Part shown: piece by piece, positions 1 through 64,000 of the stretch
How positions within the stretch are numbered: position 1 is the stretch's first letter
How the letters are laid out: every line of letters starts with the position of its first letter
Assembly: GCA_002438075.1 (NCBI GenBank)
Contig: DJSQ01000212.1
Span: 20,182-84,181, forward strand
DNA length: 64,000 nt
Source: Clostridiales bacterium UBA6330
GTDB taxonomy: Bacteria; Bacillota; Clostridia; Oscillospirales; CAG-272
Direction of reading: 5' to 3'
Translations under genes and position numbers: made by a program
The notes under the pieces: model-generated
What the model was told of the DNA's origin: nothing
The model's database searches: none
The model's input: only the letters and a program-made list of their open reading frames with translations

Positions 1-618
1 CCCGAGCTGTGCGAAAGCGGCATTGCGTCCCTCAAAATCGAGGGCAGAATGAAGAGCGCCTACTACACGGCGGTGGTCACGAACGCCTATCGCATGGCAA
101 TCGATGCGTATTGCGCGGACCCAACGGGCTACCGCTTTGACCCGCGTTGGTTGGAGGAGCTGGAAAGCGTGTCGCACCGCGAATACGGAACGGGCTTCTT
201 CTTCTCCAAGCCGATGGAGGACCCCGCGCTGGTTTCCACCTGCGGGTATATCCGCGAAAAGGCATATTTCTCCACCGCAACCGAATATCATGAAGAAGAG
301 CTTGCCGCCCTTGTCGCGGCGGGCATCCCCGCAGAAACGGCGGACGGTAGGCTTTACCGCTTTATCCAGCGCAACAAGCTGTCGGTCGGCGAGGGCGCGG
401 AGCTGATTTCCCCGAACGAGGTCGGGCGCGCGTTCACGGTGCGGGAGCTGTACGGAGCGGAGGGGGAGCGGCTGGACTCCACGCCGCATCCGTCCATGAT
501 TTATTGGTGTCGGGTCCCGTTCCCCGTCCGAACGGGCGACATTCTGCGCGCCGCCGAGGGACGGGGACTTGAGGTGCGCGCAAAGGACCGTCTGAAAGGA
601 GACAGAAAAGGGACATGA
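1..618 (+). CDS. Peptidase U32 family protein, C-terminal part (5' end lies outside the window)
   Basis: Frame 1 is open from base 1 (PELCESGIASLKIEGRMKSAYYTAVV...). The LKIEGR/YYTA stretch is typical of U32 collagenase-like peptidases. The stop at 616-618 overlaps the next start (ATGA). Confidence 0.75.
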   Translation, partial: PELCESGIASLKIEGRMKSAYYTAVVTNAYRMAIDAYCADPTGYRFDPRWLEELESVSHREYGTGFFFSKPMEDPALVSTCGYIREKAYFSTATEYHEEELAALVAAGIPAETADGRLYRFIQRNKLSVGEGAELISPNEVGRAFTVRELYGAEGERLDSTPHPSMIYWCRVPFPVRTGDILRAAEGRGLEVRAKDRLKGDRKGT

Positions 619-1499
619 TCATTGAATTTCTGAAAGCCCTGCTTTACGGCATTGTGGAGGGCATTACCGAGTGGTTGCCCATCAGCTCCACGGGGCATCT
701 GATTCTTCTGAACGAATGGCTCCCGTTCCGCTTTGCCGACAACGCGGAGCTGGCGGCGGAATTCTGGCAAATGTTTGAGGTGGTCATCCAGCTGGGCGCA
801 ATCCTTGCGGTGGTGATTCTCTTTTGGAACCGTCTGTGGCCCTTCGGAAGCCGTAAGAGCGCGCTTGAAAAGAAGCAGACGTGGTCGCTCTGGCTCAAGG
901 TGGTCATCGGGTGCGTTCCTGCGGGGCTTGTCGGTGTCGTGGGGGACAAAATTCTCGAAAAGGTCAGCGGAAAGAGCATTGACGGCTGGCTGTACAATGC
1001 GGTTGTCGTTGCAATTGCGCTGATTGTTTACGGCGTGGCGTTTATCCTGATTGAAAAGCTGAAAAAGCCCGATTCCGAGCGGATTCACAGCACGGCGGAG
1101 CTGGACTGTCGGACCGCGCTTCTCATCGGACTCTTCCAGATGCTCTCGATTATCCCGGGGACCTCGCGCTCCGGCTCTACCATCCTCGGCGCAATGCTTC
1201 TGGGGCTGTCCCGCACCGCCGCCGCAGAGTTCTCCTTCTTCATGGCAATTCCCGTCATGGTGGGCGCGAGCGGCGTGAAGGTGCTGGGCTTTGCTTCCTA
1301 CCTCTCGGAGAGCGGCGCGAGCCTGCCCGCCGTGGCGTGGGGCGTGCTTGCCATCGGTTGCGTGGTGTCGTTTGTCGTGTCGATGGTGGTCATCCGATTC
1401 CTGATGGATTTTGTCAAGCGCCACAGCTTCTCGGCGTTCGGCTACTACCGCATCGCGCTCGGCGTGCTGGTGCTTCTGTACTTCGGATTGGTGAAGTAA
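615..1499 (+). CDS. uppP: Undecaprenyl-diphosphate phosphatase (BacA/UppP)
   Basis: 294 aa, polytopic. N-terminus MIIEFLKALLYGIVEGITEWLPISSTGHL and the later PGTSRSG motif are UppP hallmarks. Confidence 0.9.
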   Translation: MIIEFLKALLYGIVEGITEWLPISSTGHLILLNEWLPFRFADNAELAAEFWQMFEVVIQLGAILAVVILFWNRLWPFGSRKSALEKKQTWSLWLKVVIGCVPAGLVGVVGDKILEKVSGKSIDGWLYNAVVVAIALIVYGVAFILIEKLKKPDSERIHSTAELDCRTALLIGLFQMLSIIPGTSRSGSTILGAMLLGLSRTAAAEFSFFMAIPVMVGASGVKVLGFASYLSESGASLPAVAWGVLAIGCVVSFVVSMVVIRFLMDFVKRHSFSAFGYYRIALGVLVLLYFGLVK

Positions 1500-2093
1500 A
1501 TGACCCGCGAACGGCTGAAAATTCCGTTTCCCGTAATCGTGGAGGGGAAGTACGACAAATTGCGTCTGGAATGCGTGATGGAGGGGCAGATTCTCACAAC
1601 CGACGGCTTTGGCGTGTTCAACGCGCGGGAAAAAACACAGCTTTTCCGCGCGCTGGCGCAGAAAACGCCGCTGATTCTGCTGACCGACAGCGACGGCGCG
1701 GGAAAGCTGATTCGCGCGCACCTGACCTCCTGCCTGCCTGCGGGACGGCTGATTCAGCTGTACATTCCGAAGATTGCGGGGACCGAGCGGCGAAAGGAGC
1801 GCCCTTCTGCGGAGGGGACGCTCGGCGTGGAGGGGATGGAGCAATCCCTGCTGTATGACCTGCTCGCGCCCTATGCGGACGCGGCGGCGGTCCTGCGTGC
1901 CGCAGAAAATCCGCTTTGCAAGGCGGACCTGTTCGAGGACGGTCTGACGGGATGCCCCGACAGCGCCGCGCGGCGGGATGCCTTTGCGGAGCGCTTGGGG
2001 CTGCCTGCTGGCATGACCCCGAATGCCTTCCTCGCCGCCCTGCGGGTGCTGTTGTCCTACGAGGACTATCTGCGGATGGTTGGGAGAGCGTAA
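1500..2093 (+). CDS. Toprim domain protein (RNase M5-like / DUF4093-type)
   Basis: 197 aa. VIVEGKYDK...LILLTDSDGAGKLIR matches the Toprim E...DxD pattern. The ATG directly follows the uppP stop. Confidence 0.65.
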   Translation: MTRERLKIPFPVIVEGKYDKLRLECVMEGQILTTDGFGVFNAREKTQLFRALAQKTPLILLTDSDGAGKLIRAHLTSCLPAGRLIQLYIPKIAGTERRKERPSAEGTLGVEGMEQSLLYDLLAPYADAAAVLRAAENPLCKADLFEDGLTGCPDSAARRDAFAERLGLPAGMTPNAFLAALRVLLSYEDYLRMVGRA

Positions 2094-2097
2094 AAAT

Positions 2098-2138
2098 ACC
2101 CGCTTCCATCGGGACTTTGATGGGAGCGGGTTCTTTTT
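2098..2138. terminator. Bidirectional intrinsic terminator between convergent genes
   Basis: 13-bp stem acccgcttccatc / gatgggagcgggt (one G-U pair), with an A-run on the left and tcttttt on the right. It sits between the Toprim gene stop (2093) and the HTH gene stop (2137). Confidence 0.6.
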
Positions 2139-2440
2139 ATTGGTGCATTGCCTGTAGGACCTGCAAGGCGGCTTTCTTTTGTGCGGGTGTGAGGTCGACC
2201 CAGCTGTCAAACAGCTCCTTGAGGTCGGGGGTCAATTCCACAAGCGTTCCTTCGGCAAAGAATTGGGCGAGCGTGATGCCGAATGCCCCGCAAATGGCTT
2301 CCAATGTCGGAATGGACGGGACGGTGTTCCGCTTGAAAATATTTGATTGTGGATTCCGAAAGACCGCTGCGGATGGCAAGACGGTAGGTCGTCATGCCGC
2401 TTTTTCTGAGCAATTGGTTCAGACGTTCGTTTGTGTCCAT
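2137..2440 (-). pseudogene. XRE-family helix-turn-helix regulator interrupted by a 1-nt frameshift (or a sequencing error)
   Basis: MDTNERLNQLLRKSGMTTYRLAIRSGLSESTI (frame of ORF 2207..2557, ATG at 2440 behind GGAGGA) continues in another frame as SNIFKRNTVPSIPTLEAICGAFGITLAQFF... (ORF 2137..2379). Joined, they give a canonical ~101-aa XRE HTH. The shift maps to the A-run ATC-AAA-TAT (plus-strand ttt at 2342-2344). Confidence 0.65.
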
Positions 2441-2513
2441 GATGTCCTCCTGTCCTTTTGTTTCCGAGTATGATGCAATCCAAAAAATAAAACGGGAAAA
2501 TTCAAGAACCCCC

Positions 2514-2541
2514 TTGACATTTTCGCGCTTTGTGGTATAAT
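2514..2541 (+). promoter_or_regulatory. Sigma-A type promoter (TTGACA, 16 nt, TGgTATAAT)
   Basis: ttgaca at 2514-2519 and tataat at 2536-2541 with an extended -10 TG. No protein-coding ORF follows; a short hairpin-rich transcript does. Confidence 0.55.
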
Positions 2542-2547
2542 AGAGAC

Positions 2548-2640
2548 AGGGATGCACTGACGGCTGTCAGCGCCCTCCGTGGTTAAATAACCGCTCTCCG
2601 GACTTTGCCAGAGTTATAGAGGGCGGTTATTTCTTATTGT
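2548..2640 (+). ncRNA. Candidate ~90-nt small RNA (putative type I antitoxin)
   Basis: The predicted TSS is about 7 nt after the -10. There is a 5' hairpin (ctgac-ggct-gtcag, 2557-2570), then a single-stranded CCCTCCGT (2573-2580). A 14-bp terminator stem follows (2585-2598 / 2619-2632) with a T-rich tail to about 2640. The 3' part is antisense to the 3' end of the small ORF at 2627..2728. Confidence 0.4.
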
Positions 2641-2728
2641 TGTAATAGGTCTTGATGGTATAGACTGTGGTGAAAACACCGCAGACCGCACCCACAAGTT
2701 GAGCGATCAACTCGATGAGAGACATCAT
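2627..2728 (-). CDS. 33-aa hydrophobic peptide, candidate type I toxin
   Basis: Translates as MMSLIELIAQLVGAVCGVFTTVYTIKTYYNNKK: one hydrophobic helix plus a polar/Lys tail. A strong SD (GGAGGGAGG, 2738-2746) lies 9 nt upstream of the ATG. It is too short for the ORF track and was found by reading the minus strand. Confidence 0.45.
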   Translation of the reverse strand: MMSLIELIAQLVGAVCGVFTTVYTIKTYYNNKK

Positions 2729-2899
2729 GTACTATCACCTCCCTCCGTTGCTTATACGGAGAGAGTTTGTCAGAAATAATTTGTCGCGCTCTCTCCGTCA
2801 TGTCCAAATGTCCACTTAGGAGGGAGCTAACAGCCGCCGGCTTGGGAATCAGTATCCCACGCACCCCCGGCAGACGCGCTTGCGCTTGTCTGCCCCTAT

Positions 2900-2928
2900 A
2901 TTATAACACCGCCCGACAGCTTTGTCAA
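2900..2928 (-). promoter_or_regulatory. Consensus sigma-A promoter on the minus strand (TTGACA, 17 nt, TATAAT)
   Basis: The minus strand reads TTGACA-AAGCTGTCGGGCGGTGT-TATAAT (plus 2923-2928 and 2900-2905). It would give a 5' UTR of about 165 nt ahead of the 33-aa ORF. The -35 lies in the loop of a 10-bp inverted repeat (ataacaccgc / gcggtgttat). Confidence 0.55.
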
Positions 2929-2968
2929 GCGGTGTTATTTCTGTTTTGGAGAATTTCGCGCATTTTTT

Positions 2969-3454
2969 TCAGGACTTCCGCAGGCACTCCTCCACGCGGC
3001 TGAAGAACGCGGCTTTCTCCTCGGGGGAGAGAATAGCGTAAACCACATAATCGCCGTAAATACGGACCTCCGCATCGCGCAGCTTCGGGGTCTCGGTGGG
3101 AATATAGGAGTCGTAAAAGGTGCGGTTCTGCTCATAGGAGCGGGCGAGATAGTCACGCAGGAGGCGGGCGGCTTCCTCGGTGCCGATGTCCGAATGCAGA
3201 ATGCCGTATTCGTCGATGCGGTCGCCGCCCGTGGCAAGACGGACCGAGAGGGAATAGCCCGCCTGCGGGAGTGAGACGTACTCGGTCAGATAGTCGGCAT
3301 CGGCGGCGCGGAAGTCCTCCGAAAGGGAATCATCCGCGAGGTCCGCAAGCTCGGCGGCGGATAAATCATTCAGATAATTGCGCGGGGTCGCTTTCCCGCA
3401 TCCCGCCAAGGACAGGACAAAAAGCGCAAAAAGGAACGGCAGAAATCGTTTCAT
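2969..3454 (-). CDS. Lipoprotein of unknown function
   Basis: 161 aa. Signal peptide MKRFLPFLFALFVLSLAGC with lipobox LAGC. RBS GGAGG upstream. Confidence 0.7.
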   Translation of the reverse strand: MKRFLPFLFALFVLSLAGCGKATPRNYLNDLSAAELADLADDSLSEDFRAADADYLTEYVSLPQAGYSLSVRLATGGDRIDEYGILHSDIGTEEAARLLRDYLARSYEQNRTFYDSYIPTETPKLRDAEVRIYGDYVVYAILSPEEKAAFFSRVEECLRKS

Positions 3455-3463
3455 ATAAACCTC

Positions 3464-3501
3464 CGAAAAAACGGGTACACTGTACTGTCAGTGTACCCGT
3501 T
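3464..3501 (-). terminator. Intrinsic terminator after the SGNH hydrolase gene
   Basis: Perfect 13-bp stem aacgggtacactg / cagtgtacccgtt (3470-3482 / 3489-3501), followed on the minus strand by TTTTT. Confidence 0.6.
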
Positions 3502-3511
3502 CTCTTTGGTT

Positions 3512-4198
3512 TTATGCGTTCACGGCTTGCCGCAGAGCGCCGAGAAGCGCTGCGTATGCCGAGGCGGTCAGGTGGATGCCGTCGGTTGTGAAATCGGCGC
3601 GCAGGAAGCCTGCGGGGTCGGTCAGCGCCGTGGCGGTATCGGCATAAATCAGGTCGGGGTCGGAGGAGCAGAAGTCGCGCAAACGGCGGTTCAGCTCGGT
3701 CAGGCGGCGGTTGATTTCCTCCGGCGGGACCGAAAATTTCCAGTCGCATTGGTGCGTCGCGTCGGCAACGGGCGCGACCGATTGCATGACGATCCGCGTC
3801 TCGGGCGAGACCGCACGCACCGCGTCAATCAGCTTGCGGTAAGCGCGGAAAAACGGCTCGGGACGCTCGGCGGTTGACAGAATGCCGTTCAGTCCGAACG
3901 ACAGGACCAGAATCTCGGGGCGGTAAGCCGCCGCCATTTCCGCAGGCGTTGCGCTTTTCCCCGTTGCATGGTCGGTCAGCGTGCGCGAGAGAATGCCCGA
4001 ATCCAGCCGCATGGTGCCCGACGCATTTGACCAGACCCGAATCGGGTCAATCCCGCCGCGCAGGGCGAGATGGGAGGTGGTCGACTCCCCGAAAAAGGTC
4101 ATGTGCGCGATGGGGTCATCCGATTCCGCGCGGAGCGGGAGCGGGAATAGCAGGACGAAAAGCCCAAGCAAAAGGGCAATCACACAGAGTTTTTTCAT
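3512..4198 (-). CDS. SGNH/GDSL-family hydrolase, secreted
   Basis: 228 aa with an N-terminal signal peptide. Block I FFGESTTSH, block III FGLNG and block V DGIHLT match the SGNH pattern. Confidence 0.8.
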   Translation of the reverse strand: MKKLCVIALLLGLFVLLFPLPLRAESDDPIAHMTFFGESTTSHLALRGGIDPIRVWSNASGTMRLDSGILSRTLTDHATGKSATPAEMAAAYRPEILVLSFGLNGILSTAERPEPFFRAYRKLIDAVRAVSPETRIVMQSVAPVADATHQCDWKFSVPPEEINRRLTELNRRLRDFCSSDPDLIYADTATALTDPAGFLRADFTTDGIHLTASAYAALLGALRQAVNA

Positions 4199-4216
4199 AG
4201 CGCCACCGATGGCGCG

Positions 4217-4609
4217 TCAGTCCTCCTCCCGAATGCCGCGAATACGCTTGCGCGTCAGCAGGACGATTGCAAAGGCAATGGCGTAAACCAGCGTGAAGAA
4301 TACGATTGCAAGCAGATTCTTCACCGCCGTGTGCCCGCCTGCGGGAAGCCACAGGAAAAGGAAAAACGCGAGCATACAGAACAGATAATGAAGCAGGAGC
4401 CGCGCCCAGCCCGCCAGCGCGGTGTGACGGTAGATTGTACCCGCCGCCGCGAGAAACAGTCCGCAGGGCAAAAGCAGGAGAAAGCGGGGGATTTCAATGC
4501 TTCCGTCCCCATTCCCCTCGGCAATCAGCCGCAGGAGCATCAGCCCAACGGCAAGCAGGGTGAACCACAGGCAGGTCCCCGAAAAAAGTCGTTTGATGAG
4601 TTGTTTCAT
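4217..4609 (-). CDS. Small integral membrane protein (about 4 TM segments), function unknown
   Basis: 130 aa, strongly hydrophobic segments. RBS GAGGAG upstream. 18 nt upstream of the SGNH gene (likely co-transcribed). Confidence 0.6.
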   Translation of the reverse strand: MKQLIKRLFSGTCLWFTLLAVGLMLLRLIAEGNGDGSIEIPRFLLLLPCGLFLAAAGTIYRHTALAGWARLLLHYLFCMLAFFLFLWLPAGGHTAVKNLLAIVFFTLVYAIAFAIVLLTRKRIRGIREED

Positions 4610-4647
4610 ATCGGTCGGCTCCTCAAAAATAAGATTCCCACCTTATC

Positions 4648-4676
4648 ATGATACTATACATTCGGTGACTTTGCAA
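4648..4676 (-). promoter_or_regulatory. Possible promoter for the minus-strand membrane protein/SGNH unit
   Basis: The minus strand reads TTGCAA-17 nt-TATCAT (plus 4671-4676 and 4648-4653). Confidence 0.35.
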
Positions 4677-4757
4677 GTGGTTTGGCAAAAAATTTACAAA
4701 AGCAGAGCCCGAAAACGAAAAACTTGCATAAAAAATGATTTTTATACATTTTTACTG

Positions 4758-4785
4758 TTGACTTTTCTGTTTTTTGCGGTATAAT
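4758..4785 (+). promoter_or_regulatory. Promoter upstream of nusB (TTGACT, 16 nt, TATAAT)
   Basis: ttgact at 4758-4763 and tataat at 4780-4785, about 70 nt upstream of the nusB start. Confidence 0.5.
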
Positions 4786-4855
4786 ATAAGGTATACTATA
4801 GAATGGGATACTGTGGCTGACGGCGCGGTGTCCGCAAGGAAAGGATCATTCCAAA

Positions 4856-5317
4856 ATGGCAGCAATAAAACGGCGCGATGCACGCGAGGAGGTCTTTCGC
4901 CTCCTGTTTGAGACCGAATTCCACGGGGAGATGTCTCCCGAGGACATTTACCGCCTTGCGATGGAGGACCGCGATTTTGAGGACGACCGTTACATCCGCG
5001 ATACCTATTTCGGCGTGCGGGAGAAGCGGGAGGAATTGGACGCAATCATTGCCCGCCACGCAAACGGCTGGAGAACCGACCGCATCGCGCCCGTATCGCG
5101 GAATATTCTGCGCCTGTGCGTTTACGAGATGAAATGGGGGCGGGACGTTCCTGTTGTGGTGGCGCTCAATGAGGCAATCGAGCTGGACAAGCGGTTTGAC
5201 GACCCGAAGGCGAAAGCCTTTGTCAACGGCGTGCTCAACGGCGTGAAGAACGAGCTGGAAGCCGAGAGCGCCAAGACCGCCGCGCAGGACGGAAGCGGAG
5301 AGGACAAGGCAGAATGA
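4856..5317 (+). CDS. nusB: Transcription antitermination factor NusB
   Basis: 153 aa. RRDAREEVFRLLFETEF... and the conserved context upstream of xseA. Confidence 0.9.
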   Translation: MAAIKRRDAREEVFRLLFETEFHGEMSPEDIYRLAMEDRDFEDDRYIRDTYFGVREKREELDAIIARHANGWRTDRIAPVSRNILRLCVYEMKWGRDVPVVVALNEAIELDKRFDDPKAKAFVNGVLNGVKNELEAESAKTAAQDGSGEDKAE

Positions 5318-6282
5318 GCGGACCGCTCTTTGTCGGGTTCGATACCAGCAATTACACCACCTCGGCGGCGGTCTGCGATGCGGACGGCGAGGTGCTTCTG
5401 AACGCGCGGACCCTGTTGCCCGTGCGCGAGGGAGAGCGGGGACTGCGGCAGAGCGACGCGGTGTTCTTCCATGTCCGCAACCTGCCCGACCTGCTGGAGC
5501 GGGTGCGGGAGACGGTGCGGGGGCGTGTTGTACGTGCGGTCGGCTGCTCGGTCAGCCCCCGCCGTGCCGAGGGGTCCTATATGCCGTGCTTCCTTTCGGG
5601 CATCATGGCGGCGGAGGCATTCGCGGCGGCGATTGACGTGCCTGTCCTGCGGTTTGCCCATCAGGAGGGGCATATCATGGCGGCGCTTCATTCGGCGGGC
5701 GCGGAGAAGCTGTTGGAGGCGGAGCGCTTTGCGGCGTTCCATGTCTCGGGCGGGACCACCGAGGTCCTGCTGGTCCGCCCGCGCGCGGACGGCTTTGACG
5801 CGGAGATTGTCGGCGGCTCGCGCGATTTGCACGCGGGGCAGGCAATCGACCGCGCGGGTGTGATGATGGGCATGGGCTTCCCCTGCGGAAAGGAGCTGGA
5901 AGCCACCGCCGCAACGTATGAAGGTCGCGTTCCCGCCCCGCGTGTGTGTGTCAAGTCGGACGGCTGGTGTCACTTTTCGGGGCTGGAAAATCAGGCGCGG
6001 AAGCTGTGGGAGGAAACGGGGGACCGTGCCTGCGTTTCGGCGTATGTCCTGCGCTTCTGCGCAAAAACACTGGAGGGACTGACTGCGGCTTTGGACGCGC
6101 GCTTTCCCGAAATTCCGATTGTTTATGCGGGCGGCGTGATGAGCAACCGTTATCTGCAATCGGTGCTTGCAAAGCGTGCGGAGACCTATTTTGCCGCGCC
6201 CGAATTCTCGGCGGACAATGCCGCAGGCGTGGCACTGCTGACGCGGCGGAGCGGAATCGGAGGGGCAGACGCATGGCAATGA
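5314..6282 (+). CDS. Kae1/TsaD-like glycoprotease (M22/ASKHA) family protein
   Basis: 322 aa. The N-terminal [14 protein letters not shown] phosphate-1-like motif, FHVSGGTTE and YAGGVMSN match ASKHA-fold Kae1-like proteins. The start overlaps the nusB stop (ATGA). Confidence 0.55.
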
Positions 6283-7544
6283 GCGCAAAGGAGCCGCTGA
6301 CGGTTGCACAGCTGAACGAATATCTGCGGATGCAGATGGACAGCGACCCGATTCTGGCAAACGTGTTCGTGCGCGGGGAGCTGTCGAACTGCACGGTTCC
6401 GCGCTCGGGGCATTTCTACTTTACCCTCAAGGACGCGGACGCGCAGGTGCGGGGTGTGATGTTCCGTTCCCGCTTCTCTGCGGTCCCGTTCAGACCGACC
6501 GACGGAATGCGGGTCATCGTGGGCGGTCGGGTGACCGTTTATTCCGCAGGCGGACAGTATCAGATTTATGCGGACGAGCTGATTCCCGACGGCGCGGGCA
6601 GTCTCGCCCTGCAATTTGAACAGCTGAAGCGGAGGCTGAATGCCGAGGGGCTGTTTGACGAGGCGCGCAAGAAGCCGCTTCCCGCCATGCCCGAGCGCGT
6701 GGGGGTTATCACCTCACCAACGGGCGCGGCGGTGCAGGACATCCGCAGAATCCTCGGTCAGCGTTTTCCGTGCGCCGAAATGATTCTCTACCCCGCGCAG
6801 GTGCAGGGAGAGGGCGCTGCCGAACAGCTGGCAATGGGAATCCTCTTTTTCAACGCCTACGACCTTGCCGACGTCATCATCATCGGGCGGGGCGGCGGCT
6901 CGGCGGAGGACCTGTGGGCGTTCAATGACGAGCATCTGGCGCGCACGGTTGCCGACAGCCGCGTTCCCGTGATTTCGGCGGTCGGGCATGAGAGCGACTT
7001 TACCATCTGCGATTTCGTGGCGGACCGCCGCGCGCCAACCCCGTCGGGGGCGGCGGAAATGGCGGTCCCCGACCGCAGGGAGCTGAAAAAGACGCTCGGA
7101 CATCTTGCGGCGCGTCTGACCCGCAGGGAAGAGGAGCGGATTGAATATGAACGCGGAATGCTGAAACGGCTTGCCGCGTCAAGGGCACTCGGACGACCCG
7201 AGGCGCTTCTCGACCCGCTCCGCCAACGGCTGGACGAGCGGGCGGAACGGCTGGACCGTGCGCTGGCGCGGAGCTTGGAGCGAAAGAGAGGCGACCTTGC
7301 GCACGTCTGTGCGGCACTTGAGGCGCGCAACCCGCTGACCGTGCTGGCGCGCGGCTATGCGGTGGTGACAAAGGATGGGCGGACCGTGACGCGGGTAAGC
7401 GATGCGCAGGTCGGAGACCGCCTGCGGATTCGTCTTTCGGACGGAACGCTTGCGGCACGGGTCGAGGCGGAGAACGGAAAGGAAGAAAACAATGGCAACA
7501 AAGCAACCGAAACAAACGGGACAAACGGGAAAAATGAAATTTGA
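6273..7544 (+). CDS. xseA: Exodeoxyribonuclease VII large subunit
   Basis: Start chosen at [18 protein letters not shown] (ATG 6273, GGAGGGG upstream). The track ORF extends to 5946, but that part overlaps the previous gene. The OB-fold N-terminus and GRGGGS motif are present. Confidence 0.9.
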
Positions 7545-7767
7545 GGACAGCATGGCGCGGATTGAGGAAATCGTGACAACGCTTGACGCGGGAGAGGCGG
7601 ATCTGGACGAATCGCTGAAGCTCTACCGTGAGGGCATTGAGCTGGTGCGCGACTGCACCAAGCGGCTGGACGAGGCAACACAGACCGTAAAAATGCTGCA
7701 AATGCAGGCGGACGGCAACATGGTGCTGACCGACTTTGCGCCTATGGAAACGGGGGAGAAGGCATGA
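7492..7767 (+). CDS. xseB: Exodeoxyribonuclease VII small subunit
   Basis: [39 protein letters not shown] is typical XseB. The start could be 7492 (AAGGAAG RBS) or 7534. Confidence 0.85.
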
Positions 7768-8654
7768 CAAACGAGGCTCTGGAGCTGCTGCTGCACCGCA
7801 ACGCAACGCTGACCGAAAATGCCCTGCGGGAATACTATACCGATGACCCCGACCTTCAGGTCCTGCTGGACGCGGAGCGCTACAGCCTGTTTGCGGGCGG
7901 AAAGCGTATCCGCCCCACGCTGACGCTGGAATTCTGCCGTCTGTTCGGCGGAGAGGAGGCGGCGGCTCTGCCGTTTGCCTGTGCCGTTGAGATGGTGCAC
8001 ACCTATTCGCTGATTCACGACGACCTGCCCTGCATGGACAACGATGATTTGCGGCGCGGCAAGCCGACCAACCACAAGGTGTTCGGTGAGGGCGTGGCGG
8101 TCCTCGCGGGGGATGCACTTCTCACGGGCGCGTTCGAGGCGGCGGCAACCAACACGGCGGCGGGCGCAGAGGTCTCCGCTATGGCGGTGGCGTACCTCGC
8201 GGGCTGTGCGGGGCGCTACGGCATGATCGGCGGGCAGATTATGGACATCGAGGGCGAAAAGCGTAAGTTGACGCAGGACGAGGTGTTCCGTCTGCAATCG
8301 CTCAAAACGGGCGCGCTCATCAGCGCCGCATCGGTTATGGGTGCGCTGGCGGCGGGCGTGCGGACCGATGACCCCGCAATGGAGCGGGTTGTGCGCTACG
8401 CGGAAAACATCGGTCTGGTGTTCCAGATTGTGGACGATCTGCTGGACCGCCGCGGAGACGAGGCGACCCTCGGCAAGCGCGTTCACGTGGACGAGGAGCA
8501 TCACAAAAACACGTTTCTGTCGTTCTGCACCGAGGAGGAGGCGTGGCTCTATGCCGAGCGCCTGACCGCCGATGCGTGCCGTGCGATTCGCCTCTATCCG
8601 TCCTCGGAGATACTGGTCTCCTTGGCGGAATGGCTTTTGAAAAGGGAGAAATAA
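7764..8654 (+). CDS. ispA: Polyprenyl (farnesyl/geranylgeranyl) diphosphate synthase
   Basis: 296 aa. First Asp-rich motif LIHDDLPCMDNDDLRRGKPT and second motif FQIVDDLLD. Confidence 0.9.
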   Translation: MTNEALELLLHRNATLTENALREYYTDDPDLQVLLDAERYSLFAGGKRIRPTLTLEFCRLFGGEEAAALPFACAVEMVHTYSLIHDDLPCMDNDDLRRGKPTNHKVFGEGVAVLAGDALLTGAFEAAATNTAAGAEVSAMAVAYLAGCAGRYGMIGGQIMDIEGEKRKLTQDEVFRLQSLKTGALISAASVMGALAAGVRTDDPAMERVVRYAENIGLVFQIVDDLLDRRGDEATLGKRVHVDEEHHKNTFLSFCTEEEAWLYAERLTADACRAIRLYPSSEILVSLAEWLLKREK

Positions 8655-9130
8655 TGGGACAGGCAATCAAGGAGCTTTTCACAAATTACTGGATTATCAG
8701 CGCGATTGTGGCATGGTTCACGGCGCAGATTATCAAAATTTTTACGGGTGTTTTCCGTCAGCGGGAATTCTCGGTTCATGCCATGCTGTTCGGGACGGGC
8801 GGAATGCCGTCCTCGCACACGGCATCGGTTTGCGCACTCTGCACGGCGTTTGCCGTGAAGGACGGCTTTGCCTCGCGCGGCTTTGCCATCAGCGCCCTGC
8901 TGTGCATTGTGGTGATTACCGATGCGGTCGGCGTGCGGCGGGAGACGGGCAAGCAGTCGCAGGCGCTGAACACGCTTTTGGGGCGGGTCTTTACCGAAAA
9001 GGACAAGAAGCAATTGCCCGACCATTTCCGCGAGCTGATCGGGCACACCCCGTTGCAGGTTGTCTGCGGTGCGATTCTCGGCGTGGGCGTGGCACTGCTG
9101 GTACATCTGATTCCCGTTTTTCACGGCTGA
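8654..9130 (+). CDS. Divergent PAP2 (DUF212) family membrane protein
   Basis: Start at MGQAIKELF (ATG 8654, overlapping the ispA stop). GGMPSSHTA motif and 4 TM segments. Confidence 0.8.
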   Translation: MGQAIKELFTNYWIISAIVAWFTAQIIKIFTGVFRQREFSVHAMLFGTGGMPSSHTASVCALCTAFAVKDGFASRGFAISALLCIVVITDAVGVRRETGKQSQALNTLLGRVFTEKDKKQLPDHFRELIGHTPLQVVCGAILGVGVALLVHLIPVFHG

Positions 9131-9134
9131 CGCG

Positions 9135-9959
9135 ATGCGGGCGGATGTATTTCTCGCATCGGGCGGCTACGCGCCGAGCAGGGAGCAGGCAAAGCGCCTG
9201 ATTCTGGAGGGGCTTGTGACGTTGGACGGCAGGCTCCTGCGGCGCGCGGCGGAGGAGGTCGGAGAAGGACCGCACACGGTCACGGTGTCGGGTCCCGAGC
9301 GGTTCGTCAGCCGCGGCGGAAGCAAGCTGGAGGCGGCGCTCTCCGCGTTCGGCTTGGACCCCTCGGGGTGGCGGGCGCTGGACATCGGCGCGTCCACGGG
9401 CGGGTTTACCGACTGCCTGCTTCGCCACGGTGCCGCAGAGGTCGTTGCGGTGGATTCGGGCGCGGGACAGCTGGCGGAGACATTACGTAACGACCCGCGT
9501 GTGCAGTCCCACGAGCATTGCAACGCGCGGGACCTGACGGCGGACGCAATCGGCGGCAGGGTGCGGCTGATTGTGATGGACGTATCCTTCATTTCCGCCA
9601 CGTTGATTCTGCCGCGCTTTCCCGCGCTGTTGGAATCGGTCGGTGACGCGGTCTGCCTCATCAAGCCGCAGTTTGAGGTGGGGCGGTCGAACATCGGAAA
9701 GGGCGGAATCGTCCGCGACCCGCGCGCACATCGGCTTGCGGTGGAGCGGGTGCTGGACTGTGCCGCATCGCTCGGGCTTTGCGCCGCGGGGCTGATTCCG
9801 TCCCCCATTCTCGGCGGGGACGGAAACCGCGAATTTCTCGTGCATCTGACGGTGGGGCAGTCGGTCCCGCCAATCTCCCAAAAGCGCATCGCGGCAGTGC
9901 TCGCAAATACCGAAAAAGGAGACGGCTATGCTGAAAATTGCGTTGGTAACAAACTTTAA
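9135..9959 (+). CDS. tlyA: TlyA-family rRNA 2'-O-methyltransferase (S4 domain + FtsJ-like)
   Basis: 274 aa. N-terminal S4-like RADVFLASGGYAPSREQAKRLI and SAM motif LDIGASTGGFTD. Confidence 0.85.
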   Translation: MRADVFLASGGYAPSREQAKRLILEGLVTLDGRLLRRAAEEVGEGPHTVTVSGPERFVSRGGSKLEAALSAFGLDPSGWRALDIGASTGGFTDCLLRHGAAEVVAVDSGAGQLAETLRNDPRVQSHEHCNARDLTADAIGGRVRLIVMDVSFISATLILPRFPALLESVGDAVCLIKPQFEVGRSNIGKGGIVRDPRAHRLAVERVLDCAASLGLCAAGLIPSPILGGDGNREFLVHLTVGQSVPPISQKRIAAVLANTEKGDGYAENCVGNKL

Positions 9960-10806
9960 CATTCCCGAAAAGCTGCGGGCGGCGGCAGACACGGCGGATA
10001 AGCTGATCGGAGAGGGCGGAACGGTTCTGATCGCCTCCTTCAACCGCGATAAGCTGATGCGTGCGCATCGGAACCGCCCCGAATTCCGTTACCTGCCAAT
10101 CGATACACTTTATGCCGAGGCGGATATCATCATCGTGCTCGGCGGAGACGGGAGCATTCTGGAGGCGGCGCGGCGGGCGGCAATGCGCGCAACGCCGATT
10201 CTCGGCATCAATTTCGGCAGGCTCGGCTATATGGCGGAGCTGGAGGCGGGGGAGACGGACGACCTGCACAAGCTCTTCACGGGGGAATATACGCTGGAGA
10301 AGCGCTCCATGCTCCGCGTGGACCTGCTCGGCACGGGCGGGGAGCTGAAGTCCTTCTGCTACGCGCTCAATGACGCGGTGGTGTCAAACGGCTCGGTGGC
10401 GCGGGTGATTGATCTGGAGCTGCGCGAGAACGGCGAAGCGGTTACAACCTACCGCGCGGACGGGCTGATTATCGCAACCCCGACAGGCTCCACGGCGTAT
10501 TCCATGTCGGCGGGCGGCGCGATTGTGGACCCGACGGTCCCGTGCTTCTGCGTCACGCCGATCTGTCCGCATTCCTTTGCGGCAAGACCGCTGATTTTTT
10601 CGGACCGCTCGGTGCTGGAAATCCGCAACATCTGCGTGCGGGAAAAACAGCTCTACCTGACCGTGGACGGCAAAATCAGCTTTGAAATGGGGCGCGGACA
10701 AACGGTCCGTGTCACGCGGTCCAAGCCGGAGACCAAGCTGGTGCGGTTCCGCAAAAACGGCTTTTATCGGGTCCTGTGCCGAAAATTGCAGGATTCGCAT
10801 TTCTGA
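9928..10806 (+). CDS. nadK: NAD kinase
   Basis: 292 aa. IIIVLGGDGSILEAAR and NFGRLGYM motifs. GGAG RBS. Overlaps the tlyA 3' end by 32 nt. Confidence 0.9.
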   Translation: MLKIALVTNFNIPEKLRAAADTADKLIGEGGTVLIASFNRDKLMRAHRNRPEFRYLPIDTLYAEADIIIVLGGDGSILEAARRAAMRATPILGINFGRLGYMAELEAGETDDLHKLFTGEYTLEKRSMLRVDLLGTGGELKSFCYALNDAVVSNGSVARVIDLELRENGEAVTTYRADGLIIATPTGSTAYSMSAGGAIVDPTVPCFCVTPICPHSFAARPLIFSDRSVLEIRNICVREKQLYLTVDGKISFEMGRGQTVRVTRSKPETKLVRFRKNGFYRVLCRKLQDSHF

Positions 10807-10821
10807 TAAGGAGGGAGCGAC

Positions 10822-11277
10822 ATGAAACGAAACCGACAGGAAAAGCTCTTGGAGCTGATTTCCCGCTACGAAATCGAAACGCAGGACGAATTGCTGGAGC
10901 GTCTGCGTGAGAACGGCTATAACGCAACGCAGGCAACCATTTCGCGCGACATCCGCGAATTGCAGATTGCCAAAATGACCACGGGCAGGGGGACCTACCG
11001 CTATGTGCTTCCCAAGCACGCGGAGCCTTCTCCCGCAGTCAATTTCAGCGCGGCGTTGATTGATTCGATTATCAACGTGCAGTACGCGCAGAATCTGGTG
11101 GTCCTGAAAACCTACCCGGGGCTTGCCTCGGCGGTTGCGGCGGGCATCGACCGAATGCAGGCAAACCAGATTCTCGGCTGTGTGGCGGGGGATGATACCA
11201 TTCTGGTCGTGACGCAGGACGAGGACTGTGCGCGGATGCTCTCGGAGCAGGTGCACGACCTCTTGCGGGGCATCTGA
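10822..11277 (+). CDS. argR: Arginine repressor
   Basis: 151 aa. QDELLERLRENGYNATQATISRDIRELQ winged-helix N-terminus and a C-terminal GxxAGDDT-like motif (CVAGDDTILVV). Confidence 0.9.
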   Translation: MKRNRQEKLLELISRYEIETQDELLERLRENGYNATQATISRDIRELQIAKMTTGRGTYRYVLPKHAEPSPAVNFSAALIDSIINVQYAQNLVVLKTYPGLASAVAAGIDRMQANQILGCVAGDDTILVVTQDEDCARMLSEQVHDLLRGI

Positions 11278-11278
11278 T

Positions 11279-12973
11279 ATGCTGCGGTCCCTACATATCG
11301 AAAACATCGCGGTCATCCGCGAAATCGACGTGGAATTTGATGGCGGGCTGTCGGTTCTCACGGGCGAGACAGGCGCGGGAAAATCCATCATCATCGACAG
11401 CATCAACCTCCTGCTCGGCAACCGCGTACCGAAGGAAATTGTGCGCGCGGGACAGGAGCAGGCGGTCATCTGCGCGGTGTTCGAGGAGCTGTCGGACGCG
11501 GCGTGCGCCAAGCTCGCGGAGTTGGGCTTCCCCTCGGAGGACCGCACGCTGATGCTCCAGCGCAGGCTCTCGGCGGACGGCAAAACGCAGACCCGTCTGA
11601 ACGGGCAGATTGTCACGCAGACGATTCAGAAGCAGATTGCGCCCTATCTCATCAGCATTCACGGGCAGACCGACAGCCACAGGCTCCTGCAAAAGGCATC
11701 GCACCGCGAGCTGTTGGACGCATTCGCGCGGTCGGACGACGAGCTGGCGGTTTACCGCAAGGCTTACGGAAAATGGCGCGAGGCGGAGAAAAAGCTCGCC
11801 TCGCTGACGCGGGACGAATCCGAGCGGGTGCGGCTTCAGGAGATGCTCCGCTATCAGCTGGAGGACATCGACGCGGTGAAGCTGCACGACCCCGAAGAGG
11901 AGGACCGCCTCACGCACGAGCGCGACAGGCTGGCGAACCTCGAGAAAATCGGGCGGCAGATTGACCTTTGCTACCGTCTGCTGGCGGGCGGGGAAAAGAC
12001 CGATGCGGCGGGACTGTTGCGCCGCGCGGAGAATGCGGTGCGGTCGCTCTCGGGGCTGATTGACGGCGCAGACGAGCTGGCGGAGCGCCTTGCCTCGGCG
12101 GAATCCGAGATTGTGGACGTTGCCGAAACGGTTGCGGGCTTTGCCGACACCGACCGCGAGGACCCGACCGTGCGGATTGATCGCATCGAGGGGCGGCTGG
12201 ATGCCATTGCAAAGCTGAAGCGCAAGTACGGCGGGAGCGTGGCGGAAATTCTTGCCTTCCGCGTCCGCGCGGCGGAGCAGTTGGAGGCGCTGGACTACTC
12301 GGATGTGACCCGTGCGGAGGTCGAAAAGACCTGCGCGGCGCTGCGGCATGAGGTCATTTCACACGCGTCTGCATTGCATGAGGTGCGGCTCCGCGCGGCG
12401 CATGACGTGGTGGAGCGCGTGACCGAGGCTCTGCGCTTTCTGGATATGCCGAAGGTGCGGATGGATATCCGCGTTGCCAAATCGGAGCCGTGCGAGAACG
12501 GCGCGGACGATGTGGAGTTCCTGATTGCCACCAACCCCGGGGAGCCGGTCCAGCCGTTGGCGCGGATTGCCTCGGGCGGCGAGCTGTCACGCATGATGCT
12601 GGCTCTGCGCTCAGCACTGGATGACCAAGACGGGGCAACCACCGTGATTTTTGATGAAATCGACACGGGCGTCTCGGGCAAGACCTCCCGCAAAATCGGG
12701 CTGAAGCTGAAGGAAACGGCAAGAGGCTCGCAGGTGCTGTGCGTGACGCACTCGGCGCAGATTGCATCGCTGGCGGACTGCCACTATCTGATTACCAAGA
12801 GCGAGAAGGACGGACGCGCCGAAACCGCAGTCACACGCCTGACGGGGGACGCACGGGTGGAGGAGATTGCGCGGATTCTCGGCGGCATTCATGTCACCGA
12901 CACCCAGCGCAACGCCGCGCGGGAGATGATTGAGGGCATGGACACGGACGGAACGGAGGCGGGATACCGATGA
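11279..12973 (+). CDS. recN: DNA repair protein RecN
   Basis: Start at MLRSLHIENIAVI (ATG 11279). Walker A GETGAGKS, long coiled coil, C-terminal signature SGGELSR and Walker B VIFDEID. Confidence 0.9.
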   Translation: MLRSLHIENIAVIREIDVEFDGGLSVLTGETGAGKSIIIDSINLLLGNRVPKEIVRAGQEQAVICAVFEELSDAACAKLAELGFPSEDRTLMLQRRLSADGKTQTRLNGQIVTQTIQKQIAPYLISIHGQTDSHRLLQKASHRELLDAFARSDDELAVYRKAYGKWREAEKKLASLTRDESERVRLQEMLRYQLEDIDAVKLHDPEEEDRLTHERDRLANLEKIGRQIDLCYRLLAGGEKTDAAGLLRRAENAVRSLSGLIDGADELAERLASAESEIVDVAETVAGFADTDREDPTVRIDRIEGRLDAIAKLKRKYGGSVAEILAFRVRAAEQLEALDYSDVTRAEVEKTCAALRHEVISHASALHEVRLRAAHDVVERVTEALRFLDMPKVRMDIRVAKSEPCENGADDVEFLIATNPGEPVQPLARIASGGELSRMMLALRSALDDQDGATTVIFDEIDTGVSGKTSRKIGLKLKETARGSQVLCVTHSAQIASLADCHYLITKSEKDGRAETAVTRLTGDARVEEIARILGGIHVTDTQRNAAREMIEGMDTDGTEAGYR

Positions 12974-13449
12974 AAACCAAAACCAATGCGATGCGGATGC
13001 TGGATGCCGCAAAAATTCCGTATGAGGTGCTGGAATACCGCGTGGATGAGGACGACCTGAGCGGCGTTCACATTGCCGAGGAGCTGGGCTTCCCGCCCGA
13101 GCGGATGTTCAAAACGCTGGTGGCAAAGGGGGATAAGACAGGTCCCGTGGTGTTCTGCATTCCCGTGGCGGAGGAAATCGATTTGCGCCCTGCGGCGGCG
13201 CTGACGGGGAACAAAAAGATTGAAATGGTTCACGTCAAGGACCTGCTCGGGCTGACGGGCTACATTCGCGGCGGCTGTTCGCCCATCGGAATGAAGAAGA
13301 AATTCCCCACGTGGTTTGACGAAAGCGTGCTGAATTTTGACCGCGTTACGGTCAGCTCGGGCACGCGCGGCGCACAGCTGCTTTTGGACCGTGCGGCGCT
13401 CCTGCAATTCGTTGGTGCGCAAATCGCCCCACTGACCGCGAAGAAATGA
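12970..13449 (+). CDS. ybaK: Cys-tRNA(Pro)/Cys-tRNA(Cys) deacylase YbaK
   Basis: 159 aa. MKTKTNAMRMLDAAKIPYEV... and FKTLVAKGDK are typical YbaK. ATGA overlap with recN. Confidence 0.85.
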   Translation: MKTKTNAMRMLDAAKIPYEVLEYRVDEDDLSGVHIAEELGFPPERMFKTLVAKGDKTGPVVFCIPVAEEIDLRPAAALTGNKKIEMVHVKDLLGLTGYIRGGCSPIGMKKKFPTWFDESVLNFDRVTVSSGTRGAQLLLDRAALLQFVGAQIAPLTAKK

Positions 13450-13480
13450 CGCGAAAACCGCCGAAAATGAAAAATTCCTC

Positions 13481-13509
13481 TTGCAAACGGCGGGGAAAAG
13501 TAGTATAAT
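13481..13509 (+). promoter_or_regulatory. Promoter (TTGCAA, 17 nt, TATAAT) ahead of the argS leader
   Basis: ttgcaa at 13481-13486 and tataat at 13504-13509. Confidence 0.45.
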
Positions 13510-13515
13510 AATATA

Positions 13516-13803
13516 CAGGCTGTAAGCAAAACGATTGACTTTTGTCAAAATGGGGTGAAAGTTTTCGCCCGCCTTTTTGGGGAGGCGGCGCGGTCGAGGA
13601 CGCGGAGTCCTCGTCGCGCTCCGCAGAGCGCGAAATTCCCATATGGCGCTTTCTTTTTGCAGCTTTGCGAAGCAAAGTGTGCTTTTCTCTTTGCGCCTAC
13701 ATGGTCAAAGAAAAAGCGTTAAAGAAATTTGTGCTTTTTTGAGCGATAAGCCATACATCTCAGCCTGTAACATAGAGTTATTGTAATTTGACGAGGTATT
13801 GAA
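13516..13803 (+). other. About 290-nt highly structured leader or ncRNA upstream of argS, class not recognised
   Basis: Several nested helices:
- long-range caggctg (13516-13522) / cagcctg (13761-13767);
- a ~13-bp hairpin at 13589-13620;
- an overlapping alternative hairpin gcgctc-cgca-gagcgc;
- ccat..ggcgc / gcgcc..atgg enclosing gcagctttgc-gaa-gcaaagtgtgc.
No convincing ORF. Confidence 0.3.
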
Positions 13804-15537
13804 ATGCAAACCATCAAAAAGAGAATTGCGGAGCAGGTCCTCGCGGGCGTGCGGAAGGTCAACCCCGATACGGCACTGACGGCGGGGGAGATTGCGGGAA
13901 TGCTCGAATATCCGCCCGACCCCGCAATGGGCGACCTTGCCTTTCCCTGCTTCAAACTCAGCCGCGAGCTGCGCCGCTCTCCGATTCAGATTGCATCAGC
14001 GCTGAAGGAGGACTTGGCAGACGAGGCAATCGGCTCGGTTGAGGTCGCGGGCGGGTACCTGAATATCCGCATTGCAAACGCGTATCTCGGCGGAACGGTG
14101 GTCCCCGAAATTCTGGAAAAAGGGGAGCAATACGGCGCGCAGACCTTCGGCTGCGGCAAAAAGGTGGTGCTGGACTACTCCTCGCCGAACGTTGCAAAGC
14201 CCTTTCACATCGGGCATCTCGGAACCACGGTCATCGGACATTCCCTGCGCAAGCTGCATGAGTTTGCCGGCTACGAATGCTACGGCATCAACTACCTCGG
14301 CGACTGGGGCACGCAGTTCGGCAAGCTGATTGCGGCATACCACCGCTGGGGAAGCCGCGAAATGATTGAAAAGGGCGGCATTGACAAGCTGGTGGAGCTG
14401 TACGTCCGCGTGAACAACGAAATCAAGGGCGACCCCGAGCACGGAATCCCCGCGAATACGGCGCTGGCGGACGAGGCGAGAGCCGAATTCCACAAGCTGG
14501 AAACGGGAGACGAGGAAAACCTCGCGCTCTGGCGGTGGTTCGTGCAGATCAGCCTTGCGGAGTACGAAAAGACCTATAAACAGCTCGGCATCACCTTCGA
14601 TTCCTATCGCGGCGAGAGCTTTTATACCGATAAAATGCCCGCGCAGATTGAAATTCTGCGCGAGAAGGGCTTGTTGAAGCTGGATGACGGCGCATCGATC
14701 GTTGACCTTTCCGAGTACAATATGCCGCCCTGCCTGATTCTCAAGCGGGACGGGTCCACGCTCTATCCCACGCGTGACATCGCGGCGGCGGTTTACCGCA
14801 AGGAGACCCTGCACTTCGATAAAATGATTTACGTCACCAGTGCCCAGCAGTGCCTGCACTTTGCGCAGTGGTTCAAGGTTGTGGAGCTGATGGGGTATCC
14901 GTGGTATAACGAATTGGTCCATGTGCCCTACGGGACCGTGTCGCTCAACGGCGAGAAGCTGGCAACGCGGACCGGAAACGTGGTGCTTCTGCGCGACCTG
15001 TTCGCCCTTGCCATCGACAAGGTCAAGGGAATTATGAAGGAGAAGAACCCCGACAGACAGGACGATGACGCAACGGCAGAGGCGGTCGGTGTCGGCGCGG
15101 TGGTGTTCTACTACCTGTCGAATACCCGCATGAAGGATATCAACTTCGTCATGGACGAGGCGCTGAACTTCGACGGCAACACGGGTCCCTATGTCCAGTA
15201 CACCTACGCGCGCGCCTGCTCGGTGCTGGAGCGTGGGGGAGCGGTGACGGCGGGTCCCATGACCGTGACAACCGACGAGGAAGCGGCGCTCATCAAAACG
15301 CTTTGCCGCTACGGGGAGCGGGTGACGGCGGCAATCGCCGATTATGAGCCGAGCTATATCACGCGGTTCATTCTGGATGTGGCGGCGGGCTTCAACCGCT
15401 TCTACCACAACTGTCGGATTCTCTCGGCGGAGGACCCTGCGGTCCGCGAAAGCAGACTGCGCCTGACCGCGGCGGTGAAAAACGTGCTGGGCAGTGCGTT
15501 TGAATTGATTTGTCTGAAAAAGACCGAAAAGGTCTGA
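13804..15537 (+). CDS. argS: Arginine--tRNA ligase
   Basis: 577 aa. HIGH-type motif PFHIGHLGTTVIG, an anticodon-binding C-terminal domain, and typical length. Confidence 0.95.
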   Translation: MQTIKKRIAEQVLAGVRKVNPDTALTAGEIAGMLEYPPDPAMGDLAFPCFKLSRELRRSPIQIASALKEDLADEAIGSVEVAGGYLNIRIANAYLGGTVVPEILEKGEQYGAQTFGCGKKVVLDYSSPNVAKPFHIGHLGTTVIGHSLRKLHEFAGYECYGINYLGDWGTQFGKLIAAYHRWGSREMIEKGGIDKLVELYVRVNNEIKGDPEHGIPANTALADEARAEFHKLETGDEENLALWRWFVQISLAEYEKTYKQLGITFDSYRGESFYTDKMPAQIEILREKGLLKLDDGASIVDLSEYNMPPCLILKRDGSTLYPTRDIAAAVYRKETLHFDKMIYVTSAQQCLHFAQWFKVVELMGYPWYNELVHVPYGTVSLNGEKLATRTGNVVLLRDLFALAIDKVKGIMKEKNPDRQDDDATAEAVGVGAVVFYYLSNTRMKDINFVMDEALNFDGNTGPYVQYTYARACSVLERGGAVTAGPMTVTTDEEAALIKTLCRYGERVTAAIADYEPSYITRFILDVAAGFNRFYHNCRILSAEDPAVRESRLRLTAAVKNVLGSAFELICLKKTEKV

Positions 15538-15563
15538 ACCATAGAAGAGTGAGGTAAGAAACA

Positions 15564-16298
15564 ATGTCCGGACACAGCAAATGGGCAAACATCAAGCACA
15601 AGAAAGAAAAGACCGATGCCGCAAGAGGCAAGGTCTTTACCAAAATCGGCAAGGAAATTACCATTGCCGTCAAGGAGGGCGGCGGGGATCCCGCATCGAA
15701 CTCCAAATTGCGCGACCTGATTCAGAAGGCGAAGGCGAACAACGTTCCGAACGATAACATCGAGCGTTGCATCAAAAAGGCGCTCGGCTCCACGGGCGAG
15801 ACCTACGAGGAGGTTTCCTACGAGGGCTACGGTCCTGCGGGCATTGCGGTCCTTGTCACGGCAACCACCGATAACCGCAACCGCACGGCGGGCAATGTGC
15901 GCGCGTACTTCTCCAAGTACCACGGCAACATGGGGCAGACGGGTTGCGTCGGCTACCTCTTTACCGATGTCGGCGAAATCGTTGTGGACAACGAGGACGG
16001 CGACGTGGACGAGGACAAGCTGATGGAAACCGCGCTTGAGGCGGGCGCGACCGACTTCAAGTCGGACGGTGAGGTGTTTGTCATCACCACCGAGCCGGAC
16101 GATGTGTACGCCATTCAGGAGGACCTTGCAAAGGCGGGGTACGAAATTCTGTCGGCGGAAAAGACCAAGCGCGCGTCCACGGGCGTGACGCTGGAGAACG
16201 AGGACGACATCAAGTTCATGAACCTCCTGATTGAAAAGCTCGAGGAGGACGACGACGTGATGGACGTTTACCACAACTGGGAGAACTGCGACGACTGA
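15564..16298 (+). CDS. yebC: YebC/PmpR family transcriptional regulator
   Basis: 244 aa. MSGHSKWANIKHKKEKTDAARGKVFTK is the family's signature N-terminus. Confidence 0.9.
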   Translation: MSGHSKWANIKHKKEKTDAARGKVFTKIGKEITIAVKEGGGDPASNSKLRDLIQKAKANNVPNDNIERCIKKALGSTGETYEEVSYEGYGPAGIAVLVTATTDNRNRTAGNVRAYFSKYHGNMGQTGCVGYLFTDVGEIVVDNEDGDVDEDKLMETALEAGATDFKSDGEVFVITTEPDDVYAIQEDLAKAGYEILSAEKTKRASTGVTLENEDDIKFMNLLIEKLEEDDDVMDVYHNWENCDD

Positions 16299-16304
16299 TA
16301 CCGT

Positions 16305-17615
16305 ATGGAACTGACAGCCATCCTCTGCGGACTGACCGGCTTGGGTGTATTTCTGTCGGTGCTTCTGAAACCGGAGTTTACGATCGGTAAGCTCCGGTTT
16401 GGCACGTATTGGGTCATTTCGCTGGCGGGCGCGCTTCTGCTTGTCCCGCTGTGCGGAATTCCGCTCTCCTACATCGGGCGGGAGCTGACAGCCGATTCAT
16501 CGGTCAACCCCATTAAAATTCTGTTGCTGTTTTTCAGCATGACCTTCCTGTCGGTGTATCTGGACGAGGTGGGCTTTTTCCGTTATCTCGCTTCGGCGGC
16601 ACTGCGCAGGGCGGGCGGAAGTCAGACCGCGCTCTTTTTGGTGCTTTACCTCACCGTTGCGGTGCTGACGGTCTTTACCTCCAACGACATCGTGATTCTG
16701 ACCTTCACGCCCTTCATCTGCTTTTTTGCACGGCGGGCGAAAATCGACCCGCTCCCGTATCTCATTGCCGAATTCGTTGCGGCGAACACGTGGAGCCTGC
16801 TGTTTGTTATCGGCAACCCGACCAACATCTACCTTGCAACGGCGGCGGGCATCGGGTTTGTCCCGTATCTCGCGGTCATGGCACTGCCGACCTGCATGGC
16901 GGGGGTGACCTCGCTCGGGGTCCTGTGGCTTCTGTTCCGTCGGAAGCTGCGGGAGCCGATGCAGGGAGGGGAGACGGATGCGGAAAGGATTGCGGACCCG
17001 CATGAATTGGAGCTTGGCGTGTTCCATCTCGCGGGTGCCACCCTGCTTCTGGCGCTCAGCTCCTATCTGCATCTGGAAATGGTCTGGGCGGCACTCGGCT
17101 TCGCGCTGTCGCTGGCGGCCCTGACCGCTCTGCTGTTCCTGCACCGCCATGCAAGACCGACGGTCCTGCTCTCGGCGGTCAAGCGTTTGCCGTTTGAGCT
17201 GATTCCCTTTGTCCTGTCCATGTTCGTGCTGGTGCTCGGCATGAACTATTCGGGGCTGACCGAGCGTCTCGCGGCGGTTCTTGTAACCGACCGCCCGATT
17301 CTCAGCATCGGGGTCTCCTCCTTCTTTGCGGCAAATCTCATCAACAACATCCCCATGAGCGTGCTGTTCAGCTCGGTGCTGGAGACCGTAACCGACCCCG
17401 AGGTCTACCGACAGGGCGTTTTTGCGGCGGTGGTCGGCTCCAACATCGGCGCGTATCTGACCCCTGTCGGCGCTTTGGCGGGCATCATGTGGTCGTCCAT
17501 CCTGCGGCGCTTCGGCGTGCGGTTTTCCTTCCGCCGCTTCCTGCTGTACGGAGCCGCAGTCGCAATCCCCACGCTTTTGGCGGCGCTTGCGGGACTTTGG
17601 ATTGTATTGGCATGA
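16305..17615 (+). CDS. ArsB/NhaD-superfamily permease
   Basis: 436 aa, about 10-12 TM segments. SNDIVILTFTPF and ANLINNIPMSVLF resemble the duplicated hairpin motifs of ArsB/NhaD/CitMHS transporters. Confidence 0.6.
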   Translation: MELTAILCGLTGLGVFLSVLLKPEFTIGKLRFGTYWVISLAGALLLVPLCGIPLSYIGRELTADSSVNPIKILLLFFSMTFLSVYLDEVGFFRYLASAALRRAGGSQTALFLVLYLTVAVLTVFTSNDIVILTFTPFICFFARRAKIDPLPYLIAEFVAANTWSLLFVIGNPTNIYLATAAGIGFVPYLAVMALPTCMAGVTSLGVLWLLFRRKLREPMQGGETDAERIADPHELELGVFHLAGATLLLALSSYLHLEMVWAALGFALSLAALTALLFLHRHARPTVLLSAVKRLPFELIPFVLSMFVLVLGMNYSGLTERLAAVLVTDRPILSIGVSSFFAANLINNIPMSVLFSSVLETVTDPEVYRQGVFAAVVGSNIGAYLTPVGALAGIMWSSILRRFGVRFSFRRFLLYGAAVAIPTLLAALAGLWIVLA

Positions 17616-17620
17616 TATGC

Positions 17621-17649
17621 TTGACATTTTTCGTCTGATGTGGTATAAT
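17621..17649 (+). promoter_or_regulatory. Promoter (TTGACA, 17 nt, TGgTATAAT)
   Basis: ttgaca at 17621-17626 and tataat at 17644-17649 with an extended -10 TG, 45 nt upstream of the 17695 start. Confidence 0.5.
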
Positions 17650-17694
17650 AGTGTAGAATTGATTCTTTGCGGAAAGGCGGTGTGAAACCGAGCA

Positions 17695-19119
17695 ATGGAG
17701 TTTTTTGATATCCGCGACCTTTTTCGGATTGGCAAGCGCCGCAGACTTCGTCTGGGGCTGTGGCTGATTGCGGTCATCGCGCTGACGCTTTGGCTGTTTT
17801 ATCAGAACTACCGAGAGGCGGAGCAGTCGGCATACTTTGCCTGCGTTGTTGCGTCGCTGGTGTTTTTTGCGGCGGAGCTTGTATGGATTTTCCTGAAATC
17901 CGACCGCAGAATCACACCCCTGCTTCTTTTCCTCGCGGTGTTCTATCTGGTCCGCAACAGCCAGTTTCTGTTGCTTTTGTTCGGCGTATCCTTTGACGTG
18001 CACCATCTGGTGATGATGCGGGCGGAGCTGAAAAGCGCGATTGTCCTGACCTCGGTCGGCAACATCTGGGCGGGCTTTGCGGGCATCGTGGCAACGGTCC
18101 CGCAGAAAGAATTGCCCCCTGCGACCGAAGCACCGCAGGACCGCGTTGACCGGCATCGGCTGTTCGTCCTTCTCTGCGTCGGCGGACTTTTGACGGGTGC
18201 GGTTGCTTACGTTTTGGCAATCCTCCGCTTTACCCAATTCCTCTCGGGCGGCATGGCGGCGGTTGATGCGCTGAACGCTCGGCTTCCCCTGATTCTCCCA
18301 TGGCTGGAGGCGCTGTTCGTGCCGTTCGGCTTTGCGGCGGTCGCGTTCTACGGAAAGGAGCGCTTCGGTGCCGCGGCAATCGGCGCCCTGACGGGGTATT
18401 TCCTCCTGACGCTGGTCTGCGGCTCTCTGCCGCTCGGCGCGGCGGGGCTGTTCGCAACGGTCTGCCTGATCTGCCTGACCGTACAGCCAACGGGCAAGCG
18501 CGCGCAGACAATCGGAATTTTTGCGGCAATCGGGGTCCTGCTCCTGTTGCTTTCGTTGCTCGCAACCCTGTTGCGTGAGCCGAACGGACCCGAGACCTTC
18601 TCTCTGCGGAGCATCGCGGTGAATGCCTTTACGGGTATCGGTTACAGCTGTTTTGCTTTACTTGCCGCATTGCGAATCGTGCCGTCTGTTGAGCAGTTCC
18701 GCTTCGGTCGGGAGTATGCGGAAGCGCTCCTCGGCGGAATTCTGCCGCCCGAGGCGGATTCCTATGGCATTTTCGCGCGCCTGACCGCCGACACGCGGGT
18801 TTGGGATGCGTGGGGACCGCGCTATTTCAGCGAGGTGACCGCCGAAATCGGCTTTTCGCCCGATGCGGAGGCGTATCTCAATTTCGGTTGCTTCGGCTTT
18901 CTGGCAATATTCGTGATTTGTACGCTGATTGCCTTTTTCCTGAACCGTTACCGCCGATACGGGCAGAACAGCTGTTTCCCCAAGTACGCCGCGTGCGTGC
19001 TCCTGTACGCCTGCCTGACCTTCTCCTACCGTGGCGGCTCCGCAGTCCTGCGGATGCTCCTCTGGGGCGTGCTCCTGATGGCGCTTGCAATCCATTGGTG
19101 CGGGAAACGGAAAACTTGA
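17695..19119 (+). CDS. Polytopic membrane protein, function unknown (possibly an O-antigen/oligosaccharide polymerase-like protein)
   Basis: 474 aa with more than 10 hydrophobic segments. The functional guess rests only on size and topology. Confidence 0.55.
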   Translation: MEFFDIRDLFRIGKRRRLRLGLWLIAVIALTLWLFYQNYREAEQSAYFACVVASLVFFAAELVWIFLKSDRRITPLLLFLAVFYLVRNSQFLLLLFGVSFDVHHLVMMRAELKSAIVLTSVGNIWAGFAGIVATVPQKELPPATEAPQDRVDRHRLFVLLCVGGLLTGAVAYVLAILRFTQFLSGGMAAVDALNARLPLILPWLEALFVPFGFAAVAFYGKERFGAAAIGALTGYFLLTLVCGSLPLGAAGLFATVCLICLTVQPTGKRAQTIGIFAAIGVLLLLLSLLATLLREPNGPETFSLRSIAVNAFTGIGYSCFALLAALRIVPSVEQFRFGREYAEALLGGILPPEADSYGIFARLTADTRVWDAWGPRYFSEVTAEIGFSPDAEAYLNFGCFGFLAIFVICTLIAFFLNRYRRYGQNSCFPKYAACVLLYACLTFSYRGGSAVLRMLLWGVLLMALAIHWCGKRKT

Positions 19120-19139
19120 TTACGATAACAGAGTATAAA

Positions 19140-19181
19140 AGAACCGCTTCGGAGCCATTCGGGAGGCGGTTCTTTGATTTT
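19140..19181 (+). terminator. Intrinsic terminator closing the housekeeping block
   Basis: 11-bp stem agaaccgcttc / gaggcggttct (one G-U pair), followed by ttgatttt. Confidence 0.6.
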
Positions 19182-19730
19182 GTCGATGCCTTTGTGGAAT
19201 GCTCAGTTTATCCGATGACGAATCGTCTTGCTTTTGCAGGATAGCATACTCAAAACGTCAAATTAAAAGAAAGACACGATTTGTTATCAAATTTGTATTA
19301 CTTTTCGGATATCTTTTATTTGTATTCTGATGTTTGATTTTGTGAAACATCAACAATCTATTTTAACATGACAGTGCATGAATTTTTTTCTTTTTCGGAG
19401 ATTAGAAAAAGAATAAGATCTATTCTTCATATTAGGGCAGGTATTGAATCGAAATAATAGATTTGAGAGAAACGGAATTCGGAATGTTTAACAAAATAAT
19501 GAATTCTGCAAAATAAAAATGCAATTCCCAAGCAGGAAATTTCAGGGAATCCTGTGGCGGATATGCGATTGAAAAATGCAGAAGTCCGCGTCCCGAAATC
19601 AACTATTACTTCATTATAATATTATATAATACGCTTTTAATTGACTCGCTTTTTCACTTGCGAAAGGGAATTTTGTGCCGTTTTGCAAAGCAGTGTGCCC
19701 AAAACTTGCAAATTCTGTCGATACTCACAA

Positions 19731-19759
19731 TTGACAAATCCACTTCTTCGTATTATAAT
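19731..19759 (+). promoter_or_regulatory. Promoter of the giant lipoprotein gene (TTGACA, 17 nt, TATAAT)
   Basis: ttgaca at 19731-19736 and tataat at 19754-19759. A second TGgTATAAT lies at 19763-19771. This leaves a 5' UTR of about 140-150 nt. Confidence 0.5.
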
Positions 19760-19909
19760 ACATGGTATAATGGATAGTGGTTCTTGAAGCCCGTTGAAAG
19801 AAGGCTTTTCACCGGATTTCCGGTCCCGATTCTTGCAAAAAGCTTTGGTGCCGACGAATTGCCGTCCGTTTGGAATTTTTGCGCAACGGCGCAACAGGAG
19901 GGAAAGGAA

Positions 19910-22900
19910 ATGAAAGACAGACAACGCAGAATCTTCCTTGTGATTCTTGCATTGCTGGGAATGTTCATTCTGACATTCGCAGGATGCAAAAAGAAATCAC
20001 CCGGGGAAGAGACGTCGGAGATTCCCGAATCCGGCGATGAAGCAGGTACCTATTACTACGATGCGGGATCAGGAAACGAATACCTGATAACGCTCGGTGG
20101 ACAGTGTACCTATACATTAACGGTGGGAAATGCCTCCGAAAGCGGTTCTTACACGCTGGACGGTGCAACGCTCACGCTGAAGGCGGGCGACACTACCCGT
20201 ACCGCTGATTGGCACGGTAATGAGCTGACGCTGGATTATGACGGCTCGCAGCTGCGATTCCTGCGGAAGGTGGATTTCACGGTTTCCTTTGATTCACTCG
20301 GCGGAAGCGCAGTGGGGTCTGTAACCGTTCTCAACGGAAAAACCATCAGTGCGCCGCAGATGCCGACACGCGAGGGCTTCCTCTTCCTCGGCTGGTACAG
20401 CGACGCGGATTATAAAGCTCCGTTTGTGTTTGATGCAACGCCGGTTACTTCCGATCTGACCCTGCGTGCGCGCTGGGCGGAGAAGCCGACAGATGCGCTT
20501 GAGTATCGCATCCGCTATGACCTCGGTTATGACGGCGAGACGCTTGCTGACGCAGAAACCATTGGCGAAAAATTCTACAATGCGGCAGTTCCTGCGGCAA
20601 GAGAAGGCTATCGGTTCGTTGGCTGGTGGGTCAGTATGACGAATGATGCCAACAAGCTTTCTTATCGCTTGGAGGAGGGAAGCGAAAACGGCGGCACCGT
20701 CTTTGGCGCGGATACGACACTCTTCGCGGTTTGGCAGAAAACCAACGCCGCTTTCGATGTGCCTGCTGTCAGCGTTTCCGCAACTGCAATCAGCTGGGAT
20801 TCGGTTGGAGCAACCGCTTACCTTGTAAAGCTGACAGCACCCGACGGTTCTGTTGTGGTGGACAATCAGCGCACCACAAGCCCCACTTTCCCGATCAGCC
20901 TTGCTATGGCGGGCGAGTATCGCGTTGAGGTGACGGCGGTTGATGCAGGCGGAAACGCAGTGTCGGAAACAGCGGTGAGATACTACACCAACAAGGGACT
21001 GAACCGTGTTGGCGGCTTCACTGTGATTGATCCCTCGGTTCTGGTCTTCCGCGGCGTTCCGAATGCCGAGAAGTACCTGATTACGGTGGATTGCGGCAAC
21101 CCAGAGCATACTCACAAAGCGTTTGACAACGGCTTGGCGCTGTACTTCAACTTCGCAAATTGCGAAATGAAGAAGGGCGGCATCACCTTTACGGTGACGG
21201 CGGTAGCAAACGGCTATGCCTCCTCGACGGTGACCTATACATATGAAAGAAATCTGGATGCGGTAAAGGGCTTGAAGGTTCAGGATGACATCCTGACGTG
21301 GAATCCTGTCAGCGGCGCAACCTTCTATTGGGTTACGGTCGGCGATGAGACCTTTACGGTTCTTGGCAATTCGTTCTCGCTTTCCGCATTCAAGGATGCA
21401 AGCTACAGCATCGGTGTAACGCCCGTTGCGCATGGCTTCAATTCGTCCGAGGCGGCAACGCTGACCTATGAAAAGAAGTCTCCCGCACTTCCCGAAGAGG
21501 TTCGCCTGATCGGAACTGTCCTGACATGGGATGCAGTCCCGGGAGCGACTTCCTATGAGGTCAAGCTGGGAGACAAGACCCTGAATGTGGCGGCAGATAA
21601 GACCGAGCTGGATTTGGCAGATGCCGCATTCTTTGCTGAGGGCTCCGACTACACGCTGACGCTGAAGGTGACGGGCGCGAGCGGCTCCGCCGAAAAGGTG
21701 CTGACGGTTCGCTACAACGCCATGAATCCGCTTCTGACCTATTCGCAGGGCATTTTGCGCTGGAGTCCTGTTGTTGGCGCGGTGACCTACGAGGTGCAGA
21801 TGAACGGTGTCACGGTAGCAACGATCGACAGCGGCGACTGCTTCTATCGGGTCAACCGCTTCAGCAAATCCGGTGAAAACACCGTTCGGGTACGCTTCAA
21901 TAACGGTGTATACGATTCCGAATGGGCGGAGCTGACGGTTGTTGCGCACAAGGTGACCTTGGACGGGCGCGGCGGTAATGCGGTTGAATCGCTCTACAAG
22001 GCGGTTGGAGATCCCATTGATCTTCCGTCGATGACCAAAAACGGCTACAACTTCTCGGCATGGTATAACCTGCCGAACGGTGCGGAGAGCAACGGCAGAA
22101 GGTATTCCGATGTCTATTTTGTGGAATCGGGCGAAACGGTGCTCTATGCGTACTATACGCCCAAGGCGTTTACCATCCATTACAATACGGGCGATGGCAC
22201 CGATGAAACCGATACGGTTTACTTCGGCAAGAACTATCAGTTGAAGGTTCCTACGGTCTCGGTTGGGACCCGCGCATTCGGCGGATGGTTCAGCGCTCCC
22301 TACGGTGCGGGTATTGCATACACCGATGCGGAGGGCAACTCGCTGAACGCATGGAACTACGTGGATGACAACGTAACGGTTTACGCATTCTGGGTGGACT
22401 CGGTTCTGCGCTATGAGAAGATTGGAAATGCTTATGCGGTTTCCAAGGGCGCGCGGATTGATTTGGTCTCCTCTGTCACTATTCCCGCGAAGTTCAATGG
22501 ACTGCCTGTAACCGAGATTATCAGCGGCGCGTTTGAGGGTTGCAAGCTGTTGACCGAAATCAGACTGCCTGATACGCTGACCAGAATTGCGGCAGATACC
22601 GCATTTGAGGGATGTGACGCGCTGAAGTCGGTTACCGTTTACAAGAGCGGTGATGCGAAATACGCTCGGTATTCTTCGGTAGACGGTGTTCTGTTTGACA
22701 ACGGCGAAAGCGGTTCGACGCACGCGCCCCGTCCGGTTCTGATGCCGTCGGCAAAGACGGGTACCTACACGGTCCCGGGTGGCGTTGATGTGCTTCCTCG
22801 GTCCGCGTTTGCAAATTCCAAGCTTTCCAAAATCATCCTTCCGATTAGCGTGAAGGAAATCGGTGTTGAAGCGTTTGCAAACTGCACGAACCTTGTGTCG

Positions 22901-25900
22901 GTCGTCTTTGAGGACGCGGGTGCAACGGTTGGCGTGAATGGACTGACAATCGGTGACCGTGCGTTCCTGAACTGCACGGGTCTGACGGTTGTGACTCTGC
23001 CTGCAAGACTGCAAAGCATTTCGCTTACGGGCTATGCGTACCTGCAGGACGAAATGGTCTTTACCAATACGCAGAGTGCGTTTGAGGGCTGCGAGAATCT
23101 GACCGATGTCGTTGTGGCAAAGGGGCAGAAATCGACCTACACGTCGGTTGACGGTGTGCTTTTGGGCGAGAACGGTACGGCGTTGCTCTATTTCCCGATG
23201 GCGAAGAGCGCCGAGGGCTACGAGATTCCCGCAGGTGTGACCAAGATCGGTGACAGCGCGTTCCTCTCGGTCAGCGGTCTGCGCGGCACACTGGAGCTGC
23301 CGGGTCGTGTGACCTCTATCGGAACAGCGGCATTTGCAAAGTGCAGATATCTGACTGCGGTAACCTTCAAGTCCGGTATCAGCAAGGTGGAAATCGGCGA
23401 TTATGCGTTCTATGCAACCGATATTTCCGAGATTACCTTTGAGGATGGCAGCCATGTGACGAAAATCGGCAAGGCGGCATTCAAAAAGGATGATAACTTT
23501 GACGGAGACGACGATAAAACGTTGGTGATTCCGTCGACGGTGACATCTGTCGGTGATGAAGCCTTCTCCGGCTTCGGTGTGCTGGATGTGGAAATCAAGG
23601 AAGGCACCGAGGAGCTTGCGTTTGGCAACAATGTGTTCTACGATTGCGAGGTTGGAACTCTGACCCTTCCGAAGAACGTGACGGCGCTGGCAAACTTCTT
23701 CACAGGTCTTTCTGTTGAGAAAATCGTTGTCAACGAGGGCAATAAGACCTTTATCTCGAGAGACGGTGTGCTTTACACGAAGGATGCGCAAGGGAATCCC
23801 GCAACGCTTCTGATTTACCCCTCTGGTAAGGATGATACCGACTTTACGGTTCCGGACGGCGTGACCGCGATTGCAGATGGTGCATTCAAGGGCAACGAGT
23901 GGTTGGAGAACGTGACGCTCCCCGCAAGTCTGACCTCTATCGGTAAGGAAGCGTTCTCGGGCTGTAAATGGCTGGAAGCTGTGACCTTCGGTCAGACCTC
24001 CGGAACGCTGTCGATCGGTGAATATGCGTTCTATGAGACAGGGTTGGAAAAGTTGGAACTGCCGCAAGGCGTGAAGACCACCATTGGTGCATACGCATTT
24101 GCGGAAGATGACGATCTGGCAACGATCAAGCTGGGCGGCACGACTGAAATTGGCGCACATGCGTTTGAGGGTGCGGGCTATTATACGGATATTGAGTTCC
24201 CTGCAAGTCTGGAAACCATCGGTGACTGCGCATTCAAGGAAGCGAGCATCAGCTCCGTGACCTTCGAGGATGGCTCGAAACTGAAAACCATCGGTGGATA
24301 TGCATTCTCTGAAACCAAAATTTCGGAAATTGTGATCACGGGCTCCGTCGAATCCATCGGCGCTCAGGCGTTCTCTTATTGCGAATCCTTGAAAAAGGTG
24401 GAATTCATGGACGGAACTGCTGACCTTGTCATTGGTGCGCCTTACCTTGATGAGTACGGCAACTATGATTACGGTCGTGTGTTCTATTACTACAGCTCTG
24501 CGATTGAAACACTGAATCTTCCTGCAAGACTGACGGTGATTTATCAGGAAGCATTCTCCGATATGAGAAATCTGAAAACCGTGACCTTCGGCTCGGCGGA
24601 GAAGCCCAGCCGCCTGACCACGATTGGAGAGGCTGCTTTCAAATCTACGGGATTGACCTCGGTTACCATTCCGAAGTCTGTACGGAATACCGACAGCGCA
24701 ATCGGAATCGGCAAGGAAGCATTTGCTCAGGCGAATATTTCTACGCTGATTTTTGAAGCGGGCGGCTCGATGGAGACGGCTCCGCTGACCATTGGCGAAT
24801 CTGCCTTTGCCGATATCAAAGCCACAACTGTCACGTTCCCCGCAAGATTGGCGTTCTTCACCGATGCAAACGGCAATGTGACTGCTCCGTTGGCAAACGG
24901 CAAAGATGTATTCTCGGGCGCAAGTTCGAATAATGTGAAATTCTATCATGTAACGGGCGATGGCAAGAGTGCGTATGTCTCGGAGGATGGCATTCTCTAC
25001 AATGCGGATAAGACTGAGATTGTGCTTTGCGGAACCTCGAGAACGACGCCGGTTGTGATTCCTGCAACCGTGAAAACGATTGCGGCAGGAACCTTTAAGG
25101 GCTGTGCCTTCATTCCGACCCTGACCTTTGCGCAGGGGAGCGTATGTACCGAAATCGGAGCAGAAGCATTCAGCGGCTGCAAATTGTTGACCACTGTTGC
25201 GCTTCCGAACGGCATTACGACAATTGGCGAGGATGCGTTCTACAATTGCTCCGCCTTGACCGCATTCACACTTCCCGCATCGCTGGAGGTTTTTGACCCC
25301 TCGATTATTTCCTACTGCACCGGACTTCAGAATTTGTATGTTGCAAACGGAAGCAAGACCTACTGTGCAATTGACGGTGTACTGTTCACTGCCGACAAAA
25401 AGACTCTTGTATTCTATCTCGCTTCCCGCACGAATGCTTCCTATGAAATTCCGAACGGGACGGTTGAAATTGCGGATAGCGCATTCAATCGCAATTCGTA
25501 TCTGCAGAAGGTGACGATTCCGAACACTGTTATGTTGATTGGAAACGGCGCATTCAGCGGTTGTCGCGGACTGACCGAGGTGAACTTTGCTGCGGGCGGT
25601 ACCGACGCATTGGTTATCGGCTATGGTTCGTTCAGCTCAAGCGGCGTGACTTCAATCAGGATACCCGCAAGAACCAAAGCGATTGAGGGCTCTGCCTTCA
25701 GTAACGCAAAGCTTGCCTCGCTGACATTTGAGAACGGAAGCCAGTTGACTTCTATTGCGGATTATGCGTTCAGTTCGACTGCGCTGACCGCTGTGGCACT
25801 TCCTACCAGCCTGCGTGAATTGGGAGAGAGCGTATTCTCAAGCTGCAAGAGCCTGAAGAGTGCAATCCTTCCGGAAGGCTTGCTGACTGTTGATGAGGGG

Positions 25901-28423
25901 CTGTTTGATAATTGCCCGTCGCTGGTGCTGGTAAGCCTGCCTTCGACTCTGCAAACGCTTGGCAACTATGCGTTCAGAAACTGTGTATCGCTCAAGAACG
26001 TGAACTTCGCTAAGAATTCCGTGATTGAAGTCCTGTATATCGGTACGTTCTATCAGTGTGACTCGTTGGAGAGCATTGAACTTCCCGCAAGCCTGACGGA
26101 AATTCCGGAATTGCTGGAATCCGATACCAAGAGTTACGGCTTGGGTTTGTTCTACGAGTGCGGATCGCTGAAGCGTGTCGTATTCGAGGAGGGCAGCAAG
26201 CTGACGAAGATCGGTAGCTATGCATTTTCCGGTACGGTGTTGGAGTCCATTAACTTCCCGTCTGCGCTTGCTTCCATTGGTAAACAGGCATTTGAAAAAA
26301 CCAATCTGACAACGCTGACGATTCCGGTAACGGTGACATCCATCGGAGAGAATGCTTTTGACGGTTGCAAAAAGCTGACCTCTGTCACGCTTGGAGCGGG
26401 TGTGAAGGTTCTGCCTTCGTATGTGTTCCAGAATTGCGATGCTTTGACAACGGTTAACATTCCCGCAAGCCTCATTTCGATTGATTCTTCTGCTTTCGTG
26501 AATTGCGACAATCTGATAGGATTTACTGTTGATCGGGATAGCGAATCCTTCATGGAAAAAGACGGCGTTGTTTACGACATCAATTGGAACATCGTGCTCT
26601 ACCCGATGGCAAAGACGGAATTTGAGATTCCGGCAGGCATGACCAAGTTCCCTGAAAATTTCTTTGATGATTATAATGACTTTGGAGCTATACCGGAACA
26701 TATTACCGTGGAGGAAGGGAACACCGCATTTAAGGAGATTGGAGGAATTCTTTACGACTTTGAGCTGACTGAGATTGTGTTCTTCCCGGATGACATCACC
26801 GAATTTACGATTCCCGAAAAAATTCCGTCCTCGATGGCTCCCGATGAATTCTTTGAGCTTCTCTTTGAGAAGGGCGTGACTGTAACACTCTCTCCCGAAA
26901 ACACGGATTGCAAAGAACTGTTTGGTGTTATCTACTTTGAGAATGAGGAGTACGGTTGGCTCCCGGGCTATGTTCCCGCCGATTTGACCGAGTTTAAGAT
27001 TCCGAAAGAAGTCACATTCCTTTATTGTGGTGTGAGCTACTATGGATTCTTCCGTGGCAGAAACAGCGCGCTCAAAACGGTGACTTATGAGGAGCGTACT
27101 GAGGAATTGACTATTTACGGTAGCTTCTTCTCCTATGCAACCAATCTGGAAACCGTTTCGTTGCCTGAGAAAACAACGGATCTGAGCAATGCACGCGATT
27201 TGTTCAGCGGCTGTACTTCGCTGCGTGAAGTGAACCTGCCGGCGTCCTTGACTGCTTTGCCGAGAAATTTGGGCACTATGTCGGCACTTGAGCGTATCAA
27301 TGTTGCATCCGGAAACAAGAATTTCCGCTCGATTGACGGTGTTCTTTATCAGGTCAACGGTGACAGTGGTGAGCTTTTGCTGCTTCACTTCCCGGCTACC
27401 AAGACGACCTTTGAGATTCCTAAAGACCTTGGTGGAACTCTTTCCACGATTACCGCGCCCAATCTTGTGTCTGTGACCTATGAAAAGGATGGGGATGGAA
27501 ATGAGGCTATCGGTGCGGCAACCAAGCTGACGCTTTCAAACGGCTCTTATTCTGCAACGTTTAGGAACCTTGCCAAGTTGGAGACTGTTGAGTTGCCGTC
27601 TCGCGTGGAGAATCTTGTAAAAGATGCCTTCGTCGGATGCGACAAACTGACAAGCCTGACCGTTGCGGCGGGTGGAAAGTACAAGGTGGATTCTGTTGGC
27701 GTTGTGTATAAAAAGTCCGAAGAAAAAACCGGTTACTGGAGGCTGTTGTTTATCCCGACATTTGTGAAGTTTGAGAGCTTTGAGATTCCTGCGGATGTCA
27801 GCGAGATTGCGGCTAAGGCGTTTGCCGATACCGGTGTTGTGACAATCACCTTTGCAGCGCGCACCAAGGATCAAACCTTGAAGCTTCTCAATGAATGGAG
27901 TAGCGGCGCATTTGCAAACTGCAAGAATCTGACTACGATTGTATTTCCTGACGGAATCTTTGCTCCGATTACAAAGGACGGTGTTACAACGGTTACGCTT
28001 CCCGCAGGTACCTTCTATGGTTGCTCGGCGCTGACGTCTGTTACACTTCCCGCGGATCTGACGGAAATCGGTGAGAATGCGTTCTATGGATGCAGTGCTC
28101 TTGAAACGCTGACGCTTCCGAGTACGGTTACGAAGATTGGCGACAGTGCGTTCTATGATTGCACAGCGCTTACGACAATGGTTCTTCCTGCAAAGCTGGA
28201 GGAGATTGGTTCTTCTGCCTTCGCTTACTGCACGAGCCTGACCAAAATCGTGATTCCTGCTTCCGTAAAGGTCGTTGGCAGTTATGCGTTCTCCGGTTGG
28301 AAAAAGACGCAGACGATTTATGTAACCTTTGCAAAGGATGCACTTCCCGAGGGCTTCAATAACTACTGGCTCGGATATCGGACGTATGAAGTGAAGGTTG
28401 AGTACAACTACAAAGCAGATTAA
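19910..28423 (+). CDS. Giant surface lipoprotein (2,837 aa): InlB-type B-repeats + Fn3-like modules + BspA-type leucine-rich repeats
   Basis: Start chosen at MKDRQRRIFLVILALLGMFILTFAGC (lipobox, GGAGGG RBS). Flg_new/B-repeat units are present (e.g. VSFDSLGGSAV...REGFLFLGWYSD). Five modules carry W-x-x-V-x-G-A-x-x-Y. Then come near-continuous LRR_5-type units (IPxxVxxIGxxAFxxCxxLxxV). Confidence 0.85.
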   Translation: MKDRQRRIFLVILALLGMFILTFAGCKKKSPGEETSEIPESGDEAGTYYYDAGSGNEYLITLGGQCTYTLTVGNASESGSYTLDGATLTLKAGDTTRTADWHGNELTLDYDGSQLRFLRKVDFTVSFDSLGGSAVGSVTVLNGKTISAPQMPTREGFLFLGWYSDADYKAPFVFDATPVTSDLTLRARWAEKPTDALEYRIRYDLGYDGETLADAETIGEKFYNAAVPAAREGYRFVGWWVSMTNDANKLSYRLEEGSENGGTVFGADTTLFAVWQKTNAAFDVPAVSVSATAISWDSVGATAYLVKLTAPDGSVVVDNQRTTSPTFPISLAMAGEYRVEVTAVDAGGNAVSETAVRYYTNKGLNRVGGFTVIDPSVLVFRGVPNAEKYLITVDCGNPEHTHKAFDNGLALYFNFANCEMKKGGITFTVTAVANGYASSTVTYTYERNLDAVKGLKVQDDILTWNPVSGATFYWVTVGDETFTVLGNSFSLSAFKDASYSIGVTPVAHGFNSSEAATLTYEKKSPALPEEVRLIGTVLTWDAVPGATSYEVKLGDKTLNVAADKTELDLADAAFFAEGSDYTLTLKVTGASGSAEKVLTVRYNAMNPLLTYSQGILRWSPVVGAVTYEVQMNGVTVATIDSGDCFYRVNRFSKSGENTVRVRFNNGVYDSEWAELTVVAHKVTLDGRGGNAVESLYKAVGDPIDLPSMTKNGYNFSAWYNLPNGAESNGRRYSDVYFVESGETVLYAYYTPKAFTIHYNTGDGTDETDTVYFGKNYQLKVPTVSVGTRAFGGWFSAPYGAGIAYTDAEGNSLNAWNYVDDNVTVYAFWVDSVLRYEKIGNAYAVSKGARIDLVSSVTIPAKFNGLPVTEIISGAFEGCKLLTEIRLPDTLTRIAADTAFEGCDALKSVTVYKSGDAKYARYSSVDGVLFDNGESGSTHAPRPVLMPSAKTGTYTVPGGVDVLPRSAFANSKLSKIILPISVKEIGVEAFANCTNLVSVVFEDAGATVGVNGLTIGDRAFLNCTGLTVVTLPARLQSISLTGYAYLQDEMVFTNTQSAFEGCENLTDVVVAKGQKSTYTSVDGVLLGENGTALLYFPMAKSAEGYEIPAGVTKIGDSAFLSVSGLRGTLELPGRVTSIGTAAFAKCRYLTAVTFKSGISKVEIGDYAFYATDISEITFEDGSHVTKIGKAAFKKDDNFDGDDDKTLVIPSTVTSVGDEAFSGFGVLDVEIKEGTEELAFGNNVFYDCEVGTLTLPKNVTALANFFTGLSVEKIVVNEGNKTFISRDGVLYTKDAQGNPATLLIYPSGKDDTDFTVPDGVTAIADGAFKGNEWLENVTLPASLTSIGKEAFSGCKWLEAVTFGQTSGTLSIGEYAFYETGLEKLELPQGVKTTIGAYAFAEDDDLATIKLGGTTEIGAHAFEGAGYYTDIEFPASLETIGDCAFKEASISSVTFEDGSKLKTIGGYAFSETKISEIVITGSVESIGAQAFSYCESLKKVEFMDGTADLVIGAPYLDEYGNYDYGRVFYYYSSAIETLNLPARLTVIYQEAFSDMRNLKTVTFGSAEKPSRLTTIGEAAFKSTGLTSVTIPKSVRNTDSAIGIGKEAFAQANISTLIFEAGGSMETAPLTIGESAFADIKATTVTFPARLAFFTDANGNVTAPLANGKDVFSGASSNNVKFYHVTGDGKSAYVSEDGILYNADKTEIVLCGTSRTTPVVIPATVKTIAAGTFKGCAFIPTLTFAQGSVCTEIGAEAFSGCKLLTTVALPNGITTIGEDAFYNCSALTAFTLPASLEVFDPSIISYCTGLQNLYVANGSKTYCAIDGVLFTADKKTLVFYLASRTNASYEIPNGTVEIADSAFNRNSYLQKVTIPNTVMLIGNGAFSGCRGLTEVNFAAGGTDALVIGYGSFSSSGVTSIRIPARTKAIEGSAFSNAKLASLTFENGSQLTSIADYAFSSTALTAVALPTSLRELGESVFSSCKSLKSAILPEGLLTVDEGLFDNCPSLVLVSLPSTLQTLGNYAFRNCVSLKNVNFAKNSVIEVLYIGTFYQCDSLESIELPASLTEIPELLESDTKSYGLGLFYECGSLKRVVFEEGSKLTKIGSYAFSGTVLESINFPSALASIGKQAFEKTNLTTLTIPVTVTSIGENAFDGCKKLTSVTLGAGVKVLPSYVFQNCDALTTVNIPASLISIDSSAFVNCDNLIGFTVDRDSESFMEKDGVVYDINWNIVLYPMAKTEFEIPAGMTKFPENFFDDYNDFGAIPEHITVEEGNTAFKEIGGILYDFELTEIVFFPDDITEFTIPEKIPSSMAPDEFFELLFEKGVTVTLSPENTDCKELFGVIYFENEEYGWLPGYVPADLTEFKIPKEVTFLYCGVSYYGFFRGRNSALKTVTYEERTEELTIYGSFFSYATNLETVSLPEKTTDLSNARDLFSGCTSLREVNLPASLTALPRNLGTMSALERINVASGNKNFRSIDGVLYQVNGDSGELLLLHFPATKTTFEIPKDLGGTLSTITAPNLVSVTYEKDGDGNEAIGAATKLTLSNGSYSATFRNLAKLETVELPSRVENLVKDAFVGCDKLTSLTVAAGGKYKVDSVGVVYKKSEEKTGYWRLLFIPTFVKFESFEIPADVSEIAAKAFADTGVVTITFAARTKDQTLKLLNEWSSGAFANCKNLTTIVFPDGIFAPITKDGVTTVTLPAGTFYGCSALTSVTLPADLTEIGENAFYGCSALETLTLPSTVTKIGDSAFYDCTALTTMVLPAKLEEIGSSAFAYCTSLTKIVIPASVKVVGSYAFSGWKKTQTIYVTFAKDALPEGFNNYWLGYRTYEVKVEYNYKAD
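22465..28325 (+). repeat. Protein-level array of BspA-type LRR units inside the giant lipoprotein gene
   Basis: About 1,950 aa of consecutive ...AF.GC..L..V.IP..V..IG... units. At 23-25 aa per unit this implies roughly 80 units (not counted individually). The DNA copies are diverged; no long identical DNA repeats were noticed. Confidence 0.8.
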
Positions 28424-28460
28424 GACAATACAGCTGACCCTTTGAGGCAGACAACGGCAT

Positions 28461-28512
28461 CCGCCCGGGAATTTTCCCGGGTGGGTGCTACTGTCGTTTT
28501 TGGGGAAACGAC
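28461..28512 (+). terminator. Tandem hairpins after the giant gene (probable terminator)
   Basis: 10-bp stem ccgcccggga / tcccgggtgg (28461-28484), then gtcgttt / aaacgac (28493-28512), with T-runs around them. Confidence 0.45.
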
Positions 28513-28528
28513 AAAATTTTCAATTTCT

Positions 28529-28557
28529 TTGCAAGTTTCGATTGAAATATGCATAAT
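28529..28557 (+). promoter_or_regulatory. Candidate promoter of the MoxR/VWA operon (TTGCAA, 17 nt, CATAAT)
   Basis: ttgcaa at 28529-28534 and cataat at 28552-28557, 34 nt upstream of the 28591 start. Confidence 0.4.
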
Positions 28558-28590
28558 TACTCACTTCCTCACGAAAGGAGGAGACAATTT

Positions 28591-29730
28591 ATGTTGGAAA
28601 AAGATTCTTTATTCAAGCAATATCATCATCGGATGGTACGGGAGGGGATATTCTCGTCTGTCTGCTTCGGCTTGATGATTGCCTCGGGCGCGGTTTTTGT
28701 GTCGGCGCTGGTTTGCTGGCTTTTGCGGTTTACGCAGATCCTGTTGCCGCTTGCAATCGGCGGCGGGGTACTTTTGGTCAGCTCGATTCTGTTCTTCGTG
28801 CTGAAATTCCGACCTACCGAGCGGAAGGTCGCGCGACGGATCGACCAAATGGGGCTTGAGGAACGCACGGTTACAATGCTGGACCTTGCGGAGGATGACT
28901 CCTACATTGCCCGTAAACAGCGTGAGGATACCCGCGAGAAGGTGCGGGAGGTCAAGCGCGAACAGGTCCGTTCCAATTTCCCGCTTGTGAATCTCAAAGC
29001 GAGCGCCGTATTCATGCTTTGCGCGGCGCTTGTGATGGGTGCTGGTATGACAACCGTTATGGGGCTGACGGGCTCCGGTGTTATTCCGTCTCCCGATATT
29101 TTGCCGTCGGACGAAAAGCAGGAAACCTTCTTCACGGTAACGTATCTTACCGAAGGAGAGGGCGACATTGAAGGCGAGGCGGACCAGACCGTGCTTGCGG
29201 GCGAGGATGCCACCACGGTTGTGGCGGTTCCGCAGGATGGTTGGATTTTCGTCAAGTGGAGCGACGGTGTCAAGAGCCCCGAGCGGACAGACCTCGGTTT
29301 GACCGATGATTTGGAGGTGACCGCCACATTTGAGGAAATCGGCGATGGCTCGGACGGTGAGGACGGCGACGGTGCCGGCAAAGACGACGATGCGGATGCC
29401 GACAAGGATGTTCCGGACGATAACAAGACCGACGGTGCTTCGTCTGCCGGCTCCGATGGCGGCGACGGCGGCGAGGGGAACAGCGACGGTGATAAGGGTG
29501 ACGGAAGCGGTTCCGGAAACGGCGGTCAGGAAGGCGGCGGTAAAGGAAACGGTCGGGGCGAAGGCTCCGGCGGCGGATGGTCCGAAGGCAATCAGGTCAT
29601 CGACGGAAAAACCGATTACCGTGATGTTTACGATAACTATTACGACGAAGCAATGGAAATCATCCGGAACGGCGGAGAGCTGCCGGATTACCTCAAGGAA
29701 TTCATTGAAAAATACTACGGCAGCATCTGA
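28591..29730 (+). CDS. Membrane protein with a B-repeat-like domain, an Asp/Gly-rich low-complexity tract and a conserved-looking C-terminal helix
   Basis: Start at MLEKDSLF (GGAGGAG RBS, 7-nt spacing). Three hydrophobic segments. FFTVTYLTEGEGDIEG...DGWIFVKWSDG resembles a B-repeat. About 100 aa are rich in D/G/S/E/K. It ends ...ELPDYLKEFIEKYYGSI. Confidence 0.7.
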   Translation: MLEKDSLFKQYHHRMVREGIFSSVCFGLMIASGAVFVSALVCWLLRFTQILLPLAIGGGVLLVSSILFFVLKFRPTERKVARRIDQMGLEERTVTMLDLAEDDSYIARKQREDTREKVREVKREQVRSNFPLVNLKASAVFMLCAALVMGAGMTTVMGLTGSGVIPSPDILPSDEKQETFFTVTYLTEGEGDIEGEADQTVLAGEDATTVVAVPQDGWIFVKWSDGVKSPERTDLGLTDDLEVTATFEEIGDGSDGEDGDGAGKDDDADADKDVPDDNKTDGASSAGSDGGDGGEGNSDGDKGDGSGSGNGGQEGGGKGNGRGEGSGGGWSEGNQVIDGKTDYRDVYDNYYDEAMEIIRNGGELPDYLKEFIEKYYGSI

Positions 29731-29775
29731 GCGCTTCTTGATGCCCGTAACATTCAGAAAAGGAAAACAATAGCT

Positions 29776-30837
29776 ATGATTACAGAGGAAAGCATTCAGC
29801 AGTTCAGCAAAAATTGCGAGAATATTTTTACCCAGATTCGCCGCGACGTCATTGGTCAGCAGGAGGTCGTGGAGGGAACCGTCATTGCGATGATTGCAGG
29901 CGGTAACGTCCTGCTTGAGGGTGTCCCCGGGGTCGGTAAGACCCGTTTGGTGCGGACGCTCGGTCGCGTGTTCGATATGCCGTTCTCCCGTATTCAGTTC
30001 ACCCCCGACCTGATGCCCGCAGACGTAACCGGTACCAATATCATCGTCAAGGGTGAGGACGGAAACTCGCAGTTCCAATTCCAGCCGGGACCGATTTTCA
30101 GCAACATTGTGCTTGCCGATGAAATCAACCGTGCAACCCCGAAAACGCAGTCCGCGCTTCTGGAGGCGATGCAGGAGCACACGGTTACGGTTATGGGTGT
30201 TTCCCGCAAAATGAAGGAGCCGTTCTTCGTGCTCGCAACCCAGAACCCGATCGAGCAGGACGGTACCTATCCGTTGCCCGAGGCGCAGATGGACCGTTTC
30301 ATGTTCAATCTGATTGTTCCGAACCCGGGGCTGGATGAGCTGATGGCGATTGTCAACATGACCCAGAAAACGATGGCAGAGGTTGCCGAGCCTGTTTGCA
30401 GCGGTGAGGAGCTGCTGAAAATGCGTGAAACCGCAAATCAGGTCCCCGTTGCGGAGGAGGTCATGCGGTATGCCATGACGCTCTGCTCGGCAACGCACCC
30501 GAACAGCGACTGTGCTTCCGAAGCGGCGAAAAAATATGTCCGTCTGGGTGCCAGCCCGCGTGCGGGTCAGGCACTGATTTCCGCAGCAAAGGTCAAGGCG
30601 CTGATGAACGGGCGCTTCAATGTTGCCTACAGCGATGTGAATGCGCTGGCGGCACCCGTTCTGCGCCACAGAATGAAGCTGAACTTCGAGGCGATTGCCG
30701 ACCGTGTCGCTCCCGATGCGATTGTGAAGATGATTGTCGAGGAAGTCGGCACACGGTTCGGTCTGAACCCCAAAAAGGAAGAGGCTGCCGCAAAAGCGGA
30801 AAGCAAGAAGGGGCTGTTCTCCGGCAAAAAGGCATGA
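29776..30837 (+). CDS. MoxR-family AAA+ ATPase
   Basis: 353 aa. Walker A GVPGVGKT, Walker B LADEINRA, RIQFTPDLMPADVTG and sensor motifs typical of MoxR/RavA-like ATPases. Confidence 0.9.
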   Translation: MITEESIQQFSKNCENIFTQIRRDVIGQQEVVEGTVIAMIAGGNVLLEGVPGVGKTRLVRTLGRVFDMPFSRIQFTPDLMPADVTGTNIIVKGEDGNSQFQFQPGPIFSNIVLADEINRATPKTQSALLEAMQEHTVTVMGVSRKMKEPFFVLATQNPIEQDGTYPLPEAQMDRFMFNLIVPNPGLDELMAIVNMTQKTMAEVAEPVCSGEELLKMRETANQVPVAEEVMRYAMTLCSATHPNSDCASEAAKKYVRLGASPRAGQALISAAKVKALMNGRFNVAYSDVNALAAPVLRHRMKLNFEAIADRVAPDAIVKMIVEEVGTRFGLNPKKEEAAAKAESKKGLFSGKKA

Positions 30838-30919
30838 TGCCTTTTGCCGAAGCAGTCAAACCCAAAGAAAGGATTTTGCCAAGGCAATTTTGCCAAGGTC
30901 AAGGCGGTAAACAATCAGA

Positions 30920-31816
30920 ATGAAGACATCCTATCTGAATGACGCTTTTTTCAGCCGATTGGAAACCTGCGCACTCAATCTGCGGTCTGATCTGACAGGC
31001 TTTTTCGGAGGAAAGCATCTCGTGAAAACCTACGGACAGACGGTGGAATTTGCCGATTATCGGGAATATATGCTCGGGGATGATATTCGGCGAATCGACT
31101 GGAATCTGTACAGTCGGTTTGAAAAATATTTTCTGAAGCTGTTCACCGACGAAAGACAAATGCACACGCAAATCTTTCTGGATTGCTCCGCTTCCATGGG
31201 AAGAGTACAGCCGGGCAAGGCCGCTTACGCAATCGCGGCAGCGGCGGCGCTCGGGTTTCTGTCCGTCCATAACACCGATAAGGTCTCCTTTAAGCTGATG
31301 CGAGAGAATCGGGCGGAGGACCCTTACGGCGTTTTGGTTGGAAAGAAAGCGTTCTTTCGGGCGATTGCATCGTTGGAGCAAACCGAATTTGACGGCGAAA
31401 CGGATATTGCAGCTGCTGTGACGGGGTGCGATACGGGTACACGTGACGGTCTGACGGTTATTATTTCGGATTTCCTGACGGACAGCAACTGGAAAAAGGC
31501 GGTTGATTATCTGCAATATAAGAACCGTCAGGTGCTCCTGCTTCAGGTTCTGACACCGGATGAGTTGGACCCCTCCTACAACGGAAACGTCAACCTGATG
31601 GACGCGGAAGCGGTGGATCAGTTCGACAGTCGGAATATGCGGCTGAAAATTACCTCCGGAATGCTCGCGGCGTATGACGAAGCCCTGCGGGACTTCCTTG
31701 CCGACATGAAGTCGTTTTGCTCGTCTCGTGACACGGGATATATTACGGTGAACAGCAAGGAGCCGATTGAGCGGGTGCTGTTCGGTGATTTGCTGAAAGT
31801 AGGTATCATGCAATGA
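30920..31816 (+). CDS. DUF58 domain protein
   Basis: 298 aa. FADYREYMLGDDIRRIDWNLYSR is the DUF58 signature. The position directly after MoxR is the classical arrangement. Confidence 0.85.
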   Translation: MKTSYLNDAFFSRLETCALNLRSDLTGFFGGKHLVKTYGQTVEFADYREYMLGDDIRRIDWNLYSRFEKYFLKLFTDERQMHTQIFLDCSASMGRVQPGKAAYAIAAAAALGFLSVHNTDKVSFKLMRENRAEDPYGVLVGKKAFFRAIASLEQTEFDGETDIAAAVTGCDTGTRDGLTVIISDFLTDSNWKKAVDYLQYKNRQVLLLQVLTPDELDPSYNGNVNLMDAEAVDQFDSRNMRLKITSGMLAAYDEALRDFLADMKSFCSSRDTGYITVNSKEPIERVLFGDLLKVGIMQ

Positions 31817-33744
31817 GTTTACTTGCCCCACTTGGTCTGCTGGGTTTACTCGGAACAGGTATTCTGATTTTCATTTACCTGATTAAACCGAATTATCAGC
31901 AGAAATTGGTTTCCAGTACCTATATCTGGAAGCTGAGTCTGAAATATAAGAAAAAACGGGTACCAGTCAGCCGCTTGCGGAATATTTTGATTTTCCTGTG
32001 TCAGTTTCTGGCACTGGCGGCATTCGGGCTTCTGTTGGCTCAACCTGTGATTCAACACATGGTTACAACTCCGAAAAACGAAAAGGTCGTAATTATTGAT
32101 GCGTCCGCAAGTATGCAGGTGGAGAGCGACGGAAAGACCCGATTTGAACGCGCCGTGGAGCAGGTCAAGGCTTTGGCTGAAACCACGCTTTCCTCCGATG
32201 ACGGTGCAATGAGCGTTATTGTGGCGGATTCCGATGCCTATCTGTTGGTTTCCCGCGCAACGGCGGGGAATCTTTCGGAGGTCAACGCGAAGCTGACCGC
32301 ACTTTGCAGTGACGGGCTTGCCTGCGGCTACGGCAGTGCGGATATGAACGGTGCCGCCGAGCTTGCAGAGACAATTCTGAACCGAAATTCCGAATCGGAG
32401 GTCCTGCTCTATACCGCGACGGAATACATCAATCAGGGCGGCTTTCATGTTGTGAATGTTTCCTCTGCGGACGACTGGAATGCGGCGGTACTCAACTGTG
32501 TTCCGAATCTGGCGGAGCAGACCAACTCCTACTCCTTCATGGTTGATGTCGGATGCTACGGAAGGTCAAAGGCCGTGGCGGTTTCCTGCGAATTGTTCGG
32601 GGTCAACAAGCTGACCGACAGCACCGGTACGGTGACTCGTCCTGCGGTCAATCTGAGCGCGACCAAAACGGAATATTTCAGTGATGCGGAGCCCACAAAA
32701 ACCATAGAATTCACGATAGAGGATTTCGGGTACGATTCGCAGATTGTCACCTTTGAATATATGTATGTACATATCGATGAGGATGACGGTTTTGAAAAGG
32801 ACAACACATTCAATGTCTACGGTGGAGAAAAGCCAGTGTTGCGCGTGCAGTACGCAAGTACGCAGACGAATAACTTCTTTTCAGGTGTGTTGCGTTCCAT
32901 GCGGCAGGCATTGATGGGAAGCTATACGCTGGATGTTAAAACGGTCGCTTATAAGGATGCCAAGACCGAGGGCTTTGACCTTTACATCTTTGAGCATCGG
33001 ATGCCGGAGGAAATGCCAACAGACGGCGTGGTGCTGCTGGCGGATCCTGACAGCGCACCGAGCGGAAGCGGCTTGGAGTTCGGAGATTCGGTATCGGTGG
33101 ACAGCTCTTCAACGCTTGCGTCGGGTGTGACGCATCCGCTTACCGATCACGTCAACCCCGACCGCATCACTGTGGCGAAGTACCGCCGCGTGAACGCATC
33201 TGATGGTTATGACGAATTGCTTTATTACCACGGCGATCCGATTCTGCTGGTGAAAAACGAGGATCGCGCCAAGACCGTGGTCCTGACGCTGGACCTGAAC
33301 AACTCCAGCCTCGGTGTTGTGCTGGATTTTCCGGTGCTGATGTATAATCTGTTTACCTATTTCTTCCCGCCGACTCTGACGGGGAATGCCTTTGAGGTAG
33401 GGGAAAGCGTGACCGTGAATGCACGAGGCACGGACCTGACGCTGGATGGTCCCGGATATCAGAAAGCGGGCTTTGACAGCCTGCCTGCGACCGTGATTCT
33501 CACACAGCCCGGGGACTATACCGTCATGCAGACCAACATGAAGGGAACAACGGAATTACAGCAGTTTTTCGTACACATTCCGCAAAGCGAAAGCAACATT
33601 ACCGAGGCAGTGGATGAATTGCCGCTGCTCCGTTCGGAAACAACGATGGAAGAAACTACCACAGACCTCATTCTTTGGATTGCGGCGGCGGCACTCTTCC
33701 TGCTGTTTGCGGAGTGGTGGTTGCACTCCAGAGAATCACTGTAA
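31813..33744 (+). CDS. BatA-type N-terminal double-TM protein with a VWA-like domain and a C-terminal TM anchor
   Basis: 643 aa. N-terminus LLAPLGLLGLLGTGILIFIYLIKP...; MIDAS-like VVIIDASASM; C-terminal LILWIAAAALFLLFAEWWL. ATGA overlap with the DUF58 gene. Confidence 0.8.
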   Translation: MSLLAPLGLLGLLGTGILIFIYLIKPNYQQKLVSSTYIWKLSLKYKKKRVPVSRLRNILIFLCQFLALAAFGLLLAQPVIQHMVTTPKNEKVVIIDASASMQVESDGKTRFERAVEQVKALAETTLSSDDGAMSVIVADSDAYLLVSRATAGNLSEVNAKLTALCSDGLACGYGSADMNGAAELAETILNRNSESEVLLYTATEYINQGGFHVVNVSSADDWNAAVLNCVPNLAEQTNSYSFMVDVGCYGRSKAVAVSCELFGVNKLTDSTGTVTRPAVNLSATKTEYFSDAEPTKTIEFTIEDFGYDSQIVTFEYMYVHIDEDDGFEKDNTFNVYGGEKPVLRVQYASTQTNNFFSGVLRSMRQALMGSYTLDVKTVAYKDAKTEGFDLYIFEHRMPEEMPTDGVVLLADPDSAPSGSGLEFGDSVSVDSSSTLASGVTHPLTDHVNPDRITVAKYRRVNASDGYDELLYYHGDPILLVKNEDRAKTVVLTLDLNNSSLGVVLDFPVLMYNLFTYFFPPTLTGNAFEVGESVTVNARGTDLTLDGPGYQKAGFDSLPATVILTQPGDYTVMQTNMKGTTELQQFFVHIPQSESNITEAVDELPLLRSETTMEETTTDLILWIAAAALFLLFAEWWLHSRESL

Positions 33745-33759
33745 GAAAGGAGAAACAAA

Positions 33760-36546
33760 ATGTCGAATTTCAAAATTGAATTGGAACACCCGTGGTTGCT
33801 TCTCCTTTTGATACCGGTTCTGTTTTTCAGTCTGTTCCCGTTCTTCCGACTTTCAAGAAAATACCGTCGCAACCGCAACCGCATCATTTCGGTTGTGATG
33901 CACACGCTGGCAATGCTGCTTTGCGTTGCGATGGTGGTCGGGCTGACCTTTACCTACGAGCTGCCGAACAAAAAGAATGAGCTGATCGTGCTGGTTGACC
34001 GTTCGGACAGCGGGGTGGAGAATGAAGCCCTGCGCGAGGAATTTTTGCAGGATGTCATCAATGCCTGCGACAAGAACTACAAGCTGGGCGTGGTGTCGTT
34101 CGGCTGGGATGCGGTTTATGCCGCGCCGCTTTCCTATGATAAGCGGGAGGGGTACAGGCAGTATCTCTCCGCGTTGGAGCCGGATGTCGGTGCAACCAAT
34201 CTTGCGGGTGCAATCACATTTGCGGCGGAGCAATTTGAAAATCCGAATACCGCAAAGATTCTGATCCTTTCGGACGGCTTGCAAACAGACGGAGACGCAC
34301 TGTCTGCGGTGAAGCTGGCGGCGGCAAAGGGCATTAAGGTCGATGCCGTGAATCTTGCCAATACCGAGCACAACGAGATGCAGATTCTGGATGTGAAAAT
34401 GCCGGAGAACCGCATTGTGCCCGGGCAGACGGCAACCGTCACGCTGACGATTCAAACCAACCTCAAGGCGGAGGAGTCGGCAACGCTGAATGTAACCGAC
34501 ATGGGATACAAGAGCGGCTCGCACGCAATCCGACTGGTAAAGGGCATTCAGAAGGTTGAGATTCAGCACACCTTTCAGTCGGGCGGACTGCACGACCTGA
34601 ACTTTCAGCTGGTCGGGGCGGATTCCTCCGATACGGTGGAGCAGAATAATGTTTACCATGCCTATCTGAATATCCCGCTGCTTGAGAACATCCTGATTCT
34701 GGAGAGCAAGCAGGGAGAGGCGGATGCGCTGGAGTCCATTCTCGGTCAGATGCATACGGTACAGGTATTCAACATTCATGAGGATGCGGACCTGATTCCC
34801 AAAAACGTGCGGGAGCTTTCGGCATATGAGGAGGTTTTCTTAGTTAATCTTTCCAATGCCGATTTGACCTCCGACACGATGCCGCCGGATTTTGTGCAGA
34901 CCCTGTATGATTATGTCTACAACATCGGCGGCGGACTCTTTACCGTTGGCGGAGAGAACGACACGTTGGACGGCGGTACGCTTGTACCGCACGCATACAA
35001 CCGTCTGGACATGGAGGGAACCCTTTTCCAGCAGATGCTGCCCGTGCAGGTGGTTGAATACACACCGCCGCTGGCAGTAATGATTGTGATTGATGCCTCC
35101 GGCTCCATGAGTATGGGAAAATATGAGGCGGCGCTGAAGGCGGCGGAGGAAATTCTGGGCTCGCTCAGTGCCCGTGACTATTGCGGCGTAACAACCTTTG
35201 ATACGACATCGACCGAAGCAATCAGCGTACTGCCCGTTGCGCAGAAGGACCGGATACTGGATGCGATCCATTCGCTGAATAGTACGCAGGGTGGCTCCGG
35301 TTCCGGCGGAACGGTTTTTGCCGGAGCAATTGAGCTTGCCGGACGTGCGATTGCGCCGATTCCGGTTGAGCGGAGACATATCGTTCTGATAACGGACGGT
35401 GATCCTTCTGACCATCTGGAGGAGCAGAGCGACAACGATAAGAATTCTTACGGAAAGTATATTCTGGACAATTACAATCAGAACGGTATTACAATGTCGA
35501 TTTTTGCCCTGAGTCGGTCCGCCAATAAAGTGGAGGAGCTGACCAAGGCGGCGGAAGAATACGGTCACGGACATTTTTACGATATTCCATCGGGTGAGCT
35601 GAACCGTGTACAGGCTTATGCAAAGAGCGATATGGCGGAGGTCTCCCTGAAAGAATACGAAGAAGGGATTACCTTCACGCCGAAGGTGCGGGATCAGTCC
35701 ACCGTTCTCAACGGTATTGACACGACAACGGTTATCCCGTCTTTGAAGGGGTACTACGGGACCAAGATTAAGGAAGGGGCAAAGGTGCCGCTGATTTATC
35801 AGTACGTTCCGATCTATGCCGAGTGGGATTTCGGTGCGGGACGTGTCGGCAGCTTCCTTTCCGACCTCGGCGGCGCATGGTCCGTGGACTTTATAAAGGA
35901 TGCGGTCGGACAGCGAATTGTGGAGAACATCGCGGATAGCCTGTCTCCCTCCGATGACCTTGAACCGGATCGATTGGAACTGGTCCTGCGGATGCTTGAG
36001 GAAAATTACTCCACACGATTGAATGTTTACACAACACTCGGCGAGGGGGAGAGCGTATCGGTGAAGGTTAAACCGCTTTCCGATGCGGCATCCCGCTTCT
36101 ATGGCGGAGATGTGCCGGTCACCTCGCTTGGGGACAATGTCGGATTTGACTTTTTCATCACCTGCGGCGGTGTTTACCGTATTACGGTAACCAAAACCAA
36201 CGCGAACGGCGAAACGCTTGCCGAGCGCACCGAGTATAAGGTCTTTTCCTACTCCGAAGAGTATCGGATGTTCAGGGACGAGGATGAGGGTGCCAAGCTG
36301 TTGGAGCAATTGACCCAAAACGGCAACGGAGAAATGATTACCGATGCGGTGGAGACCTATGCGACCTTTGCCAAAACCTATCCTAAGACAACAGACCCGC
36401 GCATTGTGTTTTTGATCCTTGCGATTGTGTGTGTTTTGATTGATGTTGCGGTACGGAAGTTTAAGTTCAAATGGCCGCATGAGCTGATTCGTGACCGTAA
36501 AAACCTAAAGCGGCTTGCCGATGAAAAGGCACCGAAGGAGCGGTAA
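33760..36546 (+). CDS. BatA-type N-terminal double-TM protein with two VWA domains and a C-terminal TM anchor
   Basis: 928 aa. N-terminus HPWLLLLLIPVLFFSLFPFF; MIDAS motifs LVDRSDSG and VIDASGSMS; C-terminal IVFLILAIVCVLIDVAV. AGGAGA RBS. Confidence 0.8.
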   Translation: MSNFKIELEHPWLLLLLIPVLFFSLFPFFRLSRKYRRNRNRIISVVMHTLAMLLCVAMVVGLTFTYELPNKKNELIVLVDRSDSGVENEALREEFLQDVINACDKNYKLGVVSFGWDAVYAAPLSYDKREGYRQYLSALEPDVGATNLAGAITFAAEQFENPNTAKILILSDGLQTDGDALSAVKLAAAKGIKVDAVNLANTEHNEMQILDVKMPENRIVPGQTATVTLTIQTNLKAEESATLNVTDMGYKSGSHAIRLVKGIQKVEIQHTFQSGGLHDLNFQLVGADSSDTVEQNNVYHAYLNIPLLENILILESKQGEADALESILGQMHTVQVFNIHEDADLIPKNVRELSAYEEVFLVNLSNADLTSDTMPPDFVQTLYDYVYNIGGGLFTVGGENDTLDGGTLVPHAYNRLDMEGTLFQQMLPVQVVEYTPPLAVMIVIDASGSMSMGKYEAALKAAEEILGSLSARDYCGVTTFDTTSTEAISVLPVAQKDRILDAIHSLNSTQGGSGSGGTVFAGAIELAGRAIAPIPVERRHIVLITDGDPSDHLEEQSDNDKNSYGKYILDNYNQNGITMSIFALSRSANKVEELTKAAEEYGHGHFYDIPSGELNRVQAYAKSDMAEVSLKEYEEGITFTPKVRDQSTVLNGIDTTTVIPSLKGYYGTKIKEGAKVPLIYQYVPIYAEWDFGAGRVGSFLSDLGGAWSVDFIKDAVGQRIVENIADSLSPSDDLEPDRLELVLRMLEENYSTRLNVYTTLGEGESVSVKVKPLSDAASRFYGGDVPVTSLGDNVGFDFFITCGGVYRITVTKTNANGETLAERTEYKVFSYSEEYRMFRDEDEGAKLLEQLTQNGNGEMITDAVETYATFAKTYPKTTDPRIVFLILAIVCVLIDVAVRKFKFKWPHELIRDRKNLKRLADEKAPKER

Positions 36547-36591
36547 CGGCAGATGACCGAAAAGGAAAAGACCGAAATGAAGGAGAACGGA

Positions 36592-39417
36592 ATGAAAAAA
36601 CGAATTCGGTGGGTCCTGCTCTGTCTGACAATTGGGCTTGCCTTCCTGCTTGGCGGGTGCGGCGGAAATACGCTGTCCACGCCAAGCAAGGTGCAGATTG
36701 ATCCGATTACGTTAACCCTTTCGTGGAAGGCGGTCGGCGGAGCGGCATATTACACCGTGGAGATTACCGGAAACGGGGAAACGGTGGAAAAGGATTCCGG
36801 AAAGAACAGCTATTCTCTCGAACGTCTGGAGGAAGGCTCCTACACCCTGCGGGTGCGTGCGGTTGCAGGAAGTGACGGAGAAAAGAAGGATTCCGGTTGG
36901 TCGCAGTCATTGAGCTTCGTTCGGGAGCACGAAACGGGACTTACGTTTGCGCTGAACGAACGACGGGATGCGTTTGAGGTAACGGGAATCGGCTCGGCAA
37001 CGGGGGAGATTACCGTACCGGATACGTATCGCGGCTATCCCGTTACCGCGATTGCGGATCGTGCGTTTTACAACAAGAGTGCCGTAACACGGGTGGTTCT
37101 GGGAGAGAACATTGTGTCAATCGGAGAACAGGCATTCGCCAATTGCTCGTATCTGACCGATGTTAATCTGCCGATAAACCTGAAATATATCGGCAAAATG
37201 GCATTCCAGAGCTGCCGTGTGCTTGCAACGCCTGCGGTAATTCCGACCGGCGTGACAGAGCTTGGCGAGCAGGCATTCCAGTATTGCCGTAAGCTGCCGT
37301 CGGTCGACCTCGGAAATGCAGTAAAGAAAATCGGTGACAACGCATTTGACGGCTGTGAGTCTTTGGAGACTGTGGTGATTCCGGACAGTGTGACTTCTCT
37401 TGGAAACGGTGCTTTCGCACGGTGCACTGCGCTGAAAAACGTGACGCTCGGAAACGGAATCCGAGCATTGGGGACCGATGCGTTCAGACAATGCACCGCA
37501 TTGACTGCCGTTTCAATTGGCGAAAGCATCCAAACGATTGGAGATTATGCGTTTGCGGGGTGCTCGGCACTGACCTCGGTTGCGATGGAGAACGGTGTAA
37601 CCGAGCTGGGAGAATTCGCTTTTGCGGATTGCACGGCGCTGGAGCAGGTTCCGCACCTGAGTACGGCTTTGGTGCGGATCGGGCGTTCGGCATTTTCGGG
37701 AACGCCGCTGTTTGCGGGGACCGAAGCAGGTCCGGTCTATATCGGAGGCTGGTTGCTGGGATACACGGGAAACAGTATGCGCGGAAAGACGGTTGCGAAC
37801 GGAACGGTTGGCATCGCGGATTACGCACTGGCAAAGTGTGAAGAGTTTGATGATGTTCTGACACTTCCCGACAGTGTGCGGTACATCGGCGAGGGTGCGT
37901 TTTCCGATTGCGCAAAGCTGACGGGTGTGATTCTCGGAAGCGGTGTCCTGCGGATTGGGAATGAAGCCTTTATCCGATGTGTGGCGCTTTCGGGAATCTA
38001 CCTCGGAGAATACAACAGTACGGCTGGAGGGCTGGGAAACAGCAGTCTGACCGACATCGGCGATTATGCCTTCGGCAACTGCACATCGCTGTCCGAAATC
38101 GAGATTCCGAACAGCGTCACGCACATTGGAATGCGCGCATTCCGAGGCTCCGCGCTTTACAACAACGCAGACCGTGAAGCTTACGCCGGCAGATGGCTGG
38201 TGGACTGCAAGGAAAACGGCTCTTACGGGAGTGTTGCGGTTACAGACGGAACGGTCGGTATTGCCGATTATGCGTTCTATGAATGCAAGGGTATCAGTGC
38301 TGTGACCATTCCGGACAGTGTAAGAACGATAGGCAGAGGCGCGTTCTATAAATGCCAAGCGTTGGCAAGCGTCACGCTTCCGACCGGACTGACCGAAATT
38401 CGGGATTACACCTTCTATCGGTGCACGGAACTGGTTTTGCCTGAGTTGCCCGAAACGTTGACCCGAATCGGCAGGAGCGCGTTCTACAAGTGCCGTTTGG
38501 TTGCGGAAAAGGATGAGAGCGAGGAAAACCGTCTGGTTATTCCTGCGGGCGTTACGGAAATCGGGGACTTTGCCTTCTATGCCTGCACGTATACCTATAC
38601 GGACAGTGCAACGGCAGAGCAGAAGAACGGCGGTATTGACATTCTGGTAATCGGAGACGGGACGGTCTCCATCGGCGCGAATGCGTTCTCGGGAATTGTG
38701 ACAATCCGTCGGGTGACACTGGGCGCAAGCCTGCGCACGGTCGGTGAAAAGGCATTTTACAAATGTACAGGACTTCAGTCGGTGACCTTCGGCGAAAAGC
38801 TGCAGGCAATTGCGGACAAGGCTTTCTACGGGTGCTCTGCATTGGAGGAGGTCAGATTGCCGATGTCCCTGACCGAAATCGGTTCGTATGCCTTTTACCG
38901 CTGTATTGCGATTACGGACTTGGACCTTGGCGGAACAGCGCGTGTGGGAGATGCCGCTTTTCTGGGATGTATCGGGCTCCGTCAGCTGACGCTCCCCGAC
39001 AGCCTGCGGGAAATCGGTAAACAGAGCTTCCGCGGATGCGTGTGGCTGGAGGCTGTTGTCATTCCGAACACGGTGGAAACCGTTGGTGCACACGCCTTCT
39101 ACGGTTGCCCGAATCTGACACTGTTCCTGACGTCGGAAACCGTACCGGAGCGCTTTGACGAGCGGTGGAATTCCTCCTACCGTCCGGTTGTTTACGGTAC
39201 AACGGTGGAAAACGGAGCTGTGCGCTCCTTTGTGTGGGATACGGACAAGGTTCGGAATCTCAACGACAGCAACCGACTTTCCGACCCGATACAGGTCGGG
39301 TACAGCTTTGTTGGCTGGAGCACGACCGAGGGTGGGGAAGCGGAATACACCTCCGAAACGCTCTCAAAGGTTTCGAACGGTACAACCTTGTATGCACTTT
39401 ATAAATCCGATAGCTGA
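36592..39417 (+). CDS. Surface lipoprotein (941 aa): Fn3-like module + BspA-type LRRs + C-terminal B-repeat
   Basis: Start at MKKRIRWVLLCLTIGLAFLLGGC (lipobox). LTLSWKAVGGAAYYTVEI module, many IPDSVTSLGNGAFARC-type units, and a C-terminal VGYSFVGWSTTEGG...TLYALY. Confidence 0.85.
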   Translation: MKKRIRWVLLCLTIGLAFLLGGCGGNTLSTPSKVQIDPITLTLSWKAVGGAAYYTVEITGNGETVEKDSGKNSYSLERLEEGSYTLRVRAVAGSDGEKKDSGWSQSLSFVREHETGLTFALNERRDAFEVTGIGSATGEITVPDTYRGYPVTAIADRAFYNKSAVTRVVLGENIVSIGEQAFANCSYLTDVNLPINLKYIGKMAFQSCRVLATPAVIPTGVTELGEQAFQYCRKLPSVDLGNAVKKIGDNAFDGCESLETVVIPDSVTSLGNGAFARCTALKNVTLGNGIRALGTDAFRQCTALTAVSIGESIQTIGDYAFAGCSALTSVAMENGVTELGEFAFADCTALEQVPHLSTALVRIGRSAFSGTPLFAGTEAGPVYIGGWLLGYTGNSMRGKTVANGTVGIADYALAKCEEFDDVLTLPDSVRYIGEGAFSDCAKLTGVILGSGVLRIGNEAFIRCVALSGIYLGEYNSTAGGLGNSSLTDIGDYAFGNCTSLSEIEIPNSVTHIGMRAFRGSALYNNADREAYAGRWLVDCKENGSYGSVAVTDGTVGIADYAFYECKGISAVTIPDSVRTIGRGAFYKCQALASVTLPTGLTEIRDYTFYRCTELVLPELPETLTRIGRSAFYKCRLVAEKDESEENRLVIPAGVTEIGDFAFYACTYTYTDSATAEQKNGGIDILVIGDGTVSIGANAFSGIVTIRRVTLGASLRTVGEKAFYKCTGLQSVTFGEKLQAIADKAFYGCSALEEVRLPMSLTEIGSYAFYRCIAITDLDLGGTARVGDAAFLGCIGLRQLTLPDSLREIGKQSFRGCVWLEAVVIPNTVETVGAHAFYGCPNLTLFLTSETVPERFDERWNSSYRPVVYGTTVENGAVRSFVWDTDKVRNLNDSNRLSDPIQVGYSFVGWSTTEGGEAEYTSETLSKVSNGTTLYALYKSDS
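37010..39125 (+). repeat. Protein-level BspA-type LRR array in the 941-aa lipoprotein
   Basis: Consecutive ...IG..AF..C..L..V.IP..V... units across about 700 aa. Confidence 0.8.
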
Positions 39418-39482
39418 CCGATTTTAGTCGGCGGTTGATATTCGGGAGTGATTTCCCGATTGGTAAGAAAGGATATGAATCA

Positions 39483-42400
39483 ATGAGAAAACAGTTTTCC
39501 GTGCTTGCGTTGGCTTTGCTGATGCTGCTGGTCTCCTTATTGGGGACCTCCTGCGGCATCAAGGAGCTGACGGTTGAAAAGAATCCTCAGCTGGTTTTTG
39601 TGCAGGGAAATGATTTGGACCTTTCCGCAGGTGCACTTTCTGCGGATGGGAAAACCATCGCTTTTGATGCGGATGGTGTGGAAGTGAGCGGTTACGATAA
39701 GGACTTACTCGGTGAGCAGACCCTGACCGTTACTTACAAGAAGAAAACGGTAGAGTTTACCGTCACCGTTGTGCCGCGTATTCAGGCGGCGGAGCCGTAT
39801 GTATACTTTGTCGGAGAGTCGATGGATGCAGTCGGACTTCGTCTCCGCGTTACGAAGGATGACGGAACCTATATTTCGGTTTCGGGGGATGATGCGAATG
39901 TCACGATTTCGGGCTTCACATCCGAAGCTCCGAACGATGCGCTGGAGCTGAGCGTTTCCTGTCGGGACGGCGGAGTGGATTACAACGGTAGCATTACCGT
40001 ATCGGTGGTTACGCCGGAAATTACCTTCAAGAAGCCGCGCAAGACCGAATACGGCAGCCATGAGACCGAGCTGGATACACCCGGTATTTCGCTGACCCTG
40101 AAGAATGCAGACGGAAAAACGACTCGGAATATCAACAACAGTGAGCTGAAGCTGGAGGGGTTTGACCCCACCGCCGCTACCGCAGAAAAGCCGTCGGTTT
40201 CCGAGACAATCAAGGTGTTCTTCGGTGGCAGAGAGATGGCAAAATTTGATGTGACGGTGAATTACAGCGATGTTTCGCGCATCAAGGATTCCGCCAAGGT
40301 GTTCCGCACATTGGATTGGTCGCATTATGAGCGTCCCGAGAACGGAATGTACCTCCCCGAGGGCGCAACCGACGCAATGGGGCAGGACGCTATGGCAACG
40401 CTTGAGCGGTACTATCAGCTGAATGACAAGGATGCGGCACTCATTGCGCAGGATGATCTGGATGCAACCGCACGTCTGGCGGTTATTTACGGATACAATC
40501 AGTGGACGGAGGCAATCAACCGTGCATATGAAAATGTATTCGAGATGCACTTGGGCGAGATTACCTACACCTGCGTGGAGAAGCAGGACGCAGAAAACGG
40601 TCTTGCAAAGCTCCGCGCGGCAAGCGATGACGACACCAAGCTGATTCTCTCCTACGGTTCCATCCTGAAAAACGAGAAGCTGAACGAAAAGTGCGGCGAA
40701 ACCGTTATTTATGACGGGGCAGAGGAGGACGGTGTCAAGGTTGAGCTTGCCGTTGGGCATATGCTGACCATCATCTACGATTCCTCCTACTTCTCAACCA
40801 AGGTTGTAAATGTGCTGGACAAGATGATTTCTCTGCCCGATCTGCTGAAGGTTCCGTCGGATTGGACTGTTGATTCGCTCGCCGCTTACGGAGATCAGAT
40901 TGAAACCGCCTATAACAAGGTGCTGGAAATCTACATGAGCGACGCGGGGGATATCGGAGCACTTGAGATTGTCAACAACTGGAGACAGAAGCATGACTTC
41001 TTTGAAATTCTGTATCGCTACTTCTTCAGCGAATATCAGTCGACCGATGCAACGGTTTCCGAGGCGGCGGACAAGAAGATTGACCAGCTGGCAAAGCTTA
41101 TCCTGCCCGGAAAGCTACAGGAAATGTATACCTCGGCGGTGCTGGCTCAGGCAGTTCAGCTCACCATGCGACAGGCAAAGTCGCAATATGCGGGCATGGA
41201 CAGCGGCGTTCCGTCCCTGATGGAAAGCACCTACTTCTTTACCAACTACAACAAACTTGCAAGTGACAGTCTGGAGCTGTTTGACGAGAATGACCCGATG
41301 TATATGGAGCTTTATCGGCGTGTGCTTGCCCAAACGGTTCTGACTTTGCAGTGGGGTGACTGCGGGTATTATGATCTGCTTGGAACCTCGGCACTGGACG
41401 ATGCGTGCCTCGGGGTTCTGAAGCAGTACCTTGACCTTTGGGAAGCAGTGCAGGAGAATAGCAGCTATCTGGAATCCTCGGAATTCGGAAACGGCGTAAA
41501 GAAAATGTTTGCCGATTTCGTTGCGTTGGAGCCGGTAGAGCAATACAATCTGATGGGGGCAATCAACTATCTGTATCGGGATAACCATATGCCCACTATG
41601 GTGCTTTACCCGAATGACGGCGCACTCTTTTCCGAGTTTTCCTCTTACATTTATGCTTATTATCTGACCAAGCTCGGTGTGAATGTGGAAGAGGAAAACT
41701 ACACTGACACTGCCGCATACAAAGCCTTTACGGGACTGATGATTGCGATGGAGTGCTACGCAAACGGTGACTGGACGACCTTTGGCACCTATATGACTGC
41801 GGCGAATACCGCATATGCTTCGCTGAGCGAAGATATGAAAAATACGTTTGACAGTGAGCTCTCGTTCCTTCGCAATAAATACAACACCAAGCTTGCCTTC
41901 TTTGAAGCAAGAGTAAATGAAGACGGTGAAACGGAGTATGTCTTTAAGACCATTCCGCTTGACACGACCTACACGGAGCTTTTTGAAAAGCTCGCAAAGG
42001 AGCTTTCCCGTGCACAGATTGCAAAGCTGTTTATTGAGGATCTGGCTGAATTTACAGGGACATCGGTCGACCTTTATCTGGCATACATTGCGTCTTATGA
42101 GCGTGTCCGCTTCTACGCAGAACAGATTCTGAGCTGCGGAGACGAACAGGTTCTGCTGGCATTCAGAGAGCAGCCTTACGGAAGCGATGCTTTTCCGCTC
42201 GAGCGGTCTTACTACGATGCAAAAGCCAACTACCTGCGGTATCTGGCGATGCTCGGCGTAGAGGAAAAGGATTACGACAATGAAAACACCGTAAATCTGC
42301 GGATGTTCCTCAGAACCTATGCAGATTACTTCTGGAGAAGCGCATCGCAGATGTATCAGGTTCCGGATATGCTGGACGAGAATTTTGAGTTGAGTGTGGA

Positions 42401-42806
42401 TAGCCTGAAGCAGATGATGAAGGATTTCCGTGCCCTCAACGAGACCGAAAAGTATTTGCTATACGGTCTGGATTCGCTCAGCCTCTATTACGGCGGCATG
42501 GTGACCTACCTGACCAATACCTACGGTTCGGAGTCGCCGGTCCCGTCCCTTGCGTATATGCTGATGCTGGTTGAGGTTTATCACTACACCTACGTGGCAG
42601 ACCCTGATCAAACCTTCACAATGGAGGACGGAAGCGTCATGAGCGCGAAGGAGCTGTTGCTGGAAACGTGGGAAATCTTCTACTCCGATAATGACGGAAG
42701 CTATCTGTCACTGTCGGGGAGCGACAGAGCCATCTTTGATCAGTATTTCGAGGAGATGGTGGATTACTACAGCGCCATTTGCGAGACATTGGTGAACGAA
42801 GCCTGA
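39483..42806 (+). CDS. Lipoprotein (1,107 aa): N-terminal Ig-like (Big_3-type) domains + ~830-aa helical region with no recognisable domain
   Basis: Start at MRKQFSVLALALLMLLVSLLGTSC (lipobox). Has the Ig-like pattern ...VEVSGYDKDLLGEQTLTVTYKKKTVEFTVTV. The remainder is rich in Y/W/F/L/E and I recognise no motif in it. Confidence 0.7.
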   Translation: MRKQFSVLALALLMLLVSLLGTSCGIKELTVEKNPQLVFVQGNDLDLSAGALSADGKTIAFDADGVEVSGYDKDLLGEQTLTVTYKKKTVEFTVTVVPRIQAAEPYVYFVGESMDAVGLRLRVTKDDGTYISVSGDDANVTISGFTSEAPNDALELSVSCRDGGVDYNGSITVSVVTPEITFKKPRKTEYGSHETELDTPGISLTLKNADGKTTRNINNSELKLEGFDPTAATAEKPSVSETIKVFFGGREMAKFDVTVNYSDVSRIKDSAKVFRTLDWSHYERPENGMYLPEGATDAMGQDAMATLERYYQLNDKDAALIAQDDLDATARLAVIYGYNQWTEAINRAYENVFEMHLGEITYTCVEKQDAENGLAKLRAASDDDTKLILSYGSILKNEKLNEKCGETVIYDGAEEDGVKVELAVGHMLTIIYDSSYFSTKVVNVLDKMISLPDLLKVPSDWTVDSLAAYGDQIETAYNKVLEIYMSDAGDIGALEIVNNWRQKHDFFEILYRYFFSEYQSTDATVSEAADKKIDQLAKLILPGKLQEMYTSAVLAQAVQLTMRQAKSQYAGMDSGVPSLMESTYFFTNYNKLASDSLELFDENDPMYMELYRRVLAQTVLTLQWGDCGYYDLLGTSALDDACLGVLKQYLDLWEAVQENSSYLESSEFGNGVKKMFADFVALEPVEQYNLMGAINYLYRDNHMPTMVLYPNDGALFSEFSSYIYAYYLTKLGVNVEEENYTDTAAYKAFTGLMIAMECYANGDWTTFGTYMTAANTAYASLSEDMKNTFDSELSFLRNKYNTKLAFFEARVNEDGETEYVFKTIPLDTTYTELFEKLAKELSRAQIAKLFIEDLAEFTGTSVDLYLAYIASYERVRFYAEQILSCGDEQVLLAFREQPYGSDAFPLERSYYDAKANYLRYLAMLGVEEKDYDNENTVNLRMFLRTYADYFWRSASQMYQVPDMLDENFELSVDSLKQMMKDFRALNETEKYLLYGLDSLSLYYGGMVTYLTNTYGSESPVPSLAYMLMLVEVYHYTYVADPDQTFTMEDGSVMSAKELLLETWEIFYSDNDGSYLSLSGSDRAIFDQYFEEMVDYYSAICETLVNEA

Positions 42807-42962
42807 TTGTAAATCGGTCAATCGGGAGAAAAAGGGGAGCTCCTGCGGGAGTTCCCCAAAGTCACGCACACGGTTCCTGCTCCGTAATTTTTGCGGAGAC
42901 GGGACAAAAAGTTCCAAAATATAGCGTTGAAAAAACATAAATACTTTTTTACAGTGTCATAA

Positions 42963-43024
42963 TTTGTCGGAAACGTCGAAAAGATGACGGTTTCGACGAA
43001 AAAGTTCGTTTTGTTTGTCGAATT
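42963..43024 (+). promoter_or_regulatory. Cluster of GTCGAA/TTCGAC motifs overlapping the -35 of the protease operon promoter (candidate operator)
   Basis: TTTGTCGGAAA (42963-42973). 8-bp inverted repeat CGTCGAAA (42974-42981) / TTTCGACG (42991-42998). TTTGTCGAATT (43014-43024) overlaps the -35. Confidence 0.3.
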
Positions 43025-43051
43025 GCACTTGGAGCGTATCTGCTGTATAAT
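43023..43051 (+). promoter_or_regulatory. Candidate promoter of the protease/Opp operon (TTGCAC, 17 nt, TATAAT)
   Basis: ttgcac at 43023-43028 and tataat at 43046-43051, about 90 nt upstream of the start. Confidence 0.45.
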
Positions 43052-43138
43052 AAGATGTTAGCATAAACGCACGAAAGGTCGGGCGGCTGTTGCAGATGAA
43101 GAGCCGTCGGACGAGGATTCATGATATCGGAGGAAGAT

Positions 43139-46100
43139 ATGAAAAAACGCAGTTATCGTATATGGTTACCTGCCCTGCTGGCGGTTGTATTGCTGGTTGG
43201 AATTATAGGCGGATCCATTGCGACTACCCTTGCCAACAGCGGCTTGGTTTCCGGTGGGCGGGGGTTGACCCGAGTCGGAAATCTCGATTTGGATGCGCTT
43301 CGGAGACAATATCTCTCGGAAGCGGTTCAGGAATATCAACGGTACAATTATTCGGGAGAACGGTGGGTCATTGTCGAGCTGAATGGCGATAACCTTTACG
43401 ATCTCTATCGGAAGAGTACCGGCTACGACAGCTTTCAGGCGTTCTGCGCGTCTGATGTGGGTAAGAAATACCGTGAGGAAATTTCGGAAAAGCAGCAGAG
43501 CTTTTTGGAGCGTCTGGATGCCTCCGATTTGGAATATTCCTATAAATATTCCTATTCCACACTGAACAATGGTATTGCAATCCGTATCGGCGGAGATGAT
43601 TGCCGCACCGTTTCCGAAATGGCGGACGTAAAGGGCGTTTATTTCTCCGAGAATTATGCGGTTCCGAAGGTAGCGGTCACCAATAACGCAAATGTCTATA
43701 CCACGGGTATTTACAATGCGAACGGAATCAGCGAAAAGGGCGAAGGAATGGTTGTTGCCATTCTGGATACGGGTCTGGATTATACGCATGAGGCGTTTCA
43801 GATGACGCTGAAGTCTCCGGCATGGAGCAAAAGCTACGTTGCACAGCGGATGGCGGCGGCAGGGGACAGCTTTTATGCCAAGGCATCCGTAGATGACGTT
43901 TATTACAATGAAAAGGTCCCGTTCGCTTATGACTACGCGGACGATGATAGTGATGTTTTCCCGCAATACAGCTCGCACGGCACGCACGTTGCGGGGATTG
44001 TGGCGGGCAAGAGCAATTATGTTGTCAATGAAGAGACCGGCGAGACCTTCCTTGGCGTTGCACCTGAGGCACAGCTTGTAATCGGCAAGGTCTTTACCGA
44101 CAACTTGGATAATGAAGGACTGGGCGGCGCAAATTCGGTGGATATTCTGGCGGCGATCAGCGACTGTGTTGAGCTTGGTGTTGACATCATCAACATGAGT
44201 CTCGGCTCAAGCGCCGGCTTCTCGGATGCAAAGAGCGACAGCTTCACCAATGGTGTTTACGATCGGGTCCGTGAAGCGGGCATCAGCTTGGTGGTTGCGG
44301 CGAGCAACGATTACAGCTCCGGCTTCGGCGGCGGGAACGGTACCAACCTTTCCGGAAACCCCGACAGCGGAACTGTCGGCTCTCCTTCCACCTATGACGC
44401 GGCGTTGTCTGTGGCTTCCATCAACGGACAGAAGGCAAGCTACATCCTTGCAAACGGGGAAGCGGCGTTCATCACAGAGGCGAGCGACGGAAACGGAAAC
44501 AAGTTTGATTTCGTCGGGCAGCTTTACGAGCTTACCGGAAAGTCTAAAAACGAAGTTCTCAATTTCAAGTATGTTGTCATCGGCGGTGTTGGCAGATCAA
44601 GCAACTACACCATGCAGGTCAAACGGGAGCTGCAGGACAAGTCCGGCTATGACGGAACGATAGCACTGGTTCAGCGTGGCGATATCACCTTTGCGGAAAA
44701 GGTGCAGAACGCAATGGACAACGGTGCGGATGCCGTTATCATTTACAACAATCTTTCGGGTACCATTTCCATGTCGCTCGGAGACGTGGAGAACCCTGTG
44801 CCGACCTGCTCCATTCAGATGGATGCGGGAAAGGTCCTGTTGGCAGGAGCTAAGGGCAGCATCGGTTCTGTGACCGTCGGCTCTCAGCAGAAGGCGGGAC
44901 CGTTCATGTCGGATTTCTCCAGCTGGGGACCGACTCCCGACCTGCGTCTGCGTCCCGAAATTACCGCGCACGGCGGAGAAATCACCTCGGCGGTTGCGGG
45001 CGGCTATGACATCTACAGCGGAACCAGTATGGCGGCGCCGAATATGGCGGGTGCCATTGCACTGCTTCGTCAGCATCTGAAGAACAGCGGGCTTTCGGGT
45101 AAGGCTTTGAATGCGCGCGTCAATCAGGTCCTGATGAGCACGGCAACCATTGCACTCAACGAAGAGGGCAACCCGTATTCCCCGAGAAAGCAGGGAGCGG
45201 GGCTTGCCGGAATCAAGGATGCGATTGAATCCGAAGGGTACATTACGGTTCGTGACAAGGACGGCAATGTGCTGGATAAAACCAAGGTGGAGTTGTTTGA
45301 CGATAAGGACAGACTCGGCGTTTACGAGTTTACCTTTACGGTTTGGAACGTCACCGATAAGGCGACCTCCTATCAGCCTACCACCTATGTAATGACCGAA
45401 ACGCTTGCTTCCGACGGAAAGACCGTTGCGGAGAAGGCGTATATGCTGAACAGCAACAGCACCGTGGTTTATACGGTGAACGGTGAAGAGCTGAACGGCT
45501 CGGTTACGGTTCCCGCGAACGGAAGCGTGGATGTCAAGGTCCGCATTACACTGAATGATACCGCGAAAAAGTACCTTGACGACAGCTTTGAAAACGGTAT
45601 GTATGTAGAAGGGTTTGTCTCTCTGAAGGCTGAAGGCGAGACAAAGATCACACTCGGCGTTCCGTATCTTGCGTTCTACGGGGATTGGAATGATGCGCCG
45701 CTGTTTGACTACAGCGAGTATGAGCTGGCGGAAAGCCAGAAGGATACCTCTGTACCCGAGGAGGATAAGCTGGTTGCAAGCGCGGCAAGCACCCGCGTCA
45801 TCGGAAGATACTACGGCAGTAAGTACATTCTGCCGATGGGGTCTTACATCTATACGATGGATGAGACGGACGTAAAGCTCTATCCCGAGAAGGAAAAGAT
45901 TGCAGTTTCGAGATTTGATACCGAGGGACAGCACACCATTTATGAAGTGTATATGGTCTACGCGGGATTGCTCCGCGGAGCGGCATATATGCACATTGAG
46001 GTGACGGACGCGGTAACGGGCGATGTGGTGTTCTCCAAGGTTCAGGAGAATGTCAGCAAGTCCTATGCGGCAGGCGGCTCGGCTCGCCCGTCGGCAGTCA

Positions 46101-49100
46101 TGCTGGAAATTAGTCCTGCGGAATGGAATCTGGTGAACAACGGAACCTACCTCGTTTCGCTCAAGGGTGAGCTTGATTATGAGGGCGGCGAAAATCCAAA
46201 GCGGAACAGCTTCGATTTTCAGTTTACTGTGGACTATGAGGCTCCGCAGATCAACGATTATCGCATCCGTTATGAGGCTTATACCGAAAACAAGCAGACC
46301 AAGTACCGCATTTACATGGATGTCGATGTGTACGACAACCAATATGTGCAGGACGTGATGCCCTGCTATGTGCGGGAAGATGCGGACGGTACAAGATCGC
46401 TGACGCTTCTGACGCAGTATCCGATTCCCGTATACGGTGAGCAGGGCAAGCAGTCTACGGTCAGCTTTGAGATTACCGATATCTATGACGACTATGTAAA
46501 GACCGGTAAGCTGTATCTGGCGGTTGAGGACTACGCAATGAACCAGACCACCTATCTGGTAACTCCGGAGGAGGGACTTGGCGAAGCGGGAACCATTACG
46601 CTGACCCCTGACGAGCTTCTGAAGAAAACAGATAAGATCGGAAACAACACAGACGATAAAAAGACACCGTATAACATCTATGAACTGACACTGGCACCCA
46701 ATCAGCTTTACAAGCCTACGGTGGATGCACCTGCCGGAAGCGGAGTGGCGCACAATCTGACGTGGCGGATTAAGAGCGGCAGTGAATATGTCCTGACGAA
46801 AAACGAAGAAATCTTTGCCAAGTCGGGAAGTGCAGGCAAGGATGTGATCATGCAGCTGATCTACGGAGATGATGACGATGAGAATTCGACCCCGATGATC
46901 TATGCAGAGGTCACCCTGCAAATACGCGGTGAAGAAAAAGCATTGCAGGATCCCGAAAAAATTGTGCTGGAGCCTGCACTCGATGCGGATTATCGCGCAG
47001 TGAACATCGACAGCCTTGCTGCAATTACATTGAACCCGAACATGACGGTTGCCATGCGTGCGGGCTTTACTCCTTGGTATCGGACCGACATTCCGCTGAA
47101 GTGGTCCTCCTCGAATGAGTCGGTTGCAAGGGTGGATGCGGACGGAAACGTGACTGCACTGGCAAAGGGCTCCGTATACATCACCGTGGAAGCGGAAGGG
47201 TATGCGCGTCTGAGAAAATCGGTGAGAGTTACGGTGAACAGCGAGTTCCGCGTGACAAGCTACACGCTGTATAACTACTACGGCGGCGAGAACTGCGAAA
47301 TTCCGGACAATCTGAATATTTCCTCTTTGGACGAGGATTGCTTCAAGAATAATAAGACTGTAAGACGGATCGTGCTTCCGAAATCGCTGACGGAAATTCC
47401 CGCCGGCGCGTTCATGGGATGCGACAATCTGGAGGAAATTGTAATCGGAAGCCAGTGCACAACGGTAGGCAATTATGCTTTCCGCGACTGCAAAAAGCTG
47501 AGGTCCATTGAGTTTGCTCCGTTTGCGGACCGTAACGGCAAGGTGTCCGAGGAGTTCGCAGGCACCATCACGATTGGCAGAGAGGCGTTTGCGGGTTGTA
47601 CCTCGCTGACGACCATTATCAATGAAAAGCGGATGACCGCGATTCATGCAAGCGCATTCTCCGGATGCTCCTCGCTGACCTCGATTGATCTGACACAGCT
47701 GCGTTACGCCGGGAAAGAAGCATTTGCGCGTTGCACTGCGTTGAGCACTGTTAACACGAGCGAGAACACCGCTTTCAGCGAAGGGATGTTCTCGGGGTGC
47801 ACAGCACTTACCGAATTTGTTTTCAAGGGCGATATCCTTCCGGCATCTGCGTTCAACGGCTGCCGCAAGCTCTCGTCGATTACCTTTACCTCCTTGAGCT
47901 TCCGCGGAATCGGTGAACGTGCACTTCTCGGAACAGCCATTACGCGAATTGTTCTGCCGAACGGTACCTACTCCATTGGGAAAAATGCTTTCCCGAGCCG
48001 ACTGCAAAGCGTTACGCTTTCAAAGGATACGGTTCTGAACGGTCTTTCCGAATCTCCTTTCGGTACCTGCACCGGCTTTACTGCTTTCGATGTGGAGCCG
48101 GGAAGCACGCACTACAGCGTGGTGAACGGTCTGCTTCTGAGCAAGGATCAAACCGAATTGATTGCGGTTCCTTACGGAAAGAGCGATGTGTCGCAGGAAA
48201 CAATTCCTTCAACAGTAAAAGTTCTCGCTTCCGGTGTGTTTGCGGGAATCCGCAGCATTACCGAATGGGATCTGACGGGGTGCACTTCGGTCGGCGCCTA
48301 TGCGTTCGCCGGCTCCGGTCTTACCACAGTAAATCTGGGCGGAATGACCTCGTTGCCCGATGGAATTTTCTCGGGGTGCAGTAAGCTGACAACCGTTACC
48401 GGCGCAGAGCAGGTAACATCGGTTGGAAAATATGCTTTTGCTTCCTGCCTTGGACTGAAGAGCATTTCGCTCCCCGCTGTTCGGACGCTTGGTGCATATG
48501 CGTTTAATGCTGCTGGAATTACAGCGATTGATGCGCCGCAGGTGACCTCGGTCGGTATCTGCGCCTTTGAGAGCACCCGGGTGACGGAGTTGAACTTCCC
48601 GAAACTGGCGGATATCGGTTATGCAGCGTTCCACGGAATGCCCAATCTCCGCACGGCAACCGTCGGTGCGGTGACCTACATGGGTGAACTGGCATTTGCC
48701 TCCTCTCCCAAGTTGACAACGGTGGTATTCGGTGACGGAACGACTGTCATTGGTGCGTATGCCTTCTACGACGGAAGCACGACGATGAGCCTTACCGAGG
48801 TGACGTTGCCCGATAGCGTGAAGCAAATCGGACAGTTGGCGTTTGCGAATACCGGAATTCTGAGCGTGAATCTCACAGGAGTGAACGAAATCGGTGCCTA
48901 TGCGTTTGCACAGTGCAAATCTCTTGAGACTGCGGACTTGAAAAACGCGAAAACCATCGGTGCCTATGCGTTCCTTTCCACTGCATTGACTTCGGTCAAT
49001 CTGGCGAATGCCGAAACCGTTGGTGAGCGTGCGTTCTACGGTGTGCCGCTGACCTCGGTCAACTTTGGAAAGCTCCGCGTGCTTGGAAGCTATGCGTTTG

Positions 49101-50722
49101 CAAATACCAAGCTGACTACGGTGACCTTGCCTGCAACCTTTACCGATGCTTACTACGATTATGAGTGGACGACCTACGATGAGAAGGGCAGAGTGGAGGA
49201 TGAGAAGTCCCGCAAGCTACCGTGCTACGGTGACGGTGCTTTCGCAGGAATTGCAACATTGCGTGAAATCAAGGTGGAATCCAACGGCGATTACCGTTCG
49301 ATTGACGGTGTCCTTTATGTCAGCACCGAAAACGGCTTGATTCTGTTGCAGTATCCGTTGGCGTGTGGACATACAAGCTATCGCGTTGCGGACGGGACGG
49401 TGATGATTGGAGCAAGCGCATTTGAGTGTCCCGATAAATACGAGAGTGAGACTGCGCTGACAACCATTGAATTCCCGTACACGCTGAAGCGCATCGGTGC
49501 ATATGCGTTCTATAAATCCAAGGTCGTTAACTACACCTTCAACAGCGTGGAGGCGCCGGTTCTGCTTTCCGAGTATGTTGATCCGAACCAGTCCTTCTCC
49601 GATCAGGTGCTCTCTGCAATCTTCGGCGACAGCTCCTCCGGAAACGCGCTTGGTTCCACCATCTACTACGCAAACTTTGCCGACTTCGTTGCAAAACGGG
49701 TTTACAAGGACATTTTCAACAAGGATTTCTATGATTCGGAGGATTTCGGACTGCATATGACCATTCCGAAGAACGGAACGGGCTATGATACCGTGATTTG
49801 GACAAGCTTCTTCGGCGACGTTCGGAAAACCGAGGAAAATCTGCCCGACGACACGACCCACGCCGCATTTGATGCAATTGACCGACTTCTGAACACCTCG
49901 CTTGAGAGCATTCAGGGCGCAACAACGCTCTCCGAGCTTGACGCGATTGCACAGGACGTGCTGGCGGCAAGACGTGCTTACAACCGTGTGACGCTGAGCG
50001 ATCAGCTGGCACTTTGTGCGGAGCGTTATGAGCGTCTGCTGAGCTATGAGAAGGCGCTTCGGGATGCGAAGGAGCGGCTGGGCGCACCTGTGGCAATCAA
50101 GGAGCTGAAGCTCTCTTCGATGCCGGATAAAATCCGTTATAAGGTGGGCGAGTCCTTTGACCCGACAGGAATGGTTCTCAAGCTGATTTATGAGGATGAA
50201 TCCGAAGTTCTGCTGACTGCCGGAAATTACACCCTGGACAAGACAGTTCTGCACGCGGGAGATGAATCGGTGACCATTACCTATACCGACCGCGGCAAGA
50301 CCTACACGGCTACTGTCAAGGTCAATGTGGAAGGGCAGGAGGTCAAAGAGCCCGAGGTGCTGGAGACCCCGACCGTTACGGTTTCGGAGAGCGGACTGGC
50401 TACATGGAACGCAGTTCCGAATGCGACAGGCTATCGCTACAGAATCGGCGACGGAGAAGAGCAGACCACGACCGCAACCGAGCTGCAACTGACCGACGGG
50501 CAGACCCTGACGGTGATGGCACTTGGTGACGGTACGAATTACACCGACAGCGCTTACAGTGAGGCGGTGACATGGACAAATCCCAACAAGGGTGAGACCA
50601 AGCCGGAAAAGAACGGCTTGCCCGCTTTTGCAATCGTTTTGATTGCATTGGGCGGGGTGGTTGTGCTTGGCGGAGCAGGCTTCGGTGTTTACCTCCTCAT
50701 TAAAAAGAAGAAAGGAAGATGA
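43139..50722 (+). CDS. Giant cell-envelope subtilase (S8, PA-domain insertion) fused to LRR, Ig-like and Fn3-like modules, with a C-terminal TM anchor (2,527 aa)
   Basis: Start at MKKRSYRIWLPALLAVVLLVG (GGAGGA RBS). Has an I9-like propeptide. Catalytic Asp is in VAILDTGLD (codon 43766-43768), His in HGTHVAG (43976-43978) and Ser in SGTSMAAPNMAG (45026-45028). PA domain: TIALVQRGDITFAEKVQNAMDNGADAVIIYNN. An LRR_5 array, a Big_3-like IRYKVGESFDPTGMVLKLIY... and ATWNAVPNATGYRYRI follow. It ends LPAFAIVLIALGGVVVLGGAGFGVYLLIKKKKGR. Confidence 0.9.
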   Translation: MKKRSYRIWLPALLAVVLLVGIIGGSIATTLANSGLVSGGRGLTRVGNLDLDALRRQYLSEAVQEYQRYNYSGERWVIVELNGDNLYDLYRKSTGYDSFQAFCASDVGKKYREEISEKQQSFLERLDASDLEYSYKYSYSTLNNGIAIRIGGDDCRTVSEMADVKGVYFSENYAVPKVAVTNNANVYTTGIYNANGISEKGEGMVVAILDTGLDYTHEAFQMTLKSPAWSKSYVAQRMAAAGDSFYAKASVDDVYYNEKVPFAYDYADDDSDVFPQYSSHGTHVAGIVAGKSNYVVNEETGETFLGVAPEAQLVIGKVFTDNLDNEGLGGANSVDILAAISDCVELGVDIINMSLGSSAGFSDAKSDSFTNGVYDRVREAGISLVVAASNDYSSGFGGGNGTNLSGNPDSGTVGSPSTYDAALSVASINGQKASYILANGEAAFITEASDGNGNKFDFVGQLYELTGKSKNEVLNFKYVVIGGVGRSSNYTMQVKRELQDKSGYDGTIALVQRGDITFAEKVQNAMDNGADAVIIYNNLSGTISMSLGDVENPVPTCSIQMDAGKVLLAGAKGSIGSVTVGSQQKAGPFMSDFSSWGPTPDLRLRPEITAHGGEITSAVAGGYDIYSGTSMAAPNMAGAIALLRQHLKNSGLSGKALNARVNQVLMSTATIALNEEGNPYSPRKQGAGLAGIKDAIESEGYITVRDKDGNVLDKTKVELFDDKDRLGVYEFTFTVWNVTDKATSYQPTTYVMTETLASDGKTVAEKAYMLNSNSTVVYTVNGEELNGSVTVPANGSVDVKVRITLNDTAKKYLDDSFENGMYVEGFVSLKAEGETKITLGVPYLAFYGDWNDAPLFDYSEYELAESQKDTSVPEEDKLVASAASTRVIGRYYGSKYILPMGSYIYTMDETDVKLYPEKEKIAVSRFDTEGQHTIYEVYMVYAGLLRGAAYMHIEVTDAVTGDVVFSKVQENVSKSYAAGGSARPSAVMLEISPAEWNLVNNGTYLVSLKGELDYEGGENPKRNSFDFQFTVDYEAPQINDYRIRYEAYTENKQTKYRIYMDVDVYDNQYVQDVMPCYVREDADGTRSLTLLTQYPIPVYGEQGKQSTVSFEITDIYDDYVKTGKLYLAVEDYAMNQTTYLVTPEEGLGEAGTITLTPDELLKKTDKIGNNTDDKKTPYNIYELTLAPNQLYKPTVDAPAGSGVAHNLTWRIKSGSEYVLTKNEEIFAKSGSAGKDVIMQLIYGDDDDENSTPMIYAEVTLQIRGEEKALQDPEKIVLEPALDADYRAVNIDSLAAITLNPNMTVAMRAGFTPWYRTDIPLKWSSSNESVARVDADGNVTALAKGSVYITVEAEGYARLRKSVRVTVNSEFRVTSYTLYNYYGGENCEIPDNLNISSLDEDCFKNNKTVRRIVLPKSLTEIPAGAFMGCDNLEEIVIGSQCTTVGNYAFRDCKKLRSIEFAPFADRNGKVSEEFAGTITIGREAFAGCTSLTTIINEKRMTAIHASAFSGCSSLTSIDLTQLRYAGKEAFARCTALSTVNTSENTAFSEGMFSGCTALTEFVFKGDILPASAFNGCRKLSSITFTSLSFRGIGERALLGTAITRIVLPNGTYSIGKNAFPSRLQSVTLSKDTVLNGLSESPFGTCTGFTAFDVEPGSTHYSVVNGLLLSKDQTELIAVPYGKSDVSQETIPSTVKVLASGVFAGIRSITEWDLTGCTSVGAYAFAGSGLTTVNLGGMTSLPDGIFSGCSKLTTVTGAEQVTSVGKYAFASCLGLKSISLPAVRTLGAYAFNAAGITAIDAPQVTSVGICAFESTRVTELNFPKLADIGYAAFHGMPNLRTATVGAVTYMGELAFASSPKLTTVVFGDGTTVIGAYAFYDGSTTMSLTEVTLPDSVKQIGQLAFANTGILSVNLTGVNEIGAYAFAQCKSLETADLKNAKTIGAYAFLSTALTSVNLANAETVGERAFYGVPLTSVNFGKLRVLGSYAFANTKLTTVTLPATFTDAYYDYEWTTYDEKGRVEDEKSRKLPCYGDGAFAGIATLREIKVESNGDYRSIDGVLYVSTENGLILLQYPLACGHTSYRVADGTVMIGASAFECPDKYESETALTTIEFPYTLKRIGAYAFYKSKVVNYTFNSVEAPVLLSEYVDPNQSFSDQVLSAIFGDSSSGNALGSTIYYANFADFVAKRVYKDIFNKDFYDSEDFGLHMTIPKNGTGYDTVIWTSFFGDVRKTEENLPDDTTHAAFDAIDRLLNTSLESIQGATTLSELDAIAQDVLAARRAYNRVTLSDQLALCAERYERLLSYEKALRDAKERLGAPVAIKELKLSSMPDKIRYKVGESFDPTGMVLKLIYEDESEVLLTAGNYTLDKTVLHAGDESVTITYTDRGKTYTATVKVNVEGQEVKEPEVLETPTVTVSESGLATWNAVPNATGYRYRIGDGEEQTTTATELQLTDGQTLTVMALGDGTNYTDSAYSEAVTWTNPNKGETKPEKNGLPAFAIVLIALGGVVVLGGAGFGVYLLIKKKKGR
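47360..49540 (+). repeat. Protein-level BspA-type LRR array inside the subtilase gene
   Basis: Consecutive units such as LPKSLTEIPAGAFMGCDNLEEIVIG, across about 720 aa. Confidence 0.8.
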
Positions 50723-51840
50723 CACTCGTGAAAAGAAGAAGCCTCTTTCCTCTGATTTGTGGCATTCTGCTCCTCACGGTTATACTCCTTCTCCCCTCCT
50801 GTGGGGAGAAGGGGACCGAGAAGCCCTATGATTTTCTTGTGACCTTCAATTACAACGTCGGAAATCTGGATGTCAGCTGCCCTGACCAGTATCTGGGCGT
50901 AAAATCCGGAGGTGTGGTTGGAATTGAGCCCGGCTTCAATGACGATTTTAAACTCCGTCCGATTGCAAACTACTATATTGAAGGCTGGTATACTCCAAAG
51001 CTGGCGGCGGACGGTACTCCGGAAAAGGATCCGACCACGGGGCGCGTGCTTTTGGATAAAAAGTGGAGCTTTGAAACCGATACCGTAACGGCGGATACCG
51101 TGCTTTACGCCAATCTGATTCGGCAGTCGACGTTGTCCTTTGTGGACATCGCAACGGGGGAGGTTGTCAAAACCCTGACCGCAACGCCCGGGACTCGGCA
51201 GAATGAGCTGATTTCGGTTTTGGCTCCTAAAAAGGACGGATACACGCTGGTTGGCTATTATACCGATGCCGCCAAGACCGAGCGTTTTCAATGGCCCTTT
51301 ATCTACGGCGATGAGGATGTCACCGCGTATGTGGATTTTTTGGAAGGAAACTGGTCGATTGCCGATTCTGCGGAGACCTTTAAGCGCGGAATTTCCGGAA
51401 ATAAAAATGTCTATGTGACGGCTGATCTTGATTTCTCGGACACCGTATGGGTTACAACCTCTTATAACGGTACCATTGAGGGCAACGGACACAAGTTGAC
51501 CGGTCTGACGCTGAAGAAGGATGGCAGCAAAACATCCACCTCCGGCTTCGGTCTGTTCACTACGTTGGGGGCAGACGCGAACCTTCGCAATCTGACAATT
51601 GAGAATCTGACAATTCGGTTTTCCGCAAGCTTAGCGGGAAGCTATCGAATCGCACCGATTGCGGATGAGATTAAGGCAGGCGCGAAATTCGATCACGTTA
51701 CCGTAACGGGCGAGCTGAGCTACGACATTTCAAAGGCGCCCACATCGGAGGTTTATCCGATTGCCGTGAAGAACGGCATATCGGATGCGGACATGACTGA
51801 CTGTGATTTGAATATCTCCCTCGTAAATGTTAACGGGTGA
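50719..51840 (+). CDS. Lipoprotein with InlB-type B-repeats and a C-terminal beta-helix/GLUG-like region
   Basis: 373 aa. Signal MTLVKRRSLFPLICGILLLTVILLLPSC. B-repeat units (YYIEGWYTPK, GYTLVGYYTD). GNGHKLTGLTL...SGFGLFTTLGADANLRNLTIENLTI resembles GLUG-type repeats. ATGA overlap with the subtilase stop. Confidence 0.7.
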   Translation: MTLVKRRSLFPLICGILLLTVILLLPSCGEKGTEKPYDFLVTFNYNVGNLDVSCPDQYLGVKSGGVVGIEPGFNDDFKLRPIANYYIEGWYTPKLAADGTPEKDPTTGRVLLDKKWSFETDTVTADTVLYANLIRQSTLSFVDIATGEVVKTLTATPGTRQNELISVLAPKKDGYTLVGYYTDAAKTERFQWPFIYGDEDVTAYVDFLEGNWSIADSAETFKRGISGNKNVYVTADLDFSDTVWVTTSYNGTIEGNGHKLTGLTLKKDGSKTSTSGFGLFTTLGADANLRNLTIENLTIRFSASLAGSYRIAPIADEIKAGAKFDHVTVTGELSYDISKAPTSEVYPIAVKNGISDADMTDCDLNISLVNVNG

Positions 51841-51864
51841 AAGAAAATAAAAGGAGAAACAAAA

Positions 51865-54471
51865 ATGAAAAAGAAAAAACGCATAGTTTCCGCAGCCCTC
51901 TCCGTACTGACGGCAGGATGTGTTCTTCTGGGCGCAGTCAGCTGCAAGGGGAAGGGAAACGGGGCTGATACGACGGGACCCTCGGATGATTCCAAGACTC
52001 CGATTTACAACACTGAGACACGTCCGTTTTCCATGAGCATCCAGACTCCCGACGGTGTGTTCAATCCGTTCTTCTCGACATCTGCTTACGATTCTTCCAT
52101 CATCGCGCATACGCAGGTCGGAATGCTGAGCACCGATCCCAAAGGAAACATTGTATGCGGAGAGGATGAACCGACTGTTGCGCTGGATTACAGCATTAAG
52201 GAGACGACCGAGGGGGGCAAGACCTACACAACCTACGAATTCCTGATCAAAAACGGGATTCAGTTCTCCGACGGTGAACCGCTGACCATCAAGGACGTAT
52301 TGTTTAACCTCTATGTATATCTTGACCCCGCATATACCGGTTCGGCAACCATTTATTCGACCGATGTTGTCGGATTGAAGAATTACCGCCAGCAGAAGCT
52401 GGGCGATATCTCCGATGGGGATTCCGCATCCTTTGACCAATCCTTTGCGGATGAAGCCAATATCCGTATTCAGAATCTGATTGACTATGTGAAGATCAAG
52501 GGAAAGGGCGTAAAGCAGGAGGACAAGCCGACTCTGCCGAGCGATTTTGATGAGCAGGCGGCACTGGTTGACTACAAGACGGTTGCGGATACCTTCCGCA
52601 AGGAGCTGGAAACCGACTACAACGCGATTGACAAGGAATCCTACAAGGATTGGAAGTTTACCGAGGTCTGGCAGATCTTCCTGTACAATGACGGCGGACG
52701 GAGCGAATTGCTTCAGCGGGATGCCGCAGGTAAGATTGTCAAGGATAAGGACGGTAACCCGCAGTTGGATGCGGATGCCGCCAAGCAGATTTGGGATAAT
52801 GAAATTCAGGTTTACATTGATGAGCATCCCGAGCTGTCGCAGGAAAATGCAATTAAGGAGTACTGCATTGAATCGGTTCATTATTCCTATTTCCGCGACT
52901 CGGCGCTGAGTGAGACTCCCGCAAGCCAGTTTGAGCTGGTTCTGCGCGCTTGGGGAACCTCAAGCACGATTCTGGACCTGTTCACCGCAGAGGCGAAGAG
53001 CAACTACTTCTCGAGCAGTACAAGAGTTGTGCCGAACATCAGCGGTATCACGACCAGAACCGATGTGAAGGAGTTCAACGGTAAGACCTACGAGGACGGA
53101 CACGATGTGCTCTCCATCAAGATCAACGATGTGGACCCCAAGGCAATTTACAACTTCTCTTTCACGGTCTCTCCGATGCACTACTATTCCACTAAGGATT
53201 GGAAGGGCAAGAACTACATTGAAGCGTTCAACGGAACAACGGAATTCGGTCTGGAATTCGGTAGCCTCGCCTTCATGAATGAGGTGATCAACGCGCCCGA
53301 TAAGGTCGGACTTCCCGTTGGTGCAGGTCCCTACATGGCATCCAATGCCTCCGGCTCGGGCAAGGTAACGGGTGACAACTTCTTCAATAACAACTTTGTC
53401 TACTATGAAAGAAACCCCTATTTCCACACGCTCGGTTCCGGTATTTCCAATGCAAAGATTAAGTATATGCGTTACAAGGTTGTCGATTCCGATCAGATCA
53501 TCAACGCGCTGACAAACGGCGATATTGATTTCGGTGACCCGAGTGCAACGCAGGAGAATATTGCCGCAGTCAATGCGGCGGGACTCGGACACGTGGAGAT
53601 TAAGACCTCCGGCTACGGTTATGTCGGTATCAATCCGCGTTTTATCCCCAGCAAATCGGTCCGTCAGGCAATCATGATGGCGATGAACACCGCAATCATC
53701 AGCGAGAACTACTACAAGGGCGGCTTGTGCGAGCTGATCTACCGTCCGATGTCCACCACGTCATGGGCGTATCCGGCGGATGTGACCGAGCCGTTCTATA
53801 AGTACGACAGCACGGGTGAAGAGATTAAGCGTGTTCTGGAAGCGGACGGCTATGAGTTGGGCTCCGACGGAATTTACCAAAAGACCATCGAGGGCTTTGG
53901 CGTTGACCGTCTGGGCGGTCAGAACTATCGTATGACCATTGCAGGCGGCTCCACCGATCACCCTGCATATGCAATGTTCCTGCAGGCTGCCAAAATCCTG
54001 AACAGCATCGGCATGGAGGTCAAGGTTGTGACCTCGCAGACTGCGCTTGCCGATTTGTCTACCGGAAAGCTCTCCATTTGGGCGGCGGCATGGTCCTCGA
54101 CCATTGATCCCGATATGTATCAGGTCTATCACATGGACTCGCAGGCAAGCTCGACCCTCAACTGGGGCTACAAGCAGATTAAGGCAGGTAAAAATACCGC
54201 GGCGTACTCGGATGAATATACGTTGATTACTGCGTTGAGCGAGCTGATTGACGAGGGTCGTTCGACCACCGATCAGGAAACGCGGAAGGCGATTTATCGG
54301 GAAGCGTTGGATAAGATCATGGAGCTTGCGGTTGAAATGCCGACTTACCAGAGAAAGGATATGTCGGCTTACAACAAGAAGGTTCTCGACGAATCGACAA
54401 TGACACCTGAGACGGAGCGGTCGCCCTACAACGGGTTGATTTCCCGCATCTGGGAGCTGTCCTACAACTGA
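51865..54471 (+). CDS. ABC transporter substrate-binding lipoprotein, family 5 (peptide/nickel type), unusually large (868 aa)
   Basis: Lipobox signals LTAGC/AVSC and AGGAGA RBS. Family-5 blocks: GIQFSDGEPLTIKDV, VGAGPYM, YYERNPYF, GYGYVGINPRF. Confidence 0.85.
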   Translation: MKKKKRIVSAALSVLTAGCVLLGAVSCKGKGNGADTTGPSDDSKTPIYNTETRPFSMSIQTPDGVFNPFFSTSAYDSSIIAHTQVGMLSTDPKGNIVCGEDEPTVALDYSIKETTEGGKTYTTYEFLIKNGIQFSDGEPLTIKDVLFNLYVYLDPAYTGSATIYSTDVVGLKNYRQQKLGDISDGDSASFDQSFADEANIRIQNLIDYVKIKGKGVKQEDKPTLPSDFDEQAALVDYKTVADTFRKELETDYNAIDKESYKDWKFTEVWQIFLYNDGGRSELLQRDAAGKIVKDKDGNPQLDADAAKQIWDNEIQVYIDEHPELSQENAIKEYCIESVHYSYFRDSALSETPASQFELVLRAWGTSSTILDLFTAEAKSNYFSSSTRVVPNISGITTRTDVKEFNGKTYEDGHDVLSIKINDVDPKAIYNFSFTVSPMHYYSTKDWKGKNYIEAFNGTTEFGLEFGSLAFMNEVINAPDKVGLPVGAGPYMASNASGSGKVTGDNFFNNNFVYYERNPYFHTLGSGISNAKIKYMRYKVVDSDQIINALTNGDIDFGDPSATQENIAAVNAAGLGHVEIKTSGYGYVGINPRFIPSKSVRQAIMMAMNTAIISENYYKGGLCELIYRPMSTTSWAYPADVTEPFYKYDSTGEEIKRVLEADGYELGSDGIYQKTIEGFGVDRLGGQNYRMTIAGGSTDHPAYAMFLQAAKILNSIGMEVKVVTSQTALADLSTGKLSIWAAAWSSTIDPDMYQVYHMDSQASSTLNWGYKQIKAGKNTAAYSDEYTLITALSELIDEGRSTTDQETRKAIYREALDKIMELAVEMPTYQRKDMSAYNKKVLDESTMTPETERSPYNGLISRIWELSYN

Positions 54472-54633
54472 TCGTAATCCCACTTCGGGGAATTCGTGCC
54501 GCTTGCCGCACAGCCGTAACCGACTGTGCGGCAGCCGTGCGGTGTTGCCCCAGAAACCGCCTCTTGGCGGAAGGAAATACAGATGTCGGAATTTCTGCCG
54601 TCTGTATTCCGGAATAGGAGACAAAACAGACTT

Positions 54634-56187
54634 ATGGATATGGTGAAATATATCGTCAAGCGGTTGTTGCTGTCGATTCTGATCCTGTTCGGCGTGTCGA
54701 TTATTATTTATGCGCTTGCGCGTATGATGCCAACCGACTACGTTGACCAGCAGTATTCCTCTGCCGTGTCGCAGGGCACTATGCGACAGGAGGATGTCGA
54801 TCGAATCAAAGAGCTTTACGGCTTGTCGATGCCGGATGCGTTTCTTTCAATCAAGGCGGGTGAGGGCAGTCAGTTCAACGGAACGACCTTTACGAAAAAC
54901 GCAAAAAGCGAAAAACGGGATGTGGACCTTGAATTGCTTCTCAAAGAGGATGCACGTGTGTCCGAGCAGCTTTCCCGCACCGATTTGACGGATGCGGAAC
55001 GCGCGGAGTTTGAACGGCAAAAGGCGGAAAACGACACGGCGTTGGAGGAATTCTATCTCGAATGGTATATCGGTAAATACGACCGCGGCTCCAATCGGAT
55101 TGAGCTTTCCAAGCAGCTTGACGCGGAAACAGGTGTCTACCGTTACATCTACCGGATCGGTACCGTAACCGAGAAGGGTGCGAGAGTGGACGGCAGCGAG
55201 GACAGCGAGGATGGATCGGATTCTTCCTACATCGCATTGGACGAGGTCTTTACCGAGAAGGAAGCCGGCACATGGACGCTCGGGGAAACCGATGCAAACG
55301 GCATTCGTCGGATCGTTCTGACAGCCTCGGACGGCTCGGCAGTTGCCTCGACCATCGTCTATCGTGTCGCGGGCTTCTGGGATAAGGTCGGAGCCATTCT
55401 CAAGGGGTATTTCGGCTGGCTCTTCAATATGCTCAAGGGTGACTTCGGAATGTCCTTTAAGTACAAAAAGCCCGTGAAGGATGTGATTTTCCAGAACATG
55501 GGCATTTCCTTCGCAATTGCATTTGTTGCAACCGTGTTACAGTTTGCGATTGCAATTCCGCTCGGAATCAAGGCGGCAACACACCAGTACGGTGTGATTG
55601 ACTACGGCGTAACGATTACCTCCATGATCGGAATCAGCTTGCCGACCTTCTTTATGGCGGCATTGGTGATTCGCTTGTTTGCGGTTCAGCTCGGATGGTT
55701 TGAGGTGGGCGGTATTGCATCCTCCTCTTTGCCGATGGACGCAAGTTGGATTCAACGGTTCGGAGATACCCTGTGGCATATGGTATTGCCGATGTTTGTG
55801 TTAGTGGTGCTTTCGATCGGGTCGCTGATGCGCTATACCCGTACCAACACGCTGGAGGCACTGAATGCCGACTATGTACGGACTGCCCGCGCCAAGGGCT
55901 TGCCCGAGAGAAAGGTCATCAATAAGCACGCTTTCCGCAATACCATGATTCCGCTGGTTACGCTGATGGCGGGAATTCTGCCAAGTCTTTTCGGCGGCGC
56001 AATGATCACCGAGACCGTGTTCAGTATTCCGGGTATCGGTAAGCTCGCATATGATGCGCTGATCGTTGCGGACGTGCCGTTTATTATGGGGTATAATGTA
56101 TTTATCGCAGTTCTGACGGTCATCGGCACCTTGCTCAGTGACCTGATGTATGCAATCGTTGACCCGCGTGTCAAGCTCGGAAGATAA
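54634..56187 (+). CDS. ABC transporter permease (OppB/DppB type) with a large insertion in the first extracytoplasmic loop
   Basis: Start chosen at MDMVKYIVKRLLLSILILFG (family-typical N-terminus; 54583 and 54640 are alternatives). C-terminal EAA-loop region YVRTARAKGLPERKVINKHAFRN. About 260 aa separate TM1 from the GDFGMSF motif. Confidence 0.8.
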   Translation: MDMVKYIVKRLLLSILILFGVSIIIYALARMMPTDYVDQQYSSAVSQGTMRQEDVDRIKELYGLSMPDAFLSIKAGEGSQFNGTTFTKNAKSEKRDVDLELLLKEDARVSEQLSRTDLTDAERAEFERQKAENDTALEEFYLEWYIGKYDRGSNRIELSKQLDAETGVYRYIYRIGTVTEKGARVDGSEDSEDGSDSSYIALDEVFTEKEAGTWTLGETDANGIRRIVLTASDGSAVASTIVYRVAGFWDKVGAILKGYFGWLFNMLKGDFGMSFKYKKPVKDVIFQNMGISFAIAFVATVLQFAIAIPLGIKAATHQYGVIDYGVTITSMIGISLPTFFMAALVIRLFAVQLGWFEVGGIASSSLPMDASWIQRFGDTLWHMVLPMFVLVVLSIGSLMRYTRTNTLEALNADYVRTARAKGLPERKVINKHAFRNTMIPLVTLMAGILPSLFGGAMITETVFSIPGIGKLAYDALIVADVPFIMGYNVFIAVLTVIGTLLSDLMYAIVDPRVKLGR

Positions 56188-56199
56188 GGAGGTCCGCCG

Positions 56200-57336
56200 A
56201 TGAAAAACAATAATGAGATGCAGAATCCGAATGACGGACTTCCCGTGAACGAGAATTTTGATCTCTCCGAATCGAAGCTTCTGGAGGAGGAGAAGGACGC
56301 GAAGGCGGATGAGCTGGAAGCCGAATTTGAAGAGGAGGCACGCGAAGAGGAGGAGATATCCGGAAGGACCATCAGTCCCACGGGCATGGTTCTGAAGCGC
56401 TTTTTCCGCTCTAAGCTCTCCATGACGGGGCTGGTCATTCTTTTGGTGCTTTTTGCATTTTCCTTTCTCGGACCGGTTTTCAAATTCCTGCCGTTTGTGT
56501 GGGGAGAAAAGGAATCGGACGAAAGCCAGACGGTGACAGAGGAATACAGCACGGAGGTGACGGCTCCGACCTATGGAGAGAATTCCGTTTACATCGTGAC
56601 ATACTCCTATCCGACCAACTATCTCAAGCCTTCCGCAACGCACCTGCTGGGAACCGACGATAAAGGGTTTGACGTGTTCTCCAGACTGATGTACGGCGGA
56701 CGGGTGTCCCTGACAGTTGGCTTTGTCGTGGTGATTCTTGAGACTCTGTTCGGCGTTTTGCTGGGCGGTCTTGCCGGATATTTCGGCGGCTGGGTTGATC
56801 AGGTTGTCATGCGCGTCGTGGATATCTTCAACTGTGTGCCGACGTTGCCGATGATGATGATTGTGGGTGTTGCGTTGGAGGCAAAGAACATTTCCGGACC
56901 TGCAAAGCTGTATATCATGATGGCAATGCTGACGCTGTTCGGCTGGGCGGGAACCGCCCGTTTGGTCAGAGGACAGATTCTTTCTCTGCGTGAGCAGGAT
57001 TTCATGCTCAGTGCCGAGGCAAGCGGTCTGACGACCTCACGCAAAATATTCCGCCATTTGGTACCGAATGTACTTCCGCAGCTGATTGTTTCCATGACCC
57101 TCGGGCTTGGTGGTATCATTCTGACCGAAGCAACGCTCGGCTACCTCGGAATCGGTCTGCCGGCGGAGTATGCGACATGGGGCAATATGATCAACGCCGC
57201 GGCGAACAATACGGCTTTGCGCCTGTATCCGAATCTGTGGGTATCCCCGGGTATCTGCATTGTGCTTGCCGTGCTTGCCTTCAACTTTGTCGGAGACGGT
57301 TTGCGTGACGCAGTTGACCCGAAAGCGAGGAGATAA
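56200..57336 (+). CDS. ABC transporter permease (OppC/DppC type) with an acidic N-terminal extension
   Basis: 378 aa, AAGGAGG RBS. HLLGTDDKGFDVFSRLMYGGRVSL and the EAA-type loop SAEASGLTTSRKIFRHLVPN. The first ~60 aa are Glu/Asp-rich. Confidence 0.85.
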   Translation: MKNNNEMQNPNDGLPVNENFDLSESKLLEEEKDAKADELEAEFEEEAREEEEISGRTISPTGMVLKRFFRSKLSMTGLVILLVLFAFSFLGPVFKFLPFVWGEKESDESQTVTEEYSTEVTAPTYGENSVYIVTYSYPTNYLKPSATHLLGTDDKGFDVFSRLMYGGRVSLTVGFVVVILETLFGVLLGGLAGYFGGWVDQVVMRVVDIFNCVPTLPMMMIVGVALEAKNISGPAKLYIMMAMLTLFGWAGTARLVRGQILSLREQDFMLSAEASGLTTSRKIFRHLVPNVLPQLIVSMTLGLGGIILTEATLGYLGIGLPAEYATWGNMINAAANNTALRLYPNLWVSPGICIVLAVLAFNFVGDGLRDAVDPKARR

Positions 57337-57339
57337 GCC

Positions 57340-58650
57340 ATGAAGAAAAAGACAGAAAAAAAGGGGCTTTACATCGACGCGAAGGAATCCCGCCACATTG
57401 CACAGGAGAACCATCGCACGATTCGGGAGCTGAAGAAGAAACGCGCCGCCTATAAGCCGTCGGATTATATTACCGAAATGCACAATCCCGACAACATTGT
57501 CGAATTTGACAATCTGCATACCTATTTCTATACCGATAACGGTGTTGTCAAGGCAGTTAACGGTGTGTCCTTTGACATCCCGCAGGGCTCAACGGTCGGC
57601 GTGGTCGGCGAATCGGGGTGCGGGAAATCCGTGACCAGCCTTTCGCTGATGCAATTGGTTCAGGCTCCTATGGGACAGGTGGTGGATGGAAGCATTCGCT
57701 TCCGCTCCATGGCAAGAAAACAGGTCGGAAGCGAGCCTGTTATGGTTCCGCAAAAGGATGTGGATGGAAACCCTGTTTTGGATGCAGACGGAAAGCCCGT
57801 AATGATTCCGCTGAAGGGGCGCTTTGGCAAAACCCGTATGAAGCCGATTTATGAGGAGCATGAGGAGGTCGTGGATATTGCAAAGCTCCCGACTTCCGAA
57901 ATGGCATCCATCCGCGGCAGAGAGATCGCAATGATTTTCCAGGAGCCGATGACGAGTCTGAATCCGGTTTTCACTATCGGAAATCAACTGGATGAAATGA
58001 CGCTTCTCCATGTTCCCGGCGCAACCAAGGAAATGGCGAAGGACCGAAGCATCGAGATGCTGAAGATGGTTGGAATTGCGATGCCGGAGCGGGTTTATAC
58101 CTACTTTCCGCACCAGCTTTCGGGCGGTATGCGGCAACGCGTGATGATTGCAATGGCGCTCTGCTGCAACCCGCGTCTGATCATTGCGGATGAACCCACA
58201 ACAGCGCTTGATGTAACCATTCAGGCACAGATTCTTGATCTGTTGCGTGAAGTTAAAGGAAAGATCAGCGGCAGTATCCTGCTGATCACGCATGATTTGG
58301 GCGTGATTGCCGAAATGGCGGATTATGTTGTGGTCATGTATTCGGGGCGTGTGGTGGAGAAGGGGACTGTGCAGGAAATTTTCAAAAATCCGTTGCACCC
58401 GTATACGGTCGGTTTGCAGAAGAGCAAGCCGGCAGTCGGAAAAAAGGTCGACCGTCTCTACAGTATTCCCGGAAACGTACCGAATCCGGTGAATATGCGT
58501 GACCATTGCTATTTCCGCAACCGTTGCGATAAGCGCTGTGAAGCCTGCCTCGGTGAATATCCGCCGATGATTCAGGTGTCTCCAACCCATTTTGTGGCTT
58601 GCTACCGCGCAATGGAATATCGGCAGGAGGAGGAAAAGAAGGAGCGTTAA
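57340..58650 (+). CDS. ABC transporter ATP-binding protein (OppD type) with N-terminal extension and internal insertion
   Basis: 436 aa. Walker A GESGCGKS, signature LSGGMRQR, Walker [13 protein letters not shown], and the C-terminal oligopeptide-ABC domain with Cys motifs. Confidence 0.9.
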
Positions 58651-58678
58651 CGGCAAGTGCCCGTTCCTTTGAAACGCT

Positions 58679-59710
58679 ATGGAAGAAAAAGAGAAAAGCG
58701 GCATGACGGGGCAGTCGGAATATCTGCTGGAGGTCCGTGACCTGAAGAAATATTTTCCGATTAAAAAAGCGTTCCGCGAAGAAAATTCGGTTTACCTCAA
58801 AGCGGTGGACGGTGTTTCGTTCCGCCTCAGGCAGGGAAAGACCATCGGTATTGTCGGAGAATCGGGCTGCGGAAAGAGTACGCTCGGCAGAACGATTCTG
58901 CGGCTGTATGAGCCTGACGGCGGGGAAATCATTTTCGACGGCAAGCATATTGAAAAGCTGAAGGGCGAGGCTCTGCGGCGGATGCGCCCGCAGTTCCAGA
59001 TGATTTTTCAGGACCCGTATTCCTCGCTCTCTCCCCGTATGACGGTTGGTGAAATCGTCGGCGAGGCGGTGAAGCTGCATAAAATCGTTCCGCCGGATGA
59101 ATATGATGATTATATCCGCGATCTGATGCAGAAATGCGGGTTGCGTCCGCATCATATCGGACGGTATCCGCATGAGTTTTCGGGCGGACAGCGGCAGAGA
59201 ATCTGCATTGTGAAAGCGTTGGCGCTGAAGCCCAAGCTGGTAATCTGCGATGAGCCTGTTTCGGCATTGGACGTTTCGATTCAGGCGCAGGTTATCAATC
59301 TGCTGAAGGATTTGCAGGATGAAAACGGACAGGCATATATCTTCATTTCGCATGATTTGTCGGTTGTGGAGCACATTTCCGATGATGTCGGCGTGATGTA
59401 TCTCGGAAACATGGTGGAATACGGTCGGAAAGAGGATCTGTTCAGCGAACCGTTACATCCGTATACCCGCGCGTTGTTCTCGGCGGTTCCTGTTCCGGAT
59501 CCTGATGTGAAGCTCAACCGCGTCATTCTGCAAGGGGACATTCCGTCTCCCGCAAATCCGCCCAAGGGGTGCAAATTTCACACCCGTTGCCGCGAGTGTC
59601 GGGAGATATGCCGTGAGGTGGCGCCGGAATTCCGTGATCTGGGGGGCGGACATTGTGTTGCCTGCCATCTTTACGATGACGTACCGTCCGAAAAAGCAGA
59701 GGAAAGCTGA
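58679..59710 (+). CDS. ABC transporter ATP-binding protein (OppF type)
   Basis: 343 aa. Walker [10 protein letters not shown], signature FSGGQRQR, Walker B LVICDEPVSALD. The start is uncertain (58679 or 58703). Confidence 0.9.
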   Translation: MEEKEKSGMTGQSEYLLEVRDLKKYFPIKKAFREENSVYLKAVDGVSFRLRQGKTIGIVGESGCGKSTLGRTILRLYEPDGGEIIFDGKHIEKLKGEALRRMRPQFQMIFQDPYSSLSPRMTVGEIVGEAVKLHKIVPPDEYDDYIRDLMQKCGLRPHHIGRYPHEFSGGQRQRICIVKALALKPKLVICDEPVSALDVSIQAQVINLLKDLQDENGQAYIFISHDLSVVEHISDDVGVMYLGNMVEYGRKEDLFSEPLHPYTRALFSAVPVPDPDVKLNRVILQGDIPSPANPPKGCKFHTRCRECREICREVAPEFRDLGGGHCVACHLYDDVPSEKAEES

Positions 59711-59732
59711 TTCCTCGTGTTTAACAGTAAAG

Positions 59733-59770
59733 AAGCGCCGATTTCCTTTTGGGAAGTCGGCGCTTTTTTC
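59733..59770. terminator. Bidirectional intrinsic terminator between the Opp operon and the AraC gene
   Basis: 14-bp stem aagcgccgatttcc / ggaagtcggcgctt (one G-U pair), with an A-run on the left and ttttt on the right. Marks the right end of the lower-GC block. Confidence 0.65.
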
Positions 59771-60564
59771 TATTGGTTCTTCCCGAACGCGGCGGGGGAC
59801 TTGCCCTGAATGCTGACGAAGCGGCGATAGAAGGCGGAATAGTCGCGGAAGCCGATTCGCAATGCCACCTCCTCTGCGGGAATGCCGTTCCGCAGCCATT
59901 CTGCGGCGAGCGCCATGCGCTTGGTGTTGATGTAATGCAGAATCGACATCCCCGTATGCGCGCGGAACAGGCGGCAGAGCTGGTATTTGCCGATGAAGTG
60001 AAGCCCCGCGAGGCGGTCGAGCGAAAGGTCCTCGGTCAGGTGGCGGTTGATATAGTCGATAAGGGCGGAAACGGTTTCGTTTCCGCTCGCGCTTTCTCGG
60101 TCGGGACCTTGCAAAAACAGCGCGGTTACTGCCTGCGTGACAACGGTCTGCAACAGGGTCTCCCGCAGGTCTGCGGGGGCGCTTTTGCCGAGACGGTCCA
60201 AGAACGCAAAGGTCTGTCGCAACAGGGAGATGACCGATTCCGCCGAGGAATAGATGCCTCTGACCGCATCGTCCTGCGGGGTGAGAACGGAAAGCCCCTC
60301 TGCCGCATTGAGCACGAAGGAGCGGTCGAAATTGACCACATATCGCTCATAAGGCGTGTCCGATTCGGGGTGCACGTAGTGATATTCGCTCGGACGGGTG
60401 AAAAGAACGGTCCCGTCCCGCAGGGGATAGTGCGTTCCCTCCACAATGAAATCCCCGTGCCCGTGCAGGACGAAGAGCAATTCGTATTCCGTGTGGCAGT
60501 GCCGCTCAAAGCTCGCGGCATCGGGGTGCTCTGTGCGGGTGTGCGTATAGGAATGACCGTACAT
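59770..60564 (-). CDS. AraC-family transcriptional regulator (cupin sensor + HTH)
   Basis: Start at MYGHSYTHT (ATG 60564, GGAGG RBS). N-terminal cupin HCHTEYELLFVLHGHG. C-terminal double HTH ...YINTKRMALAAEWL...IGFRDYSAFYRRF. Confidence 0.85.
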   Translation of the reverse strand: MYGHSYTHTRTEHPDAASFERHCHTEYELLFVLHGHGDFIVEGTHYPLRDGTVLFTRPSEYHYVHPESDTPYERYVVNFDRSFVLNAAEGLSVLTPQDDAVRGIYSSAESVISLLRQTFAFLDRLGKSAPADLRETLLQTVVTQAVTALFLQGPDRESASGNETVSALIDYINRHLTEDLSLDRLAGLHFIGKYQLCRLFRAHTGMSILHYINTKRMALAAEWLRNGIPAEEVALRIGFRDYSAFYRRFVSIQGKSPAAFGKNQ

Positions 60565-60613
60565 GGAAGCCTCCTGTATTTTCGCTGTTATCAGTATACC
60601 ACAAAAGAGCAAG

Positions 60614-60635
60614 ATTTGCAATGTTTTTTGCAAAT
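60614..60635. promoter_or_regulatory. Perfect 8-bp inverted repeat in the divergent araC/isomerase control region (candidate operator)
   Basis: ATTTGCAA-tgtttt-TTGCAAAT. It lies just upstream of a TATAAT at 60666-60671 that lacks a well-spaced -35, as expected for an activator-dependent promoter. Confidence 0.25.
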
Positions 60636-60705
60636 TTGACAATGGAAAATTTCAGGGAAGCGCGGTATAATGAAGTTGATATCAACCCTTGGAGGTAAAA
60701 CTGAT

Positions 60706-61467
60706 ATGAAACTGGGCGTGAATTTGTATTCTGTTCGGAGGTTCCTGAAAAACGAGGCGGATGTCCGCGAGACCTTCCGCAAAATCCGCGACATCGGCTA
60801 TGAGGTCGTACAGCTTTCGGGCGCGGCACCGATGGCGGCGGAAACGGTCCGCGCAATCTCGGCGGAATCGGGACTTCCGATTGTCTGCACGCATTCGCCG
60901 CTTGACCGTATCCTGCACGATACCGATGCGCTGATTCGGGACCACAAAACCTATGGCTGTCCTGTCATCGGCTTGGGCGCGCTCCCGAAGGAATTGCGCA
61001 CGAAGGAAGCGGACCTGCGCGAATGGCTGGCGACCATGCGGGAGCCTGTTGCAAAAATCCGCGCGGCTGGGCTGTCGTTTGCCTACCACAACCACGATTT
61101 TGAGTTCCTGCCGCTGACCGACACGGGCAATCGCATCTATGACATCCTGCTTGCGGAATGCCCCGATTGGGAGCTGATTCCCGACACCTACTGGATTGCC
61201 TATGCGGGCGGGGATGTTGCACAGATGCTGACGCGCATCGGCGCAGGGCGGATGACCAACGTCCATTTCAAGGATATGGCGCGCGATGAGAAGCGGAGCA
61301 TTTGCAGCTGTGGCGCGGGCGTGCTGGATTTCGCGTCCTACCTGCCGCTTTGCGAATCGTTCGGCACCGAAAACATTCTGGTCGAGCAGGACAACGCAAA
61401 CGATGCGGACGACCCGTTCGGAGAACTGGAAAACAGCTTCCGCTGTCTGCGGAGGATGATAAAATAA
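60706..61467 (+). CDS. Sugar phosphate isomerase/epimerase (xylose isomerase-like TIM barrel)
   Basis: Start at MKLGVNLYSVR (GGAGG RBS). Typical N-terminus and an HNHDFEF metal-site-like motif. Confidence 0.8.
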   Translation: MKLGVNLYSVRRFLKNEADVRETFRKIRDIGYEVVQLSGAAPMAAETVRAISAESGLPIVCTHSPLDRILHDTDALIRDHKTYGCPVIGLGALPKELRTKEADLREWLATMREPVAKIRAAGLSFAYHNHDFEFLPLTDTGNRIYDILLAECPDWELIPDTYWIAYAGGDVAQMLTRIGAGRMTNVHFKDMARDEKRSICSCGAGVLDFASYLPLCESFGTENILVEQDNANDADDPFGELENSFRCLRRMIK

Positions 61468-61477
61468 GGAGGAGAAC

Positions 61478-62356
61478 ATGGCAGAATTTTTGATTTCCGC
61501 ATTTGCGGACGAGACCTCAACCGACCCCGACCACCAGATTGAAGCACTGAAACGGAACCGCCTGCGCCTAATTGAGCCGCGCAACATCGGCGGCGGAATT
61601 GTGGACCGCACCGATGCGGAGCTGGATGCCTTTGCGGATAAGCTGGACCGCGCGGGCATCGGCATTTCGGCGCTCGGGTCCCCGATTGGGAAATTCGGGA
61701 TTGACAAGGACTTTGACGAGCATCTGACCGTATTCCGCCGCGCGCTGGAGGTCTGCCGCAGGCTCGGCACCGACCGTATGCGGATGTTCAGCTTCTTCGT
61801 GCCGCAGGACCGCCTGAAGGAATGCCGCGCGGAGGTTCTGCGCCGCCTTTCGGTCATGCTGGAGGAGGCAGACCGTGCGGGCGTGACGCTCTGTCACGAG
61901 AACGAATCGAAAATATACGGGCAGAACCCCGAGGAGGTGGCGGACCTGTTGCAGTCGCTCCCCGGGCTGTACGGAATTTTCGATGCGGCAAACTACGTGA
62001 TGAACGATGCCGACCCGCTGGCGGGCATTGACGCAACGCTCATCCGTCCCGCGTACCTGCACATGAAGGACGCAATCGGGGCGGAGAAGGCGATTGTCCC
62101 CGTCGGAATGGGGGACGGTCACTACGAGGAGGTCCTGCGCCGCGTAGACCGCGCGATGGACGGGCTTGTGTACCTGACGGTTGAGCCGCACCTGCACATT
62201 TTTGAAATTTATCAAAAGATTGACAGTCACAAGTTGAAAACGGGGATTGCGTTCGACAATTCGGACGATGCCTTTGACTGTGCGGTTTCGGCGGTAAAGA
62301 AGATGCTGACGGGACTTGGCTATAAGGAAGGAGAGGATCTGATATGGAGAAGGTAA
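61478..62356 (+). CDS. Sugar phosphate isomerase/epimerase family protein
   Basis: 292 aa, AGGAGGAG RBS. RMFSFF..., LCHENES and HMKD motifs of the AP-endonuclease-2/xylose isomerase-like fold. Confidence 0.8.
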   Translation: MAEFLISAFADETSTDPDHQIEALKRNRLRLIEPRNIGGGIVDRTDAELDAFADKLDRAGIGISALGSPIGKFGIDKDFDEHLTVFRRALEVCRRLGTDRMRMFSFFVPQDRLKECRAEVLRRLSVMLEEADRAGVTLCHENESKIYGQNPEEVADLLQSLPGLYGIFDAANYVMNDADPLAGIDATLIRPAYLHMKDAIGAEKAIVPVGMGDGHYEEVLRRVDRAMDGLVYLTVEPHLHIFEIYQKIDSHKLKTGIAFDNSDDAFDCAVSAVKKMLTGLGYKEGEDLIWRR

Positions 62357-63513
62357 GATTCGGAATCATCGGCGTGGGCAACATGGGAACGTCGCACGCC
62401 AAGAAGTTCTTGGGCGGAAAGGTGGAAAACGGCGTTCTGACGGCGGTCTGCGACCTGAAGTCGGAGCGCATGGACGCAATCCGCGCGCTGGACGGCGGGG
62501 CGGAGCTTGCTACCTACACGGACTATCACGACCTGCTTGCCTGCGGTAAGGTGGATGCGGTAATCGTTGCGGTGCCGCACTATTTCCATCCGCGCATTTC
62601 AATGGACGCGCTGGCGGCGGGACTGAACGTCATCTGCGAGAAGCCCGAGGGCGTGTACACCAAGCAGGTCAAGGAGCTGAACGAGGCGGCAAGCCGTTCG
62701 GATAAGCTGTTTACCGTCATGTTCAACCAGCGCACCAACTGCGTCTACCGCAAAATGCGCGAGATGATTGCGGGCGGGGAACTGGGGGAAATCAAGCGGG
62801 TCAACTGGATTATCACAACGTGGTACCGTTCCCAAAGCTACTACGATTCGGGCGATTGGCGCGCAACCTGGCGCGGCGAGGGCGGCGGCGTGCTGTTCAA
62901 CCAGTGCCCGCACCAGTTGGACCTGTTGCAGTGGGTCACGGGCATGATGCCCGCGCGCATCCGCTCGTTCTGTCACTTCGGAAAGTGGCACGACATTGAG
63001 GTCGAGGACGATGTAACCGCCTATCTGGAGTACCCGAACGGCGCAACGGGCGTGTTCATCACCTCCACGGGCGATACCCCCGGGACCAACCGCTTTGAGA
63101 TTCTGGGCGATAAGGGCAAGCTGGTCTGCGAGCATGACCGCCTGACCTTTACCAAGCTGGCGATGTCGGAGCGCGAATTCAACGCGACCTATCGGGGCGG
63201 CTTCGGCGAGCCCGAGCGGGAGGAAATCGCGGTGGAGACCGACGGGCAGAACCCCCAGCACGTTGGAATTCTGAACAACTTTGCAAACGCGATTCTCGGG
63301 CTGGAGCCGCTGTTTGTCGATGGGCGCGAGGGCATTCGCGGCGTGGAGCTGATGGACGCGATGCTCCTTTCCACATGGAAGGACCGCACGGTCAGCCTGC
63401 CGATTGACGATGACGAATATTGGGATGAATTGCAGAAGCACATTGCGGTCAGCCGTCTCAAAACCGCCTCGGATGTCGTGCTGAACACCGAGGGAACCTA
63501 TACCTCCAAATGA
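62344..63513 (+). CDS. Gfo/Idh/MocA-family oxidoreductase
   Basis: 389 aa. Rossmann N-terminus VRFGIIGVGNMG and the EKP motif (ICEKPEG). Confidence 0.9.
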   Translation: MEKVRFGIIGVGNMGTSHAKKFLGGKVENGVLTAVCDLKSERMDAIRALDGGAELATYTDYHDLLACGKVDAVIVAVPHYFHPRISMDALAAGLNVICEKPEGVYTKQVKELNEAASRSDKLFTVMFNQRTNCVYRKMREMIAGGELGEIKRVNWIITTWYRSQSYYDSGDWRATWRGEGGGVLFNQCPHQLDLLQWVTGMMPARIRSFCHFGKWHDIEVEDDVTAYLEYPNGATGVFITSTGDTPGTNRFEILGDKGKLVCEHDRLTFTKLAMSEREFNATYRGGFGEPEREEIAVETDGQNPQHVGILNNFANAILGLEPLFVDGREGIRGVELMDAMLLSTWKDRTVSLPIDDDEYWDELQKHIAVSRLKTASDVVLNTEGTYTSK

Positions 63514-64000
63514 CGGGGCAGAAGCCATTCCGCGCCGCCGTGGTCGGTTGCGGGGCAATCGCGCCGAACCATGTGCGGGGGATTTTGGAGGCGGGGCAGA
63601 CCCTCGCGGCGCTCTGCGACACTGATGCGGAGCGCGCCCGAAGGCTGTGCGCAAAATTCGGGCTGTCGGTCCCCGTTTACACCGACCTTGAGGCGCTGTT
63701 TGACCGCGAGCGCCCCGATGTCCTGCACATCTGCACGCCGCATTATTTGCACGCGCCGATGTGCTGTGCGGCGCTCCGACGCGGGGTCAATGTCCTGTGC
63801 GAGAAGCCGCTCGGCATCAGCGAGGAGGACCTGCGCGCCATTGAAGCGGCGGAGGCGGAAAGCACGGCAATGCTCGGCGTTTGCCTGCAAAACCGCTACG
63901 AGCCGAATTTCCTCCGCCTCAAGGCGCTCTCCGAGGAGGAGGGCATCGCGGCGGCGTTCGGCGTGGTTGCATGGCGGCGCGATGCGGATTACTACGCCTC
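63510..64000 (+). CDS. Second Gfo/Idh/MocA-family oxidoreductase, N-terminal part (runs off the window)
   Basis: ATG at 63510 overlaps the previous stop (ATGA). Translates as MTGQKPFRAAVVGCGAIAPNH...VLCEKPLG. The frame is open to base 64000, so it is absent from the ORF track. Confidence 0.8.
   Translation, partial: MTGQKPFRAAVVGCGAIAPNHVRGILEAGQTLAALCDTDAERARRLCAKFGLSVPVYTDLEALFDRERPDVLHICTPHYLHAPMCCAALRRGVNVLCEKPLGISEEDLRAIEAAEAESTAMLGVCLQNRYEPNFLRLKALSEEEGIAAAFGVVAWRRDADYYA

Follow-up and report, generated by a model that had tools for sequence, protein, structure and literature searches.

Toxin-antitoxin (TA) systems of type I are difficult to detect via homology, and to our knowledge they are almost unexplored in uncultured gut Clostridia. 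An earlier note on the stretch of DNA analysed here (64 kb from a metagenome-assembled genome of an uncultured gut Clostridiales bacterium, referred to below as the window) had proposed a type I TA-like pair, in which the mRNA for a hydrophobic peptide has a hidden ribosome binding site and faces a convergent, ORF-less antisense RNA. This raises the question of whether the locus is a genuine regulatory module and, if so, how it is wired. We consider it probable that a self-contained cassette of ~470 bp, spanning 2480–2935 of the window, is a type I TA-like module of a previously undescribed family, and the proposal is strengthened by conservation of the cassette, by covariation and by the coding pattern of the ORF. 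The cassette is a compact and comparatively well-defined type I TA-like example from uncultured gut Clostridia. Should this be confirmed, the type I repertoire would gain a new family with its own, new regulatory layout, and anaerobe genetics would gain a portable kill-and-rescue module of 470 bp.

The features of the cassette are listed in Table 1. Perfect TTGACA-N16-18-TATAAT sites number four in the 64 kb, against 0.01 expected, and the presence of both perfect promoters is far beyond chance. The two promoters recognised in the earlier note, one on the minus strand for the peptide mRNA and a convergent one on the plus strand, were each recovered with all 12 positions of the sigma-70 consensus and are conserved in the other loci described below. 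From the position of the −10 box, transcription of the peptide mRNA is predicted to start near 2893.

Table 1. Features of the cassette. Positions are those of the window; SD, Shine-Dalgarno sequence; strand refers to the strand on which the feature is read.
Feature	Position	Strand	Basis or comment
Peptide-mRNA promoter, TTGACA-17-TATAAT with TG extension	2900–2928	−	12/12 consensus match; conserved in L003–L006
P1, 5′-terminal hairpin GCAGAC...GUCUGC at mRNA start	2870–2893	−	RNAalifold helix 1; ~92% of cells paired; one-sided changes only
Long-distance helix, 5′ arm (segments 2861–2869 and 2819–2838)	2819–2869	−	MFE folds of all four lineages; RNAalifold
Hairpin between the 5′-arm segments	2843–2859	−	window-specific
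GGAGGGAG (plus strand), CUCCCUCC in the mRNA, anti-SD-like	2819–2826	+	inside 5′-arm segment 2819–2838
Element B, ACGGAGAGAG, SD mimic, perfect complement of element C	2789–2798	−	invariant in all loci
Element C, CUCUCUCCGU, proximal anti-SD	2756–2765	−	SD-sequestering hairpin
SD region, ACGGAGGGAGG	2738–2748	−	P(unpaired) ≤0.11 in every modelled state
SD, GGAGGGAGG	2738–2746	−	9 nt ahead of ATG
ORF, 33-aa hydrophobic peptide MMSLIELIAQLVGAVCGVFTTVYTIKTYYNNKK, Lys-rich C-terminus	2627–2728	−	homologues 88% and 55% identical
Start-codon helix, ORF codons 24–29 with start region 2723–2738	2642–2657	−	consensus structure
Long-distance helix, 3′ arm in mRNA 3′ UTR	2547–2578	−	the small RNA's 5′ third is its exact complement
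T2, predicted intrinsic terminator of the peptide strand (stem 2493–2527, U-tract 2480–2492)	2480–2527	−	all four lineages; RNAalifold helix 10
Small-RNA promoter, TTGACA-16-TATAAT with TG extension	2514–2541	+	12/12 match; in all loci; TATACT in L003
Candidate antitoxin small RNA, ~93 nt, ORF-less	2548–2640	+	ends predicted from promoter and terminator; folds
SL1, 5′ stem-loop of small RNA	2554–2573	+	fold
Single-stranded CCCUCC in small RNA	2573–2578	+	fold
CCCTCCGT	2573–2580	+	repeat search
T1, predicted intrinsic terminator of the small RNA (stem 2585–2632)	2585–2641	+	U-tract encoded opposite peptide Lys codons

The minus-strand ORF and its strong SD were found as previously described, and both recur elsewhere. 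A phmmer search of 1.84 billion representative proteins (50% identity) gave two other clusters, namely P0004, of 33 aa and 88% identical to the window peptide, and P0006, mis-called at 76 aa, in which the final 34 aa (MMDVIDLVCQLIGVVCRVLSATFSIKTYYKNKKK) match the window peptide at 55% identity. The contigs behind these clusters (L004–L006 for P0004, L003 for P0006) carry the entire cassette, comprising the promoters, leader elements, ORF, hairpin and downstream hairpin, and add three sequence types, all on other metagenome contigs (L004, L005/L006 and L003), in each of which the cassette recurs end to end. Homology runs from the −35 box of the peptide promoter to T2 and stops at these edges. 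The flanking genes are unrelated (NFACT in L004, an acetyltransferase in L003), and nothing in the window corresponds to those that flank L003 and L004. Since all of the sequence features recur in three other sequence types, we conclude that they are not the product of chance.

The cassette family is extremely rare. In the index and genome searches, for which an alignment led by the 76-aa P0006 was used, 5.8 billion 90%-identity protein clusters held no members beyond the three protein clusters in total, and the family was absent from 185,579 species-representative genomes. In JGI metagenomes the one match, L009, is the contig already represented by L004, while in viral contigs there were two chance pattern matches within GC-rich phage genes and none for the leader pattern. 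Plasmids and phages gave nothing real by blastn or tblastn; the peptide tblastn, run over 50,697 phage and 72,556 plasmid records, returned one chance match (E 0.06, within a gene of an Agrobacterium phage), and in the same records no homology was detected to the phage and plasmid toxin family of C. difficile, which is similar in composition. A literature search with peptide strings gave no match, and there is no second copy of the cassette in the 64-kb window.

We then considered where the two transcripts are likely to end. An ORF-less plus-strand RNA of about 90 nt had been claimed, and promoter and terminator together predict one of ~93 nt, in which ATG CAC TGA at 2552 leaves no ORF. The T1 hairpin has arms of 14 nt each that are 93% complementary by repeat search. 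In the window the plus-strand hairpin folds at −22 kcal/mol and 7 of the 10 nt that follow are U, compared with −16 kcal/mol and 1 U in the tail on the minus strand; over the four lineages the 10-nt tail contains 7–8 U on the small-RNA strand versus 0–3 U on the peptide strand. The single mismatch of the T1 stem is A.C on the minus strand and G.U on the plus strand in four of the five sequences. The T2 hairpin, which shares sequence with the small-RNA promoter (its −35 box and spacer), is followed by 5–9 U in 10 nt on the peptide strand in all four lineages, and in L003 (hairpin −22 kcal/mol) it is a textbook terminator. Since T1 is followed by a U-tail on the small-RNA strand alone, and T2 on the peptide strand alone, the most economical prediction is a peptide mRNA of ~415 nt, from ~2893 to ~2480, that contains the whole complement of the small RNA. 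By the single criterion of U-tail counts, it is most likely that T1 terminates the small RNA only and that the peptide mRNA reads through to T2. The hairpin at 2585–2632 was therefore correctly assigned as the end of the small RNA, but it does not appear to be the end of the peptide mRNA, and the antisense overlap probably takes in the entire ~93-nt small RNA and not the hairpin alone. No Rfam covariance model (RatA, SR4-like, Sok, RNAII/par, SprA1AS and others) matched the 64-kb window at gathering thresholds, and within 2300–3100 at E ≤10 the only hit was SpF11 (E 6.3), a chance terminator-like match.

Folding of the predicted mRNA revealed a long-distance helix of 29 bp, in which nucleotides 25–33 and 56–75 of the 5′ UTR pair with 2547–2555 and 2559–2578 in the 3′ UTR. 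It was found in separate full-length MFE folds of all four lineages and also by RNAalifold, and the duplex has a predicted energy of −45 to −55 kcal/mol (z −5.6 to −8.7; 0/1000 shuffles reach it). Part of it was also seen in the repeat search as an inverted repeat of 18 nt (2561–2578 / 2819–2836, 89% complementary). Two columns of the helix are compensatory, one being U-A, A-U and G-C in three lineages and the other A-U and G-C. The residual non-Watson-Crick pairs on the peptide strand are 3–4 G.U and no A.C in each sequence, and mismatches that are G.U and never A.C point to RNA pairing on the peptide strand and away from a DNA-level repeat. A reading of the arms (2547–2578 / 2819–2869) as MITE-type terminal repeats was rejected on the same grounds, and also because homology extends past both arms to the promoters and T2.

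The consensus structure as a whole contains 117 pairs with 94.8% of cells paired, and P1, the long-distance helix, the SD hairpin, T1 and T2 all emerge independently from RNAalifold. It includes 12 compensatory pairs compared with 2.7 ± 1.4 in shuffles (0/500 reach 12) and 0–3 with slid partners, counts that reflect few evolutionary events since they derive from only three or four independent sequence types. Two covarying hairpins lie within the ORF, and helices 6–8 bear nine of the compensatory pairs. A helix closing the 5′ UTR on the 3′ UTR in a Gram-positive toxin-like mRNA is therefore backed by covariation, beyond one fold prediction.

The same folds bear on translation. It had been suggested that the leader follows an RBS-occlusion design, and the models agree with this. 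In partition function calculations the probability that the SD is unpaired did not exceed 0.11 in any of five modelled states (full-length, ended at T1, small-RNA-bound, 5′-truncated and nascent), and the SD hairpin, formed by CUCUCUCCGU with ACGGAGGGAG, covaries (helix 5, one compensatory and two one-sided changes). The SD is held mostly by element C, with a pairing probability of 0.79–0.89 in full-length folds of the four lineages, and by CUCCCUCC in the nascent leader of the window and L004 types; pairing of element B with element C is confined to folds in which the SD is taken up by CUCCCUCC. Some details of the earlier description change accordingly. The 8-nt SD complement in the 5′ UTR, CUCCCUCC, is present, but the main partner of the SD is CUCUCUCCGU, and CUCCCUCC belongs to the 29-bp helix. 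The 10-bp hairpin near the SD is indeed a perfect inverted repeat, with CUCUCUCCGU (2756–2765) as its 3′ arm, but its other arm is at 2789–2798, one base off the 2790–2799 given before. We also considered the small RNA as an SD switch that frees CUCCCUCC to re-lock or unlock the SD, and rejected this, as the SD is paired in all modelled states. By analogy with hok, tisB, dinQ and aapA1, one might guess that a processed mRNA is the translatable form.

The determinants described for the mRNAs of type I toxins comprise SD/anti-SD pairing, a stem-loop at the 5′ end, a terminator and a long-distance 5′-3′ interaction (PMC8594479), and all four are predicted in the cassette mRNA, with the SD sequestered. 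The cassette also has the other general hallmarks of a type I system, in the form of a toxin candidate shorter than 60 aa (33–34 aa) that is hydrophobic with a predicted membrane helix, and a putative antisense RNA gene that has its own promoter and terminator and is complementary to the peptide mRNA.

How might the small RNA act? We propose that the ~93-nt RNA is antisense to the 3′ UTR and last codons of the mRNA and lies wholly within it. The mRNA would be kept stable and translationally silent by P1, the 29-bp 5′-3′ helix, the SD hairpin and the start-codon helix. First contact would most likely be made between the complementary T1 loops, pairing would then extend to a ~93-bp perfect duplex, and the 5′ arm would be displaced from the long-distance helix. 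Once double-stranded, the 3′ UTR could be cleaved by an RNase III-type activity, and the mRNA, having lost its protective closed structure, would decay. Decay is proposed by likeness to bsrG/SR4, txpA/RatA and the C. difficile systems, as 3′-overlapping antitoxins promote mRNA decay (PMC3834814, PMC6563280). We favour decay through a long 3′ duplex because the conserved feature of the small RNA is that it is perfectly complementary in cis to the 3′ UTR, a stretch that takes in the 3′ arm of the closing helix.

A different arrangement, modelled on par and SprA1, would have the mRNA end at a bidirectional hairpin at 2585–2632, so that the small RNA overlaps the hairpin only and its single-stranded CCCUCCGU blocks the SD in trans, as par and SprA1/SprA2 do (PMC7472228, PMC6393315). 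Such a contact, through 2573–2580, had been put forward in the earlier note, and in the window it is exceptional: the 5′ part of the small RNA pairs with the translation-initiation region at −36.3 kcal/mol compared with −19.2 ± 3.7 for shuffles (0/500 reach it), and a direct repeat of 17 nt (2564–2580 / 2732–2748, 82% identical) connects the small RNA to the SD region. However, the trans duplex is no better than shuffles in L004–6 (fraction 0.07–0.10) or L003 (0.52), and since it is ordinary in these lineages, trans pairing to the SD is probably not the conserved mechanism. GUCAGCGCCCUCC is invariant in every small RNA, but this is equally explained by its complement in the long-distance helix, and the covarying column (U-A, A-U, G-C) changes along with its partner in the 5′ UTR, not with the SD region. 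Partial termination on the toxin strand is possible in L005, where the T1 tail has 3 U, yet that tail has only 0–3 U in 10 nt across the lineages and the conserved T2 lies beyond it. Taking these points together, we regard a par-like arrangement as quite unlikely, and continue with decay through the long 3′ duplex as the working model.

The nature of the product also needs to be weighed. Comparing the window with L003, 24 of the 33 codons are changed, nine of them synonymously, and the differences fall 12/5/18 over codon positions 1, 2 and 3; the double ATG, frame, stop, hydrophobic core and Lys tail are all retained down to 55% identity. On the strength of this coding pattern and of the retained features, the ORF is judged to be under protein-level selection in addition to RNA-level selection. 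It could still be supposed that the ORF is incidental and that the locus specifies structured non-coding RNAs only (a ~415-nt RNA and its antisense partner), given that invariant RNA blocks of 13–17 nt contrast with the 55% amino-acid identity of the peptide and that hairpins within the ORF covary. This is very improbable. The strong SD is correctly spaced, the double ATG, frame and stop persist in every lineage, the length is 33–34 aa throughout, and the second codon position is the least changed, with hydrophobicity kept.

A more serious alternative is a small membrane protein with no toxicity, such as a regulator or accessory subunit, whose expression is tuned by the structured leader and cis-antisense RNA with no addiction involved. 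The evidence bears throughout on gene structure and not on toxicity, and the mean Kyte-Doolittle score over 19 aa (1.95 in the window peptide, 1.87–1.95 across the family) is predicted to be sufficient for one TM helix, in a composition that is common among small membrane proteins. The peptide has no homology to any validated toxin; nothing but holin or TM noise below threshold turned up in Pfam, NCBIfam, PADLOC and PHROGs, and no Fst, Ldr or other toxin Pfam family was found at E ≤1. Against this, the cassette is autonomous, moves among unrelated loci and is missing from close relatives, which is a better fit to selfish TA modules, and two perfect strong promoters coupled to multi-layer translational silencing are typical of a product that is harmful when freely made. 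We therefore think a non-toxic role unlikely, and treat the peptide as a candidate toxin within a type I TA family that is credible, new and rare.

Among known systems, the cassette most closely invites comparison with bsrG/SR4 and txpA/RatA of Bacillus subtilis and the CD2517.1/RCd8-type systems of C. difficile. These are likewise from Firmicutes and have a small hydrophobic toxin (those of C. difficile share the Lys-rich tail), a convergent antitoxin RNA on the 3′ side with a long perfect overlap with the mRNA, and an SD in a hairpin; their terminator-loop contact followed by duplex decay (PMC3834814, PMC6563280) is what would be expected here. In contrast to these systems, whose toxins and RNAs have no sequence similarity to the cassette, the small RNA here appears to lie wholly within the mRNA 3′ UTR, its antisense target also serves as the closing helix's 3′ arm, and T2 overlaps the antitoxin promoter.

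With par (fst RNA I/RNA II of pAD1), SprA1/SprA1AS of S. aureus and the Fst/Ldr superfamily the cassette shares a 33-aa toxin candidate, convergent promoters around a terminator hairpin, a 5′ structure that guards the mRNA end and an intramolecular stem that hides the SD (PMC7472228, PMC6393315), together with, in the window only, a second region of complementarity over the SD. However, T1 is not bidirectional as judged by its U-tails and a separate T2 is present, contact with the translation-initiation region does not appear to be conserved in the relatives, and the peptide, which has no match to Pfam Fst, lacks the PXXXG motif that is essential in Fst (PMC7472228) and has instead [A/S/C]-Q-L-[V/I]-G (AQLVG, SQLVG or CQLIG among the lineages). 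Because it has neither PXXXG nor an Fst profile match, and because its terminator is not bidirectional and the translation-initiation contact is apparently unconserved, assignment to Fst/Ldr fails on sequence criteria, as does assignment to the Rfam antitoxin families or to the C. difficile prophage toxins.

The Gram-negative systems hok/sok and AapA1/IsoA1 have no homology to the cassette and come from a different host phylum, but they resemble it in that the full-length mRNA is closed by a 5′-3′ interaction and is translationally inert. The modelled fold-back is an analogous feature only, and the antisense position differs: in those systems the antisense RNA targets the 5′ leader or translation-initiation region of the processed mRNA, whereas here the target is the 3′ arm of the closing helix.

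The regulatory layout of the cassette is thus most likely a variant among type I TA-like cassettes. According to T1TAdb, Gram-positive antitoxins are 3′-sided with partial overlap, and full embedding is known only in Gram-negative families; the predicted architecture of the cassette joins a 3′ position and full embedding with a closing helix of the hok kind, the 3′ arm of which is targeted by the antisense RNA. A bolder interpretation, which we put forward tentatively and would not rate as the probable one, is that the antitoxin RNA mimics the 5′ closing arm of the mRNA, opening a hok-like closed loop from the 3′ side by strand displacement, with T2 and the promoter that it overlaps forming an interlock. 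No such wiring has been described in the 24 catalogued type I TA families, and on this interpretation the small RNA would be the first Gram-positive antitoxin fully embedded in a 3′ UTR.

The mobility of the cassette is apparent from the insertion site in the window. Contigs with a DUF4358 lipoprotein 84–87% identical to that of the window keep the order xseA-tsaB-nusB ... lipase-lipoprotein ... XRE-rnmV-uppP; in these syntenic contigs the XRE gene is intact (101–102 aa), and the cassette is absent from all of them. The cassette is accordingly best read as an insertion and as clearly accessory. The neighbouring XRE gene had been taken for a decayed regulator in a prophage-remnant patch. It is indeed frameshifted, and the cassette beside it is accessory, but XRE is a core syntenic gene and not a prophage remnant. 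Apart from a 2-nt deletion near 2345 the window gene aligns with that of the syntenic contig L010 at ~92% identity. Homology to L010 is regained only ~20 nt upstream of the start codon of XRE, so that the cassette seems to have replaced the spacer between lipoprotein and XRE, including the palindromic promoter region present in L010. The XRE gene therefore appears to have had its promoter region replaced by the cassette, and now carries the 2-nt frameshift deletion.

The XRE/HTH gene beside the toxin-antitoxin-like cassette was described in the earlier note as a decayed regulator, consistent with an accessory or prophage-remnant patch. Compared with the intact 101-aa orthologues of two syntenic relatives (L010 and L011), the window copy has a 2-nt deletion that shifts its reading frame. 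The gene is not prophage DNA but a native one whose position next to rnmV and the DUF4358 lipoprotein is conserved. The cassette seems to have taken the place of the native promoter and palindrome region of the XRE gene.

Features of the cassette, its neighbouring gene and other perfect promoters in the window
Feature	Position	Strand	Detail
XRE/HTH gene	2137-2441	-	2-nt deletion near 2345
Small hairpin (GGGAUACUGAUUCCC)	2843-2859	-	within 19-nt insertion, from alignment of cassette loci
Hairpin across toxin promoter	2903-2945	+ (reading)	16-nt arms
Perfect TTGACA-N17-TATAAT promoter	17621-17649	+	12/12 consensus boxes
Perfect TTGACA-N17-TATAAT promoter	19731-19759	+	12/12 consensus boxes

Because the hairpin across the toxin promoter is followed by TTTCTGTTTTGG when read on the plus strand, it could be a plus-strand terminator, and could stop read-through beyond the small-RNA terminator (T1). 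If so, it could be the mirror image of T2, the toxin-strand terminator that overlaps the small-RNA promoter. The window and the homologous cassettes of L004, L005 and L006 have this hairpin, but that of L003 lacks it. By alignment, the 19-nt insertion, which interrupts the 5' arm of the long-distance helix between the mRNA untranslated regions, is found in the window only, every relative being without it.

Immediately upstream of its cassette copy, L004 carries an inverted repeat of ~55 nt (1-60 versus 270-330 of that contig) on either side of an AT-rich core (taataaagtaaataagcaataagtaataagtaac). This arrangement may represent a structured element, or it may have arisen in assembly as an artefact. 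A single metagenome assembly, from sample ERZ27300198, holds both a window-type cassette (L001) and the 88%-identity variant (L005); one genome could carry the two as paralogues, or they could come from two co-resident strains.

Elsewhere in the window, the first of the distant perfect promoters resembles the small-RNA promoter (TTGACATTTT...TGTGGTATAAT) and has an ordinary membrane-protein ORF downstream. GC content falls steeply to 0.32 in the intergenic region at 4600-4800, upstream of nusB, against ~0.55-0.65 in the surroundings.

Follow-up and report, generated by a model that had tools for sequence, protein, structure and literature searches.

The 64,000-nucleotide stretch analysed here, hereafter the window, is part of contig DJSQ01000212.1 and comes from an uncultured species of gut Clostridia; among named organisms, Clostridium sp. 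CAG:448 is its closest relative. On the forward (+) strand of the window, which carries the nine genes of the locus described below, positions 19910-28423 (stop codon included) form a stop-free open reading frame for a giant lipoprotein of 2,837 amino acids. An earlier note on this DNA, made from the letters alone, had taken the frame to be one unbroken gene, and this is confirmed. The Shine-Dalgarno sequence AGGAGG (19896-19901) is placed 8 nt 5' of the ATG, and M1, K2 and C26 are invariant in the orthologue alignments; together these fix the start codon. We consider the frame real because the identical protein recurs in several independent assemblies: it is found on at least six contigs of separate assemblies, and on four contigs across NCBI, Logan and ENA.

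A frame of this length could still be an artefact of repeat collapse or expansion during assembly, or a decaying pseudogene. One GenBank MAG record does carry the gene in two pieces, HBF14798.1 (aa 1-1487, partial) and HBF14797.1 (aa 1450-2837), three assemblies of a related species are shifted by +1 at an A8 run, and the orthologous frame is also broken at loci L017 and L039. Against this explanation stand the identical full-length proteins, locus L001, which shows 100% identity with the window across 14.5 kb, and the 64 of 79 orthologous loci that keep an intact long ORF. The DNA of the gene offers nothing to collapse: TRF found no tandem repeats in it, and its repeat copies are 60-88% alike over spans of at most 60 nt, which excludes both a recent expansion of repeats and a repeat prone to misassembly. 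Its longest homopolymers fall short of 7 nt for A/T and of 6 nt for G/C, so a phase-variable run is excluded in the window's gene as well. A break caused by assembly, a possibility that the earlier note had raised, is thereby excluded, and an artefact or pseudogene appears extremely improbable.

The opposite strand holds an antisense ORF of 1,551 aa (20294-24949), which we dismissed as a by-product of codon usage. Its frame is the antisense one in register with the sense codons, in which a stop can arise only opposite sense TTA, CTA or TCA; these make up 8 of the 2,838 codons of the giant gene, and in orthologues the length of the antisense ORF varies from 193 to 2,751 codons.

The gene has its own sigma-70 promoter, TTGACA-17 nt-TATAAT at 19731-19759, which matches the consensus at 12 of 12 positions, as previously read, and is the sole perfect match within 10.5 kb. 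The nearest relatives, L019 and L006, carry a like promoter equally far from the ATG (about -180). Given the promoter's position, the 5' UTR (19766-19909) comes to the ~145 nt proposed before. No Rfam family reached the gathering score anywhere in the window, with chance-level matches only in 19500-20000, and the leader folds no better than its shuffles (z = 0.04); a riboswitch or structured RNA was rejected on these grounds. Among relatives the leader sequence is poorly conserved except around the ribosome-binding site.

Downstream of the stop codon, an intrinsic terminator spans 28450-28500 and consists of a 15-bp G+C-rich hairpin and a T-run (fold z = -5.1): a strong hairpin at 28456-28489 sits within an outer stem (28450-28495), followed by T5. 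Seven species keep the hairpin, and 4 of its 14 pairs show compensatory changes. Of the tandem terminators formerly suggested at 28461-28512, only this one is convincing, as the second hairpin (7 bp, 28493-28512) is weak and overlaps the outer stem and T-tail of the first. Under a loose criterion without background control, 43 of 65 loci have a terminator-like hairpin within 200 nt of the stop. A weaker promoter-like site (28528-28557) lies ahead of the next gene. Monocistronic transcription of the giant gene is plausible; the conserved terminator suggests that it is transcribed apart from the downstream genes, in which case synteny is the sole argument for co-function.

The protein begins with a signal peptide and lipobox, LTFAG-C26 (19910-19987). 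The PROSITE-type lipobox rule is satisfied by MKDRQRRIFLVILALLGMFILTFAGC, and MKDRQRRIFLVILALLGMFILTFAG-C26 displays the basic n-region, the h-region and the [LVI][ASTVI][GAS]-C motif within the first 15-35 residues that mark a lipoprotein. C26 is nearly invariant in orthologues; in place of the lipobox, about one fifth of them have an N-terminal TM helix without Cys. The 2,837-aa protein lacks an LPXTG-like motif as well as a hydrophobic segment at its C-terminus, which places it outside the sortase-anchored class, and the end of its last LRR block (aa 2801-2837, 28310-28420) is free of any wall or membrane anchor. The conserved lipobox Cys, its substitution by a TM helix in some orthologues and the lack of a C-terminal anchor together identify the N-terminus as the anchor, with predicted lipid attachment, and support the earlier choice of a lipid over LPXTG. 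The short N-terminal domain expected next is present at aa 45-120 (20042-20269): AlphaFold places eight consecutive beta strands at aa 46-119, and G46, Y48, Y49, G79 and Y81 are conserved. It is possibly lipocalin-like, the Pfam Lipocalin_4 match being weak and sub-threshold (E 0.017).

Three repeat families, B-repeat, Fn3-like and LRR_5, make up the remainder, not the four counted before. InlB-type B-repeats occur at both sites where they had been read as two pairs: repeats 1 and 2 at aa 122-277 (20273-20740; Pfam Flg_new, E 2.1e-21, two stretches) and repeats 3 and 4 at aa 690-846 (21977-22447; Flg_new, E 1.7e-6, two stretches). The second pair scores barely above the cut-off (28.4 bits vs 27) and shows weak internal homology to repeat 2; over the whole protein Flg_new (PF09479) reaches 85.7 bits, above its curated cut-off. 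Between the pairs lie five Fn3-fold modules (aa 281-689, 20750-21976), each carrying W-x-x-V-x-G-A-x-x-Y, which the structure model and internal homology bear out. Modules F1, F3, F4 and F5 share 27-30% identity with one another, and the AlphaFold model of the region (pLDDT 83.8) shows seven-stranded Fn3/Ig-like beta-sandwiches in tandem, which Foldseek aligns with tandem Fn3 arrays at E 1e-11 to 2e-8 (gp130/OSMR 1e-11, fibronectin 1fnf 2e-8). Pfam fn3 (PF00041) gave no match at E ≤ 1, with PKD/Ig-like matches only, all sub-threshold, so Fn3-like is the right wording. The second module contains a Cys/His insertion, C395-G-N-P-E-H400-T-H402 ... N-C418 (21092-21163); C395, H400, H402 and C418 are invariant, and the motif is present in all 64 full-length orthologues.

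The BspA-type LRR region follows at aa 854-2800 (22469-28309). Pfam LRR_5 (PF13306) matches at 830.7 bits (cut-off 27.7) in 14 stretches, and a self-built HMM marks 57 stretches, fragments among them. The type and the length of ~1,950 aa agree with the earlier description; its word 'uninterrupted' does not hold, as the region comprises roughly 70-80 turns in about 10-11 blocks parted by 'DGVLY' cap sheets, with ten cap motifs (aa 925, 1081, 1285, 1693, 1822, 2218, 2278, 2338, 2476 and 2596) and a degenerate stretch at aa 2200-2560. AlphaFold models aa 846-2045 with pLDDT 90.1 as a right-handed beta-solenoid, for which Foldseek returns 4gt6 at the top (3e-15), then 4cp6, 4fs7, 4h09 and 6mlx, in agreement with a PDB sequence search. 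The array aligns collinearly with those of orthologues over 1,600-2,000 aa at 35-60% identity, and its DNA is free of recent repeats; both observations support the earlier view of an array that is old and maintained.

Using a 7-sequence alignment as the query of a genome scan, we found an intact single long ORF (2,396-3,991 aa) at 64 of 79 species-level loci, in distinct uncultured gut Clostridia. The best 150 cluster representatives of an exhaustive search are mostly 2,300-3,968 aa long, with the whole N-module at their N-terminus. This 850-aa module is constant in length and better conserved than the LRR part, which diverges faster and differs in length between species (protein total ~2,400 to 4,000 aa); relative to L005, identity is 80% for the stalk and 60% for the LRR part.

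The giant gene, previously read as free-standing, turns out to be the first of a clade-conserved nine-gene locus. Directly 3' of it in 62 of 64 intact loci is a gene for a 379-aa partner (28591-29730) with about three TM helices, an external divergent B-repeat (Flg_new_2, E 5e-8) and an acidic/Gly-rich tail. Then come a MoxR-type AAA+ ATPase (29776-30837; Pfam AAA_3, E 6.5e-62), a DUF58 protein (30920-31816; Pfam DUF58, E 1.7e-31) and a BatA-like membrane protein with one VWA domain and three TM segments (31813-33744; Pfam BatA and VWA_2). They occur in 52, 46 and 39 of the 64 intact loci, respectively, the loci without them mostly having too little downstream sequence to show them; MoxR is 73-97% identical.

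Further downstream, the order runs through a membrane protein with two VWA domains and a TM at both ends (33760-36546; Pfam VWA and VWA_2), a 954-aa lipoprotein that combines an Fn3-like module with LRR_5 and a B-repeat (36553-39417), a Big_3 lipoprotein of ~1,100 aa (39435-42806) and a 2,533-aa S8 subtilase-PA-fn3_5-Big_2-LRR_5 protein with N- and C-terminal TM (43121-50722). The first three keep their position in the extended loci L084-L086, where the subtilase gene is also adjacent, inverted in L085. The full nine-gene order is thus seen in three extended loci, with 45-63% identity for the double-VWA protein. The downstream order persists down to 36% N-module identity. The window shares no upstream neighbour with any locus, and in all relatives examined the order breaks directly 5' of the giant gene. 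A 373-aa ORF (50719-51840) was considered as a duplicate of the TM/B-repeat partner and rejected, as it lacks similarity and encodes another lipoprotein.

The core order MoxR, DUF58, BatA-type TM-VWA and second VWA at 29776-36546 is that of the Bat (Bacteroides aerotolerance) operon, to which we compared it together with the MoxR-VWA pairs of Leptospira (Bat) and Borrelia (BB0172/BB0173). Unlike in those systems, the module here has giant LRR lipoproteins and an LRR-subtilase as its neighbours; the TPR proteins of the Bat operon (BatC/BatE) are absent, with no TPR match, and LRR_5, Big_3 and S8-LRR genes follow instead. The function of the Bat and spirochaete MoxR-VWA systems is described as still unsettled (PMC3557215, PMC5700661). 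A literature search returned nothing relevant on the present protein family or on a MoxR-LRR linkage, and no paper tying a MoxR-VWA module to LRR proteins.

Among known LRR proteins, the closest counterparts are BspA of Tannerella forsythia, LrrA of Treponema denticola, TpLRR (6mlx), PcpA of Streptococcus pneumoniae (4cp6) and the gut-commensal structures 4gt6, 4fs7 and 4h09. They share with the giant protein the fold and the repeat of ~23 residues, L-x-x-V-x-I-P-x-S-V-x-x-I-G-x-x-A-F-x-x-C; they act at the cell surface in a used or presumed binding role, and by analogy the giant protein may do likewise. However, they have one LRR block of roughly 6-16 repeats, as opposed to the many blocks found here, and are anchored by a T9SS C-terminal domain, choline-binding repeats or LPXTG in place of a lipobox. 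They have neither the conserved 850-aa stalk nor the fixed genomic partnership with a MoxR/VWA module. The best NCBIfam match, through the LRR_5 repeats, is HupY/LrrG (NF047961), a Gram-positive surface LRR adhesin of group B Streptococcus; at 262.1 bits against a cut-off of 1,250 the giant protein is not its equivalog, and length, stalk and anchor differ. With the Listeria internalins InlA and InlB it has in common the B-repeats (Flg_new) and the logic of an LRR binding domain combined with Ig-like spacers. It falls outside that class all the same: internalins have LRRs of another subtype, with a cap and an inter-repeat Ig domain of their own, both missing here, and the polarity is reversed, since their LRR is N-terminal and their anchor (LPXTG or GW) C-terminal.

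We favour, with a probability of about 0.6, a giant lipid-anchored surface protein that heads a conserved locus, consists of a stalk and an LRR binding head, and cooperates with the VWA proteins. Processing by Lgt and Lsp would leave the predicted N-terminal lipid anchor at the outer face of the cytoplasmic membrane, and the Ig-like modules would form a stalk lifting the LRR solenoids through and past the cell wall. There, the concave LRR faces may bind a protein or glycan ligand, which could come from the host, a food particle, a different microbe or one of the other products of the locus. The VWA proteins have basic TM1-TM2 loops and basic C-tails, and by the positive-inside rule their VWA domains are predicted to be outside the cell; the giant protein could cooperate with these membrane-tethered domains, and the cytoplasmic MoxR/DUF58 pair would serve the assembly of the VWA proteins. 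A point against this explanation is that the second-copy loci L016 and L043 are without MoxR and DUF58. As to the very large adhesin-like protein proposed before, the surface-protein design stands, on domains and lipobox; the adhesin function itself is one that we infer from analogy with BspA, PcpA, TpLRR and HupY/LrrG. Host-specific adhesins tend to be gained, lost and reshuffled. Near-universal collinear conservation in the clade counts against reading the giant protein as one of them.

Two other explanations have to be weighed. The gene could encode a free-standing monocistronic adhesin independent of its neighbours, the gene order reflecting co-regulation of surface genes or simple inheritance; its perfect promoter, the strong terminator conserved in seven species, the terminator-like hairpins at most loci under the loose count and the promoter-like site ahead of the partner gene all fit this. 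Order is nevertheless broken upstream in every relative examined and kept downstream, in 62 of 64 loci for the partner and over nine genes at full length. Inertia alone is an insufficient explanation for such asymmetry, and we think an independent adhesin unlikely.

Alternatively, the protein might be a structural part of the envelope, such as a core fibre or coat, whose LRR faces would bind the cell's own outward-facing VWA domains, the other LRR lipoproteins of the locus or wall polymers and so build a fixed layer or spacer at the surface. The family occurs widely across the clade, mostly at one or two copies per genome, its LRR region is collinear across species and not shuffled, and apart from the MoxR/DUF58 pair all products of the locus are membrane-anchored and extracytoplasmic. 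VWA domains are classical protein-protein interaction modules. On the other side, the LRR part diverges faster than the stalk, as the comparison with L005 illustrates, and its length spreads over more than 1,500 aa, as expected of a surface under diversifying pressure; domain searches of the giant protein also revealed no S-layer (SLH) or cell-wall-binding domain. A structural envelope part seems quite unlikely, and we retain the lipid-anchored binding protein cooperating with VWA partners.

A bolder extension of the favoured reading treats all nine genes as one conserved surface apparatus, in which VWA (MIDAS) proteins matured by MoxR/DUF58 dock or organise the three LRR proteins of 2,837, 954 and 2,533 aa. 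We regard it as speculative and rather doubtful; if true, it would give a concrete client and function to the long-unexplained Bat-type MoxR-VWA operons. In any case, the association of the giant gene with a MoxR-DUF58-VWA module and with two more LRR proteins is a testable hint on the function of Bat-type operons, unsettled since they were first described. The nine-gene locus with its MoxR/VWA module is the only moderately novel element here. With its fixed 850-aa stalk and variable LRR head, the giant protein defines a large and so far uncharacterised family of surface proteins in gut Clostridia, a promising candidate for attachment to hosts or particles in bacteria that are known from MAGs only. 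By itself, it is another very large surface protein of the BspA-like kind: long LRR_5 arrays number in the thousands, with 5,781 metagenomic proteins at E ≤ 1e-30 among the candidates scored.

The giant gene (window 19910-28423, +) is one open reading frame of 2,837 codons. Its start is well fixed: an AGGAGG sits 8 nt upstream, and aligning the protein with its six closest database homologues shows M1, K2 and the lipobox cysteine C26 to be invariant. The identical 2,837-aa sequence has been recorded on at least six contigs, and on four contigs drawn from NCBI, Logan and ENA; one of these, L001, matches the window exactly across 14.5 kb. A reading frame broken in the real genome, the outcome that the earlier note set against its own reading, is ruled out by this identical intact protein across independent assemblies. 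One GenBank MAG record carries the gene as two overlapping pieces, HBF14798.1 (DDW30_03780; aa 1-1487, partial) and HBF14797.1 (DDW30_03775; aa 1450-2837); as the other assemblies are intact, the split is a defect of that assembly. No tandem repeats or long homopolymers were found in the gene, and its repeat copies are just 60-88% alike, over at most 60 nt.

A related species of the human gut carries the orthologue as two ORFs, of 891 and 1,995 aa (L002 12521-12560; L003 and L004 likewise). They are separated by a +1 frameshift in a run of eight A (A8), which all three assemblies show; A7 would rejoin both ORFs into one frame of ~2,890 aa. The gene there may be a fixed pseudogene, or it may be in the OFF state of slipped-strand phase variation. 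Separately, we rejected a 1,551-aa antisense ORF overlapping the giant gene (window 20294-24949, -): it lies in the codon-aligned frame, which the near absence of TTA, CTA and TCA from the giant gene (8 of 2,838 codons) keeps free of stops, and its counterpart in orthologues ranges from 193 to 2,751 codons.

The layout first read from the translation holds in outline, with three corrections concerning the number of repeat families, the continuity of the LRR part and the term Fn3. Instead of four repeat families, we find three. Pfam places two Flg_new (InlB B-repeat) units at aa 123-275, two more, just above threshold, at aa 690-850, and LRR_5 of the BspA type in 14 stretches (830.7 bits). Between the B-repeat pairs (aa 281-689) it yields only sub-threshold PKD/Ig matches. 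The five modules there are nevertheless mutually homologous: F1, F3, F4 and F5 share 27-30% identity, F2 being divergent. The AlphaFold model of aa 1-900 (pLDDT 83.8) resembles PDB structures with Fn3 domains in tandem (gp130/OSMR, 1e-11; fibronectin Fn7-10, 2e-8); 'Fn3-like' is thus apt for the fold, but not as a Pfam family. That model also has eight successive strands at aa 46-119; given a weak Lipocalin_4 match (E 0.017), a lipocalin-like barrel is plausible here but unproven.

The model of aa 846-2045 (pLDDT 90.1, pTM 0.63) shows one beta strand per 23-28 residues, i.e. ~45 LRR turns, with five three-stranded sheets placed at 'DGVLY...YP...IP-x-GV' motifs. Its closest structures are the BspA-type LRR proteins 4gt6, 4cp6 (PcpA), 4fs7, 4h09 and 6mlx (TpLRR), and sequence search is concordant. 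Rather than the uninterrupted array described previously, we see a chain of capped blocks: the whole protein contains ten cap motifs ('DGVLY...'), and the LRR stretch at aa 2200-2560 is degenerate. The LRR part consists of ~10-11 capped blocks and, by extrapolation, roughly 70-80 turns. The proposal of a lipid anchor in place of LPXTG stands: the N-terminus, MKDRQRRIFLVILALLGMFILTFAG-C, fits the PROSITE-type lipobox rule, and the protein has neither an LPXTG motif nor a C-terminal hydrophobic segment.

Scanning one genome per species, we collected 219 relatives and kept 79 loci, every one of them from uncultured Clostridia of the human, chicken, ruminant or rodent gut. Of these 79 loci, 64 encode the orthologue as an unbroken ORF of 2,396-3,991 aa; most of the others are truncated by a contig end, and two copies occur in several genomes. 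In an exhaustive profile search, most of the best 150 cluster representatives are 2,300-3,968 aa long, with the whole 850-aa N-module at the N-terminus. This stalk is constant in length and better conserved than the LRR part, reaching 80% identity in the nearest relative, Clostridium sp. CAG:448. The LRR part accounts for the length differences among orthologues and diverges faster (60% identity vs 80% for the N-module in L005, 50% vs 61% in L007), while staying collinear across 1,600-2,000 aa, which supports the claim of an old, maintained array.

A Cys/His motif in the second Fn3-like module, C-G-N-x-x-H-x-H ... N-C (C-G-x3-H-x-H ... N-C; aa 395-418, window 21092-21163), occurs in all 64 full-length members, 14 of which have it twice, and may form a disulfide or a metal site. 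About four fifths of the members carry a lipobox. In the remaining fifth (L027, L043, L048, L051, L054, L057, L059, L060, L063, L065, L068, L072, L073 and L079) the lipobox Cys is absent and an uncleaved-looking transmembrane helix occupies the N-terminus. The lipid anchor can thus be exchanged for a helix anchor within the family, which is good evidence that the N-terminus is the point of membrane attachment.

The significance of the giant gene rests mostly on its surroundings. It heads a conserved locus and is not a free-standing adhesin gene. Among the 64 intact loci, the 379-aa TM/B-repeat protein is encoded downstream in 62, MoxR in 52, DUF58 in 46 and a BatA-type VWA protein in 39; where MoxR, DUF58 or BatA is missing, the downstream sequence is in most cases too short. 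Three further loci, reached via orthologues of the two-VWA protein (45-63% identical), show the whole nine-gene order, exactly that of window 19.7-50.7 kb: giant LRR lipoprotein, TM/B-repeat protein, MoxR, DUF58, BatA-VWA, 2xVWA protein, LRR_5 lipoprotein (~940 aa), Big_3 lipoprotein (~1,110 aa) and S8 subtilase-PA-fn3_5-Big_2-LRR_5 protein (~2,520 aa), the last inverted in one locus. None of the upstream window genes (ArgRS, YebC, CitMHS transporter, Wzy-like) lies near the giant gene in any relative. Two second-copy loci, L016 and L043, lack MoxR and DUF58: there BatA and 2xVWA come straight after the giant gene and its TM/B-repeat partner.

The reported consensus promoter (19731-19759) is a 12/12 sigma-70 match, TTGACA-17-TATAAT, and the sole perfect one in the 10.5 kb scanned. 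Promoters of similar kind lie ~180 nt upstream of the ATG in the two nearest relatives (L019 and L006), and at -151 or -290 in others; the ~145-nt leader is therefore a real feature. The leader matches no Rfam family and folds no better than shuffled sequence. Of the tandem terminators proposed downstream, one strong hairpin remains (28456-28489; z = -5.1), with a 15-bp stem that can be lengthened to 28450-28495 and a T-run behind it, kept in six other species with compensatory changes in 4 of 14 pairs; the second, of 7 bp, is weak and overlaps the outer stem and T-tail of the first. With its own promoter and a conserved terminator, the giant gene may well be transcribed separately.

From hydrophobic segments and the positive-inside rule, MoxR and DUF58 are predicted to be cytoplasmic and the remaining products to be lipoproteins or TM-anchored. 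Both VWA proteins (window 31813-36546, +) carry a pair of TM helices at the N-terminus, with an Arg/Lys-rich loop between them, and a single TM helix with a basic tail at the C-terminus, so that their VWA domains are predicted to lie outside, tethered at both ends. The 2,533-aa LRR-subtilase kept at the locus end (43121-50722, +; S8 subtilase, PA, fn3_5, Big_2 and a long LRR_5 array) has TM segments at both termini, the C-terminal helix being followed by a KKKKGR tail, and no LPXTG. Predicted lipoproteins at 36553-39417, 39435-42806 and 50719-51840 (+), with lipoboxes LLGGC, LGTSC and LLPSC, reuse the W-x-x-V-G-G-A-x-Y Fn3-like module, LRR_5, B-repeat and Big_3.

Beyond the demonstrated anatomy, anchor type, conservation and linkage of the giant gene, a mode of action can be proposed. 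C26 would be lipidated via Lgt/Lsp, and the stalk, made up of the single beta domain, the four B-repeats and the five modules of Fn3 fold, would raise the LRR solenoids off the membrane. Their faces might then bind a ligand, a role for which the LRR proteins BspA, PcpA, TpLRR and HupY/LrrG are taken as precedent, and the protein would co-operate with the VWA proteins, whose VWA domains are predicted to face outward. The chief alternative is that the protein forms a structural fibre on the surface and binds partners of the cell itself; near-universal, collinear conservation suits such a fibre no less than it suits adhesion to the host. The observation in the earlier note is confirmed, and its interpretation supported in part.

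Profile and fold both place the giant protein in the BspA-type LRR class. Internalins differ in LRR subtype and have reversed polarity, and the giant protein lacks their LPXTG or GW anchor, which excludes an internalin identity; the HupY/LrrG equivalog was likewise rejected (262 bits vs a cut-off of 1,250). Since metagenomes commonly contain LRR_5 arrays of very great length, and databases already list the protein (as 'hypothetical protein'), the gene belongs to a known protein class. Our literature search found no description of an LRR protein linked to a Bat-like MoxR-DUF58-VWA module; passages in two papers treat the function of such modules as still open (PMC3557215, PMC5700661).

Directly upstream of the giant gene lies a Wzy-like O-antigen polymerase homologue (17695-19119, +; E 4.9e-12), an adjacency not kept in relatives. 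The surface-protein region (window 18000-60000) has a G+C content of 0.48-0.56, lower than the 0.58-0.63 of the flanking 1-16 kb and 60-64 kb.
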